In this document: in pieces, positions 1 through 64,000 of the stretch
Layout of the letters: each line of letters opens with the position of its first letter
How positions within the stretch are numbered: position 1 is the first letter of the stretch
NCBI RefSeq assembly: GCF_003790525.1
Contig: NZ_CP033635.1
Length of the DNA stretch: 64,000 nt
Source: Escherichia coli
Lineage (GTDB): Bacteria; Pseudomonadota; Gammaproteobacteria; Enterobacterales; Enterobacteriaceae
Reading direction: 5' to 3' (one strand)
Translations under genes and position numbers: made by a program
Notes under the pieces: generated by a model
Database searches by the model: none
What the model was told of the DNA's origin: nothing
What the model saw: only the letters and a program-made list of their open reading frames with translations

Positions 1-965
1 TCAAATTCAACGCGGCGAACTTCTCCATCCCAATTTTTCAGCATGTCAATTGCCGCACGGGCCATCTTATCGACAGGTTGTCGAACAGCAGTTAAAGAAG
101 GGACGTTGTAAACCGATTCTTGTGTTGCATTAAAGCAGACCAGCGCAACATCTTCAGGAACGCGCAGCCCATGTTCTGCCAGGGCGCGTAAACAACCGAG
201 AGCCTGTTGTTCATTCGTCGCAAACAGGGCGCGTGGCAGTTGGTTCTCAAGCATGCGTTTTGTCGCTTCGTAACCGCCGGCGCGGGTATAGTTGGTCGAA
301 AAAATCCATGAGGGATTGACCACTAACGATGAGGCTTCCAGCGCCTGCCGCCAACCCCGGATACGATCCTGAGTATTCAGCATTTCACGTGGGCCGCAGA
401 TGATGCCGATGTCGCGGTATCCGTGATCAATCAGATGTTGTGTTACCAGCATTGCCGCCAGTTGTTCATCAACCTGGATAACGCTGACGTTAAGTCCAGG
501 ATCCACACGATCGAGCATGACGCAGGGGGTACCGCTCTCCTGAATCAAATTGATATAAGGATGGCGATCAACACTGGTGTAGATCAGCCCGTCAACCTGA
601 CGGTGCAGCATATTATTAATGAGTTCACGTTCACGGCAGCTACTGTCGCCTGCGTCTCCCAGCAGGAGTACTTTGCCATCAGCAAAGGCTTCGTGCTGCA
701 GAGCATGAGCTATAGAAGCGATAAACGGGTTCGAGATGTCCGGCACGACTAGCCCGTAAGTTTGCGTACTCCCTGAAGCCAGCGCACGCGCGATGCCATT
801 GGGTCGATAACCGGTTTTCTTAATTGCCTGTAGTACACGTTGCCGAGTCGCTTCGGCAACGGGGCGCGGACCATTATTAATAACGTAACTAACGACAGCG
901 ACGGATGTCCCTGCTTCTTTTGCCACGTCAGAGCGTGTTACGCGTTGTGAATGTGATTGAGTCAC
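1..965 (-). CDS. LacI-family transcriptional regulator (3' end runs off the window start)
   Basis: Minus-strand frame from a GTG at 965..963 translates to MTQSHSQRVTRSDVAKEAGTSVAVVSYVINNGPRPVAEATRQRV..., a typical LacI-type N-terminal HTH followed by a periplasmic-binding-like sugar domain. No stop occurs before position 1, which is why it is absent from the ORF track. Confidence 0.6.
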   Translation of the reverse strand, partial: MTQSHSQRVTRSDVAKEAGTSVAVVSYVINNGPRPVAEATRQRVLQAIKKTGYRPNGIARALASGSTQTYGLVVPDISNPFIASIAHALQHEAFADGKVLLLGDAGDSSCRERELINNMLHRQVDGLIYTSVDRHPYINLIQESGTPCVMLDRVDPGLNVSVIQVDEQLAAMLVTQHLIDHGYRDIGIICGPREMLNTQDRIRGWRQALEASSLVVNPSWIFSTNYTRAGGYEATKRMLENQLPRALFATNEQQALGCLRALAEHGLRVPEDVALVCFNATQESVYNVPSLTAVRQPVDKMARAAIDMLKNWDGEVRRVEF

Positions 966-1069
966 GAAGCACCTACCTAATTGCGTTCAGAGTGATTTTT
1001 TCCAGACAGCATAAGGCGTTATGACCCAAAAATCTTTGGTAAAGAACGCGCATCTCACGTTCTCTGGCC

Positions 1070-2470
1070 TTAAATTGCATCCTCGGGTAAGTTGAGATCC
1101 CGCCCGCGAGTCTCTGGTGCAAAGAACGTGGTCACCAGTCCAATCGCGGCCATAAAGGCGAAATAGATAGCGATTGGCCACCAGTGTCCGTAAAACGAGA
1201 GTAGCGCAGAGGCGATAAGTGGCGCTGTCCCGCCAGACATAATGGAACCGAGCTCTTTTGCAAATGCCATTTTGGTATAACGATTAGTGACACCGAAAAG
1301 CTCAACGCCCCACGCAGCCTGAACACCAAAAATACCCAGTGAAGCAAGCCCCATCCCGGTAATGATCGTCGGGATAACAATCCACGGCTCACGGGAATCC
1401 AGCAGCATAAATGCTGGAAAGGCATACAGGATCAGTAACAGGCAGAACCAACGATAGATGATACGTCTACCGAATCTATCGGACAGCCAACCCGCCAGAG
1501 GAATAATGGCAAATCCCAGAACGGATGCAATAAGTACGGCTGCCGTGGGTACGGACTCATCTACCATTAGTACTTTAGCGACATAACCAATGATAAACCC
1601 CTGAGCGAGATAAGAAGGACCATTCTCACCTATGCGTAATCCGACCATAGTCCAGAAGGCACGGGTCCGTTTCCAGAAGCTACGAGTGTCATGTTGTTGT
1701 TGTGCTTTTCCCTCACGAAGAACCTTTTCTCGTTCAGCCTGCAGAAGGGCTTTTTGACGTTCAAAGACTGGTGTTTCGCGTATATGACGACGAATTAATA
1801 GAGCGGCAGCAGCAATAAGAATGCTACAAAGAAAAGGAATACGCCATCCCCAGTTTAATAAGTCATCCTTGTCCATTTGCAGGACGATGAGCCAAACCAG
1901 TGAAGCCAGTAATGTTCCGCTGTTCGACCCCAGACCAATAACAGATGAAACTAGTCCACGTCGTTTAACGGGAGCATATTCACCAAGCATCACAGTACCG
2001 CCTGAAAGCTCCGCGCCAGCTCCCAGCCCCTGAGAAAATCGAAGGATAACCAGACATATCGGTGCCCAGACGCCTATCTGGGCGTAACTGGGGATTAATC
2101 CTATTAGCATGGTCGACATGCCCATCAATCCAATAGTGATAACCATGACAATTTTCCGACCATGTTTATCGCCTATCCAGCCGAACAGTAATGCACCAAT
2201 AGGGCGGGCAATAAACCCAACAGAATAGGCGGCAAAGCTGGAAAGTAATGCTATGACGGGTGTCACCTCCGGAAAAAAGACATCGCCAAAGATAATACCT
2301 GCGGCAAGTCCGTACAGAGCAAAATCGGCATACTCCATTGTAGTGCCTAGCCAGCAGGAAAAGGTAGCTCTCCAAAACTCGCGACGTCCCTCGGGGGTTT
2401 CCAGACGCTCCTGAGCTGCCTGTTGGTTATCCACTAGGGGAACAGAGGATGATGGATGATGTGTGTTCAT
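1070..2470 (-). CDS. MFS metabolite:H+ symporter (MHS-type, ProP/KgtP/ShiA-like)
   Basis: 466-aa ORF with about 12 predicted hydrophobic segments, the GxxxDKxGRK motif (WIGDKHGRKIVM) after TM2 and a long charged central loop. Adjacent and co-oriented with the LacI-family gene. Confidence 0.8.
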   Translation of the reverse strand: MNTHHPSSSVPLVDNQQAAQERLETPEGRREFWRATFSCWLGTTMEYADFALYGLAAGIIFGDVFFPEVTPVIALLSSFAAYSVGFIARPIGALLFGWIGDKHGRKIVMVITIGLMGMSTMLIGLIPSYAQIGVWAPICLVILRFSQGLGAGAELSGGTVMLGEYAPVKRRGLVSSVIGLGSNSGTLLASLVWLIVLQMDKDDLLNWGWRIPFLCSILIAAAALLIRRHIRETPVFERQKALLQAEREKVLREGKAQQQHDTRSFWKRTRAFWTMVGLRIGENGPSYLAQGFIIGYVAKVLMVDESVPTAAVLIASVLGFAIIPLAGWLSDRFGRRIIYRWFCLLLILYAFPAFMLLDSREPWIVIPTIITGMGLASLGIFGVQAAWGVELFGVTNRYTKMAFAKELGSIMSGGTAPLIASALLSFYGHWWPIAIYFAFMAAIGLVTTFFAPETRGRDLNLPEDAI

Positions 2471-2897
2471 AAGAACTCCTTGATATTATCTGTCAGATAT
2501 ACATCACAGGTAGATATCTTTCTTAAATCTACTCATGTAGATATTGTGTTTTATTACATATAAATAAATCTACTCGCGTAGACAAACCAGTCAATGGAAG
2601 TAAAATCGTGATAGAGATCACCCATAAGGTGTAAGCGCAAAGCTGGCGTTGTCTGTATCCCCGCTCCTGCCGGGCTAATTTACGCTTAAAACATCAGCAA
2701 TACACCAGCGTATTCAGTAGCGACAAGCATGAGTCACACTCAAACTCCCGACCATCACCATCCTTGAAAGGTTACAGATCCTGATATACCTGTGTTTATA
2801 ATTACCCTACTGTATTTTCATCATGAAACTGAATCGCTACACAGAGCTGTTTATCTGCAGAGTACAGGCTGGATATGGTTTATTATTACCGTAAGGT

Positions 2898-4311
2898 GTC
2901 AACGACGGATGAAAAGTGGCTCTTCCGCAACCTGGGTGGAAGAAAATGGATGAAACTTTCTGGTGAATAAAGATCTAAGCTGTTTTAAGTTATGGGCAAC
3001 GCAATGCACTCTCTTAAGACACTTCTACAGTTACCTTGCGGATGGAGATGCAGTCGACAAATTATTAGCTCTGACGGTATAACCCTCCATCTCCACGGAA
3101 AACGCAAAACAGCACAAGTCCTGAATGCTTTAAGCGTAGCGACTCTGTTCATAGTTATCGTCGGCGCCGGATACAGCATCTACCCTGCTTAGGGCAGACG
3201 CTATGGCTTGTATTTTCCGTCCGCCACTGGTACTGCCGTAACCCGGCTTGTTCACGTAAAATTTTTGCCGGGTCGCTTGCCCCCTTCGCCGGTTCACTCC
3301 CAGCATTCTTCACAGGTGTTACAAAATTTACAACATCAACTGGGATTAATAGCCGGAGGTGAGGCCGGGAAACAGGCAGCAACGGCAGTGGGGCTCCGTT
3401 GCAGTGCTGATACTCTTCTTCGCAGGGTTATTAATACCCCGGAGACGAAACAGTCAGGCGCGCCTCATGTCGGTATTGATGAGTGGGCGTGGCATCGGGG
3501 CTACCATTACGGTACGTTAATCGTCAATCTTTATACTCACCGTCCCCTCGTCCTGCTTCCCGGTTGCGATCAGAGTACGCTGGCGACCTGGTTCAGAAAA
3601 TATCCGGAAATACAGGTTGTCTCACGTGACCGTGGCGGAGTCTATGCGACAGCAGCACGTGAAGGTGCACCTCAGGCCAGACAGATAGCTGATCGATGGC
3701 ACCTGCTAAAAAATATTGGCGATGCGCCTGAACGAATGATGTACAGACAGATGCCTCTGATACGTCTTGTTGCCAGTGGGTTGTCACCAAAGAAATCACC
3801 TGAGCCAGAACTGTCTGTGCCTGTAGCATCGCTCCGTCGTCCGGAACGCCTTAAACAGCAAACCCGCCAAAAATGGCATCAGCGTTGGACAGAGGTTATG
3901 GCACTACATAACAAGGGATGTGGGTTCAGGGAAATATCCCGTATTACAGACTTATCACGTGTGACAGACAGTCTCTGGGTGTGTTCAGGAACATTCCCTG
4001 AAATGTCAACCCGGCCTCCAGAGCGAGGACTTATGGACCCATGGAAGGAGTGGTTAAAAGAGCAACGAGAAAGTGGTAACTTCGGCGCGTGGCTGCGAGG
4101 ATGGAAGCTGATGCTGCGGCTATATGTGAGGCAATCAGCAGTCGCTGGAATAATGGGGGGTGTCGAAAGTCATGTAAATCGGCTAAAAATGCTGAAAGGC
4201 CAGATGTATGGTCGAGCCGGATTTGAACTACTCAGGCAGAGGGTCATGAGTCCACTGGCATGAAAATCTCCATCCAGGTTGCGGAAGAGCCACTTTTCAT
4301 CCGTCGTTGAC
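2898..4311 (+). mobile_element. Insertion sequence (ISL3-family-like), about 1.41 kb, with perfect 38-bp terminal inverted repeats
   Basis: gtcaacgacggatgaaaagtggctcttccgcaacctgg at 2898..2935 is exactly reverse-complemented at 4274..4311. A transposase-like reading frame fills the interior. Confidence 0.6.
2992..4263 (+). pseudogene. IS transposase interrupted by an in-frame TAG stop at 3190..3192
   Basis: Track ORFs 2992..3192 and 3208..4263 are in the same frame, separated only by an amber codon. The C-terminal part has DDE-type transposase character (DEWAWHRGYHYGTL... DRWHLLKN). Combined length of about 423 codons fits ISL3-family transposases. Confidence 0.5.
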
Positions 4312-5098
4312 AGCTTGGGGGGTAGTGCATCGGTACCTCTAGGTCAAAGGAGGTATTCATATCCATATTAACGACTTGAATATGTTGACAGTACTGATTC
4401 AGATTAACGAAAAACGACCGAGCTTCTCTACTACGCACCTCACCTATCCAGAGGATTGATGAGTATCCGCATCGGCTACGACGGTGCGTAACGATGAGCT
4501 TTGAACAGGGCAAACTCTTTCATGACCCGGCCTTGGCAGTACATCAATCAGACCCTGTGACCTCTATTTGCAACTGACGTTTGTCGATAGTATTGATGAT
4601 ATGCTAGTGCAGGGTAAGAAATTACGAAATATGTTTAATCGGCAAGATTTTGAGTAACGCCTCAACATGCTCAATGAGTCATGTGGTCTGATGAGCATAA
4701 GGCTTTAGCCAGCTGATATAATCCCGAACTATGCCGTAGTTAGGGCAAAGAATGCGGTAGACGGGTAGGCGTAACTGAACTGGAAATACCAGTATTGTTC
4801 ATTACGATAAGGTGCGAAGTAAAGCATCGTGAACGGCTTTAGCCTGTTTGCCACAAGAATAATGACCGTTTTCAATCGGTTTTAGGTGGATGATGAGGGG
4901 GATTTTACTCAGTAGGGACGACGTCAAAGCCTATCCAGAGATAAATGGAAAAGATAGTATTCGAAATTGAGAACGGTTGGGGTTGGTTATCGTTCTGTTT
5001 TAGCAACTAAACAATAACTCCCCAACCGTTATCATTTCCAGCACACGATAATCTGCAATGAACATTAAAAATTCACGGCGGCGGTCGCTTTCCTTAAT

Positions 5099-6061
5099 TT
5101 ACGTCTCCTCTTGGGAGTGGATAATATGGGTGCCTGTTTCGCCACGCAGTGCCGCGGACAGGCATTCAGGCGTGGTGATAATCACTCTTTTACCTCCACG
5201 TTCCAGGAACTCCAGACTGGCAAGAATCTTCGGTAACATACTCCCAGGCGGGAAGTGACCCTCCTGCATGTAACGGGCCATCGTTAGGACATCCACTGTA
5301 TCCAGTGCATGCTGGTTGGGTTTCCCAAAATGAATACTCACTTTTTCCACGCCGGTGGTGATCACCAGAATGTCGGCGTGAATTTCGCGAGCCAGTAGCG
5401 CGCTAGAGAGATCTTTGTCGATAACCGCGTCCACGCTTTGGTAATCCCCTGCGTCAGTACGCACCACCGGAATGCCACCGCCGCCCGCGCCAATCACCAC
5501 AAAGCCTTGCTGGATCAGAGTCTTAATGGCAGGTGCTTCGACAATACGTTTCGGTTCCGGCGAGGCGACCACGCGGCGATAGCCCCGTCCGGCATCTTCA
5601 ACAAAACGCCAGTCAGGGTTTGCCTTTTGTAGTTCATCACGCTGGTTTTCACTAAAGAATGCACCGATGGGCTTGGTGGGATGGACAAACCCCGGATCGT
5701 TTTTATCCACTTCCACCTGAGTCACCACGGTGACGGCTTTTTTCTCGCCGTGAGGCGCCAGCCGGTTGTTCAGCGCCTGCTGGATCAGATAGCCAATGCC
5801 GCCTTGCGTATCCGCCACACAGTTCGCCAGCGGCGTTAAGGGTAGCCCTTCGCGCTCGTGGGCTATCTCCGCGCGGCGTAAATCCAGACCGACCTGCGGC
5901 CCGTTGCCGTGGGTCAGCACAATGTCGTAATCGGAAGCCAGCATTTCCAGAACCGTATCGGCGACGGCCTTCACCGCCTCCGCCTGATGCTCAATCGACT
6001 GGCTGGCGTTATCTTTGATAATGCTGTTGCCACCAATGGCAACGACCACAAGTTCTTTCAT
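5099..6061 (-). CDS. Carbamate kinase (ArcC/YahI-like)
   Basis: 320 aa beginning MKELVVVAIGGNSI, with DIVLTHGNGPQVG and a GGGGIPV motif characteristic of the carbamate kinase / amino acid kinase fold. Last gene of the minus-strand operon. Confidence 0.8.
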   Translation of the reverse strand: MKELVVVAIGGNSIIKDNASQSIEHQAEAVKAVADTVLEMLASDYDIVLTHGNGPQVGLDLRRAEIAHEREGLPLTPLANCVADTQGGIGYLIQQALNNRLAPHGEKKAVTVVTQVEVDKNDPGFVHPTKPIGAFFSENQRDELQKANPDWRFVEDAGRGYRRVVASPEPKRIVEAPAIKTLIQQGFVVIGAGGGGIPVVRTDAGDYQSVDAVIDKDLSSALLAREIHADILVITTGVEKVSIHFGKPNQHALDTVDVLTMARYMQEGHFPPGSMLPKILASLEFLERGGKRVIITTPECLSAALRGETGTHIIHSQEET

Positions 6062-6087
6062 AGAATTATCTTCCGTTTGCAGGCTAT

Positions 6088-7638
6088 TCAGGTCGTTTTA
6101 GTCTCTTCCTGCTCAGACGCAGCCACTGTTTCACGGCTATCAATAACATGCTTGAGGGCAAACATAGCAAGCATCATCAGGTAGGCCACAACAAACACAA
6201 TCGAGCTGCCTTCCGCAAAGCCAACCGCTGGGGAGTGAATCACGCCAAACAGCGATAACAGTGCTCCAAAGGATGCAGCTATCGCCCCGCGCAGCGGCTT
6301 ATTCATAATGGCAAAGATCGCAATGCATCCCCACAGCATGCTGGCCAGCGGTGCACCGCTTCCCAGATGCATCAGTCCATCGTAATAGACGCCTTTGCTG
6401 TGCAACAGGTCGCTACCAAGTTTCTCAGCGGATGTTCCGGCTGCGCCCATCACGCTGTTAACGATGGTCAATGCCCAGTTGGCGACCCATGGGAACAGAC
6501 AGATGAAAATAACGGGAACCTCGACTTTAGGAGTTTCTCGCACCACCTGATTGGCGGTTACCACACCGATAAAAACCAGAATTGGCACTATAGCAGTCAT
6601 GGGAATAATGGCGAGCATAAACGCGCCCAACCCAAACAATGGCACCAGGAACATAGTGATGCCTGATGCGAGGGTATAGCAGATACTAGCGCCCATAGCT
6701 TTCCAGCCTGCATGCCCAACATATACGGTTACCGGGAACGGATTACCCAGCATGCAACCGAGCATGGAGGCAAAGCCGTTCGCCATCATGACCTTACGGG
6801 TGTTGTATTCATCACCAGCCGCGTGCGCACTTTCAATGTTCTCGAGGTCAAAAATGTAGTTAGCCAGGCCCAAAGGAACTGCAGAAGCCAGATATGGCAG
6901 AGCGTGCGGCAAACCTTGCAGGAAGCTCCTTACATGAATTTCCGGCGGGTTGAAGCCGAAGGAAGACATCGACGCTTTAATGTCTTCCGGGCTTTGTAAA
7001 CCGGATATCCACGCTAGGGACGTACCAGCAATCAGCAACAGCAAACCGGTAGGAATATGGGGAAAAATCGGCTTCTTACCGAACCAGTTAATGAAGATCA
7101 ATAACAGGACGATGAAAGAAACTGTCGGCGCTTCGAACGCTTGCAGCATCGGGTTCATTGCCAGCAGTAATAACCCCAGTCCGGACAGACAAGAAAGCAG
7201 CACTGTACGCGGGATCATCTTGCGGATAGTCTCACCCAGGAAGGAGCCACCGACCAGGATCAACGCTTCGACAAAGCACCACACCAATCCTATCTGAATA
7301 GCAAAGTTGGCATCTTTGGTTTGCTGATAAACCGGCATCAGCACCAGGAATGTCACGGTAAAGATTGAGGGTGCGCTCGGTCCAGACGGCAGCGCCGTTA
7401 CATCGCTACGACCGGTTTTCTTCACCATCTGTAGACCAAACCAGGAGTAGCAGACACTGGCCGCCAGCACTGCAAGACCAAAGGCAGGCGCAATGCGTCC
7501 ATAGACAATTTCAGTAGGGATTCCGACGACAAAAATTAGCAGACCCATCATTGTCAGCAGGTTAGTCAGATTGTTGGTCATCAGTCCAAAGTAAGCCGCC
7601 CAGTCACCACGTTTCCATTCTAGTTTTATGCTGTTCAT
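6088..7638 (-). CDS. Polytopic membrane permease (possibly NCS2/AzgA-like nucleobase-type transporter)
   Basis: 516 aa, highly hydrophobic with many predicted TM segments, embedded between the DUF1116 and carbamate kinase genes. Family assignment is tentative. Confidence 0.45.
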   Translation of the reverse strand: MNSIKLEWKRGDWAAYFGLMTNNLTNLLTMMGLLIFVVGIPTEIVYGRIAPAFGLAVLAASVCYSWFGLQMVKKTGRSDVTALPSGPSAPSIFTVTFLVLMPVYQQTKDANFAIQIGLVWCFVEALILVGGSFLGETIRKMIPRTVLLSCLSGLGLLLLAMNPMLQAFEAPTVSFIVLLLIFINWFGKKPIFPHIPTGLLLLIAGTSLAWISGLQSPEDIKASMSSFGFNPPEIHVRSFLQGLPHALPYLASAVPLGLANYIFDLENIESAHAAGDEYNTRKVMMANGFASMLGCMLGNPFPVTVYVGHAGWKAMGASICYTLASGITMFLVPLFGLGAFMLAIIPMTAIVPILVFIGVVTANQVVRETPKVEVPVIFICLFPWVANWALTIVNSVMGAAGTSAEKLGSDLLHSKGVYYDGLMHLGSGAPLASMLWGCIAIFAIMNKPLRGAIAASFGALLSLFGVIHSPAVGFAEGSSIVFVVAYLMMLAMFALKHVIDSRETVAASEQEETKTT

Positions 7639-7750
7639 GGAATCTCCTTAACAGGTTAAGCATCGTTTGCGATCATGGAGATCGCCCAGCCCTGAAGGTA
7701 AACAACGTTTTCCGCTACTGTGGGGCTAACTGCGTTAGCCCCGGTTATTG

Positions 7751-9169
7751 TTATTGGCAGTAGTGGTCACGCCAGTTGAGGATCGCCTTTTCAAAACAAG
7801 TGAACGGCGGGTGAACAATTCCTGCGCCGATCATGCCGATCCCTGCGTCTTTGTGCGCAATGGCTGTGTTAATTACCGGCAGAATGCCTGTACTGCCTAC
7901 ACGTGTAATATCGATAGCGGTCGGTACGCCCATAAAACCAAGCAGGGGAATGGTGACGTTGGGGTTTTCTCCGAGAGTGATTTCTCTCATTTTACGTGAG
8001 AAATCAATAGCTTCCTCAACTGTTCCGCCCACCAGTGACACAATAGCTGGTGCCGTCGCCATAGCGAAACCGCCAACGCCGTAGGTTTCGGTAATTGCAC
8101 TATCACCGATATCACGTCCGGAATCCTCTAGCTTATAGCCCGCAAACATCGGCCCAATCACCTGCTGCGCCGGACCGGTAAACCACTGGCCCGGCAAACC
8201 GCTAATACGAAGACCGAACTCAACACCATTGCGTGCCATCGTTGTCACCACGGTGCTGTATTCAATGCCGTGCGCAGCGTCCATTGCGGCTTTACACATT
8301 GCCATCCATGTTGGTCCTGAGAAGTAATCACTACTGAGGACAAACTCGAACACCTCACGCTGCTGCTCAACAGGGTAGCCAGTCTGAATAATCCACGGCG
8401 TCAGCGTCTGAATCAGCAGCGCCGTCCCGGCGTTGTTGCGGTTATGGCACTCATCGCCCATATGCAGCGCCTGCGCTAACATCAAGTGCAGATCGATTTC
8501 GCCCGCCAGCTTCATAGCATCGCGCAACATAGGTCCCAGTACATCTCGCATCCAGTTAAGACGCTCTATAACGCTCTGGTCGTTAGCGCCCATACGCAGG
8601 ATCTTTGCCATCTGCTCGCTCATATTGGTATATGCGCGGTTTCCATAGGTTTTGTTCTCGACGATGTGCATAAACATCGATGCAGACGTGACACCCGCCA
8701 TTGAGCCGACACAGTCATGTTCGTGGCACGGAGAGAAGATGATTTCACCTGAAGCAGCTAGTTCGGCGGCATCATCCAGATCTTTCGCCAGTCCTTCAAA
8801 TACCAGAGCCCCGGTTACTGCGCCCTTCATTGCGCCGCACATTTTTTCCCAGTGGATTGGCGGCCCGGCGTGAAGGATAGTGTTACGGGTCATACCCGGC
8901 ACGACGTTGATCGCCTGATCATAGCCAATTAGCACAGGATGCGACTGGATAATGCGTTCCAGCGCCAGCTGATTAGCAGCTGCAATTTTGTCTGCCAGTG
9001 GTGAAGCGGCAATGTCGTCCAGTGCCGTTACCACTTGTATGTTTCCTTGGCCTGGCGGTGTCCAGTCAAGTTGGGTTACCGGTACATTCTGCTTTTTCAT
9101 GTCATCGCTGAACATTTCGATACCGACATTAATAACGTTCAGCGGCTGATTAAACAGTGTCTGGCTCAT
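7751..9169 (-). CDS. DUF1116-family protein (YahG/YlbE/AllG-like, putative carbamoyltransferase subunit)
   Basis: 472 aa. Its start codon overlaps the upstream FdrA-like stop by one base (TGATG), indicating translational coupling. Same size and operon position as K-12 YahG. Confidence 0.7.
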   Translation of the reverse strand: MSQTLFNQPLNVINVGIEMFSDDMKKQNVPVTQLDWTPPGQGNIQVVTALDDIAASPLADKIAAANQLALERIIQSHPVLIGYDQAINVVPGMTRNTILHAGPPIHWEKMCGAMKGAVTGALVFEGLAKDLDDAAELAASGEIIFSPCHEHDCVGSMAGVTSASMFMHIVENKTYGNRAYTNMSEQMAKILRMGANDQSVIERLNWMRDVLGPMLRDAMKLAGEIDLHLMLAQALHMGDECHNRNNAGTALLIQTLTPWIIQTGYPVEQQREVFEFVLSSDYFSGPTWMAMCKAAMDAAHGIEYSTVVTTMARNGVEFGLRISGLPGQWFTGPAQQVIGPMFAGYKLEDSGRDIGDSAITETYGVGGFAMATAPAIVSLVGGTVEEAIDFSRKMREITLGENPNVTIPLLGFMGVPTAIDITRVGSTGILPVINTAIAHKDAGIGMIGAGIVHPPFTCFEKAILNWRDHYCQ

Positions 9170-19556: not shown

Positions 19557-19633
19557 CGACACTGCTCCTGAACGATAATTGCGTATATTCTGTAATTAAG
19601 ATAATTGCATATCTTCTGCAATTAAACAGAAAC

Positions 19634-19675
19634 ACCCTGCAGTCTATTGCTGCAGGGTTGTCTGTTATCTGTTTT
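19634..19675 (+). terminator. Rho-independent terminator downstream of the tia-like gene
   Basis: Perfect 9-bp stem accctgcag / ctgcagggt with a 7-nt loop, followed by a T-rich tract. Confidence 0.5.
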
Positions 19676-19737
19676 ACAGATAATTTCTGATTTTTATTAT
19701 CCTGTTCTCTTCATAATAATGTTGTCGATATACTCCG

Positions 19738-21240
19738 ATGAATATCAGAAAACTGTTTTGTCCGGGCGACACACCCCGGATTTTATTGTTTTTATTCTTT
19801 TTTGTTATTTCTGTGATAATCACAATTGCATGCGGATACACTGAGAAGAATGCCACAGGAAATGTGCTGCTTCTGTTTCTCCTTCTGCTCCTTGCACACA
19901 GAAATACCCTCACATCCATTACAACGCTGTTATTTCTGTTCTGTTGTGCACTGTATGCGCCTGCGGGTATGACGTACGGTAAAATCAACAACAGTTTTAT
20001 TGTCGCGTTGCTGCAGACCACGGCTGATGAGGCTGCAGAGTTTACCGGGATGATTCCTGTTTATCATTTTCTGGTCAGTGCCGCGATTCTGGTATTCATG
20101 GTGATTTTCTGGCGGACACACCACCGCGGTCACCGTAACTGGCTGGCACTGCTGCTGTTCGTATTATGCTCTGTAAACAGCTGGCCGTTGCGGATGGTTA
20201 AAGGAACTGTTGTGGGGACAACTGACACATTGCGTGAAATGCAACATTATAAACAACTGAGTCAGCACGGGGCTGACAACTGGAAAATCCTGCCGGGAAC
20301 ACCGTTATATGACACAATTGTTATTGTCACTGGTGAGAGTGTGCGCAGGGATTATATGTCGGTATATGGCTATCCCGTGCCAACCACGCCGTGGCTGAAT
20401 ACGGCTCCCGGTTTATTTATTGACGGCTATACATCGGCAGCAGCCAGTACCGTACCTTCCCTGAGCCGGACACTGATTTATGACTATGAGCAGAACCCTG
20501 ACTCCGGCAACAACGTGGTGGCGCTGGCAGCAAAAGCAGGATACAGCACATGGTGGATATCCAATCAGGGAAAGCTGGGGGAGCATGATACACGCATCTC
20601 TGTTATTGCTTCTGATGCGGAGCATACCGTTTTCCTCAAGAAAGGCAGCTTTGCTTCCCGTAAAACGGATGACATGTTGTTGTTACAGGAAACAGAACGT
20701 GCACTGGCGGATAAATCCTCTCCGAAGGTGATATTCCTGCACATGATTGGCTCTCATCCGAATCCGTGTGACCGACTTAACTCCTGGCCGAATCATTACC
20801 TGGAGCAGTATCCCCGAAAGGTTGCCTGTTACCTCGCCAGCATCAGTAAACTGGATAACTTTCTCGGTCAGCTTGATGGTATCCTTCGCCGGCATTCCCG
20901 TCATTTCGTCATGCTTTACTTTTCTGACCATGGGCTGTCGGTCAGCGACAGTGCTAATCCTGTTCATCATGATGGTCATGTGCAGGGAGGCTACAGCGTT
21001 CCCCTGATTATTACCGCCAGTGATATCACGTCTCATCAGTCCGTCAGCAGAAAAATCAGTGCCCGTCATTTCGCAGGTATTTTTCAGTGGCTGACCGGCA
21101 TTCGTACTGAAAATATACCGCCATTCAATCCGCTGACAGACGAAGATAATGAACCCGTTATGGTTTTTAACGGAGAGAGGAATGTACTGGCAGACAGTCT
21201 GAAACCACAGCCTCTGATTCTTCCGGTCAAGGGAAAATAA
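19738..21240 (+). CDS. Sulfatase-superfamily phosphoethanolamine transferase (EptA/YhbX-like membrane protein)
   Basis: 500 aa; hydrophobic N-terminal domain with several TM helices followed by a periplasmic sulfatase-like domain (VIVTGESVRRDYMSVYGY..., HMIGSHPNP..., LYFSDHG). Start codon is uncertain. Confidence 0.65.
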   Translation: MNIRKLFCPGDTPRILLFLFFFVISVIITIACGYTEKNATGNVLLLFLLLLLAHRNTLTSITTLLFLFCCALYAPAGMTYGKINNSFIVALLQTTADEAAEFTGMIPVYHFLVSAAILVFMVIFWRTHHRGHRNWLALLLFVLCSVNSWPLRMVKGTVVGTTDTLREMQHYKQLSQHGADNWKILPGTPLYDTIVIVTGESVRRDYMSVYGYPVPTTPWLNTAPGLFIDGYTSAAASTVPSLSRTLIYDYEQNPDSGNNVVALAAKAGYSTWWISNQGKLGEHDTRISVIASDAEHTVFLKKGSFASRKTDDMLLLQETERALADKSSPKVIFLHMIGSHPNPCDRLNSWPNHYLEQYPRKVACYLASISKLDNFLGQLDGILRRHSRHFVMLYFSDHGLSVSDSANPVHHDGHVQGGYSVPLIITASDITSHQSVSRKISARHFAGIFQWLTGIRTENIPPFNPLTDEDNEPVMVFNGERNVLADSLKPQPLILPVKGK

Positions 21241-21598
21241 GCGTAATGTTCATCACCAGATTATGTACGATGAGTTTTCCACTGTTTATAGCAATTATCT
21301 TGCTAATAACCAGACAGGAGTAACCAGACCAACCGAAAACACCGGGGAGGTGATTACCCGCTGGCAGAGGAAATCCGGTTTTTTTGATGTCAGCCATAAC
21401 GTGTTTGACAATAAAGCATTATGAAAGGGTGTTAATGAGTCCATGGGATAATTCATAAAAATAATTTACTGTGTTATCCTTTTCAAAAGAAATATTCAGA
21501 AGATAACCCCTGGCTGACAACCAGGGAAAGGGGACATTAACAGTATTATTATTGGTGGATAAATTATTACTTGTGTGCAGGATACACTAATGCAATAT

Positions 21599-22642
21599 CT
21601 ACTGATACTGTATGCCAGAATGTTTCCTGCCTGCTGCTGAAAACGGCAATATCCAGGGCCAGACATATTCACCATTCATATTTCTGCATTTCTGTACAAT
21701 TTTCTCAGAAAGCGTCTCATCAATTCTTTCACGCAACTTCTCCTGCTGTCTTAAAATACTTTCGTATATTTCGAAATCATCTTCCTGCATCAGCATTTCG
21801 GCGCATTTAATGATTTCTGCCCGTTCATGCAGCACAGAGGAATGGTTATAGAGCCAGTTTACAAACAGCAATGCTTCCGGATATTGTCCCCATAATGGTG
21901 AGTATGTTGTATAATAATCTTCGGCAGTATCCGGCCCTGCAGAATAGTTATGCCATACAGCAAGAGGAAATGGATGCAGATTTCCGCACAGCATTTCCGC
22001 GATGTAAGTATTTGCCGCAAATCCGCGACGAAATGCAGTTGCAGCTTTTACCAGTTCCCCATTAAGAAAATGCAGAAGACCAAGTTCATACCAGTAAGGT
22101 GAAAATTCATCAGCATGTTTTTTCAGTACACTGAAGGCTCGCTCATGATCACCTGTTCGTAACAGTTCTGAACCCAACAACCAGCGGGCACCCTGATTAT
22201 CTTCAGGATTGTATGCCAGTATTTTATCAGTAAGCATAACCGCATCCTGATGACGCTGTAAGTGCACATTTGCGAGAATTGCTGCATAAAGCGCGCGCAG
22301 ATAAGGCCGGTTTTCGGGATGCATCCAGATGATTTCACCACTGAAACTTTCCGGGATGAGACGATTACCGGCCGCCAGTCCTTTAAGCGCGGCGTTCAGA
22401 GCCTTACGCGGGGCATTCTGCTCCAGAAATGCATATGCCAGATGAGCGTGTATATCAATAAAGTCAGGCTCCCGTTGAGCAAGATGCCTGAGTTTGTTGA
22501 TGTAACTCGTCTCGCTGATTTCATCAGTGTCGTATGCATCAAGCACTTCTTCAAACTCCCCCAGTAATGGGCCAAACCAGGTATCCGGAAATACGAAATA
22601 ACCCTTGTTATCGTGCACTTCAAAGCATAATCTATCGTTCAT
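21599..22642 (-). CDS. Hypothetical protein, predicted helical-repeat (TPR-like) fold, no signal peptide
   Basis: 347-aa ORF with no family recognised by eye. Lies between the integrase and the PEtN transferase and is flanked by AT-rich intergenic DNA. Confidence 0.5.
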   Translation of the reverse strand: MNDRLCFEVHDNKGYFVFPDTWFGPLLGEFEEVLDAYDTDEISETSYINKLRHLAQREPDFIDIHAHLAYAFLEQNAPRKALNAALKGLAAGNRLIPESFSGEIIWMHPENRPYLRALYAAILANVHLQRHQDAVMLTDKILAYNPEDNQGARWLLGSELLRTGDHERAFSVLKKHADEFSPYWYELGLLHFLNGELVKAATAFRRGFAANTYIAEMLCGNLHPFPLAVWHNYSAGPDTAEDYYTTYSPLWGQYPEALLFVNWLYNHSSVLHERAEIIKCAEMLMQEDDFEIYESILRQQEKLRERIDETLSEKIVQKCRNMNGEYVWPWILPFSAAGRKHSGIQYQ

Positions 22643-23053
22643 TTTCTGAGCCTGTAAAACATGTGGTGATATAGTCTGAGAGCATAAAAGTTGAGATTCT
22701 GTGTATCAAGTCCTGTCTTGGCACCGAATGAATATTGCTTACGAAGCCCCTTCATGCTTTCCTTGAGAACAATAATTTTATCTTTATGTGAATCTCATTT
22801 TTTATAATGATGTCAGATGATTGAAATGCTAAATTATATCTGAATCAACTTTTCCTTTGCTAAAGGTATCGAAATAACTGCAAGATTGTATTTTGTAATT
22901 GCCAATTTAAAAATGTCAATTTGTTTTTAATTATGTTTTTGTAATAAGTTTGAAGACACAAAAAAATAATATAATAACAAAAATCCTCCAGCCTTGTAGG
23001 CCAGAGGATAAAATACTTAATTGAGGAAAACATCAGGGAAAAGTATTTCTGAC

Positions 23054-24238
23054 TTAACTTTCCCGGCTGGAGAGTGAATCAATGTAATCAGCGTACCATT
23101 GCATCATTTCACGGCGGCCATCGAGATACAGGGCATGATTATAGGTACCCCTGATGGAATTTTTATCCACATGAGCTAACTGCATTTCAATCCAGGCGGA
23201 GTTAAAGCCTTGTTCATGCAGAATTGTACTCATGGTGTGTCTGAAACCGTGCCCTGTGAGTCTTCCCTTATATCCAAGTAATTCAATTACTTGGTTAATG
23301 CTTTCCTTACTAATTGGTTTGCGGGGATCATTTCTACCGATAAAGACTAGGGGATGATGTTTTGAGATTGGTTCAAGCTGCTTAAATAGCATAATAACCT
23401 GCTCAGAGAGCGGCACAATATGAGGTCGCTTCATCTTCATTACTTCTGCCGGGATCTCCCACAATTTTGTCTCAAAATCGATATCTTCCCAGCGTGCAAA
23501 ACGCAGTTCTTGTGTTCGTACGCCGGTTAACATAATGATCTGAGTAGCTGTCTTAGTGATTATACTTCCGGTATAACCCGCCAGATCGTTGAGGAAGTGG
23601 GGAAGTTCATTAGCAGTAAGAAAGGGAAAATGTACTTTTTTCGGTGTAGCTAAAGCACTGGCAAGATCGGGGGCTGGGTTATAGTCTGCCCGGCCAGTAA
23701 CAATTGCATAGCGGAACACCTCACCACAGCGCTGGCGGACCTTGCGCATTTTCTCCAGAGCTCCACGTTTTTCCATTTTACGCAGTGCTTCCAGTAACTC
23801 CATTGGTTTGATTTCGGCAATAGGGCGCTTGCCAATGTAGGGAAAAATGTCTTTTTCAAAGGTATCAATGATTTCATCACGATAGCGTAATGACCACCGA
23901 TCGGCTTTTGACTGGTGCCATTCGCGAGCAATAGCCTCGAACGTATTTTTCAGACTTATTTGCTGCGCGATTTTTTCTTCCTTTTTTGCCTCCCCTGGAT
24001 CGCCTCCAGCAGCGAGGAGTTTCCTGGCTTCACTGCGTTTCTCGCGAGCATCGGCTAGCGTTACATCGGGGTATACGCCAATAGAAAGCATCTTTTCTTT
24101 ACCAGCAAAGCGGTACTTCATGCGCCAGTATTTAGAACCATTAGTGTTAATCAGTAGATACATACCGCCGCCATCAGCAAGCTTATAGGGTTTGTCTTTG
24201 GGTTTTGCGGTTTTCACTTTGATATCGGTTAATGCCAT
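23054..24238 (-). CDS. P4-type (tyrosine recombinase) integrase next to tRNA-Sec
   Basis: 394 aa; N-terminus MALTDIKVKTAKPKDKPYKLADGGGMYLLINTNGSKYWRMKYRFAGKEKMLSIGVYPDVTLADAREKR is the classic P4/CP4-57 integrase N-terminal domain; C-terminal catalytic region has GHGFRHT and LAH..........Y motifs. Confidence 0.9.
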   Translation of the reverse strand: MALTDIKVKTAKPKDKPYKLADGGGMYLLINTNGSKYWRMKYRFAGKEKMLSIGVYPDVTLADAREKRSEARKLLAAGGDPGEAKKEEKIAQQISLKNTFEAIAREWHQSKADRWSLRYRDEIIDTFEKDIFPYIGKRPIAEIKPMELLEALRKMEKRGALEKMRKVRQRCGEVFRYAIVTGRADYNPAPDLASALATPKKVHFPFLTANELPHFLNDLAGYTGSIITKTATQIIMLTGVRTQELRFARWEDIDFETKLWEIPAEVMKMKRPHIVPLSEQVIMLFKQLEPISKHHPLVFIGRNDPRKPISKESINQVIELLGYKGRLTGHGFRHTMSTILHEQGFNSAWIEMQLAHVDKNSIRGTYNHALYLDGRREMMQWYADYIDSLSSRES

Positions 24239-24537
24239 GACATCCTCCGGCTTTTGATGAATTCATGTTCCTGAGGGGGATTTCTGCCAGTAACTAACCT
24301 GATACCCCCAATACACCCCTTGTATAACAAAGATGTTGTTAAAAGCCGTTGTTATGTATCACATTTTTCCTATTATGGGGGTGCTTGTATTTCAATAGGA
24401 AATAACACCCCCTAAAGTACCCCCAAAAGAAACTTGATACGGGGTGAAGTAGGTTGACCTCAGGATACAAATAAATACTGATATACAAGGGATTAGAAGA
24501 GATTTATTGACATTGGGAGAGTTCAGAAGAGGTAAAC

Positions 24538-24632
24538 TGGCGGAAGATCACAGGAGTCGAACCTGCCCGGGACCGCTGGCGGCCCCAACTGGATTTGAAG
24601 TCCAGCCGCCTCACCGGAGACGACGATCTTCC
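24538..24632 (-). tRNA. selC: tRNA-Sec (selenocysteine, selC)
   Basis: Reverse complement of 24538..24632 matches the 95-nt E. coli selC sequence (GGAAGATCGTCGTCTCCGGTGAGGCGGCTGGACTTCAAATCCAGTTGGGGCCGCCAGCGGTCCCGGGCAGGTTCGACTCCTGTGATCTTCCGCCA) as recalled. Confidence 0.9.
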
Positions 24633-24924
24633 GCGCCTCGATTGCTACATGGAGGCGGGGCGCATTATAGCTACTTCCTTGAGTTTCTACATCCCCCAGA
24701 TCAGTTTTTTCCGCCTAATACATGCAGCGTATTATCACGAAAGCATTATAGTTCATATAAAACCCATACTTTACAATGATATATGAGCGTAATTTACGCT
24801 ACCACGATCACATAAAACAAGAATCATAAATTAATAACCAGATATCGGAATATTCGCTCTCGCAGGGATGGTTTACAAAATGCGTTATCGGTCTCAGCAC
24901 CCCTATAGCATCAAGGAAAAGCAG

Positions 24925-26307
24925 ATGAAGAGTGAAGTGTTGTCCGTTAAAGAGAAAATTGGTTATGGCATGGGAGACGCCGCCAGCCACATTATTTTCG
25001 ATAACGTAATGTTATATATGATGTTCTTTTATACCGATATTTTTGGCATTCCTGCCGGATTTGTCGGAACCATGTTTTTGGTCGCTCGTGCACTGGATGC
25101 GATTTCCGATCCTTGCATGGGGTTGTTGGCCGATCGAACGCGCTCTCGCTGGGGTAAATTTCGTCCGTGGGTACTGTTTGGCGCACTGCCATTTGGGATC
25201 GTCTGTGTACTGGCCTATAGCACGCCAGATCTCAGTATGAACGGAAAAATGATTTATGCAGCAATTACTTACACCCTACTTACCTTACTTTATACCATCG
25301 TTAATATCCCTTACTGCGCATTGGGTGGTGTAATCACCAATGACCCGACTCAGCGTATCTCGCTGCAATCCTGGCGTTTTGTGCTGGCGACTGCGGGAGG
25401 CATGCTCTCTACTGTTCTGATGATGCCGCTGGTTAATTTAATTGGTGGTGATAATAAACCACTCGGTTTCCAGGGCGGTATCGCGGTCCTTTCCGTGGTG
25501 GCATTCATGATGCTGGCATTTTGTTTCTTCACCACTAAAGAACGCGTTGAAGCACCACCTACAACGACGTCTATGAGGGAAGATTTACGTGATATCTGGC
25601 AAAACGACCAGTGGCGTATTGTCGGTTTACTAACCATTTTCAATATTCTGGCGGTATGCGTACGCGGCGGGGCGATGATGTATTACGTCACATGGATTTT
25701 GGGTACGCCGGAAGTGTTTGTCGCTTTTCTTACCACTTATTGCGTGGGTAACCTGATTGGTTCCGCACTGGCGAAACCGCTGACCGACTGGAAATGTAAA
25801 GTCACTATCTTCTGGTGGACGAACGCCCTGCTGGCAGTGATTAGCCTCGCGATGTTCTTTGTTCCTATGCAGGCCAGCATCACCATGTTTGTCTTCATCT
25901 TCGTGATTGGTGTGTTGCATCAACTGGTGACACCTATCCAGTGGGTAATGATGTCCGATACCGTCGACTACGGCGAGTGGTGTAATGGTAAACGCCTGAC
26001 CGGGATCAGTTTTGCTGGCACGCTGTTTGTGCTCAAACTGGGGTTGGCCTTCGGCGGCGCTCTTATCGGCTGGATGCTGGCTTATGGCGGATATGATGCG
26101 GCAGAAAAAGCGCAGAACAGCGCCACGATTAGCATCATTATCGCGCTATTCACGATTGTTCCGGCGATCTGTTATTTGCTGAGCGCGATTATCGCTAAAC
26201 GCTACTACTCACTCACGACGCACAATCTGAAAACCGTTATGGAACAGCTGGCCCAGGGCAAACGCCGTTGCCAGCAACAATTCACCTCTCAAGAAGTGCA
26301 GAACTAA
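24925..26307 (+). CDS. yicJ: GPH-family (glycoside-pentoside-hexuronide) MFS symporter YicJ
   Basis: Start chosen at MKSEVLSVKEKIGYGMGDAASH (460 aa), matching K-12 YicJ; the track ORF extends 19 codons further upstream. Confidence 0.85.
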   Translation: MKSEVLSVKEKIGYGMGDAASHIIFDNVMLYMMFFYTDIFGIPAGFVGTMFLVARALDAISDPCMGLLADRTRSRWGKFRPWVLFGALPFGIVCVLAYSTPDLSMNGKMIYAAITYTLLTLLYTIVNIPYCALGGVITNDPTQRISLQSWRFVLATAGGMLSTVLMMPLVNLIGGDNKPLGFQGGIAVLSVVAFMMLAFCFFTTKERVEAPPTTTSMREDLRDIWQNDQWRIVGLLTIFNILAVCVRGGAMMYYVTWILGTPEVFVAFLTTYCVGNLIGSALAKPLTDWKCKVTIFWWTNALLAVISLAMFFVPMQASITMFVFIFVIGVLHQLVTPIQWVMMSDTVDYGEWCNGKRLTGISFAGTLFVLKLGLAFGGALIGWMLAYGGYDAAEKAQNSATISIIIALFTIVPAICYLLSAIIAKRYYSLTTHNLKTVMEQLAQGKRRCQQQFTSQEVQN

Positions 26308-26316
26308 GGAACGGCA

Positions 26317-28635
26317 ATGAAAATTAGCGACGGAAACTGGTTGATTCAACCTGGCCTCAATTTGATTCACCCGCTTCAGGTGTTCGAGGTTGAACAGCAG
26401 GGTAATGAAATGGTGGTCTATGCTGCCCCCCGTGATGTGCGTGAACGTACCTGGCAGCTTGATACGCCTTTATTTACGCTGCGCTTTTTCTCCCCACAGG
26501 AAGGTATTGTCGGTGTACGGATTGAGCATTTTCAGGGGGCGCTGAATAACGGTCCTCATTACCCGCTCAATATTTTGCAGGACGTGAAGGTCACAATCGA
26601 AAACACAGAACGTTACGCTGAGTTTAAAAGTGGCAACTTAAGTGCGCGTGTCAGCAAAGGTGAGTTCTGGTCACTGGATTTTCTGCGCAACGGCGAACGT
26701 ATTACCGGTAGTCAGGTGAAAAATAATGGCTACGTGCAGGACACGAATAATCAACGAAATTATATGTTTGAGCGGCTGGATCTTGGCGTTGGCGAAACAG
26801 TTTACGGTCTGGGAGAGCGCTTTACTGCCCTGGTGCGCAATGGCCAAACGGTAGAGACCTGGAACCGGGACGGCGGCACAAGTACTGAACAGGCGTATAA
26901 AAATATTCCGTTCTATATGACTAACCGTGGTTATGGGGTACTGGTCAATCATCCTCAATGCGTCTCTTTTGAAGTGGGATCGGAGAAAGTCTCCAAAGTG
27001 CAGTTCAGCGTTGAGAGTGAATATCTCGAATACTTTGTTATCGACGGCCCGACGCCGAAAGCGGTACTTGATCGTTATACCCGTTTTACTGGTCGTCCGG
27101 CGCTGCCGCCCGCGTGGTCCTTCGGTCTGTGGCTAACCACTTCATTTACCACCAACTACGACGAAGCGACGGTAAACAGCTTTATCGATGGTATGGCGGA
27201 ACGCAATCTGCCGCTGCATGTTTTCCACTTTGACTGTTTCTGGATGAAAGCCTTCCAGTGGTGCGATTTTGAGTGGGACCCGCTGACTTTCCCGGACCCG
27301 GAAGGGATGATCCGCCGTCTGAAAGCGAAAGGGCTAAAAATCTGCGTCTGGATTAACCCTTATATCGGGCAAAAATCCCCTGTCTTTAAAGAGTTACAAG
27401 AGAAAGGTTATTTACTCAAACGCCCGGACGGTTCGCTGTGGCAGTGGGATAAATGGCAGCCAGGTCTGGCGATTTATGACTTTACCAATCCGGATGCCTG
27501 CAAATGGTACGCCGACAAACTGAAAGGTCTGGTCGCGATGGGCGTTGATTGCTTTAAGACCGACTTTGGCGAACGTATTCCAACCGATGTTCAATGGTTT
27601 GACGGTTCCGATCCGCAGAAAATGCATAACCATTATGCGTACATCTACAACGAACTGGTGTGGAACGTGCTCAAGGACACCGTTGGTGAGGAAGAAGCCG
27701 TCTTGTTTGCCCGCTCGGCCTCCGTTGGTGCGCAGAAATTTCCGGTACACTGGGGTGGCGACTGTTACGCTAACTACGAATCAATGGCGGAAAGCCTGCG
27801 CGGTGGTTTGTCTATTGGCCTTTCAGGTTTTGGCTTCTGGAGCCACGATATCGGCGGCTTTGAAAATACCGCTCCGGCGCACGTTTACAAACGCTGGTGC
27901 GCGTTTGGTTTGCTCTCCAGCCATAGCCGTTTACACGGCAGCAAATCTTATCGTGTGCCGTGGGCCTATGATGATGAGTCCTGTGATGTGGTGCGCTTCT
28001 TCACGCAACTGAAATGCCGCATGATGCCGTATCTGTATCGTGAGGCTGCTCGTGCGAACGCGCGGGGTACGCCGATGATGCGGGCCATGATGATGGAGTT
28101 CCCGGACGATCCGGCTTGTGATTACCTTGACCGTCAATACATGTTAGGCGACAACGTGATGGTTGCTCCGGTGTTCACTGAATCGGGCGATGTGCAGTTC
28201 TACTTGCCGGAAGGTCGCTGGACACACCTGTGGCACAACGATGAACTCGATGGTAGTCGCTGGCATAAACAGCAGCACGGCTTCCTGAGTCTGCCCGTTT
28301 ATGTGCGTGATAACACCCTACTGGCGCTGGGCAACAACGAGCAACGTCCCGATTACGAGTGGCACGAAGGCACGGCATTCCACCTCTTTAATCTGCAAGA
28401 CGGGCATGAAGCCATCTGTGAAGTGCCCGCTGCCGATGGTTCCGTTCTTTTCACCCTGAAAGCGGCGCGTACTGGCAACACAATTACTGTGAATGGTACG
28501 GGCGAGGCGAAGAACTGGACGCTGTGCTTGCGCAATGTTGTGAAAGTAAATGGTCTGCAAGGCGGTTCGCAGGCTGAAAGTGAGCTGGGGCTGGTGGTGA
28601 CGCCTCAAGGGAATGCGCTGACAATTACGTTGTAA
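26317..28635 (+). CDS. yicI: Alpha-xylosidase (GH31) YicI
   Basis: 772 aa with GH31 catalytic region motifs (WIDMNE-like KTDFGE, HWGGD); conserved synteny with yicJ. Confidence 0.9.
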
Positions 28636-28929
28636 TCTATTGAAGAATGCCGGATACGAATGGTTTTGTGTCGTATCCGGTAAATAATCTCACATCTGGT
28701 AATAAATATTTCTTCCATCGTATTTGCGAGCATGATCACGATTATTCATCACGAAAATGTGATCTGTGCTGAAAAATATCCCTTAACCGCCTTGCTTTGT
28801 TTTATCACTGTCCGGATTACGGACATATTTTAGTATTGTTGTGAAATTATTCTGCTTTATATTTACCCTCAGAGATGGCAACTGAAGCTCTTCCATATGG
28901 GGCTTCTTAATCTGTGATAAGGGTAAAAA

Positions 28930-30483
28930 ATGCAAATGATTACCTCGCGACAAAACAGATTATTACGATTCCTTCTACCACGAAGGGAATATACGACTAT
29001 TGTTACAATTGCCGGCTATTTAAATGTTTCGGAAAAAACCATTCAACGTGATTTACGTTTACTTGAGCAATGGCTGGGGCAATGGAGAATAAATGTTGAG
29101 AAGCGTGCTGGCGCGGGTGTGATGTTAAGCGCGGAGAATATTGCTGATTTGCTGCATCTTGATCATTTGTTGGGAGCAGAATGTGAAGAGATTGATGGTG
29201 TAATGAATAATGCCAGGCGCGTTAAAATAGCGTCGCAGTTATTAAGTGAAACACCGAATGAAACGTCGATCAGTAAATTGTCAGAACGCTACTTTATCAG
29301 CGGAGCCTCTATTGTTAATGACCTGAGAGTAATTGAGTCCTGGCTTGCGCCGTTGGGGTTATCATTGATCCGCAGCCCAAGTGGTACGCATATTGAAGGT
29401 AGTGAAGGGCAAGTCCGACAGGCAATGGCATTACTGATTAACGGCATTATTAACCATAATGAGCCGCAAGGTGTCGTGTATTCACGTCTGGATCCCGGAA
29501 GCTATAAAGCATTAGTCCATTATTTTGGAGAGGAAGAAGTGTTATTTGTCCAGTCATTGTTACTGGATATGGAAAATGAATTAAGTTGGTCTTTGGGAGA
29601 ACCTTATTACGTTAACATTTTTACTCACATCCTTATTATGATGTATCGCAACACGCACGGGAATGCGTTATCAAGAGAAGAAGATCAAACCAGGCAATAT
29701 GATGAAAATATCTTTAATGTTGCCAGTCAGATGATTCATAAGATAGAACAACGAATTGCACATACATTGCCCGATGATGAAGTCTGGTTTATTTATCAAT
29801 ATATCATTTCATCAGGTGTGGCGATTGATGGACAAAAAGATGTGAGCATTATTTCACATATGCAGGCCAGCAATGAAGCGCGTCTGATTACCTGGCGTTT
29901 AATTACGGTATTCAGTGACATCGTGGACTGCGATTTTAGTGAAGACAGCGCATTATATGATGGCTTAATGGTGCATATTAAACCGCTGATTAACCGACTA
30001 AATTATCGTATTCATATCCGTAATCCATTGTTGGAAGATATTAAAGCAGAACTAGCGGATGTCTGGCGGTTGACGCAATATGTGGTGAATCAGGTATTTA
30101 AAACCTGGGGTGAGAATGCAGTGAGCGAGGATGAAGTGGGTTACCTGACCGTTCATTTTCAGGCTGCGATGGAGCGGCAAATTGCCCGTAAACGTGTATT
30201 ACTGGTCTGTTCAACCGGAATCGGAACTTCGCATCTACTGAAAAGCCGTATTCTGCGAGCATTTCCTGAATGGACGATTGTTGATGTTATTTCAGCAGCG
30301 AATTTATCACAGGTTTTGCCTGACAATATCGAACTGATTATTTCGACAATTAATTTGCCTACAGTCACTATGCCGGTCGCTTATGTTACCGCTTTTTTTA
30401 ATGATGCCGATATTAAGCGGGTCACTGAAATGGTGATTACGGAAAAATTACATCATGCGACGTCTCGGGTCGTTGAAATTTAA
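28930..30483 (+). CDS. PRD-domain transcriptional regulator with PTS EIIB-like domain (MtlR/LicR/ManR-type)
   Basis: 517 aa: N-terminal HTH, central PRD-like helical regions, C-terminal EIIB(Gat)-like segment LLVCSTGIGTSHLLKSRI. Confidence 0.7.
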   Translation: MQMITSRQNRLLRFLLPRREYTTIVTIAGYLNVSEKTIQRDLRLLEQWLGQWRINVEKRAGAGVMLSAENIADLLHLDHLLGAECEEIDGVMNNARRVKIASQLLSETPNETSISKLSERYFISGASIVNDLRVIESWLAPLGLSLIRSPSGTHIEGSEGQVRQAMALLINGIINHNEPQGVVYSRLDPGSYKALVHYFGEEEVLFVQSLLLDMENELSWSLGEPYYVNIFTHILIMMYRNTHGNALSREEDQTRQYDENIFNVASQMIHKIEQRIAHTLPDDEVWFIYQYIISSGVAIDGQKDVSIISHMQASNEARLITWRLITVFSDIVDCDFSEDSALYDGLMVHIKPLINRLNYRIHIRNPLLEDIKAELADVWRLTQYVVNQVFKTWGENAVSEDEVGYLTVHFQAAMERQIARKRVLLVCSTGIGTSHLLKSRILRAFPEWTIVDVISAANLSQVLPDNIELIISTINLPTVTMPVAYVTAFFNDADIKRVTEMVITEKLHHATSRVVEI

Positions 30484-30509
30484 TGTCAGAATTTTATGAG
30501 GTATGACGA

Positions 30510-30980
30510 ATGGACATAACAAAAATCCTGAATACGAATCGCGTTATTTTAGATATGCAAGCGACGAATAAAGCGGAGGCGATTGAAGAATTAACTAATC
30601 TTCTCAAAAAAGATGGTGCGATCGATTGTCGGGAAACCTTTATTAAAGATGTCTGGCAGCGCGAAGCGGAAGGCTCGACTGGTTTTGAAAATCATATTGC
30701 GATCCCGCATGGTAAATCTTCTGCGGTAATTAATACTACGCTGGCAATTGGCCGTACCCGCCAGGATATTCCCTGGGAAACGCTGGATGGCAGTAGCGTG
30801 CGCTGTATTATTTTATTTGCGGTACGTCTTGAAGATCAAAATACCACCCATATCCGTTTACTTTCCCAGGTCGCGGGCGCGCTGGCGGATGATGACATCA
30901 TAGAACAATTGTTAGTTGAGACGAGTCCGCAAAAAATCATTGATCTCTTTAGTCAGTATGCACAATCCGATGTCTGCTAA
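30510..30980 (+). CDS. PTS EIIA component (fructose/mannitol type-2 family)
   Basis: 156 aa with ENHIAIPHGKS active-site histidine region. Confidence 0.75.
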   Translation: MDITKILNTNRVILDMQATNKAEAIEELTNLLKKDGAIDCRETFIKDVWQREAEGSTGFENHIAIPHGKSSAVINTTLAIGRTRQDIPWETLDGSSVRCIILFAVRLEDQNTTHIRLLSQVAGALADDDIIEQLLVETSPQKIIDLFSQYAQSDVC

Positions 30981-30997
30981 ATAACAGGGAGTATGTC

Positions 30998-31312
30998 ATG
31001 AATATTGTCTGTGTTGCCGCCTGTACGGCGGGTATTGCTCATACCTATATTGCTCGTGAAAAGTTAATCAAAGGAGCAAAAGCTCTGGGCCATACCATTA
31101 AAGTTGAAACCCAGGGAACCATTGGTACAGAAAATGAATTACAGGCGGCAGATATCTCTGCTGCTGACGTCGTGATTCTTGCTGTAGATGTGAAAATAAA
31201 AGGAGAAGAACGCTTCACCAATAAACGTATTGTGCGAGTAAAGACAGAGATCGTCATTAAATCGCCCGTTCAATTTCTTGAAAAGGTCGAAAAATCACTG
31301 GGAAACAAATGA
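30998..31312 (+). CDS. PTS EIIB component (fructose-like)
   Basis: 104 aa; N-terminal active-site cysteine context MNIVCVAACTAGIAHTYIA. Confidence 0.75.
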   Translation: MNIVCVAACTAGIAHTYIAREKLIKGAKALGHTIKVETQGTIGTENELQAADISAADVVILAVDVKIKGEERFTNKRIVRVKTEIVIKSPVQFLEKVEKSLGNK

Positions 31313-31336
31313 TCCTTATACTGGAGGGATCTTAAT

Positions 31337-32428
31337 ATGAAAGAAAATAAAATTCCGGTTTCACAGGAAATTAAAAAACATTTATTAACCGGCATCTCGT
31401 GGATGATACCCCTTATTGTGGCCGCCGGGATATGTATTGCGTTGGGGCAAGTTCTTGGCGGTACAGATGTTGGTGAAAAAACAGGAACAATCCCGTGGAT
31501 GCTTAATCAGATTGGCGGCTGGGGAATGGGGCTGATTGTGCCGCTGATTAGCGCGGCAATTGCCTATTCTATTGCTGATCGTCCCGGTTTTGCCCCGGGC
31601 CTGATTGTCGGCTTTCTCTGTGGGCAAATCCATACCGGATTTATTGGCGGTATGTTGGGTGGTTTCCTGGTGGGCTACACCATTTTGCTACTTAAACGCT
31701 ATATCCGCCTGCCGCAGTCGATGCAAGGACTCATGCCAATCATGGTGTTGCCGGTATTAAGCACCATTATCGGTGGGCTGTTAATGATGACGCTGATTGG
31801 TAAACCCATCGCCTGGTTACAAGAAGCACTGATTCATTTGCTCGAGTCGATGCAGGGCGGATCGCGCTTCCTGATGGGGGCCATACTTGGCGCGATGGCA
31901 ACCTTCGATTTCGGTGGTCCGGTCAACAAAACCATGTCGCTGTTTTCCGATGGCTTGCTGGTCAGTGGCGTCTACGGACCAGAAGCCGTGAAATTTGTCG
32001 GCTCAATCATCCCTCCGTTTGGCATCACACTTTCGTTCTTACTGACACGGCATAAATACACCCGTGCGGAGCGCGAGGCGCTGAAAGCCGCGTTTCCGAT
32101 GGGGATCTGCATGATCACTGAAGGAGTCATTCCGATCGCCGCGCGTGACCTGCTGCGAGTAGTGGGATCTTGTGTGGTGGCATCGGCGGTCGCGGGCGGC
32201 TTAATCATGGTGTGGGGCGTGGAGAGTCCGGTTCCGCATGGCGGCATGTTTGTTGTGCCTCTGTTCACCCATCCTCTGCTGTTTTGCCTGGCGCTGGGTA
32301 TAGGCACGGTGATTTGTGGCGTGATGCTTTCACTCTGGAAGAAACCGGTAACGGAACGCGACGAAGAGTTTGACGAACTGAGCGATCAAAAGCTGAAAGA
32401 TGAAGAGATCACTTTCACCCTCGAATAA
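31337..32428 (+). CDS. PTS EIIC permease (fructose-like)
   Basis: 363-aa polytopic membrane protein immediately after EIIA and EIIB. Confidence 0.75.
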   Translation: MKENKIPVSQEIKKHLLTGISWMIPLIVAAGICIALGQVLGGTDVGEKTGTIPWMLNQIGGWGMGLIVPLISAAIAYSIADRPGFAPGLIVGFLCGQIHTGFIGGMLGGFLVGYTILLLKRYIRLPQSMQGLMPIMVLPVLSTIIGGLLMMTLIGKPIAWLQEALIHLLESMQGGSRFLMGAILGAMATFDFGGPVNKTMSLFSDGLLVSGVYGPEAVKFVGSIIPPFGITLSFLLTRHKYTRAEREALKAAFPMGICMITEGVIPIAARDLLRVVGSCVVASAVAGGLIMVWGVESPVPHGGMFVVPLFTHPLLFCLALGIGTVICGVMLSLWKKPVTERDEEFDELSDQKLKDEEITFTLE

Positions 32429-32439
32429 CCGGAGGCCCT

Positions 32440-33291
32440 ATGTTTGCCGATATGAAAAGTATGGTGATGAAAGCCTGGCATGAACATTACGCCTTACTGG
32501 CGATCAACTGTATGAATCTGGAAAGTGCTCACGCAGCTATCCGCGTGGCGGAGAAGAATCGCGCTCCGATCATTCTCAATCTCTATCAGGGGCATCTGGC
32601 GCATTTTCCAGCACCCGTCGCGGCGGCAGTGGTTAAAACGCTCGCGGAATCTGCCTCAGTACCGGTCGCTCTGGCGCTTGATCATGGCAAAAATCCGGAC
32701 TGTATTCGTCAGGCGTTTCGTGCTGGTTTCAGCGGATTAATGATTGATGCTTCTGCTTTTCCCCTGGAGGAAAACGTGCGCCAGACCAGGGCGGTGGTGG
32801 AACTCGCCGCCAGCGCGCAGCTCTGCGTGGAAGGCGAACTGGGCCATCTGGCAGATGCGCCGCGTTACGACCAGGCCGCCAATGCAGACCTGATGACGCA
32901 ACCCACTGATGTGGAAACGTTTATCGCGCAGACAGGCATTGATCTACTGGCCGTCTCGGTAGGCACGGCGCACGGCATGTACGCGCCTGGTGTTGTACCT
33001 GCTATTGATTTTCAGCGTCTGGCGGAGATTTTCCACTGCTCGAGCGTGCCTCTGGCATTACATGGCGGTAGCGGTACGCCGTTCGATCAGCTCCAGCTCT
33101 GTACGACGCTGGGGGTAGCAAAAATCAACGTGGGGGCGGCCATTTTTGAACGGGGGAAATCCGCGCTCCTGCATACCCTCTGTCACGATATATCCATTGA
33201 ACTGGTGGACGCGCTGAAAGCTATGGAACTGGCCTTCGAAGAAGCGATTACACCGTATTTACAGGCGAGCGGCTCTATCGGCAAAGCCTGA
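32440..33291 (+). CDS. Class II ketose-bisphosphate aldolase (GatY/KbaY/Fba-like), paralog 1
   Basis: 283 aa with class II aldolase signature (LALDHGKNPD, HGGSGTP). Confidence 0.7.
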   Translation: MFADMKSMVMKAWHEHYALLAINCMNLESAHAAIRVAEKNRAPIILNLYQGHLAHFPAPVAAAVVKTLAESASVPVALALDHGKNPDCIRQAFRAGFSGLMIDASAFPLEENVRQTRAVVELAASAQLCVEGELGHLADAPRYDQAANADLMTQPTDVETFIAQTGIDLLAVSVGTAHGMYAPGVVPAIDFQRLAEIFHCSSVPLALHGGSGTPFDQLQLCTTLGVAKINVGAAIFERGKSALLHTLCHDISIELVDALKAMELAFEEAITPYLQASGSIGKA

Positions 33292-33371
33292 TTCATTTTC
33301 TGTCATGGCCTTTATGCCAGTGCAATAACGCACCGGCAGGGCGGACTACACGCTGAAACTGGAGATTTAAC

Positions 33372-34232
33372 ATGTTAGTTTCGATGAAAGAATTACTGCA
33401 ACCTACCCGCCAGCACGGCTTTGCCATTGGCGCATTTAATGTGGCGGATAACTGTTTCCTTCGCGCAGTCGTGGATGAAGCAGAAGCGACAAATACTCCG
33501 GCGATTATTGCCATCCATCCCAGCGAACATGATTTTGTGGGCGATGCCTTTTTCGCTCACGTTCGCGAAATTACCCAGCGTAGTCCGGTCCCGTTTGTAC
33601 TGCACCTCGATCATGGTGCCTCTGTAGAGCATGTTTTGCGTGCGATTCGCTGCGGATTTACCTCAGTAATGATCGACGGTTCGCTGCTGCCGTATGAAGA
33701 AAACGTGGCGCTGACCGCAGAAGTGGTTCGCCTCGCTCACGCGGTTGGAGTGTCGGTTGAGGGTGAACTGGGAACCATCGGACAAACAGGAACGTCGGTA
33801 GAAGGTGGTGTTTCACAAGTGACCTACACAGATCCGGCGCAGGCCGCCGATTTTATTGCTCGTACAGGTGCCGACACTCTGGCTGTGGCGATTGGTACAG
33901 CGCATGGCATCTATCCAAAAGGGATGCAGCCGAAGCTGCAAATGGACATTTTGCGCGACATTGCCGGACGTATTGATATTCCGCTGGTGCTACACGGTGG
34001 TTCGGCAAACCCGGACGCGGAGATTGCTGAATCAGTTACGCTCGGCGTCGGCAAAATCAATATCTCCAGCGATATGAAATACGCCTATTTCCAGAAAGTG
34101 CGTGAAATTCTCGCTAAAGAGAGCTGGTGGGACCCGAACGTCATCTATCCGGATGCGATTAACGCGGCGCGGGAAGTCATTCGCCAGAAAATGAAACTGT
34201 TCGGTTCGATCGGTAAAGCGTCACTGTACTAA
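33372..34232 (+). CDS. Class II ketose-bisphosphate aldolase (GatY/KbaY/Fba-like), paralog 2
   Basis: 286 aa with class II aldolase signature (LHLDHGAS, VLHGGSANP, GVGKINISSD). Confidence 0.75.
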   Translation: MLVSMKELLQPTRQHGFAIGAFNVADNCFLRAVVDEAEATNTPAIIAIHPSEHDFVGDAFFAHVREITQRSPVPFVLHLDHGASVEHVLRAIRCGFTSVMIDGSLLPYEENVALTAEVVRLAHAVGVSVEGELGTIGQTGTSVEGGVSQVTYTDPAQAADFIARTGADTLAVAIGTAHGIYPKGMQPKLQMDILRDIAGRIDIPLVLHGGSANPDAEIAESVTLGVGKINISSDMKYAYFQKVREILAKESWWDPNVIYPDAINAAREVIRQKMKLFGSIGKASLY

Positions 34233-34279
34233 GCCAGAAGGGCGGGGCAACCCGCCTTTTACGCAACAAGGAACGAGAT

Positions 34280-35212
34280 ATGCACTATCTGGGGTTGGAT
34301 ATTGGTGGGACCAAAATCGCCGCCGTCGTCATGGATGCGCATGGCTGGGAGATTCGCCGTTACCGCTGCCCGACGCAAAAGTCGACATATCAACAATTTG
34401 TCTCATGCGTTGTGGCGCTTATCGAGCAGATTAGGCGGGACGTTCAACGACCGATGCTGACAGGGATCGCCTTACCCGGCAGTATCTCGCCACTCACTGG
34501 CCTGATTAAAAACGCGAATATTCAGGTGATTAACGGTCATGCGTTACAGGCTGATTTGCAGCAATTGCTTGGGCAACCGGTGGTGATAGCCAATGATGGT
34601 AACTGTTTCGCGCTATCAGAAGCTTGCGACGGTGCCGGGCAAGATTATGACGTGGTATTTGGTATTACGCTTGGTTCGGGCTGCGGCGGTGGCATTGCCA
34701 TCAAGCAACGACCGTTTATAGGGGCCTGGGGAAATGCTGCCGAATGCGGTCATATCACGTTGCCAGGCTATATGGAGCAGGAAGATGGTCCATCAGTCAG
34801 TTGCTATTGCGGCAAACACAACTGCGTGGAGTCGTTTGTTTCCGGCAGCGGTTTTAGTGAACGCTATCAACAGATGACTGGTAACTTGCTCACTCCTGCG
34901 GCGATTGTCACCCTGGCACAACGTGGTGATGCTTGTGCCATGCAGCAGGTGGCACGTTTTCGCCAACAGCTTGCCCGCACGCTGGCAACCATCGTTAACG
35001 TTGTTGACCCTGGCGTGATTGTCATCGGCGGCGGGCTTTCGAATGTGGAACTGCTTATCGCCGATCTGAACACAGAAGTCGCTCCTCTGGTTTTCACCGA
35101 CCAATTCACCACCCCCATTGTAAAAGCACTGCACGGCGACAGTAGCGGAATGCGTGGCGCTGCCTGGCTTGCTATGCGCAACGGAGAAGCCAATGAAACG
35201 TTCACAAATTAA
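34280..35212 (+). CDS. ROK-family sugar kinase
   Basis: 310 aa; N-terminal LGLDIGGTKIAAVV ATP-binding motif and cysteine-rich zinc motif (CYCGKHNC). Confidence 0.75.
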   Translation: MHYLGLDIGGTKIAAVVMDAHGWEIRRYRCPTQKSTYQQFVSCVVALIEQIRRDVQRPMLTGIALPGSISPLTGLIKNANIQVINGHALQADLQQLLGQPVVIANDGNCFALSEACDGAGQDYDVVFGITLGSGCGGGIAIKQRPFIGAWGNAAECGHITLPGYMEQEDGPSVSCYCGKHNCVESFVSGSGFSERYQQMTGNLLTPAAIVTLAQRGDACAMQQVARFRQQLARTLATIVNVVDPGVIVIGGGLSNVELLIADLNTEVAPLVFTDQFTTPIVKALHGDSSGMRGAAWLAMRNGEANETFTN

Positions 35213-35873
35213 TTATGTTATTGATAAAGCACATGCCATTGCGCAGACCTTCCGCGTTTGTTTGCCAGAGTTCGCCTATTTTACGGTGGATGACTGGCTG
35301 CAGCTGGAACGGGATAACTGGCAAGAAGTGGTCGACTTACAGCTCGGTTGGGATATCACCGATTTTGGTCGTGGTGATTTCAACCAAACGGGACTAACAC
35401 TGCTAACGATGCGCAACGGCGCGCTGGGGGCGGCGGCATATCCAAAACCGTATGCTGAGAAAATGTTGCAGATCCAACAAGATCAGCAAACTCCCTGGCA
35501 TTTTCACACCCACAAAATGGAAGATATCCTCAATCGGGGCGGTGGAGACTTATGCATGCAGTTGGCCTGGGCCAACGAAGCCAATCTCTGTGATGATCAA
35601 CGAGTCATTACCGTGAGTGTTGATGGTCAGCGGCGTACCATGAAACCTGGTGAAACGCTGGTGCTAAAGCCGGGGCAGGGCATTTGCCTGCCGCCGCGTC
35701 TGTATCATCGCTTCTGGGCGGAAAAAGCGTTTGTTCTCGGCTGGGAAATCTCGATGGTAAATGATGACCAACACGATAACTATTTTCTTGAGCCGGGAGG
35801 ACGTTTTCCGGCGATAGAAGAAGATGAACCGGTGAAATGGTTATTGTGCAGTGAGTATGGAATTTTGCGCTAA
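35193..35873 (+). CDS. D-lyxose/D-mannose isomerase-like cupin
   Basis: About 226 aa from the ATG at 35193 (MKRSQINYVIDKAHAIA...); cupin-type metal site context (WHFHTHKMEDI). The start overlaps the ROK kinase 3' end by 20 nt. Confidence 0.65.
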   Translation: MKRSQINYVIDKAHAIAQTFRVCLPEFAYFTVDDWLQLERDNWQEVVDLQLGWDITDFGRGDFNQTGLTLLTMRNGALGAAAYPKPYAEKMLQIQQDQQTPWHFHTHKMEDILNRGGGDLCMQLAWANEANLCDDQRVITVSVDGQRRTMKPGETLVLKPGQGICLPPRLYHRFWAEKAFVLGWEISMVNDDQHDNYFLEPGGRFPAIEEDEPVKWLLCSEYGILR

Positions 35874-35882
35874 TAACGGGGA

Positions 35883-35918
35883 ACGCTAGCGCTGATATCC
35901 GCTAGCGTCCTTATTTTT
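35883..35918. terminator. Bidirectional hairpin between convergent lyxose-isomerase-like gene and yicH
   Basis: Perfect 9-bp stem acgctagcg / cgctagcgt with an 8-nt loop, followed by a T-rich tract. Confidence 0.5.
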
Positions 35919-37626
35919 ACTGCACCGACTCCGTCGACGTAACTTCACCACTGGAAACTACGCCCGCATTCATGGTTTGAGTCACTTGCTGCTTTGCGGC
36001 ATTCACGGCATGCAATTGCCCGCTAACCGTAGGTTTCAGCGGGATATTGGCCTGAATATTGCCGCTGGCGGTAAGCTGAATATTGCCGTCGCCAGTCAAC
36101 GGTAATTCAGGCCATCCCCACTGTTGCAAAATATTCACCGGCACACCGCGTCCATTCAGGCTGATATGGGTCTGACGTTGTGGCGTTTGTGAAACACTGG
36201 CGGTGGCTTCCAGAATGCCTTTTTCAGTAAATGCACTCAGTTCGCTGATATTCACCGTGCTGCTGTTGGCGGTCAGCGCCAGCGATGGGCGACGAACATC
36301 AACACGATTGAATGTCGCGGCGGCGGCATTCAGATTCGCCGAACCACTCCAGACGCCCCATTTATGATCGGTAACCAGCGTCAGGTTGGCACCGTAACCA
36401 TCGAGCGCGGTGAGCTGCCACGGGAAGTCAGGGTCGATATCAATGATCAGATTGCGGCTGGCGCTAAATCTCTTCAGTTGCAGGCTGTTTAACCAACCGG
36501 GTGTCGTTTCCATCCACAACTGTTGCCAGTTTTTTGGCAAGGTATATTCCAGTCCGGCAATTGCCGCATCATCGAGGATCAACATTTTCCCGTCACGCAA
36601 CCAGTTCCCTGACGTTCTGACCATGCCCCCTTCCCAGCGGCTGGTGAACTGGCGCAGTGCTACGCCCTGCGGGGAAAATTCCGCGTTTATAATCGGATCA
36701 AATAAATGCAGCGAGCCATAAATAAACTCGCTGGCGTTCATCGACAGTTTACCTTCCTGTGTCTGCCAGTCATCTTTACTGAAGGTCATGTTGCGCAAGC
36801 TGAGATCGAGGTCGGTCACCGCCCAGTCCGGACCTTGCAAACGAGCGTCGATGACTTCCAGGCGACCAATCTGCAACGACGGGACAGAGCGTAATGGCGC
36901 AAAGAAGTCGGTTAGCGATTTTTCGCTTTGTAGACGGATATCCGCCATGCGCAGGTTTTCCACTTGCCAGCTGCCGTCAGCGTTACGCTGCGCGTTTCCG
37001 GTTAATGTCCCGCGGGCGATGTCGGCACCCAGGTTAGTCAGCGTAACGCGATCGTTATCAATACTGCCTTCAATCAGTACATTGGTGGCAGGAACATCAT
37101 TGAGCGAAAGCGATCCGGCACTAAACTGAATCTGCGCCTTCGTACCCAGCACTTTACCGGCTTCTGGTGACCAAGGAACCACGCCGCCATTTACCCGCTG
37201 CGCGCTCAGTTTCCATTCGCTATTCGGGCTATTAAACGCCATATCACGTAGTTGCAGACGATCGGCTTTGAACGGTAGCGGCGCGGTCTGGTCGGTGAGA
37301 TTCAGCGTCCCGTTTTCCAGCAGGATGGTATCGACATGGCGTGGTTCGGTCAGTTGCCGACTGCTTAGCGCAATGTCGACACTTTTTGCCACCAGGGTCG
37401 CGGGCTGGCCATCACGGCCAAACGTGACGTTCTCCAGCACGATATGAGATGGCGCGGAAAAACGGTGATCCATCGCCCCGAAGGCCAGATGATAGTCGCT
37501 ATTCTCGGAAACCCATGCGCTGATATGTTCTGCTCCCCAGCGAGTTTGCAGCAGAAAATAGAGGCCAGCGATCACCACTAACAGAGCGATGAGAATGTAG
37601 AGAAGCAGCTTCCCAATAAATTTCAT
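35917..37626 (-). CDS. yicH: AsmA-family protein YicH
   Basis: Start chosen at MKFIGKLLLYILIALL (569 aa), with N-terminal signal anchor. Confidence 0.85.
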   Translation of the reverse strand: MKFIGKLLLYILIALLVVIAGLYFLLQTRWGAEHISAWVSENSDYHLAFGAMDHRFSAPSHIVLENVTFGRDGQPATLVAKSVDIALSSRQLTEPRHVDTILLENGTLNLTDQTAPLPFKADRLQLRDMAFNSPNSEWKLSAQRVNGGVVPWSPEAGKVLGTKAQIQFSAGSLSLNDVPATNVLIEGSIDNDRVTLTNLGADIARGTLTGNAQRNADGSWQVENLRMADIRLQSEKSLTDFFAPLRSVPSLQIGRLEVIDARLQGPDWAVTDLDLSLRNMTFSKDDWQTQEGKLSMNASEFIYGSLHLFDPIINAEFSPQGVALRQFTSRWEGGMVRTSGNWLRDGKMLILDDAAIAGLEYTLPKNWQQLWMETTPGWLNSLQLKRFSASRNLIIDIDPDFPWQLTALDGYGANLTLVTDHKWGVWSGSANLNAAAATFNRVDVRRPSLALTANSSTVNISELSAFTEKGILEATASVSQTPQRQTHISLNGRGVPVNILQQWGWPELPLTGDGNIQLTASGNIQANIPLKPTVSGQLHAVNAAKQQVTQTMNAGVVSSGEVTSTESVQ

Positions 37627-37746
37627 GGTCTTCCATCCCGTGAAATGCACATAAGGGAGTTATGCACGATTTACGCGCAATCCTCAAGGCGGGAATGGTG
37701 AAAGAGGTGAGACTGCGGCGGTAATTATCTTACCGCCGCCAGTGAA

Positions 37747-39138
37747 TTACTGTTTTTCTGGTGGGAAAATCAGATTCAGCACGATGGCAGTAATACCGCC
37801 CGCGGCGATCCCGGAGGAGAGCAGGTTTTTCAGCCATTCAGGGGCAAACTGCAAAATCAGCGGCTGCTGAGACACGCCCAGACCAACCGCCAGCGACAGC
37901 GCGATAATCAGAATCGCCCGACGGTTCAGCGGCTCACGAGACACAATGCGCACACCGGAGGCAGCGATGGTGCCAAACATTACAAGCGTTGCGCCGCCCA
38001 GAACCGGTTCTGGAATGTGTTGCACAAAACCGCTCACTGCCGGGAACAGACCCAGCACGATCAACATCAGCGCGACGACAAAACCGACATAGCGGCTGGC
38101 AACACCGGTTAACTGGATCACCCCGTTGTTCTGCCCGAAGCAGGAGTTCGGGAAGGTATTAAATACCGCCGAGACAAACGAGTTCAGGCCGTTTGCCAGC
38201 ACGCCGCCTTTCAGGCGTTTCATGTACAGCGGACCGGAAACCGGCTGTTCGGAAACGTCAGAGGTCGCCGTGATATCGCCAATGGTTTCCAGCGAAGTGA
38301 TCATAAAGACCAGCATCAGCGGCAGCAGCAGACTCCATTCAATGCCAAGACCGTAATAGAGCGGCGTTGGCACCATAATCAGTTCTTGCGTCATCGGTTC
38401 GTTGCTTTCTGGCAACATGTCCATAAACCACGCCAGCGCATATCCGGCCGCCATCGCAATCACCAGTGAGGCCACGCGTAAGTAAGGGTTACGTTGACGG
38501 TTAAGCAGGATAATTAAGGCTAAGACCACGCCTGCCAGCAGCAGATTTTTCGGTGCGCCGAAGGTGTTATCGCTCATGGCTGCGTAACCGCCGCCAATGG
38601 AGGTCAGCCCCACCTGAATTAGCGACAGGCCGATAATCATCACCACAACGCCAGAAACCAGCGGCGTAATAATGCGGCGCGCCAGATGCAGAACGCGGGA
38701 GATCACCATCTCGGTACAACTTGCCAGCATCAACGTGCCGAACAAAGCCGCCATCATGGTAGGAACATCAGCACCACCGGTCTTCAGCGCTGTGCCGCCC
38801 ATAATCAGCGGAGCAACAAAGTTGAAGCTGGTGCCCTGAATAGACAACAACCCGGAGCCAACCGGACCCCAGGCCTTAATTTGAATAATCGATGCCACAC
38901 CGGAGGCAAACAGCGACATACTAATAATGTGTTGCGTGTCTTGTGCCGGTAAACCCAGCGCCTGGCAGATTAATAGCGCTGGCGTGATCACCGCAACGAA
39001 CATCGCCAGCAAATGCTGACATGCGGCAAACAGGGTTTGAGGAAGCGGCGGACGATCTTCAAGACGGTAAATCAGTTCGCTGTTTTGAGTCTGCGCAACC
39101 GGTTGCGCATTTTCTGACTCGAGGGTGGAAACAGACAT
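37747..39138 (-). CDS. xanP: Xanthine permease XanP (NCS2 family)
   Basis: Start chosen at [12 protein letters not shown] (463 aa), matching K-12 XanP (YicE). Confidence 0.9.
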
Positions 39139-39417
39139 CGAAAACAATCCCGTGGTAGCAAAGCGGGCATTTTAGCTGACCGAAAGAGAAAAGCAAACGT
39201 TTGCTACATCCTCGTTTAAATATTTAAATGAGATAAATGTACTTTTTTATATAACTTTTAGTTGTTTTCTGCTTAAAATCCATGCCATTTTTCTATTTTC
39301 AGCGAAGAATTCGAACCAGGAAAGCATGACTCGATACTCGTCATATTTCGCCTTACTGCAAATGCGCGATGAAGTATGACGAGTATGAAAGAGTGATGCG
39401 GACACAAAGGAGTAACT

Positions 39418-40623
39418 ATGTTTCATCTCGATACTTTAGCAACGCTTGTTGCCGCAACGCTGACGTTGCTGCTCGGGCGCAAGTTGGTCCATTCCGTCTC
39501 CTTTTTGAAGAAATACACCATACCGGAACCTGTTGCGGGTGGTTTATTAGTGGCGCTGGCGCTGCTGATACTGAAAAAAAGCATGGGCTGGGAAGTCAAC
39601 TTTGATATGTCCCTGCGCGATCCGTTGATGCTGGCTTTCTTCGCCACCATTGGCCTGAACGCCAACATTGCCAGTTTGCGTGCCGGTGGGCGTGTGGTTG
39701 GCATCTTCTTGATTGTGGTTGTTGGCCTGTTGGTGATGCAAAATGCCATTGGCATTGGTATGGCTAGCCTGTTAGGGCTTGATCCGCTGATGGGGCTGTT
39801 GGCCGGTTCTATTACGCTTTCCGGCGGTCACGGTACGGGAGCTGCATGGAGTAAATTGTTCATTGAACGTTATGGCTTCACCAATGCGACAGAAGTGGCG
39901 ATGGCCTGTGCAACGTTCGGTTTGGTGCTGGGCGGCTTGATTGGCGGTCCGGTGGCACGCTATCTGGTGAAACACTCCACCACACCGAACGGTATTCCGG
40001 ATGACCAGGAAGTTCCGACCGCGTTCGAAAAGCCGGATGTGGGCCGCATGATCACCTCGCTGGTGTTGATTGAAACTATCGCGCTGATTGCTATCTGCCT
40101 GACGGTGGGGAAAATTGTTGCGCAACTTTTGGCTGGTACTGCTTTTGAACTACCGACCTTCGTCTGTGTACTATTTGTTGGCGTGATTCTGAGCAACGGT
40201 CTGTCAATGATGGGCTTTTACCGCGTCTTTGAGCGAGCGGTATCCGTGCTGGGTAACGTAAGCCTGTCGTTGTTCCTGGCGATGGCGTTGATGGGGCTGA
40301 AACTGTGGGAGCTGGCTTCGCTGGCGCTGCCGATGCTGGCGATTCTGGTGGTACAGACCATCTTCATGGCGTTGTATGCCATCTTCGTTACCTGGCGCAT
40401 GATGGGCAAAAACTACGATGCGGCAGTGCTGGCTGCGGGTCACTGTGGCTTTGGCCTTGGCGCAACGCCAACAGCAATCGCCAACATGCAGGCGATCACT
40501 GAACGCTTTGGCCCGTCGCACATGGCGTTCCTGGTAGTGCCGATGGTCGGTGCGTTCTTTATCGATATCGTCAATGCGCTGGTGATTAAGCTGTATTTGA
40601 TGTTGCCGATTTTTGCCGGTTAA
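39418..40623 (+). CDS. gltS: Sodium/glutamate symporter GltS
   Basis: 401 aa beginning MFHLDTLATLVAATLTLLLGRKL; conserved position between xanP and recG. Confidence 0.9.
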   Translation: MFHLDTLATLVAATLTLLLGRKLVHSVSFLKKYTIPEPVAGGLLVALALLILKKSMGWEVNFDMSLRDPLMLAFFATIGLNANIASLRAGGRVVGIFLIVVVGLLVMQNAIGIGMASLLGLDPLMGLLAGSITLSGGHGTGAAWSKLFIERYGFTNATEVAMACATFGLVLGGLIGGPVARYLVKHSTTPNGIPDDQEVPTAFEKPDVGRMITSLVLIETIALIAICLTVGKIVAQLLAGTAFELPTFVCVLFVGVILSNGLSMMGFYRVFERAVSVLGNVSLSLFLAMALMGLKLWELASLALPMLAILVVQTIFMALYAIFVTWRMMGKNYDAAVLAAGHCGFGLGATPTAIANMQAITERFGPSHMAFLVVPMVGAFFIDIVNALVIKLYLMLPIFAG

Positions 40624-40631
40624 CCGATGAA

Positions 40632-40659
40632 GCGGCGGTATTCTCACCGCCGCCTTTTA
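40632..40659 (+). terminator. Hairpin terminator between convergent gltS and recG
   Basis: Stem gcggcggt / accgccgc with a short loop, followed by a T-run. Confidence 0.5.
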
Positions 40660-42738
40660 CGCATTCGAGTAACGTTCCGTCTCCGGCATCCAGCGTTCTA
40701 TCAGGGCTTTTGCCTGTTGTGGGTAACGTTCGTGAATATGTCGCGCCAGGCGCTGAACTTCCGGGATCATCGCCTGATCGCGCAGTAAATCCGCCACTTT
40801 AAATTCAGCATTACCCGTCTGACGCGTACCTAACAGTTCACCCGGTCCGCGAATCTCTAAGTCTTTCTGTGCAATCACAAAACCGTCGTTGCTGTCGCGC
40901 AGCACTTGCAGCCGAATTTGCGCGGTTTTGGAGAGCGGCGTTTTGTAGAGCAGCACGCAGTGAGAAGCCACCGCACCACGACCTACACGCCCGCGAAGCT
41001 GGTGTAACTGCGCCAGACCCAGACGCTCCGGGTTTTCGATAATCATCAGACTGGCGTTAGGCACATCAACACCGACTTCAATAACGGTAGTGGCAACCAG
41101 CAGGTGTAGTTCACCTTGTTTAAACGACGCCATCACCGCCTGTTTATCGGCAGGTTTCATCCGCCCGTGTACCAGGCCGACGTTCAGTTCCGGCAACGCC
41201 AGTTTCAACTCTTCCCAGGTTGCTTCCGCCGCCTGCGCTTCCAGCAATTCCGACTCTTCAATCAACGTACAAACCCAGTATGCCTGACGACCTTCAGTTA
41301 TGCAGGCGTGGCGCACGCGGTCAATAATGTCGGTACGGCGGGTATCAGGAATAGCGACCGTAGTCACTGGCGTGCGTCCTGGCGGCAGCTCATCTATCAC
41401 CGAGGTATCGAGATCGGCATACGCAGTCATCGCCAGCGTGCGGGGGATGGGCGTGGCGGTCATGATCAACTGATGCGGATGGAAGCCCTGCTGCTGGCCT
41501 TTCTCCCATAACGCCAGACGCTGATGCACGCCAAAACGATGCTGTTCGTCGATAATCACCAGCGCCAGACCGTTAAACTGCACCTGTTCCTGGAAGATGG
41601 CGTGTGTTCCGACAATCATCTGCACCTGACCGCTGGCGATGGCTTCCTGCTGTGCCAGCCGCGCTTTACCTTTCTGCTTACCGGCGAGCCAGCCCACTTC
41701 GATACCGAGCGGTGCAAACCAGTTACGGAAGTTATTGGCGTGCTGTTCGGCGAGTAATTCGGTTGGTGCCATCAATGCCACCTGTTTGCCGTGGGCAATC
41801 GCACGCAGCGCGGCGAGGGCGGCGACCAGCGTTTTACCGGAACCTACATCGCCCTGTACCAGGCGCATCATCGGCACATCCAGCGCCATATCGCGCTCGA
41901 TCTCCGCCGCTACGCGTGCCTGTGCGCCCGTTGGCTTGAACGGTAAGGCGGCGAGGAGTTTATTTTTCAGCGCGTCATTGGCGCTCAGTGGCTGGGCATG
42001 AAAACGCTGTGCTCCGGCACGTAAGGCTAACATGCTGAGGTTGTGCGCCAGCAGTTCCTCCAGAATCAGACGGCGTTGTGCCGGATGCTGGCCGGTTTCC
42101 AGATCGCTAAGCTGTAGCGTCGGCGGCGGGCGGTGCAAAGTGCGCAACGCTTCCGGTAGCGTCATCATTCCTTGTGACAGTTCCGGCGGCAGGAGTTCTT
42201 CAATGGCGCAGGTGTCGAGCAGATCAAGCGCCTGGTCGGTTAATTTACGCAGCGTGGCCTGCTTTACGCCTTCGGTTGTTGGATAAACCGGCGTAAGCGT
42301 TTCCTGCAACTCTGGCGTACTGAGATCGCCCTGCACGCGGTATTCCGGGTGGATCATCTCCGCACCATATTTACCGCGCTTTGCTTCTCCATAGGCCAGC
42401 ACGCGGCGGCCCGTCGCCAGGCTATTTTTCATTGCCGCGTTGAAGTTGAAAAAGCGCATGGTGAGAATGCCGGAACCGTCGCTGATCTGGCAGGTCATCA
42501 TCCGCCGACCGCCGAAGGAGATATTGCAGTTCAGCACTTCGCCTTCCACCGTGGCATAAACGCCCGGTAGTAGTTCTCCGATGGGGTAGAGATGGGTGCG
42601 ATCTTCGTAGCGCAGGGGAAGGTGTAAGAGTAGATCCTGCACGGTATGCAGGTTGATTTTCGCCAGCTTGTTACTAAGCGCTGCGCCAACGCCCGTTAGG
42701 GAACTGAGCGGGACAGCATCTAACAGGCGACCTTTCAT
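40657..42738 (-). CDS. recG: ATP-dependent DNA helicase RecG
   Basis: Start chosen at MKGRLLDAVPLSSLTGVGA (693 aa); Walker A GDVGSGKT and helicase motifs present. Confidence 0.9.
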   Translation of the reverse strand: MKGRLLDAVPLSSLTGVGAALSNKLAKINLHTVQDLLLHLPLRYEDRTHLYPIGELLPGVYATVEGEVLNCNISFGGRRMMTCQISDGSGILTMRFFNFNAAMKNSLATGRRVLAYGEAKRGKYGAEMIHPEYRVQGDLSTPELQETLTPVYPTTEGVKQATLRKLTDQALDLLDTCAIEELLPPELSQGMMTLPEALRTLHRPPPTLQLSDLETGQHPAQRRLILEELLAHNLSMLALRAGAQRFHAQPLSANDALKNKLLAALPFKPTGAQARVAAEIERDMALDVPMMRLVQGDVGSGKTLVAALAALRAIAHGKQVALMAPTELLAEQHANNFRNWFAPLGIEVGWLAGKQKGKARLAQQEAIASGQVQMIVGTHAIFQEQVQFNGLALVIIDEQHRFGVHQRLALWEKGQQQGFHPHQLIMTATPIPRTLAMTAYADLDTSVIDELPPGRTPVTTVAIPDTRRTDIIDRVRHACITEGRQAYWVCTLIEESELLEAQAAEATWEELKLALPELNVGLVHGRMKPADKQAVMASFKQGELHLLVATTVIEVGVDVPNASLMIIENPERLGLAQLHQLRGRVGRGAVASHCVLLYKTPLSKTAQIRLQVLRDSNDGFVIAQKDLEIRGPGELLGTRQTGNAEFKVADLLRDQAMIPEVQRLARHIHERYPQQAKALIERWMPETERYSNA

Positions 42739-42743
42739 GGCAC

Positions 42744-43433
42744 TTATCCTGCAGCCTGCATGGTAGCCCACCAGTCGGCATCAGCTTCAATTTCGCCCTG
42801 CTGATTGACGTGGGGGTAAGGCAGGCCTTTGCGTTTTGCGACTTTCGCCAGCACCGGATAGCCGCCTTCAAACAACAGGCGTTGTTGCTCTGCTTCCGGC
42901 AACATGCTGTTTTCACGCAGGTACATGCCCGCATTTTGCCGCTGGCGCTGGGCTTCGTAAAGAATGAGGGCTGAGGCAACGGAAACATTCAGCGATTGCA
43001 CCATGCCAATCATCGGAATGATGATGTCCCGATCCGCCAGGGCCAACGCTTCCTGCGTGATGCCTGTTTTCTCCTGTCCCATCAAAATACAGGTCGGGCG
43101 AGTGTAATCAATTTCGCGGAAATCGACAGCGTTATCAGAAAGATGGGTTGCCAGAATCTGCATGCCCTGGCCTTTCAGATGAGCGACGGCATCGCCAATG
43201 GTGCGGTGCGTTTTCACCTGTACCCAGCTGTTACTACCCGCAGCTGCCGAAGCCATGGTGCGCATCCGGCTACCAGGCCAGACAGCATGAACTTCATGTA
43301 CACCAACGGCATCTGCGGTACGAATAATCGCAGAAACGTTATGAGGTTTGTGGACCTGCTCCATGCAGACGGTCAGATCAGGCTGCCGCCTGGCGAGCAT
43401 TTCGCAGATACGTGCATAACGTGTTGGGTTCAT
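42744..43433 (-). CDS. trmH: tRNA (guanosine18-2'-O)-methyltransferase TrmH (SpoU)
   Basis: 229 aa beginning MNPTRYARICEMLARRQPDLTVCMEQVHKPHNVSAIIRTADAVG; last gene of the rpoZ-spoT-trmH-recG arrangement. Confidence 0.9.
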   Translation of the reverse strand: MNPTRYARICEMLARRQPDLTVCMEQVHKPHNVSAIIRTADAVGVHEVHAVWPGSRMRTMASAAAGSNSWVQVKTHRTIGDAVAHLKGQGMQILATHLSDNAVDFREIDYTRPTCILMGQEKTGITQEALALADRDIIIPMIGMVQSLNVSVASALILYEAQRQRQNAGMYLRENSMLPEAEQQRLLFEGGYPVLAKVAKRKGLPYPHVNQQGEIEADADWWATMQAAG

Positions 43434-43439
43434 AAAACA

Positions 43440-45548
43440 TTAATTTCGGTTTCGGGTGACTTTAATCACGTCTGGCATCACGCGGATTTTGCGCATGATA
43501 TTCGCCAGATGCACACGGTCACGGGCGGTCAGACGAATAAAGGCGCTGTAGACGCGACCATCTTTCTCTTCCGTATTCAAACTTTGAATATTCGAGGTCG
43601 TGGTGTTAATTGCCGCTGTCAGGTTTGCCAGCGCGCCCTGATGATTGAACATCTCCACCTTGATTTCGGTGATGAACTCCTGCGCCGTCTCTTTATCCCA
43701 TTCCACAGCCATAAACTTCTCTGGCTCTTTCTGGTAGCCACGGATGTTACGGCAGGATTCATGGTGGATCACCAGACCTTTACCGGGGCTCACGTGGGCG
43801 ATAATCGGGTCGCCAGGAATAGGGCGGCAGCATTTCGCAAAGGTGATCAGCACGCCATCGGCACCTTTAATGGGCAGATGTCCGTGACTTTGGGTTGCCG
43901 GTGGAATGGAGGCGTCCCCATGTTGCAGATTTTTCGCGACCACCACGCTCATTGCGTTACCAAGGCCGATTTCAGCCAGCAGATCGTCAAGCGTTGCCAG
44001 CTTCATGCGGTCCAGCTCGCGCTGAATATTTTCCTGCGGGATTTCATTGAGCTTACGGCTACCACCCAACGCATGGTTGAGCAGACGACGTCCCAGGCTT
44101 ACAGAATCATCACGCTTGAGGTTTTTCAGCAACTGACGAATTTTGGCGCGCGCTTTCGAGCTGACGACAAAGTTCAGCCACGCGGCATTCGGGCGAGCGC
44201 CCGGTGCGGTAATGATTTCAACGGTTTGACCGCTGGTAAGCGGCTGCGACAGCGGGTAAGGCTGACGGTCGACACGCGCGCCCACGCAGGCATGACCGAT
44301 ATCGGTATGCACCGCATAAGCGAAGTCGACGGGCGTTGCACCGGCAGGCAGTTCGACAATGCGCCCTTCCGGTGTGAAAACGTAAATCTCATCCGGGAAG
44401 AGATCGGATTTAACGCTCTCGATAAATTCAAACGAGCTACCGGCACTCTGTTGCAGCTCCAGCAGGCTTTGCATCCAGCGCTGGGCGCGGATTTGCGCGG
44501 TGGTGCTGGTTTCGCCGTGCTCTTTATAAGCCCAGTGCGCGGCAACACCCATCTCCGCCATCTGATCCATATCTTCGGTACGGATTTGGACCTCAACCGG
44601 CACGCCGTGCGGGCCAATCATCGAGGTGTGCAAAGACTGATAGCCGTTCGCTTTTGGAATGGCGATGTAGTCTTTCACGCGACCCGGACGCGGCTTGTAC
44701 AGGCTATGCATTTGCCCGAGCACGCGATAACAGGTGTCGGAATCATTGACGATCACGCGGAAAGCGTAGATGTCCATGATTGAGTGAAAACGCTGCTCTT
44801 TGAGCACCATTTTGCAGTAGATCGAATAAAGATGCTTCTCGCGACCACTGACGCGGCACGGTATTCCCGCTTCCTGCAAACGCCCTTCGATTTCAGAGAG
44901 GATTTTTTGGATCATCTCTTTACGGTTGCCGCGTGCGGCTTTCACCACTTCTTTGATTACGCGGTAACGGTTGGGATACAGCGCCTCAAAACCCAGCTCT
45001 TCGAGTTCGGTTTTAATGTGGTGGATACCTAAACGGTGCGCCAGCGGGCTGTAAATTTCGAGTGTTTCACGGGCGATGCGGCGACGTTTGTCCGGGCGAA
45101 GTGAGCCCAGCGTGCGCATGTTGTGGGTACGGTCGGCAAGTTTGATGAGAATGACGCGGATATCCTGCACCATCGCCATAATCATCTTGCGAAAGTTTTC
45201 GGCCTGCGCCTCTTTCTTATCGCGGAACTTGAGCTTATCAAGTTTCGACACCCCCTCTACCAGCTCGGCGACGCTTTTACCAAAAAGCTGTTCCATGTCC
45301 TGGTAGGTGGCGGGAGTATCTTCAATCACGTCATGCAGCAGCGCCGCCATCAGCGTTTCATAGTCGAGTTTCATCTCGGCCAGAATGCAGGCAACCGCCA
45401 CCGGGTGCGTGATATAGGGTTCACCGCTTGAACGTGTTTGCCCCTCGTGAGCATCACGTGCAACGAGATACGCCTGCCGCAGACGCTTGATTTGGTCTTC
45501 CGGCAGGTAGGTTTGAATCAGTTGATTCAGGCTTTCAAACAGATACAA
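43440..45548 (-). CDS. spoT: Bifunctional (p)ppGpp synthetase/hydrolase SpoT
   Basis: 702 aa beginning MYLFESLNQLIQTYLPEDQIKRLRQAY; HD hydrolase domain motifs present. Confidence 0.95.
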   Translation of the reverse strand: MYLFESLNQLIQTYLPEDQIKRLRQAYLVARDAHEGQTRSSGEPYITHPVAVACILAEMKLDYETLMAALLHDVIEDTPATYQDMEQLFGKSVAELVEGVSKLDKLKFRDKKEAQAENFRKMIMAMVQDIRVILIKLADRTHNMRTLGSLRPDKRRRIARETLEIYSPLAHRLGIHHIKTELEELGFEALYPNRYRVIKEVVKAARGNRKEMIQKILSEIEGRLQEAGIPCRVSGREKHLYSIYCKMVLKEQRFHSIMDIYAFRVIVNDSDTCYRVLGQMHSLYKPRPGRVKDYIAIPKANGYQSLHTSMIGPHGVPVEVQIRTEDMDQMAEMGVAAHWAYKEHGETSTTAQIRAQRWMQSLLELQQSAGSSFEFIESVKSDLFPDEIYVFTPEGRIVELPAGATPVDFAYAVHTDIGHACVGARVDRQPYPLSQPLTSGQTVEIITAPGARPNAAWLNFVVSSKARAKIRQLLKNLKRDDSVSLGRRLLNHALGGSRKLNEIPQENIQRELDRMKLATLDDLLAEIGLGNAMSVVVAKNLQHGDASIPPATQSHGHLPIKGADGVLITFAKCCRPIPGDPIIAHVSPGKGLVIHHESCRNIRGYQKEPEKFMAVEWDKETAQEFITEIKVEMFNHQGALANLTAAINTTTSNIQSLNTEEKDGRVYSAFIRLTARDRVHLANIMRKIRVMPDVIKVTRNRN

Positions 45549-45566
45549 GGGCGACCCGCTTTGTGA

Positions 45567-45842
45567 TTAACGACGACCTTCAGCAATAGCGGTAACGGCT
45601 TGTAATTCAGCGGCTTCCTGCTCTTGCTGTTCCTGGCGTTCACGAACGTCGAGGATCTGGTTGTTGATCAGACCTTCTTCGATTTCGCGCAGCGCGATTA
45701 CAGTGGTTTTATCGTTTTCTTCCGGTACCAGCGGATCCTTTCCGCCTACCTGCATCTGACGAGCGCGACGCGCGGCGACCAGTACCAGGTCAAAACGGTT
45801 ACCAATTTTCTCTACAGCGTCCTGAACAGTTACGCGTGCCAT
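45567..45842 (-). CDS. rpoZ: RNA polymerase omega subunit
   Basis: 91 aa, [31 protein letters not shown]... Confidence 0.95.
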
Positions 45843-45896
45843 ACTTAAAAAGCTCCACAGGTGAAGAAATGACTGGGCATGATACTGAAATCAGGT

Positions 45897-46684
<788 letters not shown>

Positions 46685-46685
46685 C

Positions 46686-49073
<2,388 letters not shown>

Positions 49074-49363
49074 GGTTCTCTCCCTAAAAATCTGTCTGGC
49101 AGGGTAGCGATTTGTGCGTATTGTCACGATTGAGATTTTTTAAGGTGAGAGGAAATTGATAACTTTTAGTTATGTGAAATCGCTATTTTCTGTAGCGTAG
49201 ATGTATTCTTCTGACTTCTTGTCTGAGAAAATGCATAAGAAAAAATAGGTTAAAATTGAGGGTGGAAAAGAAAGGTGCAATGTTTAGCCATTGTGTTCAC
49301 CGCACCTGGACTTTGGCTTACGCATCGGGTATCTCAATCAACAAAAAGAGTTTTTAGTTTCTG

Positions 49364-50188
49364 CTATTTCTTCTCTGTAATTTTTACACTGTTTTCCAAC
49401 TGCTTGATGCTGACCTGCGGGGTCGGCAACTCTTCAGGCATGGTTCCGCCAAGTTCCTGAATGGTTTGCCTCACCTTGCTACCCACGTCAAAGTGTGTGG
49501 TATTAGCTTGCTGTTTTGAATTCACGCCATCCCGCTTGAGTTTTTCTTCTGTTTGGGTAGCTCGAAAGAGATTAGCCGCCAGTTCTGTTGAACCCATATG
49601 ATCCAGGATCTTCTGACTCTTTTTCAGCCCCTTCCGCTGATGGATGGCTTTCTGATCTAATCCACCATACAGTCCCCGGTAACCATGATTCTGAAATATG
49701 GCGAAATCGGTAGCTGTCGCTACCCCAGCTTGCTGCGCTGCCTCAACTAATTGTTTGTTATGTTCTTTCAACTCATTTCTCAGAAAAAGACGCTTTTCGT
49801 CTTCACGAAGTTGCCTGAAAGCTTCATCGTCAGCCAGCTCCTGCCGTCGGGTCTGGATAGCAAAATAAGTTTGCCCTGCCGCAATAACCGGTTTCGCAGG
49901 GTCGCCGTTTTGTACTACCAGGTAACAGGCATAGCGGGAGAGATGAACATCTTCAAGTTCTCGTTGAGCCCCTGAACCTAATACAACCATTTTGGTGGTT
50001 TCAACGAAATGGTCAGATGCAGCTTGATTGCTGGCTTCGCACGCTTGAGTCGCGCGGGCCAGTACCTTTTGAAAATTGCGCCAGTCCCGATAATCCAGTA
50101 ACGGAGCCAATTCTCTCGCTGACCAAAATTCTTGCCCTTCAGTGCCATAATGCCGTATTTCTTCAAAAGGTTGATGATGTTCGTTCAT
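49364..50188 (-). CDS. dinD: DNA-damage-inducible protein DinD
   Basis: Start chosen at MNEHHQPFEEIRHYGTEGQEFW (274 aa). Confidence 0.85.
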   Translation of the reverse strand: MNEHHQPFEEIRHYGTEGQEFWSARELAPLLDYRDWRNFQKVLARATQACEASNQAASDHFVETTKMVVLGSGAQRELEDVHLSRYACYLVVQNGDPAKPVIAAGQTYFAIQTRRQELADDEAFRQLREDEKRLFLRNELKEHNKQLVEAAQQAGVATATDFAIFQNHGYRGLYGGLDQKAIHQRKGLKKSQKILDHMGSTELAANLFRATQTEEKLKRDGVNSKQQANTTHFDVGSKVRQTIQELGGTMPEELPTPQVSIKQLENSVKITEKK

Positions 50189-50409
50189 TGCCCACTCCAT
50201 GTGATATCGATTGCAAGGAAAGTAAGTTTACAACTGTGTTTATATACAGTTGTGAGTATCTCACGTTCTCACTGCGCTGGGCAAAAAAACATCGCAAAAT
50301 CTGGAGCAGGCACGCAAAACAGAATTGAATGTTGCGGGGAGGAAAAATGCCGCTCTGTTTGAGTGGGCGGCATTTGTGAAGGCTGAAAAGGAAGAATTGG
50401 CGTTACGAG

Positions 50410-51273
50410 TTATTCAATGTTCTGAATCTGCTCGCGCATCTGCTCAATCAACACTTTCAGCTCAATCGCGGAGTTTGTCACTTCGGCATTGATAGACTTC
50501 GAAGCAAGAGTGTTCGACTCGCGGTTGAACTCCTGCATCATAAAGTCCAGACGACGGCCAACCGCTTCTTTTTTCTTCAGAATGTTGTAGGTCTCTTTGA
50601 CATGCGCTTCGAGGCGATCCAGTTCTTCGGCAACGTCAATTCGTTGTGCCAGCAGAACCAACTCCTGCTCCAGACGGTTGTTTTCCAGTTGCACCTGAGC
50701 ATCTTCCAGCTTCGCGACCAGACGCTCACGCTGCCATTGCAGGATTTCCGGCATATGGGCGCGGACTTTGACCACTTCGGCGCTGACGCCTTCCAGACGC
50801 TGCTCAATCAACACTTTCAGCGCCTGACCTTCGGTTTCACGTGCGATGATAAAGTCGTCCAGCGTACCATCCAACGCCGCGAGAATTTCAGCGGCAATCG
50901 CGTCGAGATCCTGCTCCTGGGCTGCCATCACGCCCGGCCAGCGTAGAATATCAACCGGATTGATTTCCCCTTCGTCACTCTGCATTTTTACCCAGTTCGC
51001 GGCAGTTACCAGCTGTTTAGCCAGTTTTTCGTTGAGGATCAGCTCACCTTGCGCGCTAACATCTGGCTCATAGCGCAGGGTACATTCCACTTTACCGCGC
51101 GTCAGGCGAGAACGAATACGCTCACGAACGACAGGTTCAAGGCTACGGAACTGCTCCGGCAGACGAAAGTAAGTTTCCAGATAACGCTGGTTTACCGAGC
51201 GCATTTCCCAGGTTGCGCTCCCCCATTCACCCTTGATTTCACGCCGGGCGTAGGCGGTCATACTGCGGATCAT
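50410..51273 (-). CDS. yicC: YicC-family protein
   Basis: 287 aa beginning MIRSMTAYARREIKGEWGSATWEMRSVNQRYLE. Confidence 0.9.
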   Translation of the reverse strand: MIRSMTAYARREIKGEWGSATWEMRSVNQRYLETYFRLPEQFRSLEPVVRERIRSRLTRGKVECTLRYEPDVSAQGELILNEKLAKQLVTAANWVKMQSDEGEINPVDILRWPGVMAAQEQDLDAIAAEILAALDGTLDDFIIARETEGQALKVLIEQRLEGVSAEVVKVRAHMPEILQWQRERLVAKLEDAQVQLENNRLEQELVLLAQRIDVAEELDRLEAHVKETYNILKKKEAVGRRLDFMMQEFNRESNTLASKSINAEVTNSAIELKVLIEQMREQIQNIE

Positions 51274-51399
51274 AGACGTTCCTGTTTATAAAAGGAGAGG
51301 TGGAAGGATTATAGCCATCGATGCCTTGTCAGGATAGGAATAACCGCCGGAAGTCCGTATAATGCGCAGCCACATTTGTTTCAAGCCGGAGATTTCAAT

Positions 51400-52116
51400 A
51401 TGCGTCCAGCAGGCCGTAGCAATAATCAGGTGCGTCCCGTTACCCTGACTCGTAACTATACAAAACATGCAGAAGGCTCGGTGCTGGTCGAATTTGGCGA
51501 TACCAAAGTATTGTGTACCGCCTCTATTGAAGAAGGCGTGCCGCGCTTCCTGAAAGGTCAGGGCCAGGGCTGGATCACCGCAGAGTACGGCATGCTGCCA
51601 CGTTCTACCCACACCCGTAACGCGCGTGAAGCAGCGAAAGGTAAGCAGGGTGGGCGCACAATGGAAATCCAGCGTCTGATCGCCCGTGCTCTTCGCGCAG
51701 CAGTAGATTTGAAAGCGCTGGGTGAGTTCACTATTACGCTGGACTGCGACGTGCTTCAGGCTGATGGTGGCACGCGTACCGCTTCGATTACGGGTGCCTG
51801 CGTGGCGCTGGCAGATGCGTTACAGAAGCTGGTGGAAAACGGCAAGCTGAAAACCAACCCGATGAAAGGGATGGTAGCCGCGGTTTCTGTCGGGATTGTG
51901 AACGGCGAAGCGGTTTGCGATCTGGAATACGTTGAAGACTCTGCCGCAGAGACCGACATGAACGTAGTGATGACCGAAGACGGGCGCATCATTGAAGTGC
52001 AGGGGACGGCAGAAGGCGAGCCGTTCACCCATGAAGAGCTGCTCACCTTGTTGGCGCTGGCCCGAGGGGGAATCGAATCCATTGTAGCGACGCAGAAGGC
52101 GGCGCTGGCAAACTGA
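51400..52116 (+). CDS. rph: Ribonuclease PH, apparently full length
   Basis: Start chosen at [20 protein letters not shown]; 238 aa ending ...ATQKAALAN. The stop is followed directly by the attenuator hairpin. Confidence 0.9.
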
Positions 52117-52121
52117 TTTTT

Positions 52122-52150
52122 AAGGCGACTGATGAGTCGCCTTTTTTTTG
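52122..52150 (+). terminator. rph-pyrE intercistronic attenuator / intrinsic terminator
   Basis: Hairpin aaggcgact gatg agtcgcctt followed by a T8 run, immediately upstream of pyrE. Confidence 0.7.
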
Positions 52151-52181
52151 TCTGTAGAAAAGTAAGATGAGGAGCGAAGGC

Positions 52182-52823
52182 ATGAAACTATATCAGCGCC
52201 AGTTTATTGAATTTGCGCTTAGCAAGCAGGTGTTAAAGTTTGGCGAGTTTACGCTGAAATCCGGGCGCAAAAGCCCCTATTTCTTCAACGCCGGGCTGTT
52301 TAATACCGGGCGCGATCTGGCACTGTTAGGCCGTTTTTACGCTGAAGCATTGGTGGATTCCGGCATTGAGTTCGATCTGCTGTTTGGCCCTGCTTACAAA
52401 GGGATCCCGATTGCCACCACAACTGCCGTGGCGATGGCGGAGCATCATGACCTGGACCTGCCGTACTGCTTTAACCGCAAAGAAGCAAAAGACCACGGTG
52501 AAGGCGGCAATCTGGTTGGTAGCGCGTTACAAGGACGCGTAATGCTGGTGGATGATGTGATCACCGCCGGAACGGCGATTCGCGAGTCGATGGAAATTAT
52601 TCAGGCCAATGGCGCGACGCTTGCTGGCGTATTGATTTCGCTCGATCGTCAGGAACGGGGGCGCGGCGAGATTTCGGCAATTCAGGAAGTTGAGCGTGAT
52701 TACAACTGCAAAGTGATCTCTATCATCACCCTGAAAGACCTGATTGCTTACCTCGAAGAGAAGCCAGAAATGGCGGAACATCTGGCGGCGGTTAAGGCCT
52801 ACCGCGAAGAGTTTGGCGTTTAA
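52182..52823 (+). CDS. pyrE: Orotate phosphoribosyltransferase
   Basis: Start chosen at [36 protein letters not shown] (213 aa); PRPP-binding motif [12 protein letters not shown]. Confidence 0.9.
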
Positions 52824-52859
52824 AGAAACTCGCCGGATGAAAAGTCATCCGGCGTCATA

Positions 52860-53456
52860 TTACTGCAACTGTGCAGCAATTAGCGGCCAGCGGGCGTCAA
52901 AGTCATCCGTCGGGCGGTATTTAAACTCGCTGCGGACAAAGCGTGACAGCATACCTTCACAGAAGGCCAGGATCTGGCTTGCCAGCAGGGTTTCATCCGT
53001 CGCGTAGCCTTCGCCCTCACGCATTCTCTTTTCACGCAATACCTGACGCAACTGCGCTTCAATACGCTCGAATAGCTGGTTGATGCGCCCTTGCAGGCGA
53101 TCCTGTTCAAACATTAGTGCATGACCAGTGAGGATGCGGGTCAGGCCAGGATTACGCTCACCAAAACCGAGAAGCAGCAACACAATCAGACGCAGGCGCG
53201 CTGTGGTGTCTTTCTCATCTTTCAGAATCAGATTGATGCGAGTAATCAGGCTATCTTCGATAAACTCAATCAGGCTATCGAACATGCGGGTCTTACTGGG
53301 GAAGTGGCGATACAGTGCCGCTTCGGAAACGCCGACAGAGGCGGCCAGTTTTGCCGTCGTGATACGTTGGCTTCCATCGCTGGATTCCAGCATCAGCGCC
53401 AGAGACTGAAGTATTTCCTCGCGACGGTTCCTTTTCGCAGTTTGTTTTTCTGCCAT
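52860..53456 (-). CDS. slmA: Nucleoid occlusion factor SlmA (TetR family)
   Basis: Start chosen at [24 protein letters not shown] (198 aa). Confidence 0.9.
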
Positions 53457-53562
53457 GTTACAAAATACCCCTGAAAATAAGCACTTGCCAGGCGGCACCC
53501 ACGCTATGACCGCAAACGAAATGTTTGCGGCTATGTTATGACGTTATTCGGATGCGTATGTG

Positions 53563-54018
53563 TTACTGACGACCAGAGTGACCAAAGCCGCCTTCACCGC
53601 GGTCGGTGGCGTCGAAATCTTCCACCAGATTAAATTCAGCCTGTACTACCGGAACAAAAATCATCTGGGCGATGCGTTCGCCAGGTTGAATGGTGAAGCT
53701 GTCCTGACCACGGTTCCATACGGAAATCATCAACTGGCCCTGATAGTCAGAATCGATCAATCCTACCAGGTTACCAAGCACGATACCGTGCTTATGTCCC
53801 AATCCGGAGCGCGGCAGCATCATTGCCGCCAGTGAAGGATCGGCAATATGAATCGCCAGCCCGGTCGGAACCAGCGTAGTGTCACCCGGAGCCAGTTCTA
53901 CGGCGTCGTCGAGACAGGCACGCAGGTCAAGTCCGGCAGAGCCAGAGGTGGCATAAGTCGGGAGCGGAAATTCCTTCCCAACGCGCGGGTCCAGAATCTT
54001 AACGTCGATTTTTTTCAT
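53563..54018 (-). CDS. dut: dUTP pyrophosphatase
   Basis: [35 protein letters not shown]...; about 151 aa. Confidence 0.9.
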
Positions 54019-55219
54019 CATAACGGGTCACGATCTCGTCGAGTAATAATTGGCCAAGGAGCTCTTTGCGCTCAAGCGGTAAGACTTTATCTCCGTCCTG
54101 CCAGAAAAGGTGTAATGCGTTGTTGTCGCTGTTAAATCCTTGAGTTGGCTGGGAAACATCGTTCGCGCAGATCAGATCAAGGTTTTTACGGATACGTTTT
54201 TGCCGGGCGTATTCTTCCACATTATTTGTTTCGGCGGCAAATCCAACGACGTAGGGTCGATGGTCTTTTAGTGCGGCAACGCCTGCGACGATATCGGGGT
54301 TTTTAACCATTTTTATTGTTAATTCATCACCCTGCGTGGCCTGCTTTTTGATTTTTTCTGGGGCCACGGTAGCTGCGCGATAATCCGCCACGGCGGCGCA
54401 ACCGATAAAAATATTTTGCTGCTGTACAGAAGCATTCACGGCGGCTTCCATTTCCAGCGCGGTCATCACATCAACACGGTTAACAAACGGTGGCGTCGGT
54501 AGTGAAACCGGACCTGATACCAGCGTGACGTTCGCGCCACGACGGGCTGCGGCGGCGGCGATAGCAAAACCCATCTTGCCGGAGCTGTGATTAGAGATAT
54601 AACGCACGGGATCGAGCGGTTCACGCGTCGGACCGGCGGTAATCATAATGTTCAGATGTTTCAGGTCGTTGACGGGCGAAAAATGCGCTACCGCCATATC
54701 CACAATGGTTAACGGATCGAGCATTCGCCCTGGGCCGATATCACCACAAGCCTGACTGCCGCTGTCTGGCCCCCAGATGAGCAAACCACGCGAGGCAAGC
54801 ACCTCTAAATTATGCTGGGTGGCGGCGGCACGGTACATCTGCTGGTTCATGGCGGGGAGCACGGCTACAGGCGCAGGTGTAGCCAGACAAATCGTCGATA
54901 CCAGGTCATTCGCCATTCCGGCAGCAACACGGGCAATTAAATCTGCCGTGGCAGGGGCGAGAATCACTAAATCAGCCCATTTACCCAGCTCAATATGGCC
55001 CATAGCGGCTTCGGCTGCCGGGTCCAGCAGACTGTCGGAAACGGGATAACCAGAAACCGCCTGCAAGCTAAGTGGGGTGATAAAGGCTTTTGCCGCTTCG
55101 GTCATGGCTACGCGGACGTCGGCCCCGCGATCGCGCAAACGACGCACCAGTTCAGGGGTTTTATAGGCAGCAATACCGCCGCTGACGCCGAGAACGATTT
55201 TTTTACCGGCCAGGCTCAT
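53999..55219 (-). CDS. coaBC: Bifunctional phosphopantothenoylcysteine decarboxylase / synthetase
   Basis: Start chosen at [29 protein letters not shown] (406 aa). Confidence 0.9.
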
Positions 55220-55384
55220 GATGATTTTTCCTGTTGGGTGACACCAGAAGTTGGCGATTTTATCACAATACTTTTGTTGTCGTGCCTTCACCTGAGAATC
55301 ACTTTGCGAGGCGCTTTCCAGGATTGAAAACTGGCCGTCGATTTAACGGAACGGCTATGACAGGATGCGAGCACCACAAAGGAG

Positions 55385-56059
55385 GTGAAGGTGAAAAACA
55401 ATGCACAGCTGTTGATGCCGCGCGAAAAAATGCTGAAGTTTGGTATTAGCGCCTTAACGGATGTCGAGCTGCTGGCGCTATTTCTGCGTACCGGAACGCG
55501 CGGTAAAGATGTATTAACCCTGGCAAAAGAGATGCTGGAGAATTTCGGCTCTCTTTATGGCTTGTTAACCTCTGAATATGAACAGTTTAGTGGCGTTCAT
55601 GGAATTGGCGTGGCGAAATTCGCCCAGTTAAAGGGGATTGCCGAACTGGCGCGGCGTTACTACAACGTGCGGATGCGTGAAGAAAGCCCTTTACTCAGCC
55701 CGGAGATGACGCGGGAATTTTTACAAAGCCAGCTTACGGGCGAGGAGCGGGAGATCTTTATGGTGATCTTTCTCGACTCACAACACCGGGTTATAACGCA
55801 TAGCCGTCTTTTTTCCGGCACGCTAAACCATGTTGAAGTCCATCCTCGGGAAATTATCCGCGAAGCGATAAAAATAAATGCCTCGGCGCTGATCCTTGCA
55901 CATAATCACCCTTCGGGTTGTGCTGAACCCAGTAAAGCGGATAAACTCATTACTGAACGGATAATAAAGAGTTGTCAGTTCATGGATTTACGCGTGCTCG
56001 ACCATATCGTGATTGGGCGTGGAGAGTATGTTTCTTTTGCCGAACGCGGCTGGATTTAA
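55385..56059 (+). CDS. yicR: RadC-like JAB-domain protein YicR
   Basis: ...[44 protein letters not shown] motif HNHPSG. The true start may be the GTG two codons downstream. Confidence 0.85.
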
Positions 56060-56254
56060 CCCGCTATGCGCGATCCTTCGGGATCTTTGTCTGTTCGGGA
56101 CTTGAGCACATCGCTGAGTCAGCGTATACTACGCCACCTTTGAGAATCTCGGGTTTGGCATTTGGGCCTGGCAATCGAGAGTTCACATAGAACTGCGATG
56201 ACCGGGCTGTAAAGCCTGACGAGGCGCCAATACCCCATACGAAGCTCGAGCTAA

Positions 56255-56512
<258 letters not shown>

Positions 56513-56529
56513 GTACTTAGAGGAAATAA

Positions 56530-56700
<171 letters not shown>

Positions 56701-56724
56701 TTTTTGCTTTGATGTAACGAAAAA

Positions 56725-56747
56725 CCTCGCCCCGGCGGGGTTTTTTG
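56725..56747 (+). terminator. Rho-independent terminator after rpmG
   Basis: GC-rich hairpin (ccccggcgggg) followed by a T6 run. Confidence 0.5.
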
Positions 56748-56797
56748 TTATCTGCCTGCCCCCATATTGACTGCATCTGTTCATTCCTGGAGATGCT

Positions 56798-57607
56798 ATG
56801 CCTGAATTACCCGAAGTTGAAACCAGCCGCCGCGGCATAGAACCGCATCTCGTTGGTGCAACCATTCTTCATGCGGTGGTGCGCAACGGACGCTTGCGCT
56901 GGCCGGTTTCAGAAGAGATCTACCGTTTAAGCGACCAACCAGTGCTTAGCGTGCAGCGGCGGGCTAAATATCTGCTGCTGGAGCTGCCTGAGGGCTGGAT
57001 TATCATTCATTTGGGGATGTCTGGCAGCCTGCGCATCCTTCCAGAAGAACTTCCCCCTGAAAAGCATGACCATGTTGATTTGGTGATGAGCAACGGTAAA
57101 GTGCTGCGCTACACCGATCCGCGCCGCTTTGGTGCCTGGCTGTGGACCAAAGAGCTGGAAGGGCACAACGTGCTGGCCCATCTTGGACCGGAGCCGCTTA
57201 GCGACGATTTCAACGGTGAGTACCTGCATCAGAAGTGCGCGAAGAAAAAAACGGCGATTAAACCATGGCTGATGGATAACAAGCTGGTGGTAGGCGTAGG
57301 GAATATCTATGCCAGCGAATCTCTGTTTGCTGCGGGGATCCATCCGGATCGGCTGGCGTCATCACTGTCGCTGGCAGAGTGTGAATTGTTAGCTCGGGTG
57401 ATTAAAGCGGTGTTGCTGCGTTCGATTGAGCAGGGTGGTACAACGCTGAAAGATTTTCTGCAAAGTGATGGTAAACCGGGCTATTTCGCGCAGGAATTGC
57501 AGGTTTACGGGCGAAAAGGCGAGCCGTGTCGGGTGTGCGGTACGCCGATTGTGGCGACTAAACATGCGCAGCGGGCAACGTTTTATTGTCGGCAGTGCCA
57601 GAAGTAA
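56798..57607 (+). CDS. mutM: Formamidopyrimidine-DNA glycosylase
   Basis: 269 aa beginning [24 protein letters not shown]-terminal zinc finger [26 protein letters not shown]. Confidence 0.95.
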
Positions 57608-57645
57608 TTGATGCGAGCCGGATGGCATACCATCCGGCATAAACG

Positions 57646-59410
<1,765 letters not shown>

Positions 59411-59761
59411 AGTAAATAGCTGACTTATGGATGTGCTGGGGATTCTATGTATTTAGCTGTGGCTTTACCATTACTTTTCCCGTTTTTGACTTAAATAGCA
59501 ATTTACCCGCCAATTCTTGCTGAACATCTATACTTTTTTTGTATTTTTATGCGATTCATTGATTTCTGCAGTACGTGCAGGAAGGAATCGCAGAGCAACA
59601 GTAAAAGAATATGGTTGCTAATGATTTTATTTGATTGATTTCTTTATTGAAAATCAACAATGTGCTTAAAAATCATTCGGGTCGGATTGCCGCGAAAGAA
59701 GTGATACACTAGCGCGTCAATATCAGTGCGGTATCAGTATTCAGGTAGCTGTTGAGCCTGG

Positions 59762-59773
59762 GGCGGTAGCGTG
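59762..59773 (+). promoter_or_regulatory. ops element (GGCGGTAGCGTG) within a JUMPstart-like leader of the waaQ operon
   Basis: Exact 12-nt ops motif on the coding strand about 50 nt upstream of the waaQ start, in the waaA-waaQ divergent intergenic region. Confidence 0.7.
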
Positions 59774-59822
59774 CTTTTTCTGCTTCACCTTAATCGGATA
59801 ATCTCAACAAAAAGAGTTACTT

Positions 59823-60881
59823 GTGGATAAGCCATTTCGAAGAATTTTGCTCATTAAGATGCGTTTTCATGGGGATATGTTATTAACTACTCCCGTCATT
59901 AGTTCGCTGAAAAAAAATTACCCTGACGCAAAAATCGATGTGCTGCTTTATCAGGACACCATCCCGATCCTGTCTGAAAATCCAGAGATTAACGCGCTCT
60001 ACGGCATAAAAAATAAAAAAGCAAAAGCCTCAGAAAAAATTGCCAACTTTTTCCATCTCATCAAGATATTACGTGCCAATAAGTATGACCTTATCGTTAA
60101 TCTTACCGATCAATGGATGGTTGCTATACTGGTTCGCTTATTAAATGCCCGTGTGAAAATTTCCCAGGATTATCATCATCGGCAGTCTGCTTTTTGGCGT
60201 AATAGTTTCACTCATTTGGTGCCGTTGCAGGGTGGAAATGTGGTGGAAAGTAACTTATCCGTGCTGACGCCATTGGGACTTGAATCGTTGGTGAAGCAGA
60301 CAACCATGAGTTACCCGCCTGCAAGCTGGAAACGTATGCGTCGCGAACTTGATCACGCTGGTGTTGGACAAAATTATGTGGTTATCCAACCTACGGCGCG
60401 GCAAATCTTCAAATGCTGGGACAACGCCAAGTTTTCCGCTGTGATTGATGCCTTACATGCTCGTGGTTATGAAGTCGTTCTGACGTCCGGCCCAGATAAA
60501 GACGATCTGGCCTGCGTCAATGAAATTGCGCAGGGATGCCAGACGCCACCAGTAACGGCGCTGGCCGGAAAGGTGACCTTCCCGGAACTTGGTGCGTTAA
60601 TCGATCATGCGCAGCTGTTTATTGGCGTTGATTCCGCACCGGCGCATATTGCCGCTGCAGTTAATACGCCGCTGATATCGCTGTTTGGTGCGACAGACCA
60701 TATTTTCTGGCGTCCCTGGTCAAATAACATGATTCAATTCTGGGCGGGAGATTACCGGGAAATGCCAACGCGCGATCAGCGTGACCGAAATGAGATGTAT
60801 CTTTCGGTTATTCCGGCGGCAGATGTCATTGCAGCTGTCGATAAATTACTTCCCTCCTCCACGACAGGTACGTCGTTATGA
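59823..60881 (+). CDS. waaQ: LPS heptosyltransferase III WaaQ (start codon uncertain; GTG at 59823 or a downstream TTG/ATG)
   Basis: GT9 heptosyltransferase-like sequence ...ILLIKMRFHGDMLLTTPVISSLKKNYPDAKIDVLLYQDT...; first gene after the ops leader. Confidence 0.85.
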   Translation: MDKPFRRILLIKMRFHGDMLLTTPVISSLKKNYPDAKIDVLLYQDTIPILSENPEINALYGIKNKKAKASEKIANFFHLIKILRANKYDLIVNLTDQWMVAILVRLLNARVKISQDYHHRQSAFWRNSFTHLVPLQGGNVVESNLSVLTPLGLESLVKQTTMSYPPASWKRMRRELDHAGVGQNYVVIQPTARQIFKCWDNAKFSAVIDALHARGYEVVLTSGPDKDDLACVNEIAQGCQTPPVTALAGKVTFPELGALIDHAQLFIGVDSAPAHIAAAVNTPLISLFGATDHIFWRPWSNNMIQFWAGDYREMPTRDQRDRNEMYLSVIPAADVIAAVDKLLPSSTTGTSL

Positions 60882-62002
60882 TCGTTGCTTTTTGTTTATA
60901 TAAATATTTTCCCTTTGGCGGTTTGCAGCGCGATTTTATGCGTATTGCTCAGACAGTTGCCGCCCGAGGTCATCATGTTCGGGTTTATACCCAGTCGTGG
61001 GAAGGCGAATGCCCTGATGTATTTGAACTGATCAAAGTGCCGGTTAATTCGCATACCAATCACGGGCGCAATGCGGAATATTTTGCCTGGGTGCAAAAAC
61101 ATTTACGTGAACACCCCGTCGATAGAGTCGTTGGATTTAATAAAATGCCGGGGCTGGACGTTTATTATGCCGCTGATGTTTGTTATGCCGAGAAAGTAGC
61201 GCAGGAGAAAGGCTTTTTCTATCGCCTGACGTCACGTTATCGCCATTATGCCGCCTTTGAGCGGGCAACCTTCGAACAGGGCAAGCCGACACAGCTGCTG
61301 ATGCTGACAGATAAGCAAATCGCCGATTTCCAGAAACATTATCAGACTGAAGCGGAACGTTTTCATATTCTGCCACCGGGGATTTATCCTGATCGTAAAT
61401 ATAGCCAGCAACCAGCGAATAGCCGTGAAATCTTCCGTAAGAAGAATGGAATAACCGAACAACAATATTTATTGTTGCAGGTCGGTTCAGACTTCACGCG
61501 TAAAGGTGTCGATCGTTCCATTGAAGCACTTGCTTCGTTACCGGATTCGCTGCGCCACAACACATTACTATATGTTGTTGGGCAGGATAAACCGCGAAAA
61601 TTTGAGGCGCTGGCAGAAAAACGCGGCGTGCGCAGTAATGTTCACTTCTTCTCGGGGCGCAACGATGTCTCGGAATTAATGGCGGCGGCGGATTTATTAC
61701 TTCATCCTGCCTACCAGGAAGCGGCGGGAATTGTGTTGCTGGAAGCGATAACTGCAGGATTACCGGTACTAACAACAGCCGTTTGTGGCTATGCGCATTA
61801 TATTGTCGACGCCAATTGCGGCGAGGCTATTGCTGAGCCATTCCGCCAGGAAACATTGAATGAGATTTTACGCAAAGCGTTAACGCAATCTTCATTGCGC
61901 CAGGCCTGGGCGGAAAATGCGCGACATTATGCTGATACACAAGATTTATACAGTCTGCCAGAGAAAGCGGCGGACATCATAACGGGTGGTCTGGATGGTT
62001 GA
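60878..62002 (+). CDS. waaG: LPS core glucosyltransferase I WaaG
   Basis: 374 aa beginning [47 protein letters not shown] overlap with the waaQ stop. Confidence 0.9.
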
Positions 62003-62792
62003 ACTTAAAGAGCCGTTTGCCACGTTATGGCGCGGTAAAGATCCTTTTGAGGAAGTTAAAACCTTGCAGGGTGAGGTATTTCGTGAACTGGAAACTCGCC
62101 GCACTCTGCGCTTTGAAATGGCGGGCAAAAGCTATTTTCTCAAATGGCATCGCGGCACGACCCTGAAAGAGATAATCAAAAATTTACTCTCATTGCGGAT
62201 GCCAGTATTAGGCGCAGACCGCGAATGGAATGCGATTCATCGACTGCGGGATGTCGGCGTTGATACTATGTATGGGGTGGCATTCGGCGAAAAAGGCATT
62301 AATCCGCTGACCAGAACCTCGTTTATTATTACCGAAGATCTGACACCAACCATCAGTCTGGAAGATTACTGTGCTGACTGGGCGACCAACCCACCAGATG
62401 TTCGCGTAAAGCGTATGCTTATTAAGCGTGTCGCGACGATGGTGCGCGATATGCATGCTGCGGGCATTAACCACCGTGACTGTTATATCTGTCATTTCCT
62501 GCTGCACTTGCCTTTTTCCGGTAAGGAAGAGGAGTTAAAAATTTCAGTAATTGACCTGCACCGGGCGCAGCTTCGCACGCGCGTTCCATGTCGTTGGCGC
62601 GATAAAGATCTTATTGGACTTTATTTTTCTTCGATGAATATTGGCCTGACTCAACGGGATATCTGGCGGTTTATGAAAGTGTATTTTGTCGCCCCGCTTA
62701 AAGACATTCTCAAGCAGGAACAAGGGCTGCTGTCGCAAGCAGAAGAAAAAGCCACAAAAATCAGGGAAAGAACGATTCGAAAATCGTTGTAA
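61995..62792 (+). CDS. waaP: LPS core heptose kinase WaaP
   Basis: Start chosen at [21 protein letters not shown] (265 aa); overlaps the waaG 3' end. Confidence 0.9.
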
Positions 62793-62807
62793 TTTCCGGA
62801 GAGAAAT

Positions 62808-63824
62808 ATGAGTGCCCACTATTTTAATCCACAAGAGATGATCAATAAGACAATCATCTTCGATGAAAGGCCAGAGGCGTCAGTGGCATCATCATTCCAT
62901 GTTGCTTATGGCATTGATCAGAACTTTCTTTTTGGTTGTGGTGTTTCAATCACGTCAGTTTTGTTACATAACAACGACGTGAGTTTTGTCTTCCACGTTT
63001 TTATTGATGATATCCCTGACGCCGATATCCAGCGTTTATCCCAATTGGCGAAAAGCTATCATACCTGTATCCAGATCCATCTGGTAAATTGTGAACGGCT
63101 TAAGGTATTACCGACGACCAAAAATTGGTCTATTGCCATGTATTTCCGTTTTGTAATTGCAGATTACTTTATTGATCAACAAGATAAGATCCTGTACCTG
63201 GATGCTGATATCGCCTGTCAGGGAACCTTAAAACCGCTGATAACAATGGATCTTGCCAATAACGTTGCTGCTGTTGTTACTGAACGCGATGCTAACTGGT
63301 GGTCGTTACGGGCTCAAAGTCTGCAGTGTAATGAACTTGAAAAGGGTTACTTTAATTCAGGTGTCCTGTTAATTAATACACCTGCGTGGGCGCAGGAGTC
63401 CGTTTCTGCTAAAGCGATGTCGATGCTTGCTGATAAAGCCGTCGTTTCCCGTTTAACCTATATGGATCAAGATATACTAAATCTTATCCTGTTAGGGAAA
63501 GTTAAATTCATTGATGCTAAATACAATACGCAATTTAGTTTAAATTATGAATTAAAAAAATCATTTATTTGTCCAATTAATGATGAAGCCGTATTAATTC
63601 ATTATGTCGGCCCGACAAAACCCTGGCATTACTGGGCCGGTTATCCAAGCGCGCAGCCATTTATCAAAGCCAAAGAAGCATCGCCCTGGAAAAATGAACA
63701 GTTAATGCGGCCAATTAACTCAAATTATGCTCGTTATTGCGCCAAGCATAATTTTAAACAAAATAAACCAATTAACGGGATAATGAATTATATTTATTAT
63801 TTTTATTTAAAGATAATAAAATGA
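62808..63824 (+). CDS. LPS outer-core GT8 glycosyltransferase (WaaO/WaaI family)
   Basis: 338 aa with GT8 features (GIDQNFLFGCGVSITSVLLHN, DADIACQG DxD-type motif, NSGVLLIN). Its position directly after waaP differs from K-12, where waaS and waaB follow waaP. Confidence 0.75.
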   Translation: MSAHYFNPQEMINKTIIFDERPEASVASSFHVAYGIDQNFLFGCGVSITSVLLHNNDVSFVFHVFIDDIPDADIQRLSQLAKSYHTCIQIHLVNCERLKVLPTTKNWSIAMYFRFVIADYFIDQQDKILYLDADIACQGTLKPLITMDLANNVAAVVTERDANWWSLRAQSLQCNELEKGYFNSGVLLINTPAWAQESVSAKAMSMLADKAVVSRLTYMDQDILNLILLGKVKFIDAKYNTQFSLNYELKKSFICPINDEAVLIHYVGPTKPWHYWAGYPSAQPFIKAKEASPWKNEQLMRPINSNYARYCAKHNFKQNKPINGIMNYIYYFYLKIIK

Positions 63825-63839
63825 CATTGAGAAAAGTTA

Positions 63840-64000
63840 AATGAATGAATTTATAAAAGAACGGTTTTCGTATTTAGCAGATAATAAAAAAGAAAACGTC
63901 CCAGAGCTAAATGTTTCCTACGGTATCGATAAGAATTTTTTGTATGGTGCTGGCGTTTCAATTTCTTCCGTTTTGATTAATAATTCAGATATTAATTTTG
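63840..64000 (+). CDS. Second GT8 glycosyltransferase (WaaT/WaaJ/WaaR-like), 5' part only; runs off the window end
   Basis: Translation MNEFIKERFSYLADNKKENVPELNVSYGIDKNFLYGAGVSISSVLINNSDINF parallels the N-terminus of the preceding GT8 protein. Confidence 0.6.

Follow-up and report, generated by a model that had tools for sequence, protein, structure and literature searches.

What kind of element occupies the selC locus of this Escherichia coli genome, and by what route did it come to lie there? The initial annotation of the window (the whole stretch of 64,000 nucleotides analyzed, contig NZ_CP033635.1) had proposed an island integrated in a tRNA gene and running past the window start, and all testable points of that proposal were supported. 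We read positions 1..24537 as the selC-proximal 24.5 kb of a mosaic island of ~60 kb with a P4/CP4-type integrase, its size extrapolated from a near-identical island in E. coli TUM9803, and would give this reading a probability of about 0.88. Features are collected in Table 1; the cargo genes first listed were all found where they had been placed, and the cargo functions given below are predictions from sequence.

Table 1 Features of the island part of the window and its selC junction, ordered from the window start. Strand is given as + or −; a point marks a feature for which no strand is assigned. PDB, Protein Data Bank.
Feature	Position	Strand	Evidence
LacI-family regulator (truncated by window start) and MFS metabolite/H+ symporter	1..2470	−	
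ISL3-family element, transposase frameshifted	2893..4316	.	transpos_ISL3, 188 bits
yahD-E-F-G / permease / yahI-like operon	5099..12215	−	K-12 Yah protein identities
YahB-like LysR regulator	12603..13532	+	85% to K-12 YahB; 39% to AllS
IS3-family transposase remnant	14218..14849	−	NCBIfam; PGAP pseudogene in TUM9803
PhoX alkaline phosphatase	15520..17499	+	PDB 3zwu PhoX, E=1.7e-167
Iron ABC transporter permease gene remnant	17596..18043	+	PGAP annotation of identical TUM9803 DNA
IS3-family transposase remnant, module junction	17957..18372	+	NCBIfam transpos_IS3, C-terminal part only
Tia/Hek-like outer membrane beta-barrel protein, 246 aa	18816..19556	+	Pfam OMP_b-brl
Sulfatase-domain phosphoethanolamine (PEtN) transferase, 500 aa, 1503 bp	19738..21240	+	Pfam Sulfatase 9e-37, EptA_B_N
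ShiA-like TPR protein, 347 aa	21599..22642	−	90%-identity cluster including Shigella flexneri proteins
P4/CP4-type tyrosine integrase, intact, 394 aa	23054..24238	−	Pfam Arm-DNA-bind_3, Phage_int_M, Phage_integrase
21-nt motif TTTGGGGGTACTTTAGGGGGT, just inside island end	24407..24427	−	Both TUM9803 island ends
24-nt att core TTCGACTCCTGTGATCTTCCGCCA, selC 3' end and proximal island boundary	24538..24561	−	
selC (tRNA-Sec, anticodon UCA)	24538..24632	−	ARAGORN, sole tRNA found, tRNA-SeC; Rfam RF01852, 83.8 bits

ARAGORN and Rfam agree on the tRNA-Sec gene at the position and strand first assigned to it. This gene is the integration target of the island: it is intact, accessory DNA starts at the base directly after its 3' end, the integrase reading frame lies 300 nt further on (which bears out the proposed integrase-tRNA linkage), and only accessory DNA is present between that point and the window start. 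Within the window, which covers just the selC-proximal part of the island, the att core TTCGACTCCTGTGATCTTCCGCCA occurs in one copy only, because the far end of the island is off-window. Both the 24-bp repeat of selC islands and the 21-nt motif of AGI-3 and GIselC17584/1 are known (PMC6174562); the latter, TTTGGGGGTACTTTAGGGGGT, stands beside every selC integrase locus examined and is a candidate arm-type binding site of the integrase. The empty site of K-12 reads selC-yicT-setC, and in genomes with the same YicJ allele selC is empty or has other occupants. The statement that no K-12 neighbors of selC are seen holds for the 3' side, where setC, yicL, and nlpA are missing from the window, but not for the 5' side, where yicJ and yicI are present at 24925-28635.

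The far boundary, and with it the distal end in the source genome, does lie beyond the window, as had been stated; a twin of the island is present in TUM9803 (NZ_CP135671.1, 45003-105899), where it is annotated in RefSeq and for which we found no descriptive paper. The island part of the window differs from the twin at 15 positions in 24.5 kb (99.94% identity), and both gene order and selC junction are unchanged between the two; only TUM9803 has an added IS3 element, which interrupts the PEtN transferase gene at its 3' end. At the far end of the twin, a second copy of the 24-nt selC 3' end directly adjoins K-12-type yicT/setC, and since sequence identical to that downstream of K-12 selC follows this repeat, the island there measures 60.9 kb. 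Its distal part encodes an AlpA-family protein, which matched only excisionase-type families in a PHROG scan, and a conserved block of a YeeP-like GTPase, an antirestriction protein, a JAB/RadC protein, and a YeeU/CbtA toxin-antitoxin pair; the distal backbone also occurs in a pheU island of strain 144.

Beyond selC the likeness to TUM9803 drops: 100 differences fall in the next 4.0 kb of core (~2.5%), and later core is 97.1-97.2% identical. In a three-way alignment the window goes with TUM9803 on the island side (left) of the selC 3' end and with SMS-3-5 on the other; the change-over is confined to selC plus 90 bp (185 bp containing the att core). Over the core flank, the window matches SMS-3-5 at 100% identity, as it does, among the matches listed, at least 15 other genomes, with at least 6 more at ≥99.9%. 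Near-identity of the island to that of TUM9803, together with the identity drop at selC, therefore points to recent horizontal arrival, most likely by site-specific integration. It could be objected that the island traveled within a large piece of chromosome (Hfr-type conjugation or transduction) and entered by homologous recombination with one crossover at selC by chance, as the island has no annotated genes for conjugation or packaging, many IS remnants are scattered across it, and the closest core relatives have another element at selC, so that homology would start only at selC and bias the crossover to that point. A homologous crossover could, however, occur anywhere across many kb of flank, and the switch from 99.94% to ~97.5% is confined to 185 bp with the att core; the integrase is intact, as are both att repeats in the TUM9803 twin, and we consider fragment transfer improbable.

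Under site-specific integration, the attP core of the island, which has the same sequence as the final 24 nt of selC, would have recombined with the chromosomal tRNA gene by means of the integrase, regenerating selC at one end and leaving the 24-nt direct repeat at the other. Excision would be driven by an AlpA-family excisionase, for which the distal part of the twin has a gene, if the island is still competent for it. No type IV secretion or relaxase genes are annotated in the window or the TUM9803 island, and without conjugation genes movement between cells would therefore need a helper (plasmid, phage, or recombination). The IS remnants and pseudogenes are signs of decay, and the island may thus have lost its mobility. 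The recipient lineage normally holds a P4-like satellite at selC; SMS-3-5 and 23CRST013 have such an element there instead of the island (primase-helicase, psu, sid, and delta genes). This satellite is defense-carrying, and its integrase is 71% identical to that of the island. At the recipient selC the satellite may have been replaced, or the island may have inserted in tandem beside it.

Among NCBIfam models the island integrase scores best against PRK09692 (317 bits, where the curated cut-off is 434), and of 5,426 complete genomes 1,518 have its junction with selC. A P4-type integrase with 71% identity to that of the SMS-3-5 satellite could be taken to mean that the element is itself a prophage, a phage satellite, or an integrative conjugative element; we give this next to no credence, as capsid, tail, primase, psu/sid/delta, relaxase, and type IV secretion genes are absent from the window and the TUM9803 island, and no PHROG family matched the ShiA-like TPR protein (two proteins scanned). 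CP4-44, CP4-57, and PAI I-V of strain 536 likewise combine an AlpA-family regulator with a P4-type integrase next to a tRNA gene. By annotation, CP4-type elements and the strain 536 islands share the block of YeeP-like GTPase, antirestriction, JAB/RadC, and YeeU/CbtA genes, but have other target tRNA genes and other cargo. The selC site is common to the LEE, which has a related integrase, and O157:H7 genomes match the int-selC junction at ~89.5% nucleotide identity; type III secretion, intimin, and Tir genes are lacking among the window reading frames and in the TUM9803 island, and identity with the LEE was rejected.

Next to the integrase, the gene first listed as a hypothetical protein is present, but its product has an identity: cluster membership and a position adjoining int, as in SHI-2, GIselC, and SE-PAI, suggest the ShiA-like TPR protein of SHI-2/SE-PAI. 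The predicted PEtN transferase matches CptA/EptA weakly and under the cut-offs, and its gene has the length of the 1503-bp gene of GIselC17584/1. The Tia/Hek-like protein aligns at 62% identity and 100% coverage with one that carries the name invasion outer membrane protein Tia (P0029); at only this level of identity it is therefore taken as a paralogue of Tia, whose own gene belongs to the 46-kb tia-PAI of ETEC H10407. This proximal module occurs in 96 of the 5,426 complete genomes.

From 24632 down to 18816 the window follows the order tRNA / integrase / shiA / sulfatase orf / tia given for SE-PAI (Michelacci 2013, as summarized in PMC7371111). According to the same summary, SE-PAI is an 8-kb island at tRNA-Phe (pheV), whereas the present island lies at selC and the module is the head of ~60 kb. 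No subAB2 operon, as in SE-PAI, was found beyond the tia-like gene in lists of reading frames of ≥80 aa; past this gene there is only an IS3-remnant reading frame (17957-18328) and then PhoX. Closer in site are SHI-2 (Shigella flexneri), AGI-3/EPI-I (APEC BEN2908), and GIselC17584/1 (STEC O91:H21), all of which lie, like the present island, at selC, have the 24-nt repeat and the 21-nt GGGGGT motif pair, as in the TUM9803 twin, and have int followed by shiA as the first genes; GIselC17584/1 also has the 1503-bp PEtN transferase gene. SHI-2 shares only this int-shiA head, and its aerobactin iuc/iut genes were found neither in the window nor among the annotated genes of the TUM9803 island. In AGI-3, the fos locus comprises the MFS transporter FosT, two GH32 hydrolases, a fructokinase, and the LacI-type regulator FosR (PMC3325963); no GH32 or fructokinase genes are annotated in the present island (AGI-3, AY857617, compared by description), and unlike in the fos locus, its MFS protein is of the metabolite/H+ symporter family and lies by a nucleoside hydrolase. 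Hemolysin/adhesin and restriction-modification genes of GIselC were not seen in the window, and we found no report of PhoX or a yah-like operon for SHI-2, AGI-3, or GIselC17584/1.

Away from the head, the cargo falls into further blocks. Matches to other genomes stop at 18372 and 18796, on the far side of which lies PhoX, with a twin-arginine signal (SRRRLLQAG) and a GC-rich gene (GC 0.563, GC3 0.668); a further module junction lies near 14898, as judged from match breakpoints. The ISL3 element has inverted arms of 48 nt (96% complementary). The MFS transporter at 1070-2470 matches TIGR00883 at 386 bits, under the cut-off, and with the LacI-family regulator forms part of a nucleoside-hydrolase/MgtC block that extends off-window (TUM9803 annotation). 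The changes in GC content between blocks first noted are real: phoX compares with 0.442 for 18373-23053, the island part as a whole with 0.481, core with 0.50-0.51, and 1-kb windows range from 0.38 to 0.57.

The carbamate-kinase operon was likewise found, at 5099-13532 with its regulator, but is better named a yah-cluster xenologue. Its products are an ankyrin protein, a DUF2877 protein, an FdrA-like protein, a DUF1116 protein, a 516-aa permease, and a carbamate kinase; judged by its proteins it is a copy, though a divergent one, of yahB-yahI in K-12, with identities to K-12 YahD, E, F, G, and I of 72, 53, 83, 90, and 93%, respectively, and the order LysR/ankyrin/DUF2877/FdrA-like/DUF1116/carbamate kinase is syntenic. 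It differs from the K-12 cluster in having the permease in place of the small yahH and in lacking yahJ. The permease has a UraA-type fold and, though highly conserved, no Pfam family. AllFGH is an oxamic transcarbamylase and AllK a catabolic carbamate kinase (PMC11326118, PMC9843812), and identity of the island proteins to AllF, AllG, and AllK of this allFGH-allK oxamate pathway is only 38-46%. The operon probably encodes a carbamoyl-transfer and carbamate-kinase pathway with a nucleobase-type permease, and may represent an uncharacterized ATP-yielding, nucleobase-type catabolic pathway. The block is also found on 69 plasmids at ≥99% identity, one of which, when examined, was a conjugative IncF plasmid; the operon may be spreading via IncF plasmids and islands, mostly in poultry-associated strains.

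The cargo would have been assembled by IS-mediated accretion of four blocks: the SE-PAI/SHI-2-type block of int, ShiA-like, PEtN transferase, and Tia-like outer membrane protein genes; the PhoX phosphatase block; the yah-like operon with its LysR regulator; and the LacI / MFS / nucleoside-hydrolase uptake block. The cargo had been called unusual; the combination is indeed rare, the exact arrangement being found in 1 of the 5,426 complete genomes, yet every module has been seen elsewhere before. The K-12 core-genome counterpart of the yah-like cluster might suggest ancestral E. coli DNA, deleted from K-12 and others. Such an origin is scarcely conceivable given an arrangement in a single genome, patchy composition, the same blocks at pheU and on plasmids, and a near-identical island in a strain whose core is ~2.5-2.9% divergent; the break in identity at selC contradicts it, as do empty sites that are precise and bounded by the tRNA 3' end.

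More tentatively, and with the odds rather against it, this ~60-kb non-conjugative selC island could still be active, having very recently moved intact between distant lineages and taken a site normally held by a P4-like satellite; if true, pathogenicity-type islands and phage satellites would be competing for a single att site at selC, or exchanging it. Current understanding is unchanged by the island, which is an ordinary E. coli genomic island, recently acquired and built from modules known in other islands and plasmids. It provides a further documented example of how selC islands are assembled, with a conserved head of int, ShiA, PEtN transferase, and Tia genes to which blocks are joined by IS elements, these blocks also circulating on plasmids (at least one of them conjugative IncF) and in pheU islands. 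Identity falls sharply at the tRNA gene, which leaves a clean natural record of recent transfer of an island between lineages and could be used for studying the movement of non-conjugative islands.

From the sequence alone, the initial annotation had described a mosaic island of at least 24.6 kb, headed by tRNA-Sec and a P4-type integrase on its 3' side and running past the start of the window. Both genes were recovered (see table), all cargo genes it had named were found in place, and its interpretation holds. tRNA-Sec is the single tRNA gene detected in the window by ARAGORN, and Rfam, run over the entire window, returned nothing besides this gene and one JUMPstart element. With selC on the minus strand, lower coordinates are on its 3' side; the integrase is the first ORF there, and its top NCBIfam match is PRK09692 (317 bits, under the curated cut-off). 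The K-12 neighbors of selC, which had been reported as missing, are indeed absent from the 3' side; on the 5' side they are present in the window as yicJ and yicI. The proposed shifts in base composition between blocks were borne out, with a GC content of 0.563 for phoX (GC3 0.668), 0.442 for 18373-23053, 0.481 for the island part, and 0.50-0.51 for the core.

Features of the selC region of the window and, in order, of the distal part of the TUM9803 island
Feature	Position	Strand	Evidence or content
tRNA-Sec (selC)	24538..24632	-	ARAGORN; Rfam 83.8 bits
P4/CP4-type integrase, 394 aa	23054..24238	-	Domains Arm-DNA-bind_3, Phage_int_M, Phage_integrase
21-nt GGGGGT-rich motif	24407-24427	-	Also at both TUM9803 island ends and next to each selC integrase locus retrieved
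Module D	18373/18796-24537		int, TPR protein, sulfatase-domain PEtN transferase, outer membrane protein
Module C	about 14.9-18.4 kb		PhoX
Module B	4317 to about 14.9 kb		yah-like cluster
Permease, 516 aa	6088-7638	-	Membrane protein within the yah-like operon
Module A	1-2892		End of LacI/MFS/nucleoside-hydrolase block
yicI-yicH block, 7.25 kb	28659-35912	+	Between yicI and yicH
dinD-yicC junction	~50410		Directly joined
JUMPstart element	59735-59773	+	Rfam RF01707, 55 bits
TUM9803 distal part, 1st			Nucleoside hydrolase and MgtC
TUM9803 distal part, 2nd			TRAP transporter genes, glycosyltransferase genes, YadA-like adhesin
TUM9803 distal part, 3rd			PTS/transketolase block
TUM9803 distal part, 4th			AlpA-family gene (Pfam Phage_AlpA 2.6e-10; PHROG excisionase families)
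TUM9803 distal part, 5th			Usual CP4-type block: GTPase, antirestriction protein, JAB protein, YeeU/CbtA toxin-antitoxin pair

Window positions 1-24700 were compared by megablast with 5,426 complete E. coli genomes and were matched over their whole length in one, TUM9803 (NZ_CP135671.1), at 99.9% identity. In this genome the accessory DNA runs on for ~36 kb past the matched stretch and terminates where the final 24 nt of selC (TTCGACTCCTGTGATCTTCCGCCA) recur in an exact second copy; past this repeat follows sequence identical to that downstream of selC in K-12, with the yicT/rhuM fragment and then setC. The TUM9803 island is thus a precise 60.9-kb insertion in a K-12-type site. The distal direct repeat of the selC 3' end, which the initial annotation had anticipated, is found in this twin island, and the window itself holds a single copy of the 24-mer, as expected with the far end off-window. 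Internal att remnants, the sign of tandem islands, were absent from the window at up to three mismatches. The same 24-bp repeat is described for selC islands, together with paired 21-nt GGGGGT-rich repeats just inside each end (PMC6174562).

Between the window and TUM9803, 15 differences were counted across 1-24537 and 100 over the next 4.0 kb of core (~2.5%); the remaining core common to both is 97.1-97.2% identical. The 25-kb core flank is 100% identical in SMS-3-5 and 15 other listed genomes, with six further genomes at 99.9% or more. In a three-way alignment the window tracks TUM9803 as far as the selC 3' end, and from selC on it tracks SMS-3-5; the first SNP specific to TUM9803 is found 90 bp past the tRNA gene, and the identity break is confined to 185 bp that contain the att core. 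Recent site-specific integration best accounts for a near-identical island in two chromosomes ~2.5-2.9% apart, with a break this narrow around the att core. The main rival is a homologous crossover, for which the position of the break at selC would be a matter of chance. Twelve of the 15 island differences are bunched at 14001-16500, a stretch that covers an IS3 remnant and the beginning of phoX; this points to a small patch of recombination or a hypervariable spot.

The integrase with its selC junction occurs in 1,518 of the 5,426 genomes (28%); these include O157:H7, with 89.5% identity at the junction. Module D was found in 96 of the 5,426, among them O26 STEC strain 97-3250, which has an integrase protein identical to that of the window. 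The order tRNA/integrase/shiA/sulfatase orf/tia of the SE-PAI (PMC7371111) is shared by the window, with subAB2 absent; in SHI-2 and GIselC17584/1, shiA likewise lies immediately after int (PMC6174562). The TPR protein gave no match in a PHROG search, and its 90%-identity cluster includes Shigella flexneri proteins. The outer membrane protein is an OMP_b-brl beta-barrel with full-length 62% identity to a protein named Tia. The PEtN transferase gene is uninterrupted in the window (500 aa); in TUM9803 a 1.3-kb IS3-family insertion at the site corresponding to 21195-21201 cuts its last codons. In module C, PhoX carries a twin-arginine signal, matches PDB 3zwu (E=1.7e-167), and has IS3 remnants and a dead ABC permease gene as its flanking sequences.

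For the carbamate-kinase cluster of module B, a copy of allFGH-allK was considered and rejected, identity being just 38-46% and YlbF matching a short motif only. Judged by sequence, its true counterpart is the yah cluster: it is a divergent copy of K-12 yahB, yahD-E-F-G, and yahI with synteny kept (amino-acid identity to YahB/D/E/F/G/I 85, 72, 53, 83, 90, and 93%, respectively). AllFGH is an oxamic transcarbamylase and AllK a catabolic carbamate kinase (PMC11326118, PMC9843812); by analogy, the yah-like cluster would probably split a carbamoyl compound and make ATP from carbamoyl phosphate. Where the K-12 cluster has the small yahH alone, that of the window has a 516-aa permease. Searches of NCBIfam, Pfam, and PDB sequences with this permease gave no match; its family extends from E. 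coli to Bacillus and Brevibacillus (62-88% identity), and its AlphaFold model (pLDDT 79) matches solely UraA/SLC23/SLC26/AzgA-type 7+7 TM transporters, at a TM-score of ~0.45 and 10-16% identity. The best-matching plasmids carry module B and most of the ISL3 element at 99.5-99.6% identity, and at least 80% of this stretch is present on 69 plasmids; of these, one was examined, a conjugative IncF plasmid of a chicken isolate. For the LacI/MFS pair of module A, an assignment to aec-35/36 of AGI-3 was considered and rejected: AGI-3 has the fos locus, which encodes GH32 enzymes, as its sugar cargo (PMC3325963), and none are annotated here.

Strain 144 also has the backbone from module B outward, within an island at the tRNA-Phe adjoining dsbD and with a Dnd/Dpt defense block where the window has PhoX; strain 2020N21-246 has this backbone too, with a type I RM block.

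In the core, the yicI-yicH block is present in SMS-3-5 and not in TUM9803; it encodes a BglG-type antiterminator, PTS fructose-type IIA/IIB/IIC, two aldolases, a ROK kinase, and a lyxose/mannose isomerase, and presumably resembles the ExPEC frz operon. At the dinD-yicC junction TUM9803 has a ~21-kb integrase-bounded insertion (positions 18845-39791 of its locus L004) with genes for a DUF927 primase-like protein, an Icd-like protein, and several hypothetical proteins of very large size; this insertion may be a satellite with defense cargo. The JUMPstart element is ordinary; its counterpart position in SMS-3-5 is rfaQ/waaG.

In place of the island, SMS-3-5 (L005:1644-12243) and 23CRST013 (L024:482-11071), whose core flank is 100% identical to that of the window, carry at selC an 11-kb P4-like satellite encoding an integrase (71% identical to that of the window), a SIR2-family protein (906 aa), psu, delta, sid, an Icd-like protein, and a primase. 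Across the ten places returned with the exact YicJ protein, selC is empty or holds other integrase-headed insertions, and the island is absent from all ten. On the setC side, just past yicS, type III secretion translocon-type genes (SycD/LcrH chaperone, YopB/SseC and IpaC-like proteins) were seen at L024:16030-19201 and at ~50-5130 of six other selC-region loci (L014-L017, L020, L022). The island brings known modules together in a new combination and belongs to a very well-known kind of element; its one mildly notable feature is the clean evidence of recent inter-lineage transfer into a site where, in the recipient lineage, a phage satellite usually sits.

Follow-up and report, generated by a model that had tools for sequence, protein, structure and literature searches.

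The left end of the 64-kb window, that is, the whole stretch of Escherichia coli DNA that was analysed, carries an MFS transporter gene and a LacI/GalR-family regulator gene, both on the minus strand (1070..2470 and 1..965, respectively). Both are intact and lie where an earlier reading made without database searches (hereafter the sequence-only reading) had placed them. The features of the region, listed by window coordinates, are as follows.

1..965, minus strand: LacI/GalR-family repressor gene, GTG start at 965, with codons 1–321 of 343 inside the window
966..1069, minus strand: transporter-regulator spacer of 104 nt, conserved in sequence among Enterobacteriaceae copies
1070..2470, minus strand: MHS-like MFS transporter gene (466 aa), first gene of the proposed operon, ATG at 2470, defined by open reading frame and profile matches
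2476..2481, minus strand: Shine-Dalgarno sequence AAGGAG, 5 nt ahead of the transporter ATG, from reading of the sequence
2527..2542, no strand assigned: putative proximal operator, ATCTACATGAGTAGAT in the operon sense, with perfect half-sites and a TG rather than CG centre
2567..2594, minus strand: candidate sigma-70 promoter, TTGACT-16 nt-TAGATT, from a consensus scan (9/12 matches), its -10 inside the distal operator
2568..2583, no strand assigned: putative distal operator, GTCTACGCGAGTAGAT in the operon sense, its centre 41 bp from the proximal centre
2604..2625, no strand assigned: CRP-like site, ATGGGTGATCTCTATCACGATT, matching 8/10 core and 15/22 consensus positions, centred ca. 39 nt upstream of the distal operator centre
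2893..4316, plus strand: decayed ISL3-family IS, the right bound of the module and outside the operon, recognised by its terminal inverted repeats and transposase

The separation of the pair from the remainder of the window by an IS, as had been supposed, is real, the ISL3 element being delimited by 48-nt terminal inverted repeats (2893..2940 and 4269..4316) that are 96% complementary, with an ISL3-family transposase annotated as frameshifted in RefSeq. In related copies in other genomes, the aligned span of the record exceeds that of the query by ca. 350 bp. Equally, the statement that no catabolic enzyme gene accompanies the pair in the window holds, none being present within 1..2900. An Rfam scan of 1..4600, accepting E values up to 1, returned no matches.

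The regulator corresponds to the RefSeq coding sequence WP_000194409.1, at 24937..25968 of the fetched source-genome region, and its reading frame runs off the window, the final 22 codons and the stop lying left of the edge. Pfam searches identify a LacI-type HTH (PF00356, 1.3e-13, residues 12–56) together with an effector-type domain, matched by Peripla_BP_3 (6.2e-33), Peripla_BP_1 (5e-29) and also Peripla_BP_4. In structure-sequence comparison the closest solved relatives are CcpA (3.5e-55), then PurR and RbsR, with full-length alignments in which the hinge segment ARALAS of the regulator aligns with ARGLAS of CcpA. With its HTH, its effector domain and a palindrome of the central-CG type, the protein is a member of the LacI/GalR family. 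Identification as RbsR, PurR, CytR or UriR was rejected, the scores falling far under the curated NCBIfam equivalog cut-offs.

The transporter matches the Pfam families MFS_1 (4.7e-34) and Sugar_tr (6.9e-33), contains two copies of MFS motif A (GWIGDKHGRK and GWLSDRFGRR) and has several hydrophobic segments in each half. Its top NCBIfam model is TIGR00883, “metabolite/H+ symporter” (MHS), aligned over the whole profile (positions 1–400) with 385.7 bits (2.5e-115); as this lies under the curated cut-off of 443.45 bits, the protein is termed MHS-like rather than a certified MHS member. It also scores far under the cut-offs of the ShiA and ProP equivalog models. The source names of 120 close homologues are all generic, reading “MFS transporter”, “MHS family” or, in one case, “Proline/betaine transporter”. 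The AAGGAG ahead of the gene is retained in the Enterobacteriaceae copies and reads AAGGAT in Mixta.

The sequence to the left of the window was read from the record of E. coli TUM9803 (NZ_CP135671.1, in which the window runs from base 80003), and it contains a candidate for the cognate enzyme that the sequence-only reading had suggested looking for. The next gene after the regulator encodes a nucleoside hydrolase (WP_000876797.1) whose annotated start overlaps the regulator 3′ end by 26 nt. In the source genome an MgtC/SapB gene comes next, with IS debris beyond it. The locus thus does continue beyond coordinate 1 as part of a larger utilisation locus, as had been anticipated, while the direction given for it, upstream, has to be corrected, these genes being downstream in transcription. 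The fourth gene carries an MgtC domain (PF02308, 1.2e-35) with a weak C-terminal ACT_4 match and is confined to the Enterobacteriaceae and Mixta versions of the locus; a terminator scan 3′ of it gave nothing convincing.

The hydrolase matches IU_nuc_hydro (PF01156) over profile positions 1–295 of 297 (2.6e-69), and its AF2 model (pLDDT 87.8) superposes with a TM of ca. 0.8 on the structures of YeiK/RihB, RihA, IU-NH and plant NRH. No variation is seen across 10 orthologues at the positions corresponding to the Asp cluster, the Asn residues and the His-Asp pair: D18, D20, D31 and D32, along with N56, T151-N152, D185, N187, H260 and D261, the latter aligning with counterparts in plant NRH. Seven extra residues (NGIPGAN) break the DxDxxxDD motif, leaving a spacing that is non-canonical in relation to the solved enzymes. 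Assignment as RihA, RihB, RihC or UriH was discarded, the scores against the NCBIfam equivalog cut-offs being 162/433, 127/459, 154/382 and 137/450 bits, respectively. Given these sub-cut-off scores and the insertion, specificity is not transferable from the known enzymes. The protein constitutes a distinct subfamily with a conserved insertion beside the metal-binding aspartates.

Two copies of a 16-bp palindrome, wTCTACnCGnGTAGAw, lie ahead of the transporter, at 2527..2542 and 2568..2583. An operator search had been recommended for both intergenic regions, and it proved productive in 2471..2897, where both palindromes fall, while the spacer at 966..1069 yielded no operator-like palindrome at up to 2 mismatches and, in a scan of the minus strand, no consensus promoter or terminator. 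A TG centre in the proximal site is common to all three E. coli alleles examined, the counterpart in other genera reading ATCTACGCGAGTAGAA, and because of this centre the proximal operator may bind weakly in E. coli. Collected at 34 sites from 20 orthologous regions, the motif has a CG centre in all but one, a central CG being typical of LacI-family operators such as those of PurR, CcpA and LacI. In the ca. 0.35 Mb of loci retrieved, where an estimated <0.1 chance matches would be expected for the exact pattern TCTACNCGNGTAGA with its 12 fixed bases, 35 matches were recorded, each upstream of the transporter or, in Pseudomonas gingeri, of the regulator, this being the sole locus with the pattern also ahead of the regulator gene. 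The palindrome is present upstream of the transporter in every regulator-bearing locus, and TCTACNCGNGTAGA was not found in the Neisseriaceae locus, the one full-length locus lacking the regulator.

There are two candidate -10 hexamers, each touching an operator. One belongs to the scored promoter at 2567..2594; the alternative abuts the proximal operator, reading TATAAT in Citrobacter and Raoultella and CACAAT in the E. coli window. Consensus promoter hits in the region are no more numerous than in shuffled sequence. Only two CRP-like sites of the quality of that at 2604..2625 occur in the window, and Citrobacter, Raoultella, Providencia (9/10 core) and Xenorhabdus have a comparable site placed identically with respect to the operator. 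CRP sites canonically occupy class I and class II positions, and the spacing of the present site from the scored candidate -10 fits neither -41.5 nor -61.5.

Of 5426 E. coli genomes, 255 have the module, which may be chromosomal or plasmid-borne. IncF-type plasmids and a tRNA-Leu island carry all four genes as a group, in surroundings that are unrelated to one another. Like the copy in the window, the other E. coli and Citrobacter copies have intact genes for transporter and regulator. The order MFS-LacI-hydrolase is kept in ca. 20 loci from at least 8 genera at 45–97% protein identity, extending from Citrobacter to Providencia, Xenorhabdus, Succinivibrionaceae and Pseudomonas gingeri, with one Neisseriaceae genome retaining the MFS-hydrolase pair without the regulator. 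Inspection of the neighbours in distant loci found no ribokinase, deaminase or phosphorylase gene next to the core, and the conserved core itself includes no ribokinase or base-catabolic gene. The neighbours are variable: Pseudomonas has an OprD-type porin and a LysR regulator, Succinivibrionaceae a TRAP transporter and a GntR regulator, and Providencia an amidohydrolase and a carbamate kinase. The porin gene, of the OprD family, separates the transporter gene from the regulator gene in P. gingeri, and its product is nearest to OprE and other OccK channels. A search of the available literature on the module found no relevant paper.

The two genes are probably the promoter-proximal members of a four-gene accessory operon (transporter, repressor, N-riboside hydrolase and MgtC/SapB) that is CRP-dependent and LacI-repressed and serves to import and split a riboside. 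The transporter would take up the riboside by proton symport, and the cytoplasmic hydrolase would then split it into ribose and a free base, both entering host pathways. Without inducer, a dimer of the LacI-family protein, acting as a repressor rather than an activator, would occupy the two 16-bp palindromes, 41 bp apart, and block transcription from a promoter expected to be overlapped by, or immediately upstream of, these sites; as its gene is located inside the operon, the repressor would also be autoregulated. The upstream CRP-like site would tie expression to the absence of preferred sugars. Taken as a whole, the module is most likely an ordinary accessory nutrient unit that is as yet uncharacterised.

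Other explanations of the locus differ in the weight they can bear. The sequence-only reading had suggested a sugar-acid or aromatic-acid utilisation locus with its enzymes beyond the window, a view to which the named models nearest the transporter (the MHS family, the shikimate transporter ShiA and ProP) lend some colour. No such enzymes are found: the adjoining genes are those for the nucleoside hydrolase and MgtC/SapB, succeeded by IS remnants, and in none of ca. 20 orthologous loci does the pair have a linked gene for a dehydratase, dehydrogenase, kinase, aldolase or ring-cleavage enzyme, which leaves this assignment scarcely tenable. It is improbable, too, that transporter and hydrolase serve separate pathways, the former moving an unrelated metabolite and the latter salvaging endogenous nucleosides in the way that RihA, RihB and RihC of E. 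coli already act on internal nucleoside pools; their genes remain neighbours across gamma- and betaproteobacterial loci, including those that have lost the regulator or MgtC, both would stand under one operator-controlled promoter, and the CRP-like site suits a catabolic role. As to the palindromes, the half-site TCTAC is unlike those of PurR, RbsR, CytR and the cre sites, and they might accordingly be chance repeats or be bound by another factor, with the LacI-family protein controlling something else. This is very unlikely, because the palindrome accompanies the regulator wherever the latter occurs and is missing from the one full-length locus without it, tracks the regulator gene where this forms a separate transcription unit (P. 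gingeri), and as a 16-bp dyad with a central CG has the LacI-family format.

Within the preferred interpretation of a riboside operon, the nature of the riboside deserves separate consideration. Known substrates of the MHS family (TC 2.A.1.6) are organic acids or zwitterions, and to our knowledge neutral nucleosides are not among the cargo of its characterised transporters, so a canonical nucleoside is no obvious fit. The MHS-like carrier would rather hint, weakly, at an acidic substrate, the element of the sequence-only reading that may survive, in this case as a riboside with a carboxylate, and as a sub-case of the riboside operon an N-riboside of this kind (nicotinate riboside, orotidine or a modified nucleoside) is conceivable, if on the unlikely side. 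The hydrolase, with its own subfamily and its insertion beside the metal-binding aspartates, is in keeping with such a substrate, as is the OprE/OccK-like porin gene inside the P. gingeri version, Occ channels requiring a carboxyl group and OccK channels preferring cyclic carboxylates (PMC3260308). Against this, these hints are all indirect, the substrate range of MFS proteins is plastic, the porin occurs in one genus only and the conserved core includes no gene for carboxylated-base catabolism. The fuller proposition, namely that the module defines a new MHS substrate class, a carboxylated N-riboside cleaved by a dedicated hydrolase subfamily under the control of a LacI-family repressor whose operator had not been described before, is doubtful. 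Were the carboxylated substrate correct, the module could supply carriers in gut, urine, insect or plant habitats with a niche nutrient, access to which would be possible since it moves between Enterobacterales chromosomes and IncF-type plasmids.

If the model of a riboside operon is right, ca. 5% of completely sequenced E. coli hold a self-contained, horizontally mobile riboside scavenging route with a clean regulatory switch, and the same route exists in many Citrobacter, Raoultella, Erwinia, Pantoea, Providencia and Xenorhabdus. It would also provide a first function for a widespread, unnamed MHS-like subgroup and for a distinct nucleoside-hydrolase subfamily, while the operator motif could be used for regulon annotation in other genomes. 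General principles are unchanged, the proposed system being a conventional repressor-controlled catabolic operon.

Each component has its relatives among known systems. In relation to the MHS family (ShiA, ProP, KgtP and the citrate carriers), the transporter aligns end to end with TIGR00883 and its close homologues are labelled “MHS family MFS transporter” by GenBank annotators, whereas its score is sub-threshold and its genomic partner is an N-ribosidase, a partnership of which we know no earlier description for an MHS member. The regulator resembles PurR, RbsR, CytR and CcpA in its domain architecture, its hinge segment and its putative operator, a 16-bp palindrome with central CG, but falls well under every equivalog cut-off and has a distinct half-site. 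The hydrolase shares its fold and Pfam family with E. coli RihA, RihB (YeiK) and RihC and keeps the counterparts of their metal- and ribose-binding Asp/Asn residues and of the His-Asp pair, yet is only ca. 27% identical to them and carries the NGIPGAN insertion. Its gene has dedicated transporter and repressor genes linked to it, an arrangement not known for the rih genes of K-12.

The closest parallel in overall design is the uridine operon uriR-rbsK1-uriT-uriH of Corynebacterium glutamicum, in which, as summarised in the source consulted, the MFS protein UriT and the hydrolase UriH are under the control of the LacI-type UriR (PMC3350403, citing Brinkrolf et al. 2008). The two systems are alike in having a LacI/GalR-type repressor within its own operon, an MFS importer and an IU-type hydrolase yielding ribose and a base, these roles being by proposal in E. 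coli. They are not orthologous, the UriR and UriH models giving 155/550 and 137/450 bits, respectively, and the E. coli locus lacks a ribokinase gene and has a different gene order. The UriR sites are described there as cre-like, in contrast to the motif wTCTACnCGnGTAGAw of the E. coli locus, which is further distinguished by its MHS-like transporter and, in the enterobacterial versions, by MgtC/SapB as a fourth gene.

The regulator and transporter genes at the left end of the window belong to a set of four, completed on the left flank by a nucleoside hydrolase gene and an MgtC/SapB-family gene, and judging from sequence this locus is most likely a conventional, uncharacterised and horizontally mobile riboside-utilisation operon. 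The flank annotation was read from the TUM9803 chromosome (NZ_CP135671.1), where the window corresponds to bases 80003 onward at 100% identity (megablast); L001 denotes the region fetched from that chromosome.

Features of the locus and its surroundings
1070..2470, minus strand: MFS transporter ORF of 466 codons, ATG at 2470 (ORF listing and direct reading)
2481..2476, minus strand: ribosome-binding site AAGGAG of the transporter gene (direct reading)
GTG start at 965, minus strand, exiting the window's left end: regulator ORF (ORF listing and direct reading)
L001 23943-24962, just left of the window, same strand as the regulator: nucleoside hydrolase, 339 aa (RefSeq annotation; Pfam IU_nuc_hydro 2.6e-69)
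L001 23166-23879, left of the window, 63 nt beyond the hydrolase gene: MgtC/SapB-family membrane protein gene, 237 aa (Pfam MgtC 1.2e-35)
2527..2542 and 2568..2583: predicted operators, 16-bp dyads with centres 41 bp apart (palindrome search)
2604..2625: CRP-like site ATGGGTGATCTCTATCACGATT, 8/10 core and 15/22 consensus positions
2893..2940 and 4269..4316: 48-nt terminal inverted repeats of a decayed ISL3-family element right of the module, its transposase annotated as frameshifted

The pairing of a LacI-family regulator with an MHS-type transporter, with an IS to the right, had been proposed in a sequence-only reading and is borne out by the ORFs, the Pfam and NCBIfam matches and the 48-nt inverted repeats. 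The same reading tentatively assigned the pair to a larger sugar-acid or aromatic-acid locus with its enzymes upstream. The locus does continue past the left end, where the adjoining sequence holds a cognate enzyme, the nucleoside hydrolase, next on the same strand, but that enzyme is by its Pfam family (IU_nuc_hydro) an N-ribosidase and belongs to neither the sugar-acid nor the aromatic-acid kind, and it lies transcriptionally downstream, the transporter gene being first and the regulator gene second.

The transporter matches Pfam MFS_1 (4.7e-34) and Sugar_tr (6.9e-33), and MFS motif A is present twice in the protein. Its top curated family model, TIGR00883 (metabolite:H+ symporter, MHS), aligns across the entire profile at 2.5e-115, with a score of 385.7 bits that lies under the 443-bit cut-off. 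With the shikimate transporter and ProP models, the scores lie far under the respective cut-offs. The regulator gene comprises 343 codons in full (RefSeq annotation, L001) and encodes a LacI helix-turn-helix and a periplasmic-binding-protein-like domain. Structures of CcpA, PurR and RbsR align with the protein across its whole length, the hinge segment predicted to contact the operator is kept, and no NCBIfam equivalog cut-off is reached. A second LacI-family regulator occurs in the island some 20 kb to the left of the window (L001 3018-8273), adjoining an ascorbate-type PTS (IIA, IIB, IIC) and a split transketolase, which together make another accessory sugar module.

As annotated, the hydrolase gene shares its first 26 nt with the 3' end of the regulator gene. 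In distant orthologues the protein starts at the equivalent of M13, a start that here would fall 11 nt past the regulator stop codon, and the first 12 annotated residues show poor conservation and low modelling confidence; M13 may be the true start, and with either one the two genes are tightly packed. Compared with any of the solved nucleoside hydrolases, the protein shows only about 27-30% identity, and identification as RihA, RihB, RihC or UriH was rejected on scores far under all four cut-offs. Its AF2 model (pLDDT 87.8) reaches a TM of about 0.8 to YeiK, RihA, IU-NH and plant NRH structures. Eleven residues invariant in ten orthologues (D18, D20, D31, D32, N56, T151, N152, D185, N187, H260 and D261) align with metal- and ribose-binding positions of solved enzymes, and a conserved 7-residue insertion, NGIPGAN, missing from the aligned solved plant NRH1 and NRH3, interrupts the DxDxxxDD fingerprint. 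Fold and residues together suggest that the hydrolase is very probably an active N-ribosidase, the base specificity of which is not readable from sequence. The fourth protein also gives a weak C-terminal ACT match (Pfam), and past its gene L001 holds IS fragments only.

This four-gene set travels as a unit in unrelated surroundings: on conjugative IncF-type E. coli plasmids and one Salmonella plasmid (at least 80% of the module being covered in 36 of the 37 matching plasmid records), in an island by a tRNA-Leu gene with IS1 copies at its flanks, and in the island sampled here together with relatives 98% identical to it. Among 5426 complete E. coli genomes, 255 carry the module, at 200 chromosomal and 62 plasmid places. 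E. coli alleles of the module are 96% identical to one another in DNA; the value is 88-89% against the nearest sampled relatives, the Citrobacter amalonaticus group. Beyond these, a scan taking one genome per species returned orthologous transporters from Citrobacter, Raoultella, Enterobacter, Mixta, Edwardsiella, Providencia, Xenorhabdus, Succinivibrionaceae, Pseudomonas gingeri, a Neisseriaceae genome and Snodgrassella. In loci long enough to judge, the order is transporter, regulator, hydrolase, the three proteins falling to 74%, 48% and 46% identity, in that order, in the most remote of these loci; the exceptions are an insertion in P. gingeri and the Neisseriaceae. Among the beta-proteobacterial transporter versions (L022, L023 and L024, from a Neisseriaceae MAG and Snodgrassella alvi), the full-length Neisseriaceae locus has no LacI gene, and its transporter gene is immediately followed by that of the hydrolase. 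The MgtC/SapB gene is confined to Enterobacteriaceae and Mixta versions, and the conserved core is transporter plus hydrolase, with the repressor usually included.

Of the two intervals suggested for an operator search, 966..1069 contains no LacI-type palindrome, and 2471..2897 contains both dyads. The 16-bp dyad recurs upstream of the transporter when upstream regions of all orthologous loci are compared, in two copies 42 bp apart in Enterobacteriaceae, one each in Providencia, Xenorhabdus and Pseudomonas and one or two in Succinivibrionaceae; it is absent from the Neisseriaceae locus that is without a regulator gene. Within the fetched loci the exact pattern TCTACNCGNGTAGA, with 12 fixed bases, matches solely at these upstream positions and at one additional P. 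gingeri site, giving 35 matches against fewer than 0.1 estimated by chance in the sequence searched. The additional site precedes the regulator gene by 70 nt (L021, the P. gingeri locus, 9129-9142), exactly where the inserted gene has come to stand between the first promoter and the genes for regulator and hydrolase. From 34 collected sites (27 distinct) we define the consensus wTCTACnCGnGTAGAw as a new, predicted LacI-family operator motif. The standard operator of the family is a 16-bp dyad with central CG, as for PurR, CcpA and LacI. Here TCTAC and GTAGA, the two half-sites, show no or almost no variation and the CG centre is present in 33 of the 34, the exception being the proximal E. coli site, 2527..2542, where each of the three E. 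coli alleles examined has TG. This centre may weaken the proximal operator, and could be a change that partly relieves repression and became fixed prior to the spread of the module in E. coli.

For the top promoter-scan candidate (TTGACT, 16 nt, TAGATT at 2594..2567), the -10 falls within the distal operator, and an alternative -10 directly adjoins the proximal one; either candidate is thus overlapped or directly followed by an operator, which points to repression. The whole 64-kb window holds only two CRP-like sites with as good a match as that at 2604-2625, namely this one and 12354-12375, the latter between an ankyrin-repeat gene and a divergent LysR-family gene. In Citrobacter, Raoultella, Providencia (9/10 core) and Xenorhabdus, a site similar to 2604-2625 precedes the operator centre by about 39-40 nt; none was found in Pseudomonas (top match 6/10 core). 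An imperfect inverted repeat, CCTGTGATGTATATCTGACAG in gene sense, occupies 2490-2510 in the transporter 5' leader, past the proximal operator and ahead of the Shine-Dalgarno, with a CRP core score of 8/10, and is kept in Citrobacter and Raoultella.

The commoner E. coli alleles and the plasmids are homologous only as far as about 2710-2714, and island variants of 98-100% identity alone reach the IS, which sets the right edge of the module some 240 bp upstream of where the transporter gene starts and not at the IS. Alignments to related copies of the element in other genomes extend over about 350 bp more of the record than of the query. Across the IS, the minus strand of 5099-11524 carries carbamate kinase, an annotated 'xanthine permease', YlbE, FdrA and AllH-family genes. 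In Providencia rettgeri and P. vermicola, homologues of the carbamate kinase and 'xanthine permease' (74% and 82% identity) adjoin the module in differing orientation (their loci being L012 11061-13383 and L013), a linkage suggesting that this neighbourhood may be functional and not accidental, and a loose lead towards the substrate. The partial 426-aa translation of the Providencia permease homologue has no Pfam match.

In the proposed scheme the transporter would import a riboside, which the hydrolase would cleave to ribose and base; the repressor, encoded inside the operon, would act at the two dyads to keep the promoter shut as long as no inducer is present, and CRP would limit expression to conditions without preferred sugars. 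The substrates known for characterised members of the MHS family, which the carrier resembles, are organic acids or zwitterions. The extra P. gingeri gene between transporter and regulator encodes an OprD-family porin (PF03573, 5.9e-113; L021 7610-8941) nearest to OprE and other OccK channels. Carrier and porin hint away from ordinary neutral nucleosides, and because of them a carboxylate-bearing riboside is a reasonable, if rather unlikely, candidate substrate; the interest of the operon would rise if the substrate were an unusual riboside.

In the Corynebacterium uridine operon, as outlined in PMC3350403, UriT, an MFS carrier, and UriH, a hydrolase, are under a LacI-type repressor, UriR. The present locus differs in scoring below the cut-offs of the UriR and UriH models, in having no ribokinase and in its operator. 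As an analogy only, with an MFS carrier, a hydrolase and a LacI-type repressor on both sides, that operon would be the closest described system working alike.

Follow-up and report, generated by a model that had tools for sequence, protein, structure and literature searches.

The locus examined here, close to the start of a 64,000-nucleotide stretch of Escherichia coli DNA (referred to below as the window), raises the question of how a compact insertion sequence (IS) can have perfect terminal inverted repeats (IRs) while its transposase (TPase) gene appears to be split by a single amber codon, and whether such an element is still mobile, is expressed by recoding, was wrongly sequenced or is simply dead. 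We favour the last of these answers. The feature, located at positions 2897..4312 (1416 bp), is very probably a dead deletion derivative of the known element ISEc38 (ISL3 family), from which, to judge from its sequence, a TPase could no longer be made.

Identity of the element

The 1414-bp query shows a 100% match to the TUM9803 chromosome (E. coli; NZ_CP135671.1), in which the PGAP annotation places, at the same coordinates, a frameshifted pseudogene labelled "ISL3 family transposase". Intact copies of ISEc38 are 1764 bp long, and the element, a non-autonomous relic read on the plus strand, matches them with ~94% identity in two pieces that span 1762 bp. This alignment bore out the original prediction of a compact IS with intact terminal repeats and a defective TPase gene. 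The ~94% matches carry the PGAP name "ISL3-like element ISEc38 family transposase" and have an intact 539-aa ORF. Compared with a copy named "ISEc38 family" by PGAP, the relic shows 93.9% identity (81 differences in 1336 aligned internal bases, outside the deletion described below). According to the ISfinder naming convention, elements share the same IS name at about 95% DNA identity or more; as judged from the 6% divergence, the relic is a relative or an isoform lineage of the plasmid-borne ISEc38 reference, and not a recent copy of it.

The 19 full-length matches that rank next all have a length of 1415 bp and the annotation ISL3 family transposase. One of them, the Ch1 copy, is annotated as a frameshifted pseudogene, and the PGAP verdict was pseudogene for every relic copy whose annotation was inspected. 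The relic is an object of a known kind, already flagged by RefSeq as a frameshifted ISL3-family transposase pseudogene, and, being a routine IS pseudogene, it carries little biological weight. ISEc38 itself is an ISL3-family IS of E. coli, which is named in ISfinder and appears routinely in mobile-element surveys (PMC12137328); a literature search for its ISfinder length and target duplication returned survey tables only.

Terminal inverted repeats and extent of the element

The perfect inverted repeats, originally described as 38 bp long, proved to be real and to contain one more base at each end. They are therefore 39 bp in length, and occupy positions 2897..2935 (left IR, IRL; plus strand) and 4274..4312 (right IR, IRR; minus strand). 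The sequence TGTCAACGACGGATGAAAAGTGGCTCTTCC... is found at both ends of the relic, and the repeats extend imperfectly beyond the 39 bp (46 of 48 positions matched over 2893-2940 / 4269-4316). A count for a 29-nt core of the repeat gave exactly two occurrences in the 64-kb window and none in 100 shuffles.

When the element is compared with 12 other ISEc38 copies from different contexts, the similarity ends at precisely T2897 and A4312, the tips being TGTCA (left) and TGACA (right). We also identified an occupied/empty pair of sites, L016/L019 (L016:181-2000 versus NZ_AP019857.1), of which the empty one lies on a sister plasmid: the occupied site reads AGTAC-TGTCA...TGACA-AGTAC, and the empty site contains a single AGTAC. 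This pair defines ISEc38 as a 1764-bp element that generates a 5-bp target duplication, and it sets the limits of the element of the window at 2897..4312. Direct repeats of 5 bp flank two of the 12 compared copies (AGTAC in L016 and ACAAC in L006), and in a third copy four of the five bases match. The norm for the ISL3 family is a target duplication of 8 bp and IRs that usually begin with GGCTCTT; in ISEc38 this motif sits 21 bp inside the tips.

The pentamers flanking the relic, TAAGG and GCTTG, differ, and thus the target duplication is absent. It had been proposed that such an absence would mean that the repeats are not the termini of the element; the duplication is indeed missing, yet the 12 other copies and the occupied/empty pair place the termini at precisely these positions. 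We also asked whether the 21 outermost bp of the repeat, lying outside GGCTCTTCC (the typical ISL3 tip motif), might be a palindromic target sequence and not a part of the element. This was rejected, since the window does not contain the palindrome in uninterrupted form and the L016/L019 tips lie outside those 21 bp.

A comparison of the termini of L002, L006-L010 and L013-L018 revealed two versions of the outermost 21 bp at the ISEc38 ends, variant A (TGTCAACGACGGATGAAAAGT) and variant B (TGTCACGAACGGTGCAATAGT), which are found in the combinations A/A, A/B, B/A and B/B. Copies with unlike ends, i.e. L016 (A/B) and L006 (B/A), still have target duplications, and the ISEc38 TPase therefore seems to accept both end variants.

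The perfection of the repeats had been read as a sign of recent transposition or strong conservation. It is accounted for instead by the youth of the relic lineage, whose carriers differ by ~0.9%. Between the window and Ch1 there are 12 substitutions in 1338 internal positions, and the probability that the 78 nt of the repeats stay unchanged is ~0.5; consequently, the perfect repeats need no special cause.

Lesions of the transposase gene

The TPase pseudogene extends from 2992 to 4263 (plus strand; PGAP annotation of NZ_CP135671.1, profile NF033550), and its start and stop codons are those of the intact 539-aa ISEc38 TPase gene. Its lesions were mapped against an intact copy of ISEc38, L002, encoding the 539-aa TPase WP_075262665.1 (L002:1595-3214). 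The alignment revealed exactly four indels and nothing else that is disruptive, with no premature stop codon in the homologous frame. These lesions, all given on the plus strand, are (i) a 1-bp deletion at 3117..3118, found in all relic copies compared, which removes the T of a TGT codon specifying the first Cys of the CPEC zinc-ribbon motif and shifts the frame, (ii) a 1-bp insertion at 3297..3298, whose exact base is ambiguous within a few nt and which restores the ATG frame, (iii) a 349-bp internal deletion, with its junction at 4077..4078, by which TPase residues ~363-479 are lost and the frame is shifted, and (iv) a 1-bp insertion in a run of six Gs (4155..4160), which again restores the ATG frame. 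The indels thus compensate pairwise (-1/+1 and -349/+1; the first +1 frameshift lies 180 nt after the -1), and the ATG frame is regained past each scrambled patch. The 349-bp deletion hits the catalytic region, where ~117 codons are lost in addition to the frameshift.

After frame correction, the translated product scores 291 bits on the NCBIfam model NF033550 (transpos_ISL3; cutoff 180), which identifies the gene as a true ISL3 TPase relic; the Pfam domains DDE_Tnp_ISL3 (E=2.2e-24) and Zn_ribbon_ISL3 (E=1.7e-6) were also recognised. In the homologous frame, 31 synonymous and 41 non-synonymous codon differences separate it from L002. The dN/dS ratio between the relic and ISEc38 is 0.35, which indicates that a large part of the 6% divergence was acquired before inactivation, when selection still acted on both lineages. 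The intact TPase ORF of an autonomous element is absent, the gene being disrupted by three frameshifts and the 349-bp deletion. From these lesions we infer that the relic is, as originally suggested, probably inactive.

The intact ISEc38 TPase (539 aa) contains an insertion of ~135 aa (residues ~296-430) inside the ISL3 DDE domain, at the place where Pfam splits this domain. A match to the IS21 transposases, in their N-terminal HTH region (NF033546, E=1.6e-16), covers residues 303-398 of the protein. The deletion of the relic takes the second half of this ~135-aa insertion, together with ~50 residues of the core domain.

The apparent amber codon

The geometry of the ORFs was described correctly in the original prediction: one frame contains both 2992..3192 and 3208..4263, with the TAG at 3190..3192 (plus strand) between them. 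The TAG, however, does not interrupt the TPase frame, as had been claimed. It is located between the deletion at 3117/3118 and the insertion at ~3297, i.e. where the ATG frame is not the TPase frame. The homologous frame in this region (codon starts divisible by 3) reads CTA CCC TGC TTA GGG CAG (L P C L G Q), and the corresponding residues of ISEc38 are L P C S G H; according to the alignment, the true codons are TTA (3189-3191) and GGG (3192-3194). The Pfam zinc ribbon (PF14690) was detected only in the non-ATG frame (E=4.7e-8), and the 66-aa piece encoded in the ATG frame gave no Pfam match.

The T at position 3190 is private to the TUM9803 assembly. Copies at the same locus in other strains were inspected for the TAG; the Ch1 copy, the FEX669 plasmid copy and the PKF4 copy all have a C at this position, as does intact ISEc38. 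The TAG is thus a by-product of reading the ATG frame across the first scrambled patch, and it originated by a private C-to-T change.

The presence of two ORFs in one frame, with only the TAG and a few codons between them, could suggest that a single amber codon interrupts an otherwise intact TPase gene, which is expressed by stop-codon read-through or suppression. We consider this practically inconceivable, given that, by comparison with the intact homologue, the stretch with the TAG is read in the wrong frame, that the zinc ribbon lies in the other frame and lacks its first Cys codon, and that ~117 codons of the catalytic region are gone. In addition, intact ISEc38 has a single uninterrupted ORF of 539 codons, and recoding is therefore not part of the biology of this family. 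A recoding signal should be conserved in the functional members, in which the genes are single ORFs; the TAG is present in one strain only. Since the TAG is out of frame, the proposed read-through is irrelevant and would rescue nothing. This case shows that a compensating pair of frameshifts can mimic an in-frame stop codon between two long ORFs of the same frame, and that a comparison with an intact homologue should be made before read-through is proposed.

Shared lesions and decay of the reading frame

It had also been suggested that the interrupted frame may be a sequencing artefact. The frame breaks would then be sequencing or assembly errors of the TUM9803 assembly, and indeed one indel falls in the run of six Gs (4155-4160), a typical site of such errors, while T3190 is found in this assembly only. 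All four indels are, however, present at the same locus in the Ch1 chromosome, the FEX669 plasmid and the PKF4 chromosome, and a further, independently assembled locus (L011) shares the 349-bp deletion and the right-hand indels. The indels recur in chromosomes and plasmids that were sequenced independently of one another and differ in country and host, which excludes an artefact as their origin, and T3190 is irrelevant to function, whichever base is true. Errors of this assembly are thus an extremely improbable explanation of the frame breaks.

The Ch1, FEX669, PKF4 and L011 copies have an extra G at position 3928, which is absent from the window copy, and single copies contain more indels. 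Each lineage has its own additional frame-breaking mutation, a pattern of neutral decay.

With a C at position 3190, the ATG frame runs without interruption from 2992 to 4263, so the ancestral relic had a frame of 423 codons running across both scrambled patches. When the intact gene is read in the relevant alternative frame, 6.7% of its 60-codon windows and 40% of those of 26 codons are stop-free, which gives a naive chance of ~3% for the open 423-codon frame; this is a post hoc estimate from a single case. The compensation within both frameshift pairs, together with this low chance, would be compatible with past selection for a truncated TPase-derived protein, e.g. an inhibitor of ISEc38 transposition. 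Nevertheless, we regard such selection as very improbable, because the frame has since been broken independently in both sister lineages (by the TAG in TUM9803 and by the extra G in the four copies named above), the annotated copies that we inspected are pseudogenes, and the estimate carries the limits just given.

Genetic context of the relic

On the right, the relic adjoins an older, heavily decayed fragment of an ISL3-like TPase gene (N-terminal part; 4313..4831, minus strand), which contains many stop codons and frameshifts and ends exactly at the right tip of the ISEc38 relic. It was recognised by profile searches only, i.e. by NF033550 (E=2.4e-9, below the cutoff) and, weakly, by the Pfam models HTH_Tnp_ISL3 and DDE_Tnp_ISL3; a BLASTP comparison with the ISEc38 TPase gave no significant match. 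In the sister loci, PGAP labels this fragment "transposase; frameshifted; incomplete". The carbamate kinase gene follows at 5099..6061 (minus strand), and its end is 786 bp from the right end of the element. The element had been thought to abut the carbamate-kinase operon and possibly to truncate a downstream gene. The operon is indeed nearby, but the 786-bp gap holds the older TPase relic, and the truncated neighbour is this decayed ISL3-like TPase gene and not a cellular gene.

The left flank is the region upstream of a gene encoding an MFS transporter. A search for the continuation of the older relic in all six frames of the left flank (2471-2896) gave no TPase signal, which means that the two flanks are not halves of one disrupted gene. 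As far as can be read from the flanking DNA, the element evidently sits at the joint of two unrelated accessory modules, one flank having been replaced after the insertion. A replacement of this kind would explain why other copies share the left flank and differ in the right one (L008 versus L013 and L014).

Distribution of the relic and related copies

The same right junction was found in 142 records (136 genomes), comprising chromosomes and large plasmids. At every locus whose annotation was inspected, the relic is adjoined by a cluster of carbamate kinase, permease and YlbE (DUF1116) genes, with fdrA next to it in the record of the window. In the inspected plasmid copies and in the PKF4 chromosome, the left end of the relic is truncated by IS1.

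A comparison of positions 1-9200 of the window with L004, L005 and L012 showed that the module (carbamate kinase, permease and YlbE, plus FdrA in the window) is nearly identical between chromosomes and large F-type/ColV-like plasmids. The DNA to the left of the relic varies: it contains IS1 and IS100 in plasmids (L004 and L012) and IS1 alone in the PKF4 chromosome (L005), versus MFS, LacI and nucleoside hydrolase genes in the window. The relic is a handy marker of the boundary of this carbamate-kinase/xanthine-permease module, which moves between ColV-type plasmids and E. coli chromosomes, mostly those of avian and extraintestinal strains.

A second locus with the 349-bp deletion was identified in strain DG341-1 (L011:2475-3795; NZ_CM144243.1), beside shiF/iucA. 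In this copy the left 350 bp are diverged (about 80%) and the left repeat is missing. From its structure, it looks like a recombinant of two ISL3 relics, placed next to the aerobactin operon.

An ISEc38-like copy (at least 80% coverage) is present in 2837 of 5426 complete E. coli genomes, i.e. in over half of them. The bulk of these contain a single chromosomal copy of 1748 bp with an internal stop codon, located between genes for zinc-ribbon proteins and a truncated ggt fragment by php (L010, NZ_CP021689.1 4021819-4026566). This copy has the appearance of an old relic that has been inherited widely.

Mobilisation in trans or passive inheritance

An inactive TPase gene does not by itself immobilise an element, and the relic could be non-autonomous yet mobile, being moved in trans by an intact ISEc38 TPase whose gene lies on a plasmid or at another place in the genome. 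Several observations are compatible with this: (i) both 39-bp ends are intact, (ii) active-looking ISEc38 copies move with either end variant, which indicates tolerant recognition of the ends, (iii) ten places in TUM9803 match the element, and (iv) the right part with the 349-bp deletion occurs at the shiF/iucA locus with another right flank. Many transposases, however, prefer to act in cis. The window copy lacks a target duplication, its right junction is found in one shared context in all 142 records, and the shiF/iucA locus is a mosaic in which the left part is diverged and the left repeat unrecognisable, which is better explained by recombination than by transposition. We therefore consider mobility in trans unlikely, although appreciably less so than any of the alternatives discussed above. 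There is a slightly smaller chance that either the 39-bp ends are perhaps still bound and moved by an ISEc38 TPase supplied in trans from the other ISEc38-like copies of this genome, or the ancestral 423-codon frame once produced a truncated TPase that modulated transposition.

The course of events that we prefer is passive inheritance. The relic would have been carried along inside an accessory module (FdrA / YlbE / xanthine permease / carbamate kinase) that is found on ColV-type plasmids and in chromosomal islands, and whose boundary it marks, and the 5-bp target duplication would have been lost by a later rearrangement; we infer this order of events. A joined-flank search of 5,426 complete E. 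coli genomes found no empty site for the window copy. The same type of search gave no empty sites for two other chromosomal ISEc38 copies; all three copies searched are located at junctions of unrelated DNA.

Comparison with known elements

The relic resembles ISEc38 in its homology from the first to the last base, its terminal repeats, the positions of the TPase start and stop codons, and the zinc ribbon and DDE_Tnp_ISL3 architecture of the encoded protein. It differs from ISEc38 in that 349 bp are missing, three 1-bp indels are present and the 5-bp target duplication is absent.

With MITEs and other non-autonomous deletion derivatives of ISs, the relic shares a non-functional interior placed between intact terminal repeats. 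However, its length of 1.4 kb is far above the typical size of MITEs, and it occupies essentially one genomic context without target duplications, so that amplification is unsupported. A MITE-like element would be present at several unrelated sites, each with a target duplication; for the relic we found one right junction in 142 records, and the only other context is the mosaic devoid of the left repeat.

A parallel within the family may be drawn with the 1748-bp copies of the ggt/php locus. These differ from the window relic in that they have kept the 349-bp segment, contain an internal stop codon and occupy a different locus; they match the query only to position 1400, and their outer right terminus is a diverged variant. 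Like the window relic, they are inactivated members of the same family, fixed relics that are inherited vertically or with islands.

Follow-up and report, generated by a model that had tools for sequence, protein, structure and literature searches.

The gap behind the carbamate kinase gene of an Escherichia coli yah-like island: probable debris of an ISL3-family element whose leader hairpin is conserved in its relatives

We analysed the 790-bp "intergenic" region that lies between an insertion sequence (IS) and the carbamate kinase gene of a yah-like island in a 64-kb stretch of Escherichia coli chromosome (hereafter the window), and concluded that this gap is very probably mobile-element debris and not a regulatory region. 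Homology to an intact IS identifies the bulk of the gap as a decayed fragment (the 5′ ~58%) of a second element of the ISL3 family, and the remainder consists of a few terminal bases of the neighbouring IS on the left and the stub of a yahJ-like gene on the right. The inverted repeat that a sequence-only reading of the region had picked out belongs to a long hairpin in the leader of this element, and the hairpin is a conserved, covarying feature of an ISL3 sublineage. The identities of the segments (Table 1) were observed directly, as was the fact that the hairpin is conserved and covaries. The proper annotation of the region is an ISL3 transposase pseudogene followed by a yahJ stub, and for this reason the island has no amidohydrolase gene; nested IS debris accounts for the missing gene in the yah-like island of ColV/IncF virulence plasmids and of some chromosomes.

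Table 1. Features in and around the gap (positions are those of the window).
Feature	Position	Strand	Basis
Neighbouring ISL3-family element; its transposase gene (2992-4263) is a frameshifted pseudogene	2893..4316	+	RefSeq annotation of an identical record and plasmid homologues
Decayed ISL3-family element, 5′ fragment (~750 of ~1300 bp)	4313..5064	−	blastn to the IS of Shewanella putrefaciens pSA70-3
Transposase pseudogene of the decayed element (residues 1-220 of ~397)	4313..4967	−	tblastn with the Shewanella transposase
Leader hairpin of the decayed element (~75 nt, irregular)	4963..5038	−	Folding; position and covariation in 47 leaders
Left terminal inverted repeat (IRL) of the decayed element, TGTTCATTGCAGATTATCGTGTGCT (family consensus GGTTCATCGCGGATTAGCGGGAA)	5040..5064	−	Alignment with 41 relatives; Shewanella 25-nt repeats
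yahJ-like stub: the first 11 codons (IKESDRRREFL) of an amidohydrolase gene	5065..5098	−	tblastn, DNA alignment, native loci
Carbamate kinase gene (yahI-like, 320 aa)	5099..6061	−	93% identical to K-12 YahI
yah-like island (LysR regulator, ankyrin protein, DUF2877/AllH-like, FdrA, DUF1116/YlbE-like, 516-aa permease, carbamate kinase)	right of the gap	−	

The one informative match from outside E. coli in a distant-mode plasmid search was an IS on the S. putrefaciens plasmid pSA70-3 (CP078040.1), and positions 4313-5066 of the window aligned in blastn with the first 764 bp of this intact element at 82% identity. The Shewanella IS is ~1296-1298 bp long and carries 25-nt terminal inverted repeats and a 397-aa transposase, which belongs to the ISL3 family (PF01610, E 2e-69; PF13542; NF033550, 327 bits with a cut-off of 180). 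The sequence-only reading had seen no convincing open reading frame (ORF) in the gap, and this was upheld, as no intact ORF is present and the four listed ORFs of 41-89 aa are frames of the decayed transposase gene. The same reading had named a lack of residual protein similarity among the findings that would count against it. We found strong residual similarity, but to a transposase: the Shewanella protein aligned to the gap in tblastn over aa 26-220 (E 2e-75, 63% identity) and, in another frame, over aa 1-22. At least seven stop codons and several frameshifts interrupt the aligned frames, the start codon has changed from ATG to ATT (4965-4967), and the translation of the decayed gene gave sub-threshold Pfam matches to HTH_Tnp_ISL3 and DDE_Tnp_ISL3 (18 bits each). 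A complete element would have ~1.2-1.5 kb with one intact transposase ORF, and this ~750-bp fragment is clearly not one. On plasmid copies the equivalent of 4319-4526 on the minus strand bears the PGAP label "transposase, frameshifted, incomplete", which is not given on this chromosome.

The left terminal repeat of the decayed element aligns with the left repeats of its relatives, whereas the right end has been deleted, and no further piece of the element was found elsewhere in the window. We found no intact copy of the window's own variant; the nearest intact relative is the Shewanella IS, and at this level of nucleotide identity the two would count as different ISs. By analogy, the original element may be reconstructed from this relative. 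The window copy shares with the Shewanella IS, and with the ISL3 family, the transposase homology, the left repeat (GGTTCATCGC...), insertion at an AT-rich 8-mer and the leader architecture; it differs from the Shewanella IS in that the start codon, the reading frame, the catalytic domain and the right end are all lost. ISAeme19 is a more distant named relative.

The carbamate kinase gene, whose stop codon lies at 5099-5101, is the last intact gene of the island. The gene order in K-12 is the same, except that a small yahH stands in place of the permease gene, and the K-12 cluster ends with yahJ, 9 nt after yahI. The sequence-only reading had placed the gap at the position of yahJ, and by the K-12 gene order this synteny is sound. 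It had further suggested that the gap might hold the remnant of a lost gene, which was correct in that a yahJ-like stub exists; however, the stub has only 34 nt, and the other ~750 bp show no similarity to YahJ. In tblastn, K-12 YahJ matched the gap by its aa 1-11 alone (5098-5066, on the operon strand), which rules out a yahJ remnant spanning the whole gap; the remaining matches beyond the stub were at chance level (E > 0.3), and neither another trace of yahJ nor an amidohydrolase domain was found within the 64-kb window. The stub is identical to the K-12 sequence MKESNSRREFL at 8/11 residues, contains the twin-arginine signal motif and has a start codon ATT in place of ATG, and its DNA can be aligned to the K-12 yahI-yahJ junction. 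It thus resembles K-12 yahJ (b0324, amidohydrolase family protein) in the first 11 codons, in the Tat-type SRREFL motif and in its place directly after the carbamate kinase gene; of such a gene only 34 nt survive here.

We then compared window positions 5065-7000 with 5426 E. coli genomes. In thousands of native yahI-yahJ loci the alignment reached into the annotated yahJ gene, to window positions 5067-5069, and ended at the IS junction. Because the native loci align into yahJ and then stop at this junction, we place the insertion of the decayed element at codon 12 of the yahJ-like gene. The junction with the stub is marked by an AT-rich 8-mer, ATTTTTAA (5065-5072). Exact 8-bp AT-rich target duplications were found in 13/20 copies of the relatives of this element, of which the window retains one junction, so that insertion at this 8-mer fits the target preference of the relatives.

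The truncation of the decayed element coincides with the right end of the neighbouring element. The terminal inverted repeats of the latter are 48 nt long (2893-2940 and 4269-4316) and 96% complementary, and the limit between the two elements is ambiguous by 4 nt (4313-4317), as GCTT is common to both. The gap had been taken to start at 4312, a position that falls within the right copy of this 48-nt repeat. No 8-bp target duplication surrounds the neighbouring element; the two flanking 8-bp sequences, read directly, differ from each other. A history of the locus can be proposed as follows. An ISL3-family element, with its nearest intact relative on a Shewanella plasmid, would have hit a yah-like island ending in a yahJ-like gene, entering at the AT-rich 8-mer in codon 12 and in the same orientation as the operon. 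The neighbouring element would then have landed in, or recombined at, codon ~220 of the transposase gene, and everything beyond that codon would have been deleted, namely the rest of the decayed element, the rest of the yahJ-like gene and whatever came after it, either through an adjacent deletion or through recombination between copies of the neighbouring element. The leftover fragment would have decayed afterwards. We infer the order of the two insertions and the deletion solely from the missing target duplication.

The debris is found in every copy of this island variant whose surroundings were inspected. The window matches the TUM9803 chromosome of E. coli at 100% identity, and many ColV/IncF plasmids carry the block at 99.5% identity, always with IS debris. 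The hosts of these plasmids are avian and extra-intestinal pathogenic E. coli, and the block also occurs in some other chromosomes. Among the 5426 E. coli genomes, the permease-containing variant of the island was present in 141; the gap sequence was detected in 142, of which 121 had at least 80% of it. No IS-free copy of the variant was found among these genomes, and IS debris was present in every island copy whose context was inspected.

The sequence-only reading had described an 11-bp inverted repeat that could form a stem-loop just downstream of the carbamate kinase stop codon. The repeat is real and perfect (aacggttgggg, 4972-4982; ccccaaccgtt, 5020-5030), although its left arm had been placed 2 nt off, and with mismatches allowed it extends to 18-nt arms (4965-4982 and 5020-5037, 89% complementary). 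The stem-loop was confirmed as well, but its actual distance is 61-136 nt past the stop. The hairpin contains the 11-bp repeat in its outer stem, where 5020-5030 pair with 4972-4982, and has an inner stem of ~10 bp. It follows the left terminal repeat and precedes the former start codon of the decayed transposase gene, with its 3′ arm ending 4 nt before the codon. Folded on the minus strand in a context of 151 nt, it reached -48.4 kcal/mol (z = -5.2), and 0/200 shuffles were as stable; the window leader alone reached -35 kcal/mol. The apical loop, AGUUGCU (UUGCUAAAA), has diverged by mutation from AGUCGCC, the motif of the family. We also noticed a promoter-like site on the plus (antisense) strand at 5008-5035, which is not conserved.

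In the window itself the hairpin is most likely a fossil and probably functionless, because the start codon and the reading frame that it preceded have been lost. At most, transcripts of the carbamate kinase gene could carry it in their 3′ untranslated tail as a stable fold that is there by accident. Its suggested role as a terminator or an sRNA is not supported: the hairpin arrived with the IS, recurs in the leaders of 46 relatives, has no U-tract and matches nothing in Rfam. We regard it as very unlikely that the carbamate kinase operon has since co-opted the hairpin to terminate its transcripts or to stabilise their 3′ ends. Such a use would suit its place on the operon strand shortly past the stop, its high stability and the removal, by the IS insertion, of any native signal that lay after yahJ. 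However, the stem is followed by AAUUUCGAAUAC instead of a U-tract, a terminator scan of 4200-5300 gave nothing on the minus strand, Rfam 15 gave no match at E <= 1 in window 4200-5200, and relatives have the same structure in unrelated contexts, whatever the flanking genes.

We further studied the leader in relatives of the decayed element. A scan of one genome per species yielded 80 loci with 55-99% aa identity to the Shewanella transposase. Most belong to Gammaproteobacteria of marine and other environmental origin; Enterobacterales, Lentisphaera and various metagenome-assembled genomes (MAGs) contributed a few. The 80 loci gave, together with the window copy, 47 distinct leaders (46 from relatives), all of which have the same layout of left repeat, short purine-rich spacer, long hairpin and start codon. 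Each of the 47 folded singly into the long hairpin, with the 3′ base of the stem -3 to +5 nt from the start codon, so that in every leader the conserved structure includes or abuts the translation initiation region. The z score was below -2 in 41/47. The stem sequences vary between leaders (AACGGUUGG/CCAACCGUU, AACGGCUGG/CCAGCCGUU, GACGGCGGU/ACCGCCGUC and AAGUCGUUCUC/GAGAACGACUU), while the apical loop TCGCCAAA is nearly invariant, with the motif UCGCCAAA(A/C).

In a plain MAFFT alignment, the 11 outer pairs of the stem were 78.8% paired, versus 31-57% when the arms were slid by 1-3 columns (~33% at offsets 1-2). Double changes occurred in 10/11 of these pairs, with 81 compensatory cells in total, and 0/500 shuffles reached such values. 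The outer pairs were 82-100% paired, with GC/AT swaps, in a covariance-model alignment, and a covariance model built from one subgroup detected the leader in most of the other loci; as that alignment is fitted to the structure and is imperfect for distant groups, we put the main weight on the plain-MAFFT pair counts. RNAalifold returned no structure from a 42-sequence MAFFT alignment, because the inner stems do not line up in it. Rfam 15 gave no match to the leaders of 8 intact relatives. A weak antisense match to asX2 (RF02236) in one leader (L012) was rejected, since the alignment was carried by a host terminator beside the IS, and the source paper of asX2 makes no link to transposases.

These data leave almost no probability that the repeat in the window arose by chance in junk DNA. 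Inverted repeats of small size occur often, and 10 other weak pairs lie in the same kilobase; but only 2/300 mononucleotide shuffles of 4312-5098 produced a perfect 11-bp repeat of this kind (loop length 3-80 nt), and the presence of the same hairpin, with compensatory changes, in all leaders of relatives examined refutes a chance origin.

We next considered what the hairpin does in living copies. No SD-like (Shine-Dalgarno-like) match was present in the -18 to -3 zone of 43/47 leaders. The best SD-like tract in most leaders is instead 55-96 nt upstream, where it either directly precedes the hairpin or belongs to the inner end of the terminal repeat. Several leaders, among them those of the window copy and the Shewanella IS, have their best tract within the hairpin. 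In the Vibrio and enterobacterial lineages, only a weak tract or none at all is seen at the hairpin foot. Most likely, by analogy with IS200, IS10 and ISPpu9, the hairpin controls the translation of the transposase in living relatives. It fills the whole distance between the only SD-like purine tract and the start codon, and it is predicted to close over both in many copies; an initiation region closed in this way would hold transposase synthesis low and would shield it from transcripts entering from outside. The Marinobacter-type copies illustrate this arrangement, AGGAG-AC-(hairpin)-GUCCCU-AUG, where the minimum free energy (MFE) fold lengthens the stem until it takes in the SD-like tract as well as the AU of the AUG.

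The same arrangement could be read in the opposite sense, with the hairpin activating translation as part of a split ribosome-binding site, in which the fold bridges a distant 5′ Shine-Dalgarno sequence to a start codon 3′ of the stem. Split ribosome-binding sites are known from phage T4 genes 38 and 25. The scarcity of SD-like matches in the normal zone speaks for such a bridge, and many lineages have a strong GGAG/GAGG 1-6 nt 5′ of the stem and an AUG 0-8 nt 3′ of it, giving an effective spacing of 8 nt in the Marinobacter-type arrangement (leader L027). Nevertheless, we consider activation unlikely. In these same copies the MFE fold covers both the SD-like tract and the beginning of the AUG, which would occlude them, and no convincing SD stands at the stem foot in the copies from Vibrio, Shewanella and the enterobacterial lineages.

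Somewhat less improbable than activation, although still unlikely, is that the palindrome does not act as a structure of the transposase mRNA at all, and instead encodes an antisense RNA (like RNA-OUT of IS10 or art200 of IS200), serves as a bidirectional terminator, or is a DNA site for the transposase or a host factor. In 39/47 leaders the antisense strand gives the more stable fold, and it has twice the G-U pairs (13% antisense against 6% sense), and on the sense strand A-C mismatches (62) exceed G-U pairs (32); the strand call from G-U pairs is contradictory and slightly favours antisense. Furthermore, a U-run directly follows the antisense hairpin in Vibrio copies, in leaders L007, L026, L032 and L047 and in enterobacterial copies, one Vibrio leader (L017) has antisense promoter-like sites from which an RNA would start at the tnp start codon, and the apical loop shows the sequence conservation expected of a binding site. 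By contrast, the Marinobacter-type, Pseudomonas-type and Shewanella copies lack both the U-run and the antisense promoter-like sites, and consensus promoter scans in the leaders of four relatives and the window revealed no consistent sigma-70-like site on either strand. The right end has no room for a matching palindrome, since the transposase ORF ends 5 nt from it, and this argues against a symmetric transposase site. Control of transposase translation by the hairpin stays our preferred reading; either strand may be the acting one.

A broader proposal can be put forward tentatively. The ~75-nt hairpin, with its loop UCGCCAAA and the following CAAAACAACAAA tract, might be an undescribed riboregulator of the whole ISL3 sublineage, working either as a split ribosome-binding site that needs the fold or as a sense/antisense pair with a host-factor-binding loop. 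The sublineage would comprise Gammaproteobacteria together with copies in Lentisphaera and in MAGs of Verrucomicrobiota and Rhodopirellula (Planctomycetota), and the hairpin has no entry in Rfam 15 or in the literature searched. Taken as a whole, with regulator and sublineage together, we hold this proposal to be possible but on balance doubtful. The literature searched contained no account of a leader structure in ISL3 elements or of how they control the expression of their transposase. Many marine and clinical Gammaproteobacteria carry an ISL3 sublineage whose leader hairpin covaries, has a conserved loop and comes with no ordinary Shine-Dalgarno sequence. This hairpin offers a concrete, testable element for the control of ISL3 transposase expression, even if the wider point is modest.

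Several known IS leader systems resemble this arrangement. IS200 belongs to an IS family unrelated to ISL3. In the work on IS200 (Ellis, Trussler & Haniford 2015, PMC4513863), a stem-loop in the tnpA 5′UTR acts together with the antisense RNA art200 and Hfq, and it was shown experimentally that the initiation region is closed and translation is low. The ISL3 leader is like that of IS200 in having a stable structure at the translation start of the transposase, a palindrome from which a structured RNA could also arise in antisense, and a possible Hfq-binding site in an A-rich tract. It differs in that no sequence or Rfam similarity was found between the two, the hairpin is ~75 nt long and contains no SD in most copies, and the ISL3 leader is known here from sequence alone.

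IS10 and IS50 silence read-through transcripts by fold-back inhibition, and their defining feature is a resident promoter between the arms, so that the native mRNA lacks the 5′ arm. The ISL3 leader likewise has an inverted repeat near the left end, with the distal arm at the translation start, and would silence transcripts from outside. In the window, the carbamate kinase operon reads straight into the decayed element, which is comparable to the read-through situation in IS10 and IS50. A promoter between the arms, in contrast, was not found by consensus scans in four relatives and the window. For IS10, there is also work on Hfq and RNA-IN (PMC5006887).

ISPpu9 is a different IS, whose tnp 5′UTR folds over the ribosome-binding site. 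According to Gomez-Garcia et al. (2021, PMC8450116), mutations that weaken this fold raise translation, and the control depends on two mapped sRNAs, Asr9 and Ssr9. Like the leader of ISPpu9, the ISL3 leader places a long 5′UTR structure at the initiation region of its transposase.

We found that many relatives of IS#2, the decayed ISL3-family 5′ fragment that fills most of the gap downstream of the carbamate kinase gene, lie directly against a host intrinsic terminator's T-run, and at the left flanks of these copies a G+C hairpin is followed by the T-run and then at once by GGTTC. This placement suggests that terminator T-tracts are preferred as targets. Exact 8-bp AT-rich duplications were observed in 13 of the 20 copies checked. 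The neighbouring ISL3-family element IS#1 carries unusually long terminal inverted repeats (48 nt, 96% complementary) and no 8-bp target duplication flanks it, which implies an IS-mediated deletion or recombination adjoining the element.

To the right of the gap, the yah-like island encodes a 516-aa permease, named 'xanthine permease' or 'hypothetical protein' in RefSeq, at the position that the small yahH occupies in K-12. Of 5426 complete E. coli genomes, only 141 have the permease-type island and 142 the gap sequence, with IS debris in every inspected copy. The gap sequence is again split or truncated in some E. coli plasmids and chromosomes, whose matches cover only query positions 1-434, 423-787 or 468-787, indicating additional IS insertions or deletions within the same debris.

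Locations of the features described
Feature	Location	Strand
IS copies at terminator T-run (left flanks)	L012, L017, L018, L024, L034, L056, L058, L069, L073, L085	
IS#1 terminal inverted repeats	window 2893-2940 and 4269-4316	
516-aa permease	window 6088-7638	minus
Renewed break in gap sequence	window ~4734-4779; records H55-H60, e.g. NZ_CP101275.1, NZ_CP099723.1	
Alloalcanivorax copies with insertion	L040:1346-1515; L061:1-162	
Six-tRNA-gene array, Buttiauxella brennerae	L074:92-657	
Weak covariance-model match	window 40625-40667	minus
Apical loop motif	window 5000-5008; alignment A2 columns ~70-79	minus

In the Alloalcanivorax copies, an insertion of ~50 nt, in which additional hairpins are predicted, separates the left terminal repeat from the conserved leader hairpin that precedes the transposase start codon. 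In Buttiauxella brennerae, a six-tRNA-gene array lies ~740 bp upstream of the IS copy. Elsewhere in the window, the IS-leader covariance model gave a weak match (21 bits) reading GCGGCGGT..ACCGCCGC and then TTTT, which was rejected as a leader hairpin; since it is an ordinary terminator-like hairpin followed by TTTT, the match is a chance resemblance to the G+C-rich outer stem.

The stems of the leader hairpin covary while the apical loop motif, TCGCCAAA(A/C), stays nearly invariant among copies with just 55% identity between their transposases. On the 3′ side of this motif lies an (A-A-N)n-like tract, CAAAACAACAAAC, which is similar to Hfq distal-face binding sites.

What the first reader, a model, noticed from the sequence alone, without database searches (positions are those of the whole stretch)
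19574..19625. Two adjacent imperfect 26-bp direct repeats with internal dyad symmetry between the tia-like gene and the PEtN transferase gene
gataattgcgtatattctgtaattaa (19574..19599) is followed immediately by gataattgcatatcttctgcaattaa (19600..19625), 23 of 26 identical. The second unit contains a perfect 7-bp inverted repeat AATTGCA-N7-TGCAATT. The pair sits between the tia stop and its terminator hairpin (19634..19675), upstream of the downstream gene. It looks like a duplicated operator or an RNA structural element rather than random spacer.
Basis: seen in the sequence. Interest (0 to 1): 0.35.

Follow-up and report, generated by a model that had tools for sequence, protein, structure and literature searches.

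The report
Old duplicated spacer hairpin after adhesin gene
The two adjacent 26-base repeats are real: an old tandem duplication of a weak, AT-rich hairpin-forming segment in the trailer of an E. coli adhesin gene. One copy is missing in about a quarter of related strains, and nothing indicates a regulatory site, so it is most likely ordinary spacer variation.

Summary
Window 19574-19599 and 19600-19625 are head-to-tail 26-bp copies, 23/26 identical, and unique in the window. Each copy carries an internal dyad: 8 perfect pairs in unit 2, and 8 pairs with two G·T in unit 1.

The pair lies in the 181-bp spacer between a Hra/Tia-family outer-membrane adhesin gene and a phosphoethanolamine (PEtN) transferase gene, just upstream of a strong intrinsic terminator. 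The module sits in a selC island found in 1543 of 5426 complete E. coli genomes.

- **Age:** the duplication predates the divergence of the alleles, because unit-1 and unit-2 signature bases are shared across lineages, including the true tia locus.
- **Dispensability:** unit 1 was lost at least twice. About 23% of loci have one unit, always of the unit-2 type.
- **Context:** two other short tandem duplications in the same spacer (7 bp and 8 bp) also vary in copy number.
- **Constraint:** the hairpins are weak (-2.4 to -6.4 kcal/mol), covariation is not significant, and the arms vary three times more than the terminator stem.
- **Other copies:** none elsewhere in E. coli, plasmids or phages, and no Rfam match.

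Best reading: a slippage-type duplication in the adhesin mRNA's 3' trailer, nearly neutral. An operator role is unsupported, and a minor RNA role is not excluded. Interest is low.

The parts
18816..19556 (+). Hra/Tia-family outer-membrane adhesin gene (246 aa). The repeats lie in its 3' trailer.
   Evidence: ORF. It is 64% identical to an annotated Tia protein. RefSeq calls it 'outer membrane protein'.
19557..19573 (+). Stop-proximal 17 nt (CGACACTGCTCCTGAAC), well conserved among alleles.
   Evidence: Alignments. Mean pairwise difference 0.124.
19574..19599 (+). Unit 1 of the 26-bp tandem repeat. Dyad TAATTGCG-N7-TGTAATTA has two G·T oppositions. This is the optional copy, lost in one-unit alleles.
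   Evidence: RNA hairpin -3.7 kcal/mol on the + strand only. Absent from E20-type and D/E-type alleles.
19600..19625 (+). Unit 2 of the 26-bp tandem repeat. Perfect 8-bp dyad TAATTGCA-N7-TGCAATTA. A unit of this type is present in every allele seen.
   Evidence: I13. Hairpin -6.4 kcal/mol. Part of the RNAalifold consensus. Retained in all 114 loci.
19634..19676 (+). Intrinsic terminator of the adhesin gene: stem ACCCTGCAG/CTGCAGGGT (19634-19658) plus a T-rich tail.
   Evidence: Terminator scan. Fold z = -6.7. Stem nearly invariant, pairwise difference 0.037 against 0.287 for its loop. All nine stem pairs kept in the alifold consensus.
19657..19670 (+). Second short tandem duplication, GTTGTCT GTTATCT (7 bp x 2). 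One copy in B- and tia-type alleles.
   Evidence: Alignments.
19665..19683 (+). Small perfect hairpin TTATCTGT-TTT-ACAGATAA that overlaps the predicted -35.
   Evidence: (I15).
19673..19700 (+). Sigma-70-like promoter candidate for the PEtN transferase gene (TTTACA-16-TATTAT, 10/12). Its -10 is removed by an 8-bp indel (about 19694-19701) in D-type alleles.
   Evidence: and the alignment. This is a consensus match only.
19738..21240 (+). Phosphoethanolamine transferase gene (500 aa, YhbX/CptA-like).
   Evidence: It is 94-100% nt identical between alleles whose adhesin genes are only 50-70% identical.

Best explanation
The feature is an ancient head-to-tail duplication of a 26-bp AT-rich quasi-palindromic segment. 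It lies in the 3' untranslated trailer of a Hra/Tia-family adhesin gene, between the stop codon and the gene's intrinsic terminator.

- **Origin (inferred):** the kind of event that makes short tandem duplications, such as replication slippage or unequal exchange. The same 181-bp spacer shows two other such duplications.
- **Transcription (inferred from position):** the units are transcribed as the tail of the adhesin mRNA. Each can form only a weak AU-rich stem-loop.
- **Function:** the second copy is dispensable and the pair evolves about as fast as the surrounding spacer. Its effect on either flanking gene is probably nil or small, at most a minor contribution of the always-retained unit-2 hairpin to the shape of the mRNA 3' end.
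- **What it is not:** an operator, or a copy of a mobile or dispersed repeat family.
For: **Shown**
- The tandem repeat is real and unique.
- It lies between the stop codon and a strongly folding, strongly conserved terminator.
- The locus is present in 1543/5426 complete E. coli genomes.
- Two-unit alleles occur in all major lineages, including the true tia locus. Unit-1 copies share A at unit position 14 (ATATT) and unit-2 copies share C (ATCTT), so the duplication predates allele divergence.
- Unit 1 was lost at least twice. One loss is an exact 26-bp deletion (E20 type; 13 genomes at >=99% identity plus 3 at 95-99%). The other is a 22-bp deletion that converts the L073-type two-unit allele exactly into the D type (279 genomes at >=99% identity, 57 more at 90-99%).
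- Among 114 loci collected, 82 have two units and 32 have one.
- The same spacer has a 7-bp and an 8-bp tandem duplication that also vary in copy number.
- Pairing statistics do not differ significantly from shuffled controls, the hairpins are weak, and arm diversity is 0.123 against 0.037 for the terminator stem.
- There is no other copy in the window, in E. coli genomes outside this locus, or in plasmids or phages. No Rfam family reaches its threshold.

**Inferred**
- The slippage mechanism, transcription as a 3' UTR, and near-neutrality.
Against: - Every major allele lineage keeps at least one intact 7-8-bp dyad, and both deletions spared the unit-2 copy.
- One stem pair shows G-C, A-T and G·T states (AU 9, GC 4, GU 1, other 3), the pattern expected of an RNA stem.
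- The 3' half of the unit-2 loop (CTTCTG) is invariant in nine diverged alleles.
- The two-unit state has persisted through up to about 25% spacer divergence with only two losses.

These points hint at weak constraint on one hairpin. They rest on few independent events.
Confidence: 0.55

Rival explanations
1. Functional RNA element. The unit-2 hairpin, duplicated in most alleles, would be a selected part of the adhesin mRNA 3' UTR. It could be a stability or decay determinant, a landing site for an RNA chaperone (Hfq or ProQ), or the body of a 3'-UTR-derived small RNA that ends at the terminator.
For: - The hairpin is in the RNAalifold consensus of nine alleles, with one compensated pair (AU 5, GC 3).
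- Unit 1 pairs only as + strand RNA through G·U.
- A unit-2-type hairpin is present in all 114 loci.
- The loop 3' half, CTTCTG, is invariant.
- The layout (AU-rich hairpins followed by a strong terminator with a U-rich tail) resembles 3'-UTR-derived sRNAs. This comparison is from general knowledge and was not tested.
Against: - The covariation term is only -0.17 kcal/mol and the shuffles are not exceeded.
- Stems are only -2.4 to -3.7 kcal/mol in most alleles.
- The tia unit 2 has lost the stem without compensation (A·C and U·C oppositions).
- Arms are no better conserved than flanking spacer.
- No Rfam match and no expression data.
Confidence: 0.2
2. DNA-level protein binding. The palindromes would be operators or nucleoid-protein (for example H-NS) nucleation sites that control the PEtN transferase promoter just downstream, or silence the island.
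For: - The dyad symmetry is kept across alleles, with a symmetric G-C to A-T change.
- The spacer is AT-rich (35% GC against 50% for the window) and lies in a horizontally acquired selC island.
- A promoter-like site sits 48-100 nt downstream.
- The unit start CGATAATT loosely resembles the published H-NS high-affinity motif. This is from memory and was not tested.
Against: - The units lie upstream of a terminator, not at a promoter.
- Half-site centres are about 16 bp apart, about 1.5 helical turns, and the units repeat every 26 bp, about 2.5 turns. Both spacings are unfavourable for cooperative same-face binding (inference).
- No regulator gene is part of the conserved module.
- The motif occurs nowhere else in the window or in E. 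coli genomes, so no regulon exists.
- Copy number is free to vary, and individual units decay.
Confidence: 0.12
3. Attenuator or antiterminator. The units would offer an alternative pairing that competes with the terminator and tunes read-through from the adhesin gene into the PEtN transferase gene.
For: - The two genes are co-oriented and always linked.
- No convincing Shine-Dalgarno sequence or conserved promoter precedes the PEtN gene.
- In the window allele, unit arms can pair with each other in two registers.
Against: - The only complementarity between the units and the terminator arms is the 5-nt CUGCA/UGCAG, which is lost in D/E alleles that carry CUGUA.
- The terminator stem is far more stable than any alternative.
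- No conserved alternative fold appears in the alignment fold.
Confidence: 0.05

Closest known systems
Short intergenic tandem duplications (VNTR-like indels made by slippage or unequal exchange)
   Same: Head-to-tail copies, a unit of tens of bp, and copy number that differs between strains (1 or 2). Neighbouring 7-bp and 8-bp duplications behave the same way.
   Different: Only one or two copies were seen, never a longer array. The duplication is old and fairly stable, with only two losses across all lineages sampled.
REP/BIME palindromic elements in E. coli 3' UTRs
   Same: A palindromic unit in the transcribed trailer between a stop codon and a terminator. In principle it could shape the mRNA 3' end.
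   Different: REP elements are GC-rich and occur in hundreds of copies per genome (general knowledge). This unit is about 75% AT, folds weakly, and exists only at this locus.
3'-UTR-derived Hfq/ProQ-dependent small RNAs (for example CpxQ, SroC, RaiZ)
   Same: AU-rich hairpins directly upstream of a strong terminator at the end of an envelope-protein mRNA.
   Different: There is no evidence of processing, of a stable RNA, of a seed, or of targets. No Rfam hit.
Palindromic repressor operators
   Same: 7-8-bp inverted half-sites, present twice.
   Different: The site is not at a promoter, no cognate regulator lies nearby, no other sites exist in the genome, and units decay or are deleted in natural alleles.

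Membership tests
Tandem duplication / copy-number-variable short repeat | Head-to-tail copies of one unit | tested here: met
   TRF gives period 26, 2.0 copies, 88% matches, score 83. Start-to-start spacing is 26.
Tandem duplication / copy-number-variable short repeat | Copy number differs among otherwise homologous loci | tested here: met
   Of 114 loci, 82 have two units and 32 have one. In complete genomes, about 1151 are two-unit and about 350 are one-unit.
REP/BIME or other dispersed repeat (ERIC, MITE, IS end) | Many copies dispersed in the genome | tested here: not met
   The unit is found only at this locus in E. coli genomes, median one place per genome. There are no extra copies in the window and none in plasmids or phages beyond this locus.
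REP/BIME or other dispersed repeat (ERIC, MITE, IS end) | GC-rich, stable imperfect palindrome (REP) | tested here: not met
   Units are about 75% AT (sequence). Hairpins are -2.4 to -6.4 kcal/mol.
Curated RNA family (Rfam 15) | Score at or above the family gathering threshold | tested here: not met
   The best hits (rli40 at 26.7 bits against 100; STnc310 at 19.5 against 40) fall far below threshold and centre on the terminator.
Structured RNA element (selected stem-loop) | Base pairs maintained by compensatory change beyond chance | tested here: inconclusive
   One pair has GC, AU and GU states. Overall, 45/500 shuffles reach the observed pairing and 71/500 reach the covariation score. The alifold covariation term is -0.17.
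Intrinsic terminator | GC-rich stem followed by a U tract | tested here: not met
   The units themselves lack both features. The adjacent hairpin at 19634-19658 has them.
Palindromic operator | Inverted half-sites | tested here: met
   TAATTRC-N9-GYAATTA is present in both units.
Palindromic operator | Overlaps or abuts the regulated promoter | tested here: not met
   The nearest promoter-like site starts at 19673, beyond the terminator. No promoter-like site lies in or next to the units.
Palindromic operator | Specific binding by a regulator | not testable with these tools
   Needs EMSA or pull-down. No regulator gene belongs to the conserved module.

The most novel reading that the evidence does not exclude
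The always-retained unit-2 hairpin, with its invariant CUUCUG loop half, together with the terminator could form a 3'-UTR-derived small RNA or a chaperone-binding module of the adhesin mRNA. That would couple expression of a hypervariable Hra/Tia-family adhesin to other envelope functions, possibly the linked PEtN transferase. The duplication would then double the dose or change the fold.
Probability: 0.1. Interest if true: 0.4.

Novelty: new member of a known kind. Interest (0 to 1): 0.12.

Why it matters
It matters little by itself. The repeat is a convenient allele marker (0, 22 or 26 bp deleted) for the tia/hra–PEtN transferase module of selC islands, which about 28% of complete E. coli genomes carry. 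If the retained hairpin did affect adhesin mRNA fate, it would be a small addition to 3'-UTR-based control of virulence adhesins. The surrounding observations seem more worth pursuing than the repeat: a hypervariable adhesin gene fused to a nearly invariant PEtN transferase gene, and a conserved GATC cluster upstream of the adhesin.

Tried and rejected
- **Dispersed repeat or mobile-element end.** Rejected. BLAST of the 67-nt region finds only this locus in E. coli genomes, plasmids and phages. The Enterococcus hits are short AT-rich chance matches.
- **Known RNA family.** Rejected.
- **Other copies of the dyad in the window.** None. One 2-mismatch chance hit at 52860, against 0.86 expected.
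- **GATAATTG as a shared motif** (three of the window's four copies are in this locus, including one between the adhesin's Shine-Dalgarno sequence and its ATG). Rejected. The copy at the ribosome-binding site is GATGATTG in the tia, ESY002 and Hek-like alleles.
- **Fur, PmrA/BasR, PhoP, CpxR, TyrR, IHF and Fis consensus sites.** Compared by eye from memory. No convincing match in spacing or sequence. This was not a formal test.
- **Small ORF in the repeats.** Stops in all frames and no plausible peptide (sequence).
- **Antiterminator pairing with the terminator arms.** Only 5 nt of complementarity, and not conserved.
- **Hek/Hra1-type and more distant homologues.** These loci (L115, L116 and other genera) have unrelated downstream sequence, so the repeat is specific to the adhesin–PEtN transferase module.
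- **Literature.** Searches for a described element downstream of tia/hra2/hek found nothing. The 1996 tia paper is not held.

Full report
**Observation**

Window 19574-19599 (GATAATTGCGTATATTCTGTAATTAA) is followed directly by 19600-19625 (GATAATTGCATATCTTCTGCAATTAA), with 23 of 26 bases identical. Tandem Repeats Finder reports period 26, 2.0 copies and score 83, the strongest array in the 64-kb window. A degenerate unit pattern with up to three mismatches matches only these two places, and none of 100 shuffles gives any match.

Unit 2 holds a perfect 8-bp inverted repeat, TAATTGCA-N7-TGCAATTA (I13). This is one match in the window against 0.02 expected. Unit 1 has the same dyad with two G·T oppositions. 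It therefore folds only as + strand RNA, at -3.7 kcal/mol against 0.0 for the - strand. The description is correct.

**Setting**

The repeats lie in a 181-bp, 35%-GC spacer. Upstream is a 246-aa outer-membrane protein gene (18816-19556) that is 64% identical to an annotated Tia protein. Downstream is a 500-aa phosphoethanolamine transferase gene (19738-21240).

- Seventeen nucleotides separate the stop codon from unit 1.
- Eight nucleotides after unit 2 begins a hairpin (19634-19658) with a T-rich tail. The scan calls it terminator-like. With its flanks it folds at -28.2 kcal/mol, z = -6.7.
- A second small hairpin (19665-19683) and a sigma-70-like site (19673-19700, 10/12) follow.

The module lies in an island next to tRNA-Sec (selC), with a P4-type integrase and a TPR protein gene. 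This is the same kind of site reported for tia-type islands and for PEtN-transferase-bearing selC insertions (PMC5539235, PMC6174562).

**Related loci**

The 501-bp region around the repeat is present in 1543 of 5426 complete E. coli genomes, at 83-100% identity. I read seven alleles from those genomes. A further 105 metagenome stretches were found with a conserved 30-nt pattern at the gene's end. In total 114 loci give 20 distinct versions of the repeat region.

- **Two units (82 loci).** These include the window type (A), a B type whose unit 1 is 25 nt, the true tia locus (C), and a rare D2 type (L073).
- **One unit (32 loci).** One kind is an exact 26-bp deletion in an A-type background (E20 type). 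The other is GATAATAATTAC…GTAATTAA (D/E types), which equals the L073 allele minus 22 nt.

In complete genomes the two-unit query covers at least 80% in 1151 genomes. The E20-type junction is found at >=99% identity in 13 genomes, with 3 more at 95-99%. The D/E type is found at 90% or more in 336. About 23% of loci therefore have one unit.

All unit-1 copies share A at unit position 14 and all unit-2 copies share C. Every single-unit allele is of the unit-2 type. From this I conclude three things:
- There was one old duplication, predating allele divergence.
- There were at least two later losses.
- Both losses removed unit 1.

**Is it constrained?**

- *Hairpin strength.* Energies across alleles run from -2.4 to -6.4 kcal/mol. 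B-type unit 1 does not fold at all, and tia-type unit 2 has lost the stem.
- *Pair counts.* On 17 distinct units, 87.4% of cells pair, against 85.1% in column shuffles, and 45/500 shuffles do as well. The covariation score of 0.141 is reached by 71/500 shuffles. Only pair 8-20 shows compensated change (AU 9, GC 4, GU 1, unpaired 3).
- *Consensus fold.* RNAalifold on nine diverged trailers predicts the unit-2 hairpin and the terminator, with a covariation term of -0.17 kcal/mol.
- *Diversity by segment.*

| Segment | Mean pairwise difference |
|---|---|
| Terminator stem | 0.037 |
| Unit-2 arms | 0.123 |
| Stop-proximal 17 nt | 0.124 |
| Unit 1 | 0.128 |
| Tail after terminator | 0.150 |
| Unit-2 loop | 0.204 |
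| Terminator loop | 0.287 |
| Linker (unit 2 to terminator) | 0.296 |

The terminator stem is clearly under selection. The unit arms are not distinguishable from ordinary spacer.

The spacer also contains a 7-bp tandem duplication (19657-19670) and an 8-bp one (about 19694-19701). Each is present in one or two copies depending on the allele. The segment is therefore generally prone to short duplications and deletions.

Some points argue for weak constraint:
- Every major lineage keeps at least one intact dyad.
- The unit-2 copy is never lost.
- The loop's 3' half, CTTCTG, is invariant in the nine alleles.

These rest on few independent events.

**Other copies and known families**

- The unit is not found outside this locus in E. 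coli genomes (median one place per genome).
- In plasmids and phages it is found only as the same locus. The remaining plasmid and phage hits are short Enterococcus chance matches.
- No Rfam family comes near its threshold.
- Hek-like and more distant homologues of the adhesin have unrelated downstream DNA.
- Searches of the held literature found no description of the element.

**Interpretation**

The best-supported account is a slippage-type tandem duplication inside the adhesin gene's 3' trailer. It would be transcribed up to the terminator and be nearly neutral (confidence about 0.55). The mechanism and the transcription are inferred, not shown.

- A selected RNA role for the retained hairpin (stability element, chaperone site or 3'-UTR-derived sRNA) remains possible (about 0.2).
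- An operator or nucleoid-protein site is unlikely (about 0.12). The units sit upstream of a terminator rather than at a promoter. The half-site and unit spacings are 1.5 and 2.5 helical turns. No regulator is linked. The motif has no other genomic copies.
- An attenuator role is very unlikely (about 0.05).

**Verdict**

This is a real feature and an undescribed one, but of an ordinary kind. Interest is low.

Noticed in passing
window 18699-18740: A cluster of three GATC (Dam) sites sits in a tandem/palindromic element (gacGATCgatatcatcGATCgattcGATCgatttt) about 75-115 bp upstream of the adhesin start. The core CGATCGATTCGATCGA is conserved upstream of the tia, ESY002-type and Hek-like genes, although the rest of the upstream region is only about 55-60% identical. 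It is absent in SBF22. This resembles the GATC clusters of Dam-dependent phase-variable adhesins such as agn43 and pap.
   Followed up: partly
window 18816-21240, compared with L005, L006, L114: The module is a mosaic. The adhesin gene is 50-70% nt identical between the window and tia alleles, while the adjacent PEtN transferase gene is 94-100% identical, with the switch inside the spacer near 19700. A hypervariable adhesin is always linked to a nearly invariant PEtN transferase, which suggests a functional link between the two.
   Followed up: partly
window 19657-19670 and about 19694-19701: Two further short tandem duplications (7 bp GTTGTCT/GTTATCT, and 8 bp TTATTATC-like) vary between one and two copies among alleles. 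The 8-bp deletion in D-type alleles removes the predicted -10 (TATTAT) of the PEtN transferase promoter candidate.
   Followed up: partly
window 19684-19697 with 19738-19751: TTTCTGATTTTTAT is 86% complementary to ATGAATATCAGAAA, which spans the PEtN transferase start codon. No clear Shine-Dalgarno sequence precedes the ATG. The leader may occlude the start codon.
   Followed up: no
L020, L047, L092 (metagenome contigs), just after the second hairpin: In three tia-type loci the spacer breaks off at GTTTCACAG|TAAGCGTACAGCC…, and unrelated DNA replaces the PEtN transferase start. This is an insertion or a rearrangement.
   Followed up: no
L007 21894-23122 (strain TUM9803) versus window ~21200-21300: The otherwise 100%-identical genome TUM9803 carries an IS3-family insertion at the 3' end of the PEtN transferase gene (annotated product ends at locus position 21805). 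The window has the intact 500-aa gene, so the window is not from that assembly or predates the insertion.
   Followed up: no
L113 and L114 (genome contigs): Near-identical E. coli adhesin and PEtN transferase sequence appears in assemblies labelled Paenibacillus tengchongensis (a 540-bp contig, 99% identical) and 'Bacteroidetes bacterium' MAG. This is most likely contamination or mis-binning.
   Followed up: no

Follow-up and report, generated by a model that had tools for sequence, protein, structure and literature searches.

A predicted Rho-independent terminator and a likely promoter in the AT-rich spacer between the integrase and TPR genes of an Escherichia coli selC island

We analysed a 411-bp gap (positions 22643–23053) within a 64,000-nt stretch of Escherichia coli DNA, hereafter the window, that is delimited by the stop codon of an integrase gene on one side and by the start of a gene for a tetratricopeptide repeat (TPR) protein on the other. 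The gap sits inside a genomic island integrated at the tRNA-Sec gene selC. The minus strand carries both flanking genes, one for a P4-type integrase and the other for a TPR protein of 347 aa, and the relevant RNA is therefore the reverse complement of the strand that was first read; leftward from selC, this RNA strand runs from the integrase gene through the gap into the TPR gene. Coordinates of all features and the evidence for each are collected in Table 1. The 811-bp stretch 22443–23253 is 100% identical to strain GF43 and others, and ES1 likewise has the identical locus. Among 5,426 complete E. coli genomes, 1,158 have all or part of the locus, ST131 EC958 and BL21-type strains among them. 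EC958, whose GI-selC island is described in PMC4134206, has the identical locus.

Table 1 Features in and around the gap between the integrase and TPR genes, in window coordinates
Feature	Position	Strand	Evidence
tRNA-Sec (selC), island integration site	24538..24632	-	ARAGORN; Rfam RF01852, 83.8 bits; RefSeq annotation of identical loci
P4-type tyrosine integrase gene, 394 aa	23054..24238	-	Pfam Arm-DNA-bind_3, Phage_int_M, Phage_integrase; PHROG 1 integrase
Integrase 3′ UTR, stop codon to stem, 44 nt	23010..23053	-	Read from sequence; partly conserved between spacer alleles
Predicted terminator stem-loop, 12 bp including two G–U pairs, 3-nt loop	22983..23009	-	Terminator scan; fold; consensus of nine loci
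U-rich tail of the predicted terminator, UUUUGUUAUUAUAUUAUUUUUUU	22960..22982	-	Scan; fold; first 7 nt (TTTTGTT) invariant
AT-rich variable spacer; candidate H-NS target; zone of IS insertion and recombination	22715..22959	.	Composition; identity; IS ends
Distal promoter-like site, TTGACA-N18-CAAAAT, 10/12 matches (doubtful)	22890..22919	-	Scan; TTGACA in allele A only
Proposed promoter P1: −35 TTGATA (22709–22704), 17-nt spacer, −10 TATGCT (22686–22681)	22681..22709	-	Scan; conservation
Predicted 5′ UTR of the TPR gene, ~32 nt, RBS AGG at 22653–22651	22643..22674	-	Invariant run GTTTTACAGGCTCAGAAAATGAA
TPR-repeat protein gene, 347 aa	21599..22642	-	Pfam ANAPC3 above cut-off; weaker sub-threshold matches to TPR families

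The remaining cargo of the island comprises genes for a phosphoethanolamine transferase, an outer-membrane protein, PhoX, and xylose and xyloside utilisation, together with IS elements. The outer-membrane protein gene (18816–19556) and the 500-aa phosphoethanolamine transferase gene (19738–21240) are both on the plus strand and convergent with the TPR gene; the transferase we take to be of the EptA/MCR type, going only by its annotated product name. At its position, loci that carry the second spacer allele described below (allele B) have a gene annotated 'sulfatase-like hydrolase/transferase'. A short hypothetical-protein pseudogene fragment (21229–21456, minus strand) lies between the TPR and phosphoethanolamine transferase genes and overlaps the 3′ end of the latter; EC958 and BL21 have an intact 76-aa hypothetical gene at the same position. 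A search of a phage collection returned one irrelevant match, to an Acinetobacter phage, inside the integrase gene.

The gene downstream of the gap is annotated at identical loci as either 'tetratricopeptide repeat protein' or 'hypothetical protein'. We found 86 homologues of its product, and most of the full-length ones (at least ~90% query coverage) measure 321–356 aa; conservation of the N-terminal coding sequence, which reads MNDRL.FEV in close relatives, sets in at the annotated ATG. Homologue lengths and this conserved N-terminus support the annotated start. Searches of Pfam, NCBIfam, PADLOC, PHROGs and PDB sequences for a function returned generic TPR repeats only, and the AlphaFold model, though confident (pLDDT 92.7), likewise matched only generic TPR superhelices in Foldseek. 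The gene is found in selC and pheV islands as well as on IncF conjugative plasmids, where it stands beside a GGDEF gene (L020, 2501–3541). A Morganella homologue with 56% protein identity (L015, 3325–4347) is placed between a Tn3-family transposase and a resolvase, and more distant homologues of 45–47% identity come from sources named Massilia, Vitreoscilla and another betaproteobacterium. The TPR protein is thus highly mobile and widespread.

An earlier note on this DNA had placed and described the gap correctly as an AT-rich region. Its G+C content is 30.7%, compared with 49.7% for the window, and falls to 24% in a core at 22761–22952. Only 0.22% of 411-bp segments are as G+C-poor, and the gap is one of three such troughs; the two others, equally extreme at ~30% G+C, lie at ~12100–12650, in or near an IS66-family element, and at ~63420–63960. 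TpA steps are 1.7 times as dense as in the window (8.3 vs 4.8 per 100 bp). Homopolymeric A/T tracts, which the note had also pointed out, are present but only mildly in excess of what composition produces, since six runs of at least 5 nt compare with 2.5 ± 1.5 in mononucleotide shuffles of the gap itself (P ~0.04). The further statement that no ORF reaches 60 aa holds narrowly; the longest has 57 aa (22860–23033, minus strand).

A scan of the gap for intrinsic terminators returned a single site, on the minus strand only, at the hairpin 22983–23009. The earlier note had located this hairpin exactly and had rightly set it downstream of the integrase stop codon; its description as imperfect applies to the plus strand alone. 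On the minus strand, the RNA forms a continuous 12-bp stem, AUCCUCUGGCCU-ACA-AGGCUGGAGGAU, with six G–C pairs and a folding energy of −18.1 kcal/mol, whereas the plus-strand hairpin is weaker (−13.6 kcal/mol) and interrupted by a 2 × 2 internal loop. The two mismatches of the plus strand are G–U pairs on the minus strand, which identifies the minus strand as the functional strand of the hairpin. Its fold has a z-score of −4.26 on the minus strand, and none of 200 dinucleotide shuffles was as stable on either strand. The U-tract UUUUGUUAUU follows directly 3′ of the stem on the minus strand; the plus-strand hairpin has no T-tract behind it, so that the terminator would be unidirectional.

The hairpin is kept in all nine loci compared, which span integrase lineages of selC, pheV and pheU with nucleotide identity down to 63%. 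The consensus fold of these loci, which represent ~3 lineages, contains 10 pairs, none of them broken: one pair shows a compensatory change (U-A to C-G), and three are altered on one side and still paired, two of these by changes from C-G/G-C to U-G/G-U. In a seven-locus alignment, the beginning of the tail, TTTTGTT (22976–22982), is invariant. The hairpin is a predicted canonical, strand-specific Rho-independent terminator of the integrase gene, and it is from this anatomy, strand specificity and conservation that we infer termination.

At the other end of the gap, comparative evidence bears out the suggestion that a promoter or 5′ UTR for the hypothetical gene may lie here, in the form of a conserved promoter-like element, P1, and a conserved leader with its ribosome-binding site (RBS). 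P1 is sigma-70-like, matches nine of 12 consensus positions and lies 38 nt upstream of the ATG. The promoter scan of the gap is not enriched over shuffles (three sites vs 3.3 expected), so that the support for P1 comes from conservation and not from the scan. In nine of 12 homologous loci, which together with the aligned set amount to ~3–4 independent lineages and two plasmid or transposon contexts and thus make for thin statistics, P1 ranks first among the promoter-like sites up to 120 nt from the ATG, with unchanged spacing and at a distance of 38–40 nt; two more distant homologues (L013, L016) are without it. In the IncF plasmid copy (L020), similarity to the window begins 1–2 nt upstream of the −35 hexamer and runs into the gene. 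The Morganella copy carries TTGAAA-N17-TATGCT 42 nt from its ATG, tied for the top score, while its remaining upstream DNA is unalignable.

The seven-locus alignment contains the invariant runs TGATACACA and TTTATGCT at P1, and a 23-nt block, GTTTTACAGGCTCAGAAAATGAA (22660–22638), that spans the RBS and the start codon shows no variation across the seven E. coli loci of the alignment. The motif CAGGC recurs in three distant homologues. An exact-pattern scan for the invariant leader TTTTACAGGCTCAGAAAATGAA in single representative genomes of 100,044 species gave 0 matches, and the leader was therefore not found beyond the sampled pool of E. coli, Shigella and plasmids. P1 is proposed as the promoter that likely serves the TPR gene, for which transcription is predicted to begin near 22674 and the leader to measure ~32 nt; a literature search for dRNA-seq at this locus turned up none, and the start given here is the predicted one. 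Given its weak −10 element, P1 may depend on an activator or on relief of silencing. The distal promoter-like site (Table 1) is doubtful as a promoter, because it lacks conservation in the second spacer allele.

Between P1 and the terminator lies the variable AT-rich spacer (22715–22959), in which no conserved ORF or structure was found. It exists in two alleles: allele A is carried by the window, EC958, BL21 and the pheV locus L005, and allele B by L003, L004, L009 and L021. The loci set against the window for allele A were L005, L017 and L018. Compared segment by segment between P1 and the terminator, the alleles are mostly 40–57% identical, with large indels, and the integrase 3′ UTR is 45–60% identical between them. 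Nucleotide identity between our sequence and L003 is 94% in the integrase gene, 93% in the TPR gene and 62% in the spacer; the corresponding values for L005 are 63%, 84% and 83%. Each allele is found alongside integrases of the selC type and of the pheV type, two types that share 63% nucleotide identity; recombination has hence exchanged this segment, which begins at about the last 7 codons of the integrase gene and stops just short of P1, separately from the genes on either side. Since either allele keeps P1 and the terminator, the swap affects chiefly the upstream AT-rich DNA and the ~7 final codons of the integrase gene.

In other strains, the same DNA is repeatedly interrupted. An IS1 end lies at 22952 in EAEC 042 and many others (junction in L006), abutting GAAGAC; an IS3 end at 22741 in an espI island (junction in L010); an IS66 end at 22705 in a pheU island carrying genes for Dr adhesin (junction in L007); and an unrelated junction without an IS at 22813 (L008). 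The AT-rich spacer is thus a recurrent breakpoint of island mosaicism, with differing cargo beyond the junctions. One short element within it, the 10-mer ATAAAGATAA (22778–22787, minus strand), is invariant between the otherwise hardly alignable spacer alleles, lies ~100 nt upstream of the predicted transcription start and in allele B forms a near-tandem AGATAA-AGATAA. Its repetition in the window does not exceed chance (two matches vs 1.3 expected), and inspection by eye for CRP, Fur or IHF consensus sequences found none; with only ~3 lineages aligned, its invariance may be due to chance. A 16-nt inverted repeat (22684–22699/22790–22805), whose complementarity is largely lost in L005, was taken as a chance occurrence.

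We consider it quite probable that the gap is an intergenic spacer of the conventional kind, separating two genes of the selC island that share a strand and are transcribed independently. According to the mechanism that we propose, the integrase mRNA would end at the Rho-independent terminator, 44 nt past the stop codon, with its stem-loop at 23009–22983 and a U-tail reaching to ~22960. The next ~245 bp, very rich in AT and under weak constraint, are probably covered with H-NS, as is other acquired AT-rich DNA; beyond them, a sigma-70-type promoter, TTGATA-N17-TATGCT (22709–22681), would start the TPR transcript at ~22674 with a leader of ~32 nt. The two genes probably form separate transcription units. 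All parts of the gap are standard members of textbook classes, namely (i) an intrinsic terminator, (ii) a sigma-70 promoter with an RBS and (iii) AT-rich island DNA.

H-NS could contribute more than a coat. If xenogeneic silencing were the main role of the region, the AT-rich core would be a nucleation site for H-NS (or Hha/StpA) at which the TPR gene and spurious island promoters are repressed, a reading that is compatible with the terminator-plus-promoter reading and not exclusive of it. H-NS prefers AT-rich, horizontally acquired DNA, a preference reportedly documented by Navarre and by Lucchini in 2006 and by Lang in 2007. The 24% G+C core, the raised TpA density and the A/T tracts, in a horizontally acquired island beside a tRNA gene, fit such a target, and binding of H-NS to the spacer is plausible by analogy. 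However, the best match to the high-affinity motif TCGATAAATT has two mismatches in 10 positions, the AT-rich core is the least conserved part of the gap, as its low identity between alleles shows, and the literature search on H-NS ChIP gave nothing for this locus. We put silencing as the main role at somewhat less than an even chance. The exchange of alleles raises a different view of the same DNA, in which the ~360-bp segment at ~22715–23075 is an exchangeable regulatory cassette, or in which the integrase 3′ UTR and terminator yield a 3′-UTR-derived small RNA; we regard this view as unlikely. If the segment did act as a cassette, exchanging its alleles could change how the TPR gene is silenced or activated.

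A small RNA, which the earlier note had listed among the possible contents of the gap, could be a free-standing gene or a 3′-UTR-derived product of the integrase mRNA that shares its terminator. The strong terminator with its long U-tail could bind Hfq, a block in the integrase 3′ UTR (CCTGAT.TTTC) is kept between otherwise diverged alleles, and a TTGACA-N18-CAAAAT site is present at 22919–22890. This suggestion found no support: no Rfam family is present, there is no extra folding, and the terminator belongs to the integrase gene. The covariance-model search that the note had proposed, run with Rfam 15 on 20000–26000 at a permissive E up to 10, returned only tRNA-Sec and noise; all matches but tRNA-Sec had E >3.6, far below gathering scores, and those over the hairpin (SNORD111, NsiR1) had E 6–8 and ~18–21 bits against gathering scores of 39–46. 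Outside the hairpin, fold z-scores range from −0.2 to +1.6 (100–138-nt pieces, both strands), the consensus fold shows the terminator only, and the scan contains no second terminator. No promoter-like site precedes the terminator in the 3′ end of the integrase gene, the distal site lies downstream of the terminator, and the integrase 3′ UTR has diverged strongly between alleles apart from the block named above. We judge a small RNA to be very unlikely. Still less probable is a small protein, either from a 38-aa ORF (22639–22755, minus strand) translationally coupled to the TPR gene or from the 57-aa ORF. The 38-aa ORF has a Shine-Dalgarno-like AAGGA, overlaps the TPR start in an ATGA and is intact in the group of 97–100% identity, but in relatives of 83% and 62% identity, where the DNA is still alignable, its start codon is lost or its frame is broken by 1-nt indels. 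Both EC958/BL21 substitutions in it are non-synonymous, and P1 lies inside it, so that the predicted transcript excludes its start. The 57-aa ORF passes through the terminator, carries a frameshift in the EC958 and BL21-type loci (98% identity) and is absent in others. Neither ORF has a Pfam match, and both were rejected as genes because relatives do not conserve their frames. The gap also adjoins an integrase with an arm-binding domain, which might suggest arm-type or other recombination sites belonging to the att machinery; yet the integrase gene separates it from the tRNA and att core, and no repeat family is common to 22643–23053 and the spacer between selC and the integrase gene, where matches are chance-sized two-copy matches of 11–18 nt. 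We give this reading hardly any credence.

The preferred reading, a conventional spacer with a terminator and a promoter, adds an unannotated predicted terminator and a likely promoter to this E. coli locus, and has little import beyond annotation. On this reading, neither the 38-aa nor the 57-aa ORF should be annotated as a gene. With its two alleles and its several IS and recombination junctions, the spacer can usefully mark island mosaicism, and future work would do better to target the TPR protein than the spacer.

The integrase modules of tRNA-associated islands at selC, pheV and pheU share the order and orientation found here, from the tRNA gene through the integrase gene to the cargo, and the espI island at selC has the same integrase and part of the gap spacer. 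Published accounts of selC, pheV and pheU islands, including PMC4134206, treat the islands as wholes, and in their available parts the integrase-distal spacer, the terminator and the TPR promoter go unmentioned; a literature search on GI-selC, on a selC integrase with a TPR gene, on H-NS at selC and on BL21 transcription starts returned nothing specific to this spacer. Judged by sequence analysis against the established classes, the gap has the features of an intrinsic terminator and of a sigma-70 promoter, lacks those of a small RNA and of a small protein, and shows a mixed set for H-NS-silenced DNA. The predicted terminator resembles E. coli intrinsic terminators in its G+C-rich 12-bp stem, its short loop, its U-tract and its site on the same strand 44 nt past the stop codon; its U-tract is interrupted (UUUUGUUAUU) but embedded in a long U/A-rich tail, and it is otherwise in no way unusual. 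P1 is like sigma-70 promoters in its TTGATA (5/6), its 17-nt spacer and its TATGCT (4/6, with the key A2 and T6 kept), and has a weak −10 without an extended −10.

With H-NS-silenced island DNA the gap has in common a very low G+C content, A/T tracts, many TpA steps and integration at a tRNA gene. It differs in being without a high-affinity motif and in its poor conservation. Horizontal replacement of non-coding regulatory DNA between strains, termed 'regulatory switching', was reportedly described by Oren et al. in 2014. The locus is comparable in that flanking genes of 93–94% identity enclose a spacer of 62% identity with large indels, and it differs in that P1 and the terminator are kept in both spacer alleles.

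Follow-up and report, generated by a model that had tools for sequence, protein, structure and literature searches.

The carbohydrate operon between yicI and yicH of an Escherichia coli genome is very probably frz of extraintestinal pathogenic strains

Introduction

The frz operon was described from the avian extraintestinal pathogenic E. coli (ExPEC) strain BEN2908 (Rouquet et al. 2009, J Bacteriol 191:4427). The literature treats it as one operon with phenotypes in fitness and in the fim switch, and it is associated with virulent APEC/ExPEC. The fitness settings are late stationary phase, oxygen restriction and serum, and a bias of the fimS switch is reported alongside them. The BEN2908 feature is reported to measure 7227 bp and to lie between yicH and yicI in genomic region GR27. 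For CFT073, frz is listed as c4481-c4488, with the name 'PTS system, fructose specific'. No substrate sugar is named in the literature found.

Several described systems resemble frz in part. Listeria monocytogenes lmo2133-lmo2138 has the same core of six genes, comprising a fructose-like PTS, two class II aldolases and a regulator, and the literature already ties it to the ExPEC operon. Neither a ROK kinase nor an isomerase is given there, and the substrate is likewise not named. The galactitol and N-acetylgalactosamine systems, with the tagatose-1,6-bisphosphate aldolases GatYZ and KbaYZ, couple a PTS to a zinc aldolase of family PF01116, as Frz does. Their PTS belongs to the Gat or Man family, whereas that of Frz is of the fructose family. 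They also differ in the aldolase partner, which is the non-catalytic GatZ or KbaZ, from another family, in Gat and Kba but a second PF01116 paralogue in Frz. Identity of GatY to the two Frz aldolases is 33-35%, and the catalytic residues are the same. GatY and KbaY bind bisphosphate via Arg257, which the Frz aldolases lack. In GatY this residue (motif D255-P-R257) corresponds to Helicobacter pylori Arg280, which contacts the 6-phosphate from the partner protomer.

A third group cleaves mono-phosphorylated ketoses. YdjI, a ketose-1-phosphate aldolase acting on L-glycero-L-galacto-octuluronate-1-phosphate, and SqiA, a sulfofructose-1-phosphate aldolase, share the fold and zinc site of the Frz aldolases. 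Like these, they lack the distal-phosphate arginine of the partner subunit; class II sulfofructose-1-phosphate aldolases have Ala257 at this position. The Frz aldolases share 31-37% of their residues with YdjI. YdjI and SqiA substrates enter by non-PTS uptake and then meet a PfkB-type kinase, whereas for Frz the phosphate would come from the PTS.

Identity and boundaries of the operon

The window analysed here is a 64-kb stretch of E. coli DNA. As a first-pass annotation of it had described, eight co-directional genes lie between yicI and yicH, at 28930-35873 on the plus strand, and their families are as it had named them. The first gene encodes a 517-aa PRD regulator (28930..30483). The PTS genes follow: EIIA of the fructose/mannitol type (30510..30980; phosphorylation motif AIPHG, His67), EIIB of the fructose type (30998..31312; Cys9 in CTAGIAHT) and EIIC of the fructose family (31337..32428; TIGR01427, 311 bits against a cut-off of 158). 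Two class II (zinc) aldolases of family PF01116 come next, paralogue 1 at 32440..33291 and paralogue 2 at 33372..34232 (NF006042, 526 bits against a cut-off of 405), and a conserved stem-loop (33307..33342) occupies the conserved 80-nt spacer between them. A ROK sugar kinase nearest to Mak, a manno/fructokinase (34280..35212), and a Lyx_isomer cupin of the D-lyxose/D-mannose isomerase family (PF07385; 35193..35873) complete the set. The last two genes do overlap by 20 nt (35193-35212), from the isomerase ATG at 35193 to the ROK stop codon TAA at 35210-35212. This isomerase start is the RefSeq start in SMS-3-5; the open reading frame list holds a longer, GTG-started frame from 35154. Disruption of the genes had been raised as a concern, and all eight frames proved intact, with complete catalytic and phosphorylation motifs. 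The block is a single transcription unit.

The block is almost certainly the previously described frz operon of ExPEC. Exact matches to the published frz PCR primers lie at 29335-29354 and 30158-30177, inside the regulator gene, and the predicted amplicon (29335-30177) is 843 bp, the published size. The size of ~7.2 kb and the yicH/yicI position fit GR27, which supports the same identity. The BEN2908 operon and CFT073 c4481-c4488 agree with the window copy in locus, position, eight gene types and length of ~7.2 kb, and there is no structural difference from BEN2908. Identity to an ST131 copy is 98.8-99.7% per gene. The block is therefore already known, and the first-pass remark that similar islets occur in pathogenic E. 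coli, with the sugar not established, was correct.

The window matches E. coli SMS-3-5 at 100% identity only over positions 24538-63999; its initial 24.5 kb are a different selC island. The yicH/yicI adjacency asserted for K-12 was seen in a K-12 derivative, where the genes are 52 bp apart. Relative to K-12, the extra DNA runs from ~28683 to ~35912 (~7.2 kb). Both hairpins said to bound it exist, but their positions, given as 28657..28690 and 35883..35918, were slightly off. The first is a terminator-type hairpin of yicI at 28648..28682 on the plus strand (12-bp stem; -18.3 kcal/mol, z -2.6). Its homologue is the one hairpin present between yicI and yicH in K-12, so this first hairpin belongs to the flank, not to the islet. 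The second, an intrinsic-terminator hairpin at 35878..35912 on the same strand (-19.3 kcal/mol, z -3.0) followed by UUAUUUUU, a U-run, is part of the extra DNA and ends the operon. The stop codon of convergent yicH (35917-35919) directly adjoins it.

Distribution and history

The comparison of the yicH-yicI junction that had been proposed was run. The operon is found in 1605 of 5426 complete E. coli genomes, every copy at least 95% identical, and K-12 is without it. The same yicI/yicH site carries frz in Citrobacter, Klebsiella, Superficieibacter and Phytobacter, which with E. coli makes five genera. Compared with E. coli, Citrobacter proteins average ~88% identity for Frz and ~87% for the flanks, and Klebsiella proteins ~81% for both. 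Nucleotide divergence agrees, with frz similar to the yicJ/yicI/yicH flanks. At frz there is neither an integrase nor an IS element, and no repeats, direct or inverted, flank it. The shared site, the flank-like divergence and the missing mobility signatures make a deletion in K-12 likelier than an insertion of frz, so the earlier description of an 'inserted' islet is not supported. It is probable that frz is an ancestral yicI/yicH locus lost in K-12-type lineages. The operon would be an old Enterobacteriaceae resident of this site, kept in E. coli ST131, ST38 and SMS-3-5, which we take to represent phylogroups B2, D and F.

That frz is instead a horizontally acquired pathogenicity islet, inserted at yicI/yicH in ExPEC lineages, seems rather unlikely. 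Apart from the evidence just given, ST131, ST38 and SMS-3-5 all carry it, and five of its genes have host-like GC3. The other three, for the regulator, EIIA and EIIB, have a low GC3 (0.35-0.42) that would suit acquisition; frz GC3 is partly ameliorated to each host yet below the flanks in Klebsiella. Acquisition would also suit the absence from K-12 and from O157:H7, in whose genomes a complete-genome comparison found no DNA-level counterpart of the frz genes, and the association with virulent APEC/ExPEC. EIIB and EIIC are 69-79% identical to Sebaldella and Marinilactibacillus proteins, implying an ancient inter-phylum transfer. Some lateral movement did occur, as two observations show. The frz genes of SMS-3-5 and ST131 are more alike (98.8-99.7%) than their flanks (97.4-98.7%), so that frz is slightly less diverged than its surroundings between phylogroups, and Salmonella serovar Ituri carries frz at another location, adjoining an integrase remnant. 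A species scan found no frz in other named Escherichia species or Salmonella representatives, and a purely vertical history therefore needs several losses.

Across 70 loci in other species from three phyla, the conserved core consists of six genes only, in the order regulator-EIIA-EIIB-EIIC-aldolase-aldolase. It reaches Enterococcus, Listeria and Sebaldella; Enterococcus, Pediococcus and Lactobacillus have equivalent loci of six genes. The core stands alone, with no accessories, in Pantoea and in Enterococcus durans, where it sits between tuf and rpsJ.

Two genes, for the ROK kinase and the isomerase, fall outside the core as optional accessories. Many orthologous loci are missing the kinase, and the presence of one accessory is independent of the other. 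This undermines the suggestion that the operon degrades a rare pentose, which had been based on these two genes. The kinase has an intact DIGGT motif, ROK signature and zinc cysteine motif, and a motif and domain check of the protein found no HTH. The Frz isomerase shares its cupin family with EcSI (Z5688) of E. coli O157:H7, a D-lyxose/D-mannose isomerase (PDB 3KMH, 3MPB). EcSI (3KMH) aligns with the Frz protein over the full length (222 bits, E 6e-65), with about half of the residues identical and the His/Glu/His metal motif, FWAE and DDxHDN conserved. At 272 bits, the Frz isomerase stays under the equivalog cut-off of 350 bits. In Sebaldella, Marinilactibacillus and a metagenome contig, aldolase 2 is followed by an isomerase from another, shorter subfamily of this family (24% identical); on the contig, a ROK kinase and a mannose-6-phosphate isomerase are present as well. 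Salmonella has an isomerase of 61% identity in one cluster with genes for a class II aldolase, a PfkB kinase, an alcohol dehydrogenase and an MFS transporter. Both accessories would be lineage-specific additions that link a matching free aldose/ketose pair, of D-lyxose/D-mannose-type stereochemistry, to the Frz route or to central metabolism.

Regulator and control region

The regulator has the domain order HTH_11-Mga-PRD-PRD-PTS_IIB, the last being an EIIB(Gat)-like domain with Cys427 in VCSTGIGTS. A domain search of the protein found no RNA-binding CAT domain, which makes the RefSeq name 'BglG family transcription antiterminator' misleading. Its architecture marks it as a putative DNA-binding PRD activator. 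The same set of domains, a pair of HTH domains at the N terminus, a pair of PRDs and an EIIB(Gat)-like domain bearing the conserved cysteine, is seen in MtlR, LicR, ManR and Mga/AtxA-type regulators. MtlR and LicR carry in addition a C-terminal EIIA domain that the Frz protein lacks, and its score falls below the cut-offs of all curated regulator families.

From sequence, an operator, CRP sites and a promoter are predicted ahead of the regulator gene. A candidate CRP site, TGCGA-N6-TCACG (28725..28740), is conserved in several genera. A second CRP-like element (28758..28773) has a nearly invariant left half, AAATGTGATCT, and a weak right half. The putative operator is a palindrome, TGTCC-N7-GGACA (28809..28825), with conserved arms and a freely variable spacer. 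In the form TGTCC-N7/8-GGACA it occurs in 62 of 67 Enterobacterales loci, ~21 nt 5' of TTTAGTATTG. Four Enterococcus loci also have it, where the regulator is just 27-29% identical. The predicted promoter (28829..28863, plus strand) has a -35 TTGTTG (28836-28841) and a -10 TATATT (28858-28863). In a 10-genus alignment the box TTTAGTATTGT (28829-28839) is invariant, and the predicted -10 falls within the invariant TATATTTA.

A sigma-70 promoter with a weak -35 would be activated by the operon's own first product, a regulator of the MtlR/LicR/Mga type binding the palindrome just upstream of the -35, and cAMP-CRP would assist. The PRDs and the EIIB-like Cys427 may let Frz EIIA, EIIB and HPr switch the regulator according to the state of substrate transport. 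Judged from motif conservation, control by the operon's own PRD regulator together with cAMP-CRP is fairly probable.

Aldolases and catabolic route

His67 of EIIA and Cys9 of EIIB are intact, and EIIC exceeds its family cut-off. Both aldolases retain the Asp-His, the Glu and the pair of His residues of the zinc site. In every orthologue of aldolase 2, the distal-phosphate motif reads DPN in place of DPR. Aldolase 1 falls below every NCBIfam cut-off, and no conserved arginine was found in its C-terminal third in an orthologue alignment that is itself uncertain at the C terminus. A Salmonella aldolase adjoining a PfkB kinase likewise lacks the distal-phosphate arginine. A PfkB/FruK-type (1-phosphofructokinase-type) kinase next to the core is missing from all 70 loci in other species. 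The missing kinase and the missing arginine argue for direct cleavage of a ketose 1-phosphate and against the ketose-bisphosphate intermediate proposed in the first-pass annotation. In this tentative scheme, which we rate at slightly under an even chance, the fructose-family EIIABC would import a ketose and phosphorylate it, most likely at C1 (step 1). The two zinc aldolases would cleave the mono-phosphorylated ketose to dihydroxyacetone phosphate and an unphosphorylated aldehyde (step 2), with no bisphosphate step.

Three points weigh on the other side. Absence of a dedicated kinase is not decisive: in the galactitol pathway, tagatose-6-phosphate is phosphorylated by the housekeeping PfkA. 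Aldolase 2 retains a lysine at the position of H. pylori Arg259, so that loss of one arginine does not prove that bisphosphate binding is lost. Not all fructose-family EII proteins phosphorylate at C1; their family also includes the mannosylglycerate transporter. A bisphosphate route, in which housekeeping FruK, PfkA or PfkB would add a second phosphate to the PTS ketose phosphate ahead of fructose- or tagatose-1,6-bisphosphate-type aldolases, as the RefSeq product names also have it, is unlikely. Such a route would agree with the full zinc and catalytic set of both PF01116 aldolases, and with aldolase 2 exceeding the TIGR00167 'ketose-bisphosphate aldolase' cut-off (261 against 216 bits). Aldolase 1, under every curated cut-off, and the resemblance of both paralogues to mono-phosphate aldolases at the distal position speak against it.

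The paralogues are ~32% identical, yet they stand side by side in every locus and are under unequal constraint (aldolase 2 52-93% conserved, aldolase 1 35-95%). This could mean split roles, with one a C4 epimerase (retro-aldol plus aldol) and the other an aldolase, or an obligate GatY/GatZ-like hetero-oligomer. The epimerase would turn an imported ketose phosphate into fructose phosphate, which would enter glycolysis via host enzymes, and aldolase-fold proteins of gat/kba are reported as C4 epimerases (PMC11907403). We consider such a division improbable, the catalytic residues being identical in both proteins, so that sequence alone cannot separate the roles.

It is very doubtful that the Frz PTS and regulator serve mainly to report a cue that alters the fim switch and stress fitness with little carbon flux. 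The literature found does give fitness and fimS phenotypes and no growth on a defined sugar, and the regulator resembles Mga-type virulence regulators. Against this, the palindrome occurs once in the window, before the frz operon itself. Six genes for enzymes and transporters also keep all their residues for catalysis and phosphorylation from Firmicutes to Enterobacterales, in a fixed gene order, which indicates selection on a working catabolic pathway.

Discussion

The first-pass interpretation of the islet is partly supported. The best explanation as a whole, which joins the frz identity, the regulation, the catabolic route, the accessories and the evolutionary history, is in our judgement marginally favoured over its being wrong in some part. 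With catabolism by the mono-phosphate route, the published fitness and type-1-fimbriae phenotypes would lie downstream of Frz metabolism or of PTS signalling. Four points are new from this analysis: the probable ancestral site, the six-gene core, the tentative argument for mono-phosphate cleavage, and the conserved palindrome with its CRP-like sites.

The block between yicI and yicH is the frz operon

Eight genes on the + strand lie between yicI (left) and yicH (right) at 28930-35873, with gaps of 11-80 nt and a single 20-nt overlap, between the last two genes. NCBIfam and Pfam models identify them as a PRD regulator (28930-30483), fructose-family EIIA (30510-30980), EIIB (30998-31312) and EIIC (31337-32428), two class II aldolases of PF01116 (aldolase 1, 32440-33291; aldolase 2, 33372-34232), a ROK kinase (34280-35212) and a cupin of the D-lyxose/D-mannose isomerase family, here called the isomerase (35193-35873). 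The first-pass annotation had described eight genes between neighbours that adjoin in K-12, and had pointed to the overlap; the ORF list and a junction alignment bear both out. Its gene coordinates were correct, but its hairpins were a few bases off and lie at 28648-28682 and 35878-35912. A K-12 derivative has yicI and yicH in convergent orientation, separated by 52 bp that hold one hairpin. The alignment makes that hairpin the homolog of the left hairpin of the window. The right hairpin, followed by a U-run on the + strand, falls within the extra DNA, which thus extends from about 28683 to 35912. An Rfam search found no known RNA family within the islet.

The block is the frz operon of ExPEC. 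Its size (~7.2 kb) and its eight genes (activator, three PTS subunits, two aldolases, ROK kinase and cupin) are those of frz, and the original frz paper reportedly gives the complete eight-gene list. Both published frz PCR primers, with a stated product of 843 bp (PMC6238794, a veterinary paper), find perfect matches in the window, at 29335-29354 (+) and 30158-30177 (-), a span of 843 bp. For BEN2908, an avian ExPEC strain, a genome paper of 2026 assigns the 7227 bp of region GR27, located between yicH and yicI, to the frz operon and cites Rouquet et al. 2009. A comparative study of CFT073 lists the same eight genes as c4481-c4488, under the name "PTS system, fructose specific". The islet was rightly described at first pass, and the similar islets mentioned there from pathogenic E. 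coli are this same block, by primers, position and size; the system has been known since 2009. According to reviews, frz is a single transcription unit; cells survive better with it in late stationary phase, when oxygen is restricted, in serum and in the gut, and it biases the type 1 fimbriae (fim) switch toward its ON orientation. The transported sugar is named in no paper of the literature searched, outside of which Rouquet et al. 2009 itself fell.

The PTS is of the fructose family: EIIA carries His67 in an AIPHG motif, EIIB carries Cys9, and EIIC scores 311 bits against a TIGR01427 cut-off of 158. The ROK protein is a kinase rather than a repressor, with DIGGT at residue 7, the ROK signature at 131 and the zinc ligands H158, C175, C177 and C182. 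Alignments to kinase models begin at residues 1-4, leaving no N-terminal HTH, and its closest relative is the manno/fructokinase Mak. The isomerase aligns its cupin metal motif, HfHxxxxE plus a later His, with the solved enzyme 3KMH (EcSI), and at 272 bits it stays below the 350-bit cut-off of the D-lyxose/D-mannose equivalog NF051472.

Age of the frz locus in E. coli

Among 5426 complete E. coli genomes, frz is present in 1605, each at no less than 95% identity; K-12 and O157:H7 lack it. The idea that O157:H7 has a diverged paralogous islet was considered and rejected, as distant blastn at the DNA level returned only true frz copies at or above that identity. Carriers include ST131, ST38 and SMS-3-5, which belong to phylogroups B2, D and F. 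Outside E. coli, yicI and yicH likewise flank the locus in Citrobacter, Klebsiella, Superficieibacter, Phytobacter and another Escherichia species.

The islet had been called inserted at first pass. We found no integrase, IS element or transposase between 28683 and 35912, and repeats around the block, direct or inverted, are at chance level only; insertion by a mobile element was rejected on these grounds. The block also lacks the flanking direct repeats and tRNA target of a mobile genomic island. The neighboring selC island is separate and ends at 24538. Divergence of frz matches that of its flanks. Between E. coli and Citrobacter, mean protein identity is ~88% for Frz and ~87% for YicJ/YicI/YicH; between E. 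coli and Klebsiella it is ~81% for both. Nucleotide identities agree, and the GC3 of most frz genes shifts toward the level of the host, although in Klebsiella it is still below that of the flanks. The absence of mobility genes and repeats, the same site across genera and the flank-like divergence together disfavor a recent insertion, and the earlier wording is not borne out.

The simplest reading of these comparisons is that frz is probably an old locus, lost in K-12-type lineages. Several observations run the other way. Salmonella serovar Ituri has frz upstream of yicJ, beside an integrase fragment, and between SMS-3-5 and ST131 frz is slightly less diverged than its flanks. GC3 is low in the regulator, EIIA and EIIB genes. 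For EIIB and EIIC, identity to the Sebaldella and Marinilactibacillus proteins is 69-79%, and this implies an ancient transfer between phyla. As a separate observation, GC3 changes in a step inside the operon, from 0.35-0.42 in the first three genes (28930-31312) to 0.52-0.59 in the other five (31337-35873). Citrobacter, Klebsiella, Kosakonia and Mangrovibacter show the same dip; Pantoea and Brenneria do not.

A six-gene core with variable accessories

In a scan with a single genome for each species, 71 loci carried the aldolase-1 gene. In 70 loci of other species the genes follow the order regulator-EIIA-EIIB-EIIC-aldolase 1-aldolase 2. Around this core the last two genes come and go. E. coli, Klebsiella, Kosakonia and Phytobacter have the two of them; most Citrobacter and Superficieibacter have the isomerase without the kinase, Brenneria and Mangrovibacter have the kinase without the isomerase, and Pantoea, Erwinia and Pectobacterium have neither. 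The two genes thus vary independently, and the isomerase is outside the minimal system. Enterococcus durans carries the six core genes alone, between tuf and rpsJ, flanks that give no clue to the substrate. Listeria lmo2133-2138 has already been equated with frz in the literature.

A short isomerase of the same Pfam family (24% identical to that of E. coli) follows aldolase 2 in Sebaldella, Marinilactibacillus and a metagenome contig, which also has a ROK kinase and a mannose-6-phosphate isomerase. A cluster in Salmonella enterica (locus L090, 5598-12438) encodes an MFS transporter, a Lyx-type isomerase (61% identical), a class II aldolase, a PfkB kinase, a Zn alcohol dehydrogenase and a DeoR regulator, and resembles a version of the frz chemistry that works without a PTS. 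Its neighbors are genes for a type IV pilus, SSB and topoisomerase, a sign that it may lie within an integrative or plasmid-like element. With an isomerase beside aldolases in Sebaldella, Marinilactibacillus, the metagenome and Salmonella, the isomerase-aldolase link is recurrent.

Two metagenome contigs (L011/L012, 1-3470) have a second, simpler module directly upstream of the frz-like cluster, consisting of a PRD regulator with an EIIA domain, one class II aldolase and a fused EIIABC, with no kinase. Klebsiella (K. aerogenes L003/L004, 13503-17671; also L024 and L032) has an RpiR-type regulator, a GH4 6-phospho-glucosidase and a PTS EIICB between the frz isomerase and yicH. Brenneria L009 (Logan SRR9097969) has the frz core and the ROK kinase amid a nif nitrogenase cluster.

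Two zinc aldolases and the route of catabolism

Both aldolases, with all aligned orthologs, keep the residues of class II zinc enzymes, namely the Asp-His pair, the catalytic Glu and two further zinc His. That aldolase 1 might be a dead GatZ-like partner is ruled out by 10 orthologs in which the zinc and catalytic residues are all kept. The residue that neither has is the distal-phosphate Arg, supplied by the partner subunit in aldolases of the bisphosphate (FBP/TBP) type (Arg257 of GatY/AgaY, Arg280 of Helicobacter pylori). H. pylori Arg280 binds the 6-phosphate, and class II sulfofructose-1-phosphate aldolases have Ala257 instead (PMC10665668). In the alignment, Asp255-Pro-Arg257 of GatY becomes Asp-Pro-Asn in every aldolase-2 ortholog, from E. 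coli to Enterococcus. Aldolase 1 has no Arg257 counterpart and no conserved Arg in its C-terminal third. The Arg is also missing from YdjI, annotated as an octuluronate-1-phosphate aldolase, and from the Salmonella aldolase encoded beside the PfkB kinase. The aldolase of the simpler metagenome module, 53% identical to Frz aldolase 2, likewise lacks it. Neither Frz aldolase reaches a curated equivalog cut-off of the FBP/TBP type. Aldolase 1 falls under all 20 cut-offs; the score of aldolase 2 suffices only for TIGR00167 and NF006042, two broad subfamily models, of which NF006042 bears the name "hypothetical protein".

The first-pass annotation had suggested a ketose-bisphosphate intermediate, as the product names also imply. 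No PfkB/FruK-type kinase was found in any of the 70 other-species frz loci. This and the missing Arg disfavor the bisphosphate route, and the suggestion is not supported. Instead we lean, tentatively, toward direct cleavage: the fructose-family PTS would make a ketose-1-phosphate from an imported ketose, and two specialized zinc aldolases would split it, kinase-free, into DHAP and a free aldehyde. A housekeeping kinase could supply the second phosphate from elsewhere in the genome, so that a bisphosphate is cleaved after all. For this speaks the Lys that aldolase 2 retains at the position of H. pylori Arg259, which may bind a bisphosphate; the loss of the distal-phosphate Arg weighs against it. 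One aldolase paralog could also be an epimerase. Under direct cleavage, the substrate may be a ketose that common test panels do not yet include, such as a heptulose, pentulose or rare hexulose from plants or the diet. L-Sorbose and D-tagatose are less attractive, as each is served by a dedicated operon in E. coli.

The 80-nt spacer between the aldolase genes (33292-33371) is conserved in six genera and holds a stem-loop at about 33307-33342, whose pairs are mostly invariant, with little covariation. This stretch may act in mRNA processing or stability and so fix the proportion in which the two aldolases are made.

The regulator and its predicted operator

RefSeq names the regulator an antiterminator. 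Pfam finds two HTH domains (HTH_11 and Mga HTH), two PRDs and an EIIB-like domain with Cys427. Antiterminators of the BglG/SacY type have an N-terminal CAT domain that acts on a RAT/terminator leader, and only the PRDs match BglG-family models. The protein has no CAT domain, and by its domains it is a DNA-binding activator of the MtlR/LicR/Mga kind and not an antiterminator. The hairpin at 28809-28825 was rejected as a RAT leader: the regulator has HTH rather than CAT, only the 5-nt arms are kept, and the hairpin lies upstream of the predicted -35.

The upstream region was aligned across ten genera. From left to right, the alignment has a predicted CRP-like site, TGCGA-N6-TCACG (28725-28740), a predicted second half-site, TGTGA (28758-28762), and the palindrome TGTCC-N7-GGACA (28809-28825), a candidate operator. 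An invariant box, TTTAGTATTGT (28829-28839), follows, then the invariant TATATTTA with a predicted -10-like TATATT (28858-28863). At 62 of the 67 Enterobacterales loci, the palindrome arms are set ~21 nt ahead of the TTTAGTATTG box, with a spacer that varies freely, and four Enterococcus loci likewise have them upstream of the regulator gene. The 64-kb window holds a single copy of the palindrome, and the search found none before yicJI. These predictions point to the palindrome as the operator of the regulator, just upstream of a weak -35. The whole module would then be controlled through a TGTCC-N8-GGACA operator common to Enterobacterales and Enterococcus.

Genomic surroundings

The window from 24538 to 63999, frz and everything rightward, is 100% identical to E. 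coli SMS-3-5. Left of the breakpoint at 24538, the end of tRNA-Sec, 1-24537 is a different selC island, so the SMS-3-5 annotation upstream of selC does not apply here. The island is 99.9% identical to that of TUM9803, a strain without frz. ST38 strains have the same overall architecture at about 98% identity, and no complete genome of the collection holds the whole window at about 100%.

Within the island, 19738-21240 (+) encodes a 500-residue phosphoethanolamine transferase that is only a distant relative of CptA/EptA (110 bits; the cut-off is 404) and scores well under any MCR model. An Adr-like outer membrane protein (18816-19556) is encoded just upstream. By the TUM9803 annotation, 5099-11524 (-) is a cluster for carbamate kinase, xanthine permease, YlbE, FdrA and an AllH-like protein, which resembles the chromosomal fdrA-ylbEF-arcC purine/oxamate genes. 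To the right, a JUMPstart element (RF01707, 55 bits) at 59735-59773 (+) falls in the waaA/rfaQ spacer of the LPS core genes by the SMS-3-5 map, a known feature expected at such a place.

Implications

Taken together, these lines suggest a possible, still rather doubtful picture in which the frz core is a widespread, unrecognized, kinase-free ketose-1-phosphate pathway, controlled by TGTCC-N8-GGACA, that acts on an off-panel ketose and is ancestral in E. coli. Virulence typing of APEC uses frz as a marker, and links have been drawn between the operon and ExPEC fitness, gut colonization and type 1 fimbriae expression. Since the literature searched from 2009 onward names no substrate, both a nutrient-use trait and a signaling device are possible. 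The analysis adds the shared-synteny case for ancestry, the minimal core, a predicted operator and the case against the bisphosphate route. These make the substrate question easier to test without answering it. The handles gained are the six-gene minimal core, the predicted operator and promoter, and a predicted aldolase preference for mono-phosphate over bisphosphate. Pantoea, Pectobacterium, Klebsiella and Enterococcus offer non-pathogenic hosts for the search. Should frz be ancestral, with a loss in the A/B1/E lineages, its tie to "virulent" phylogroups would reflect phylogeny, not acquired virulence.
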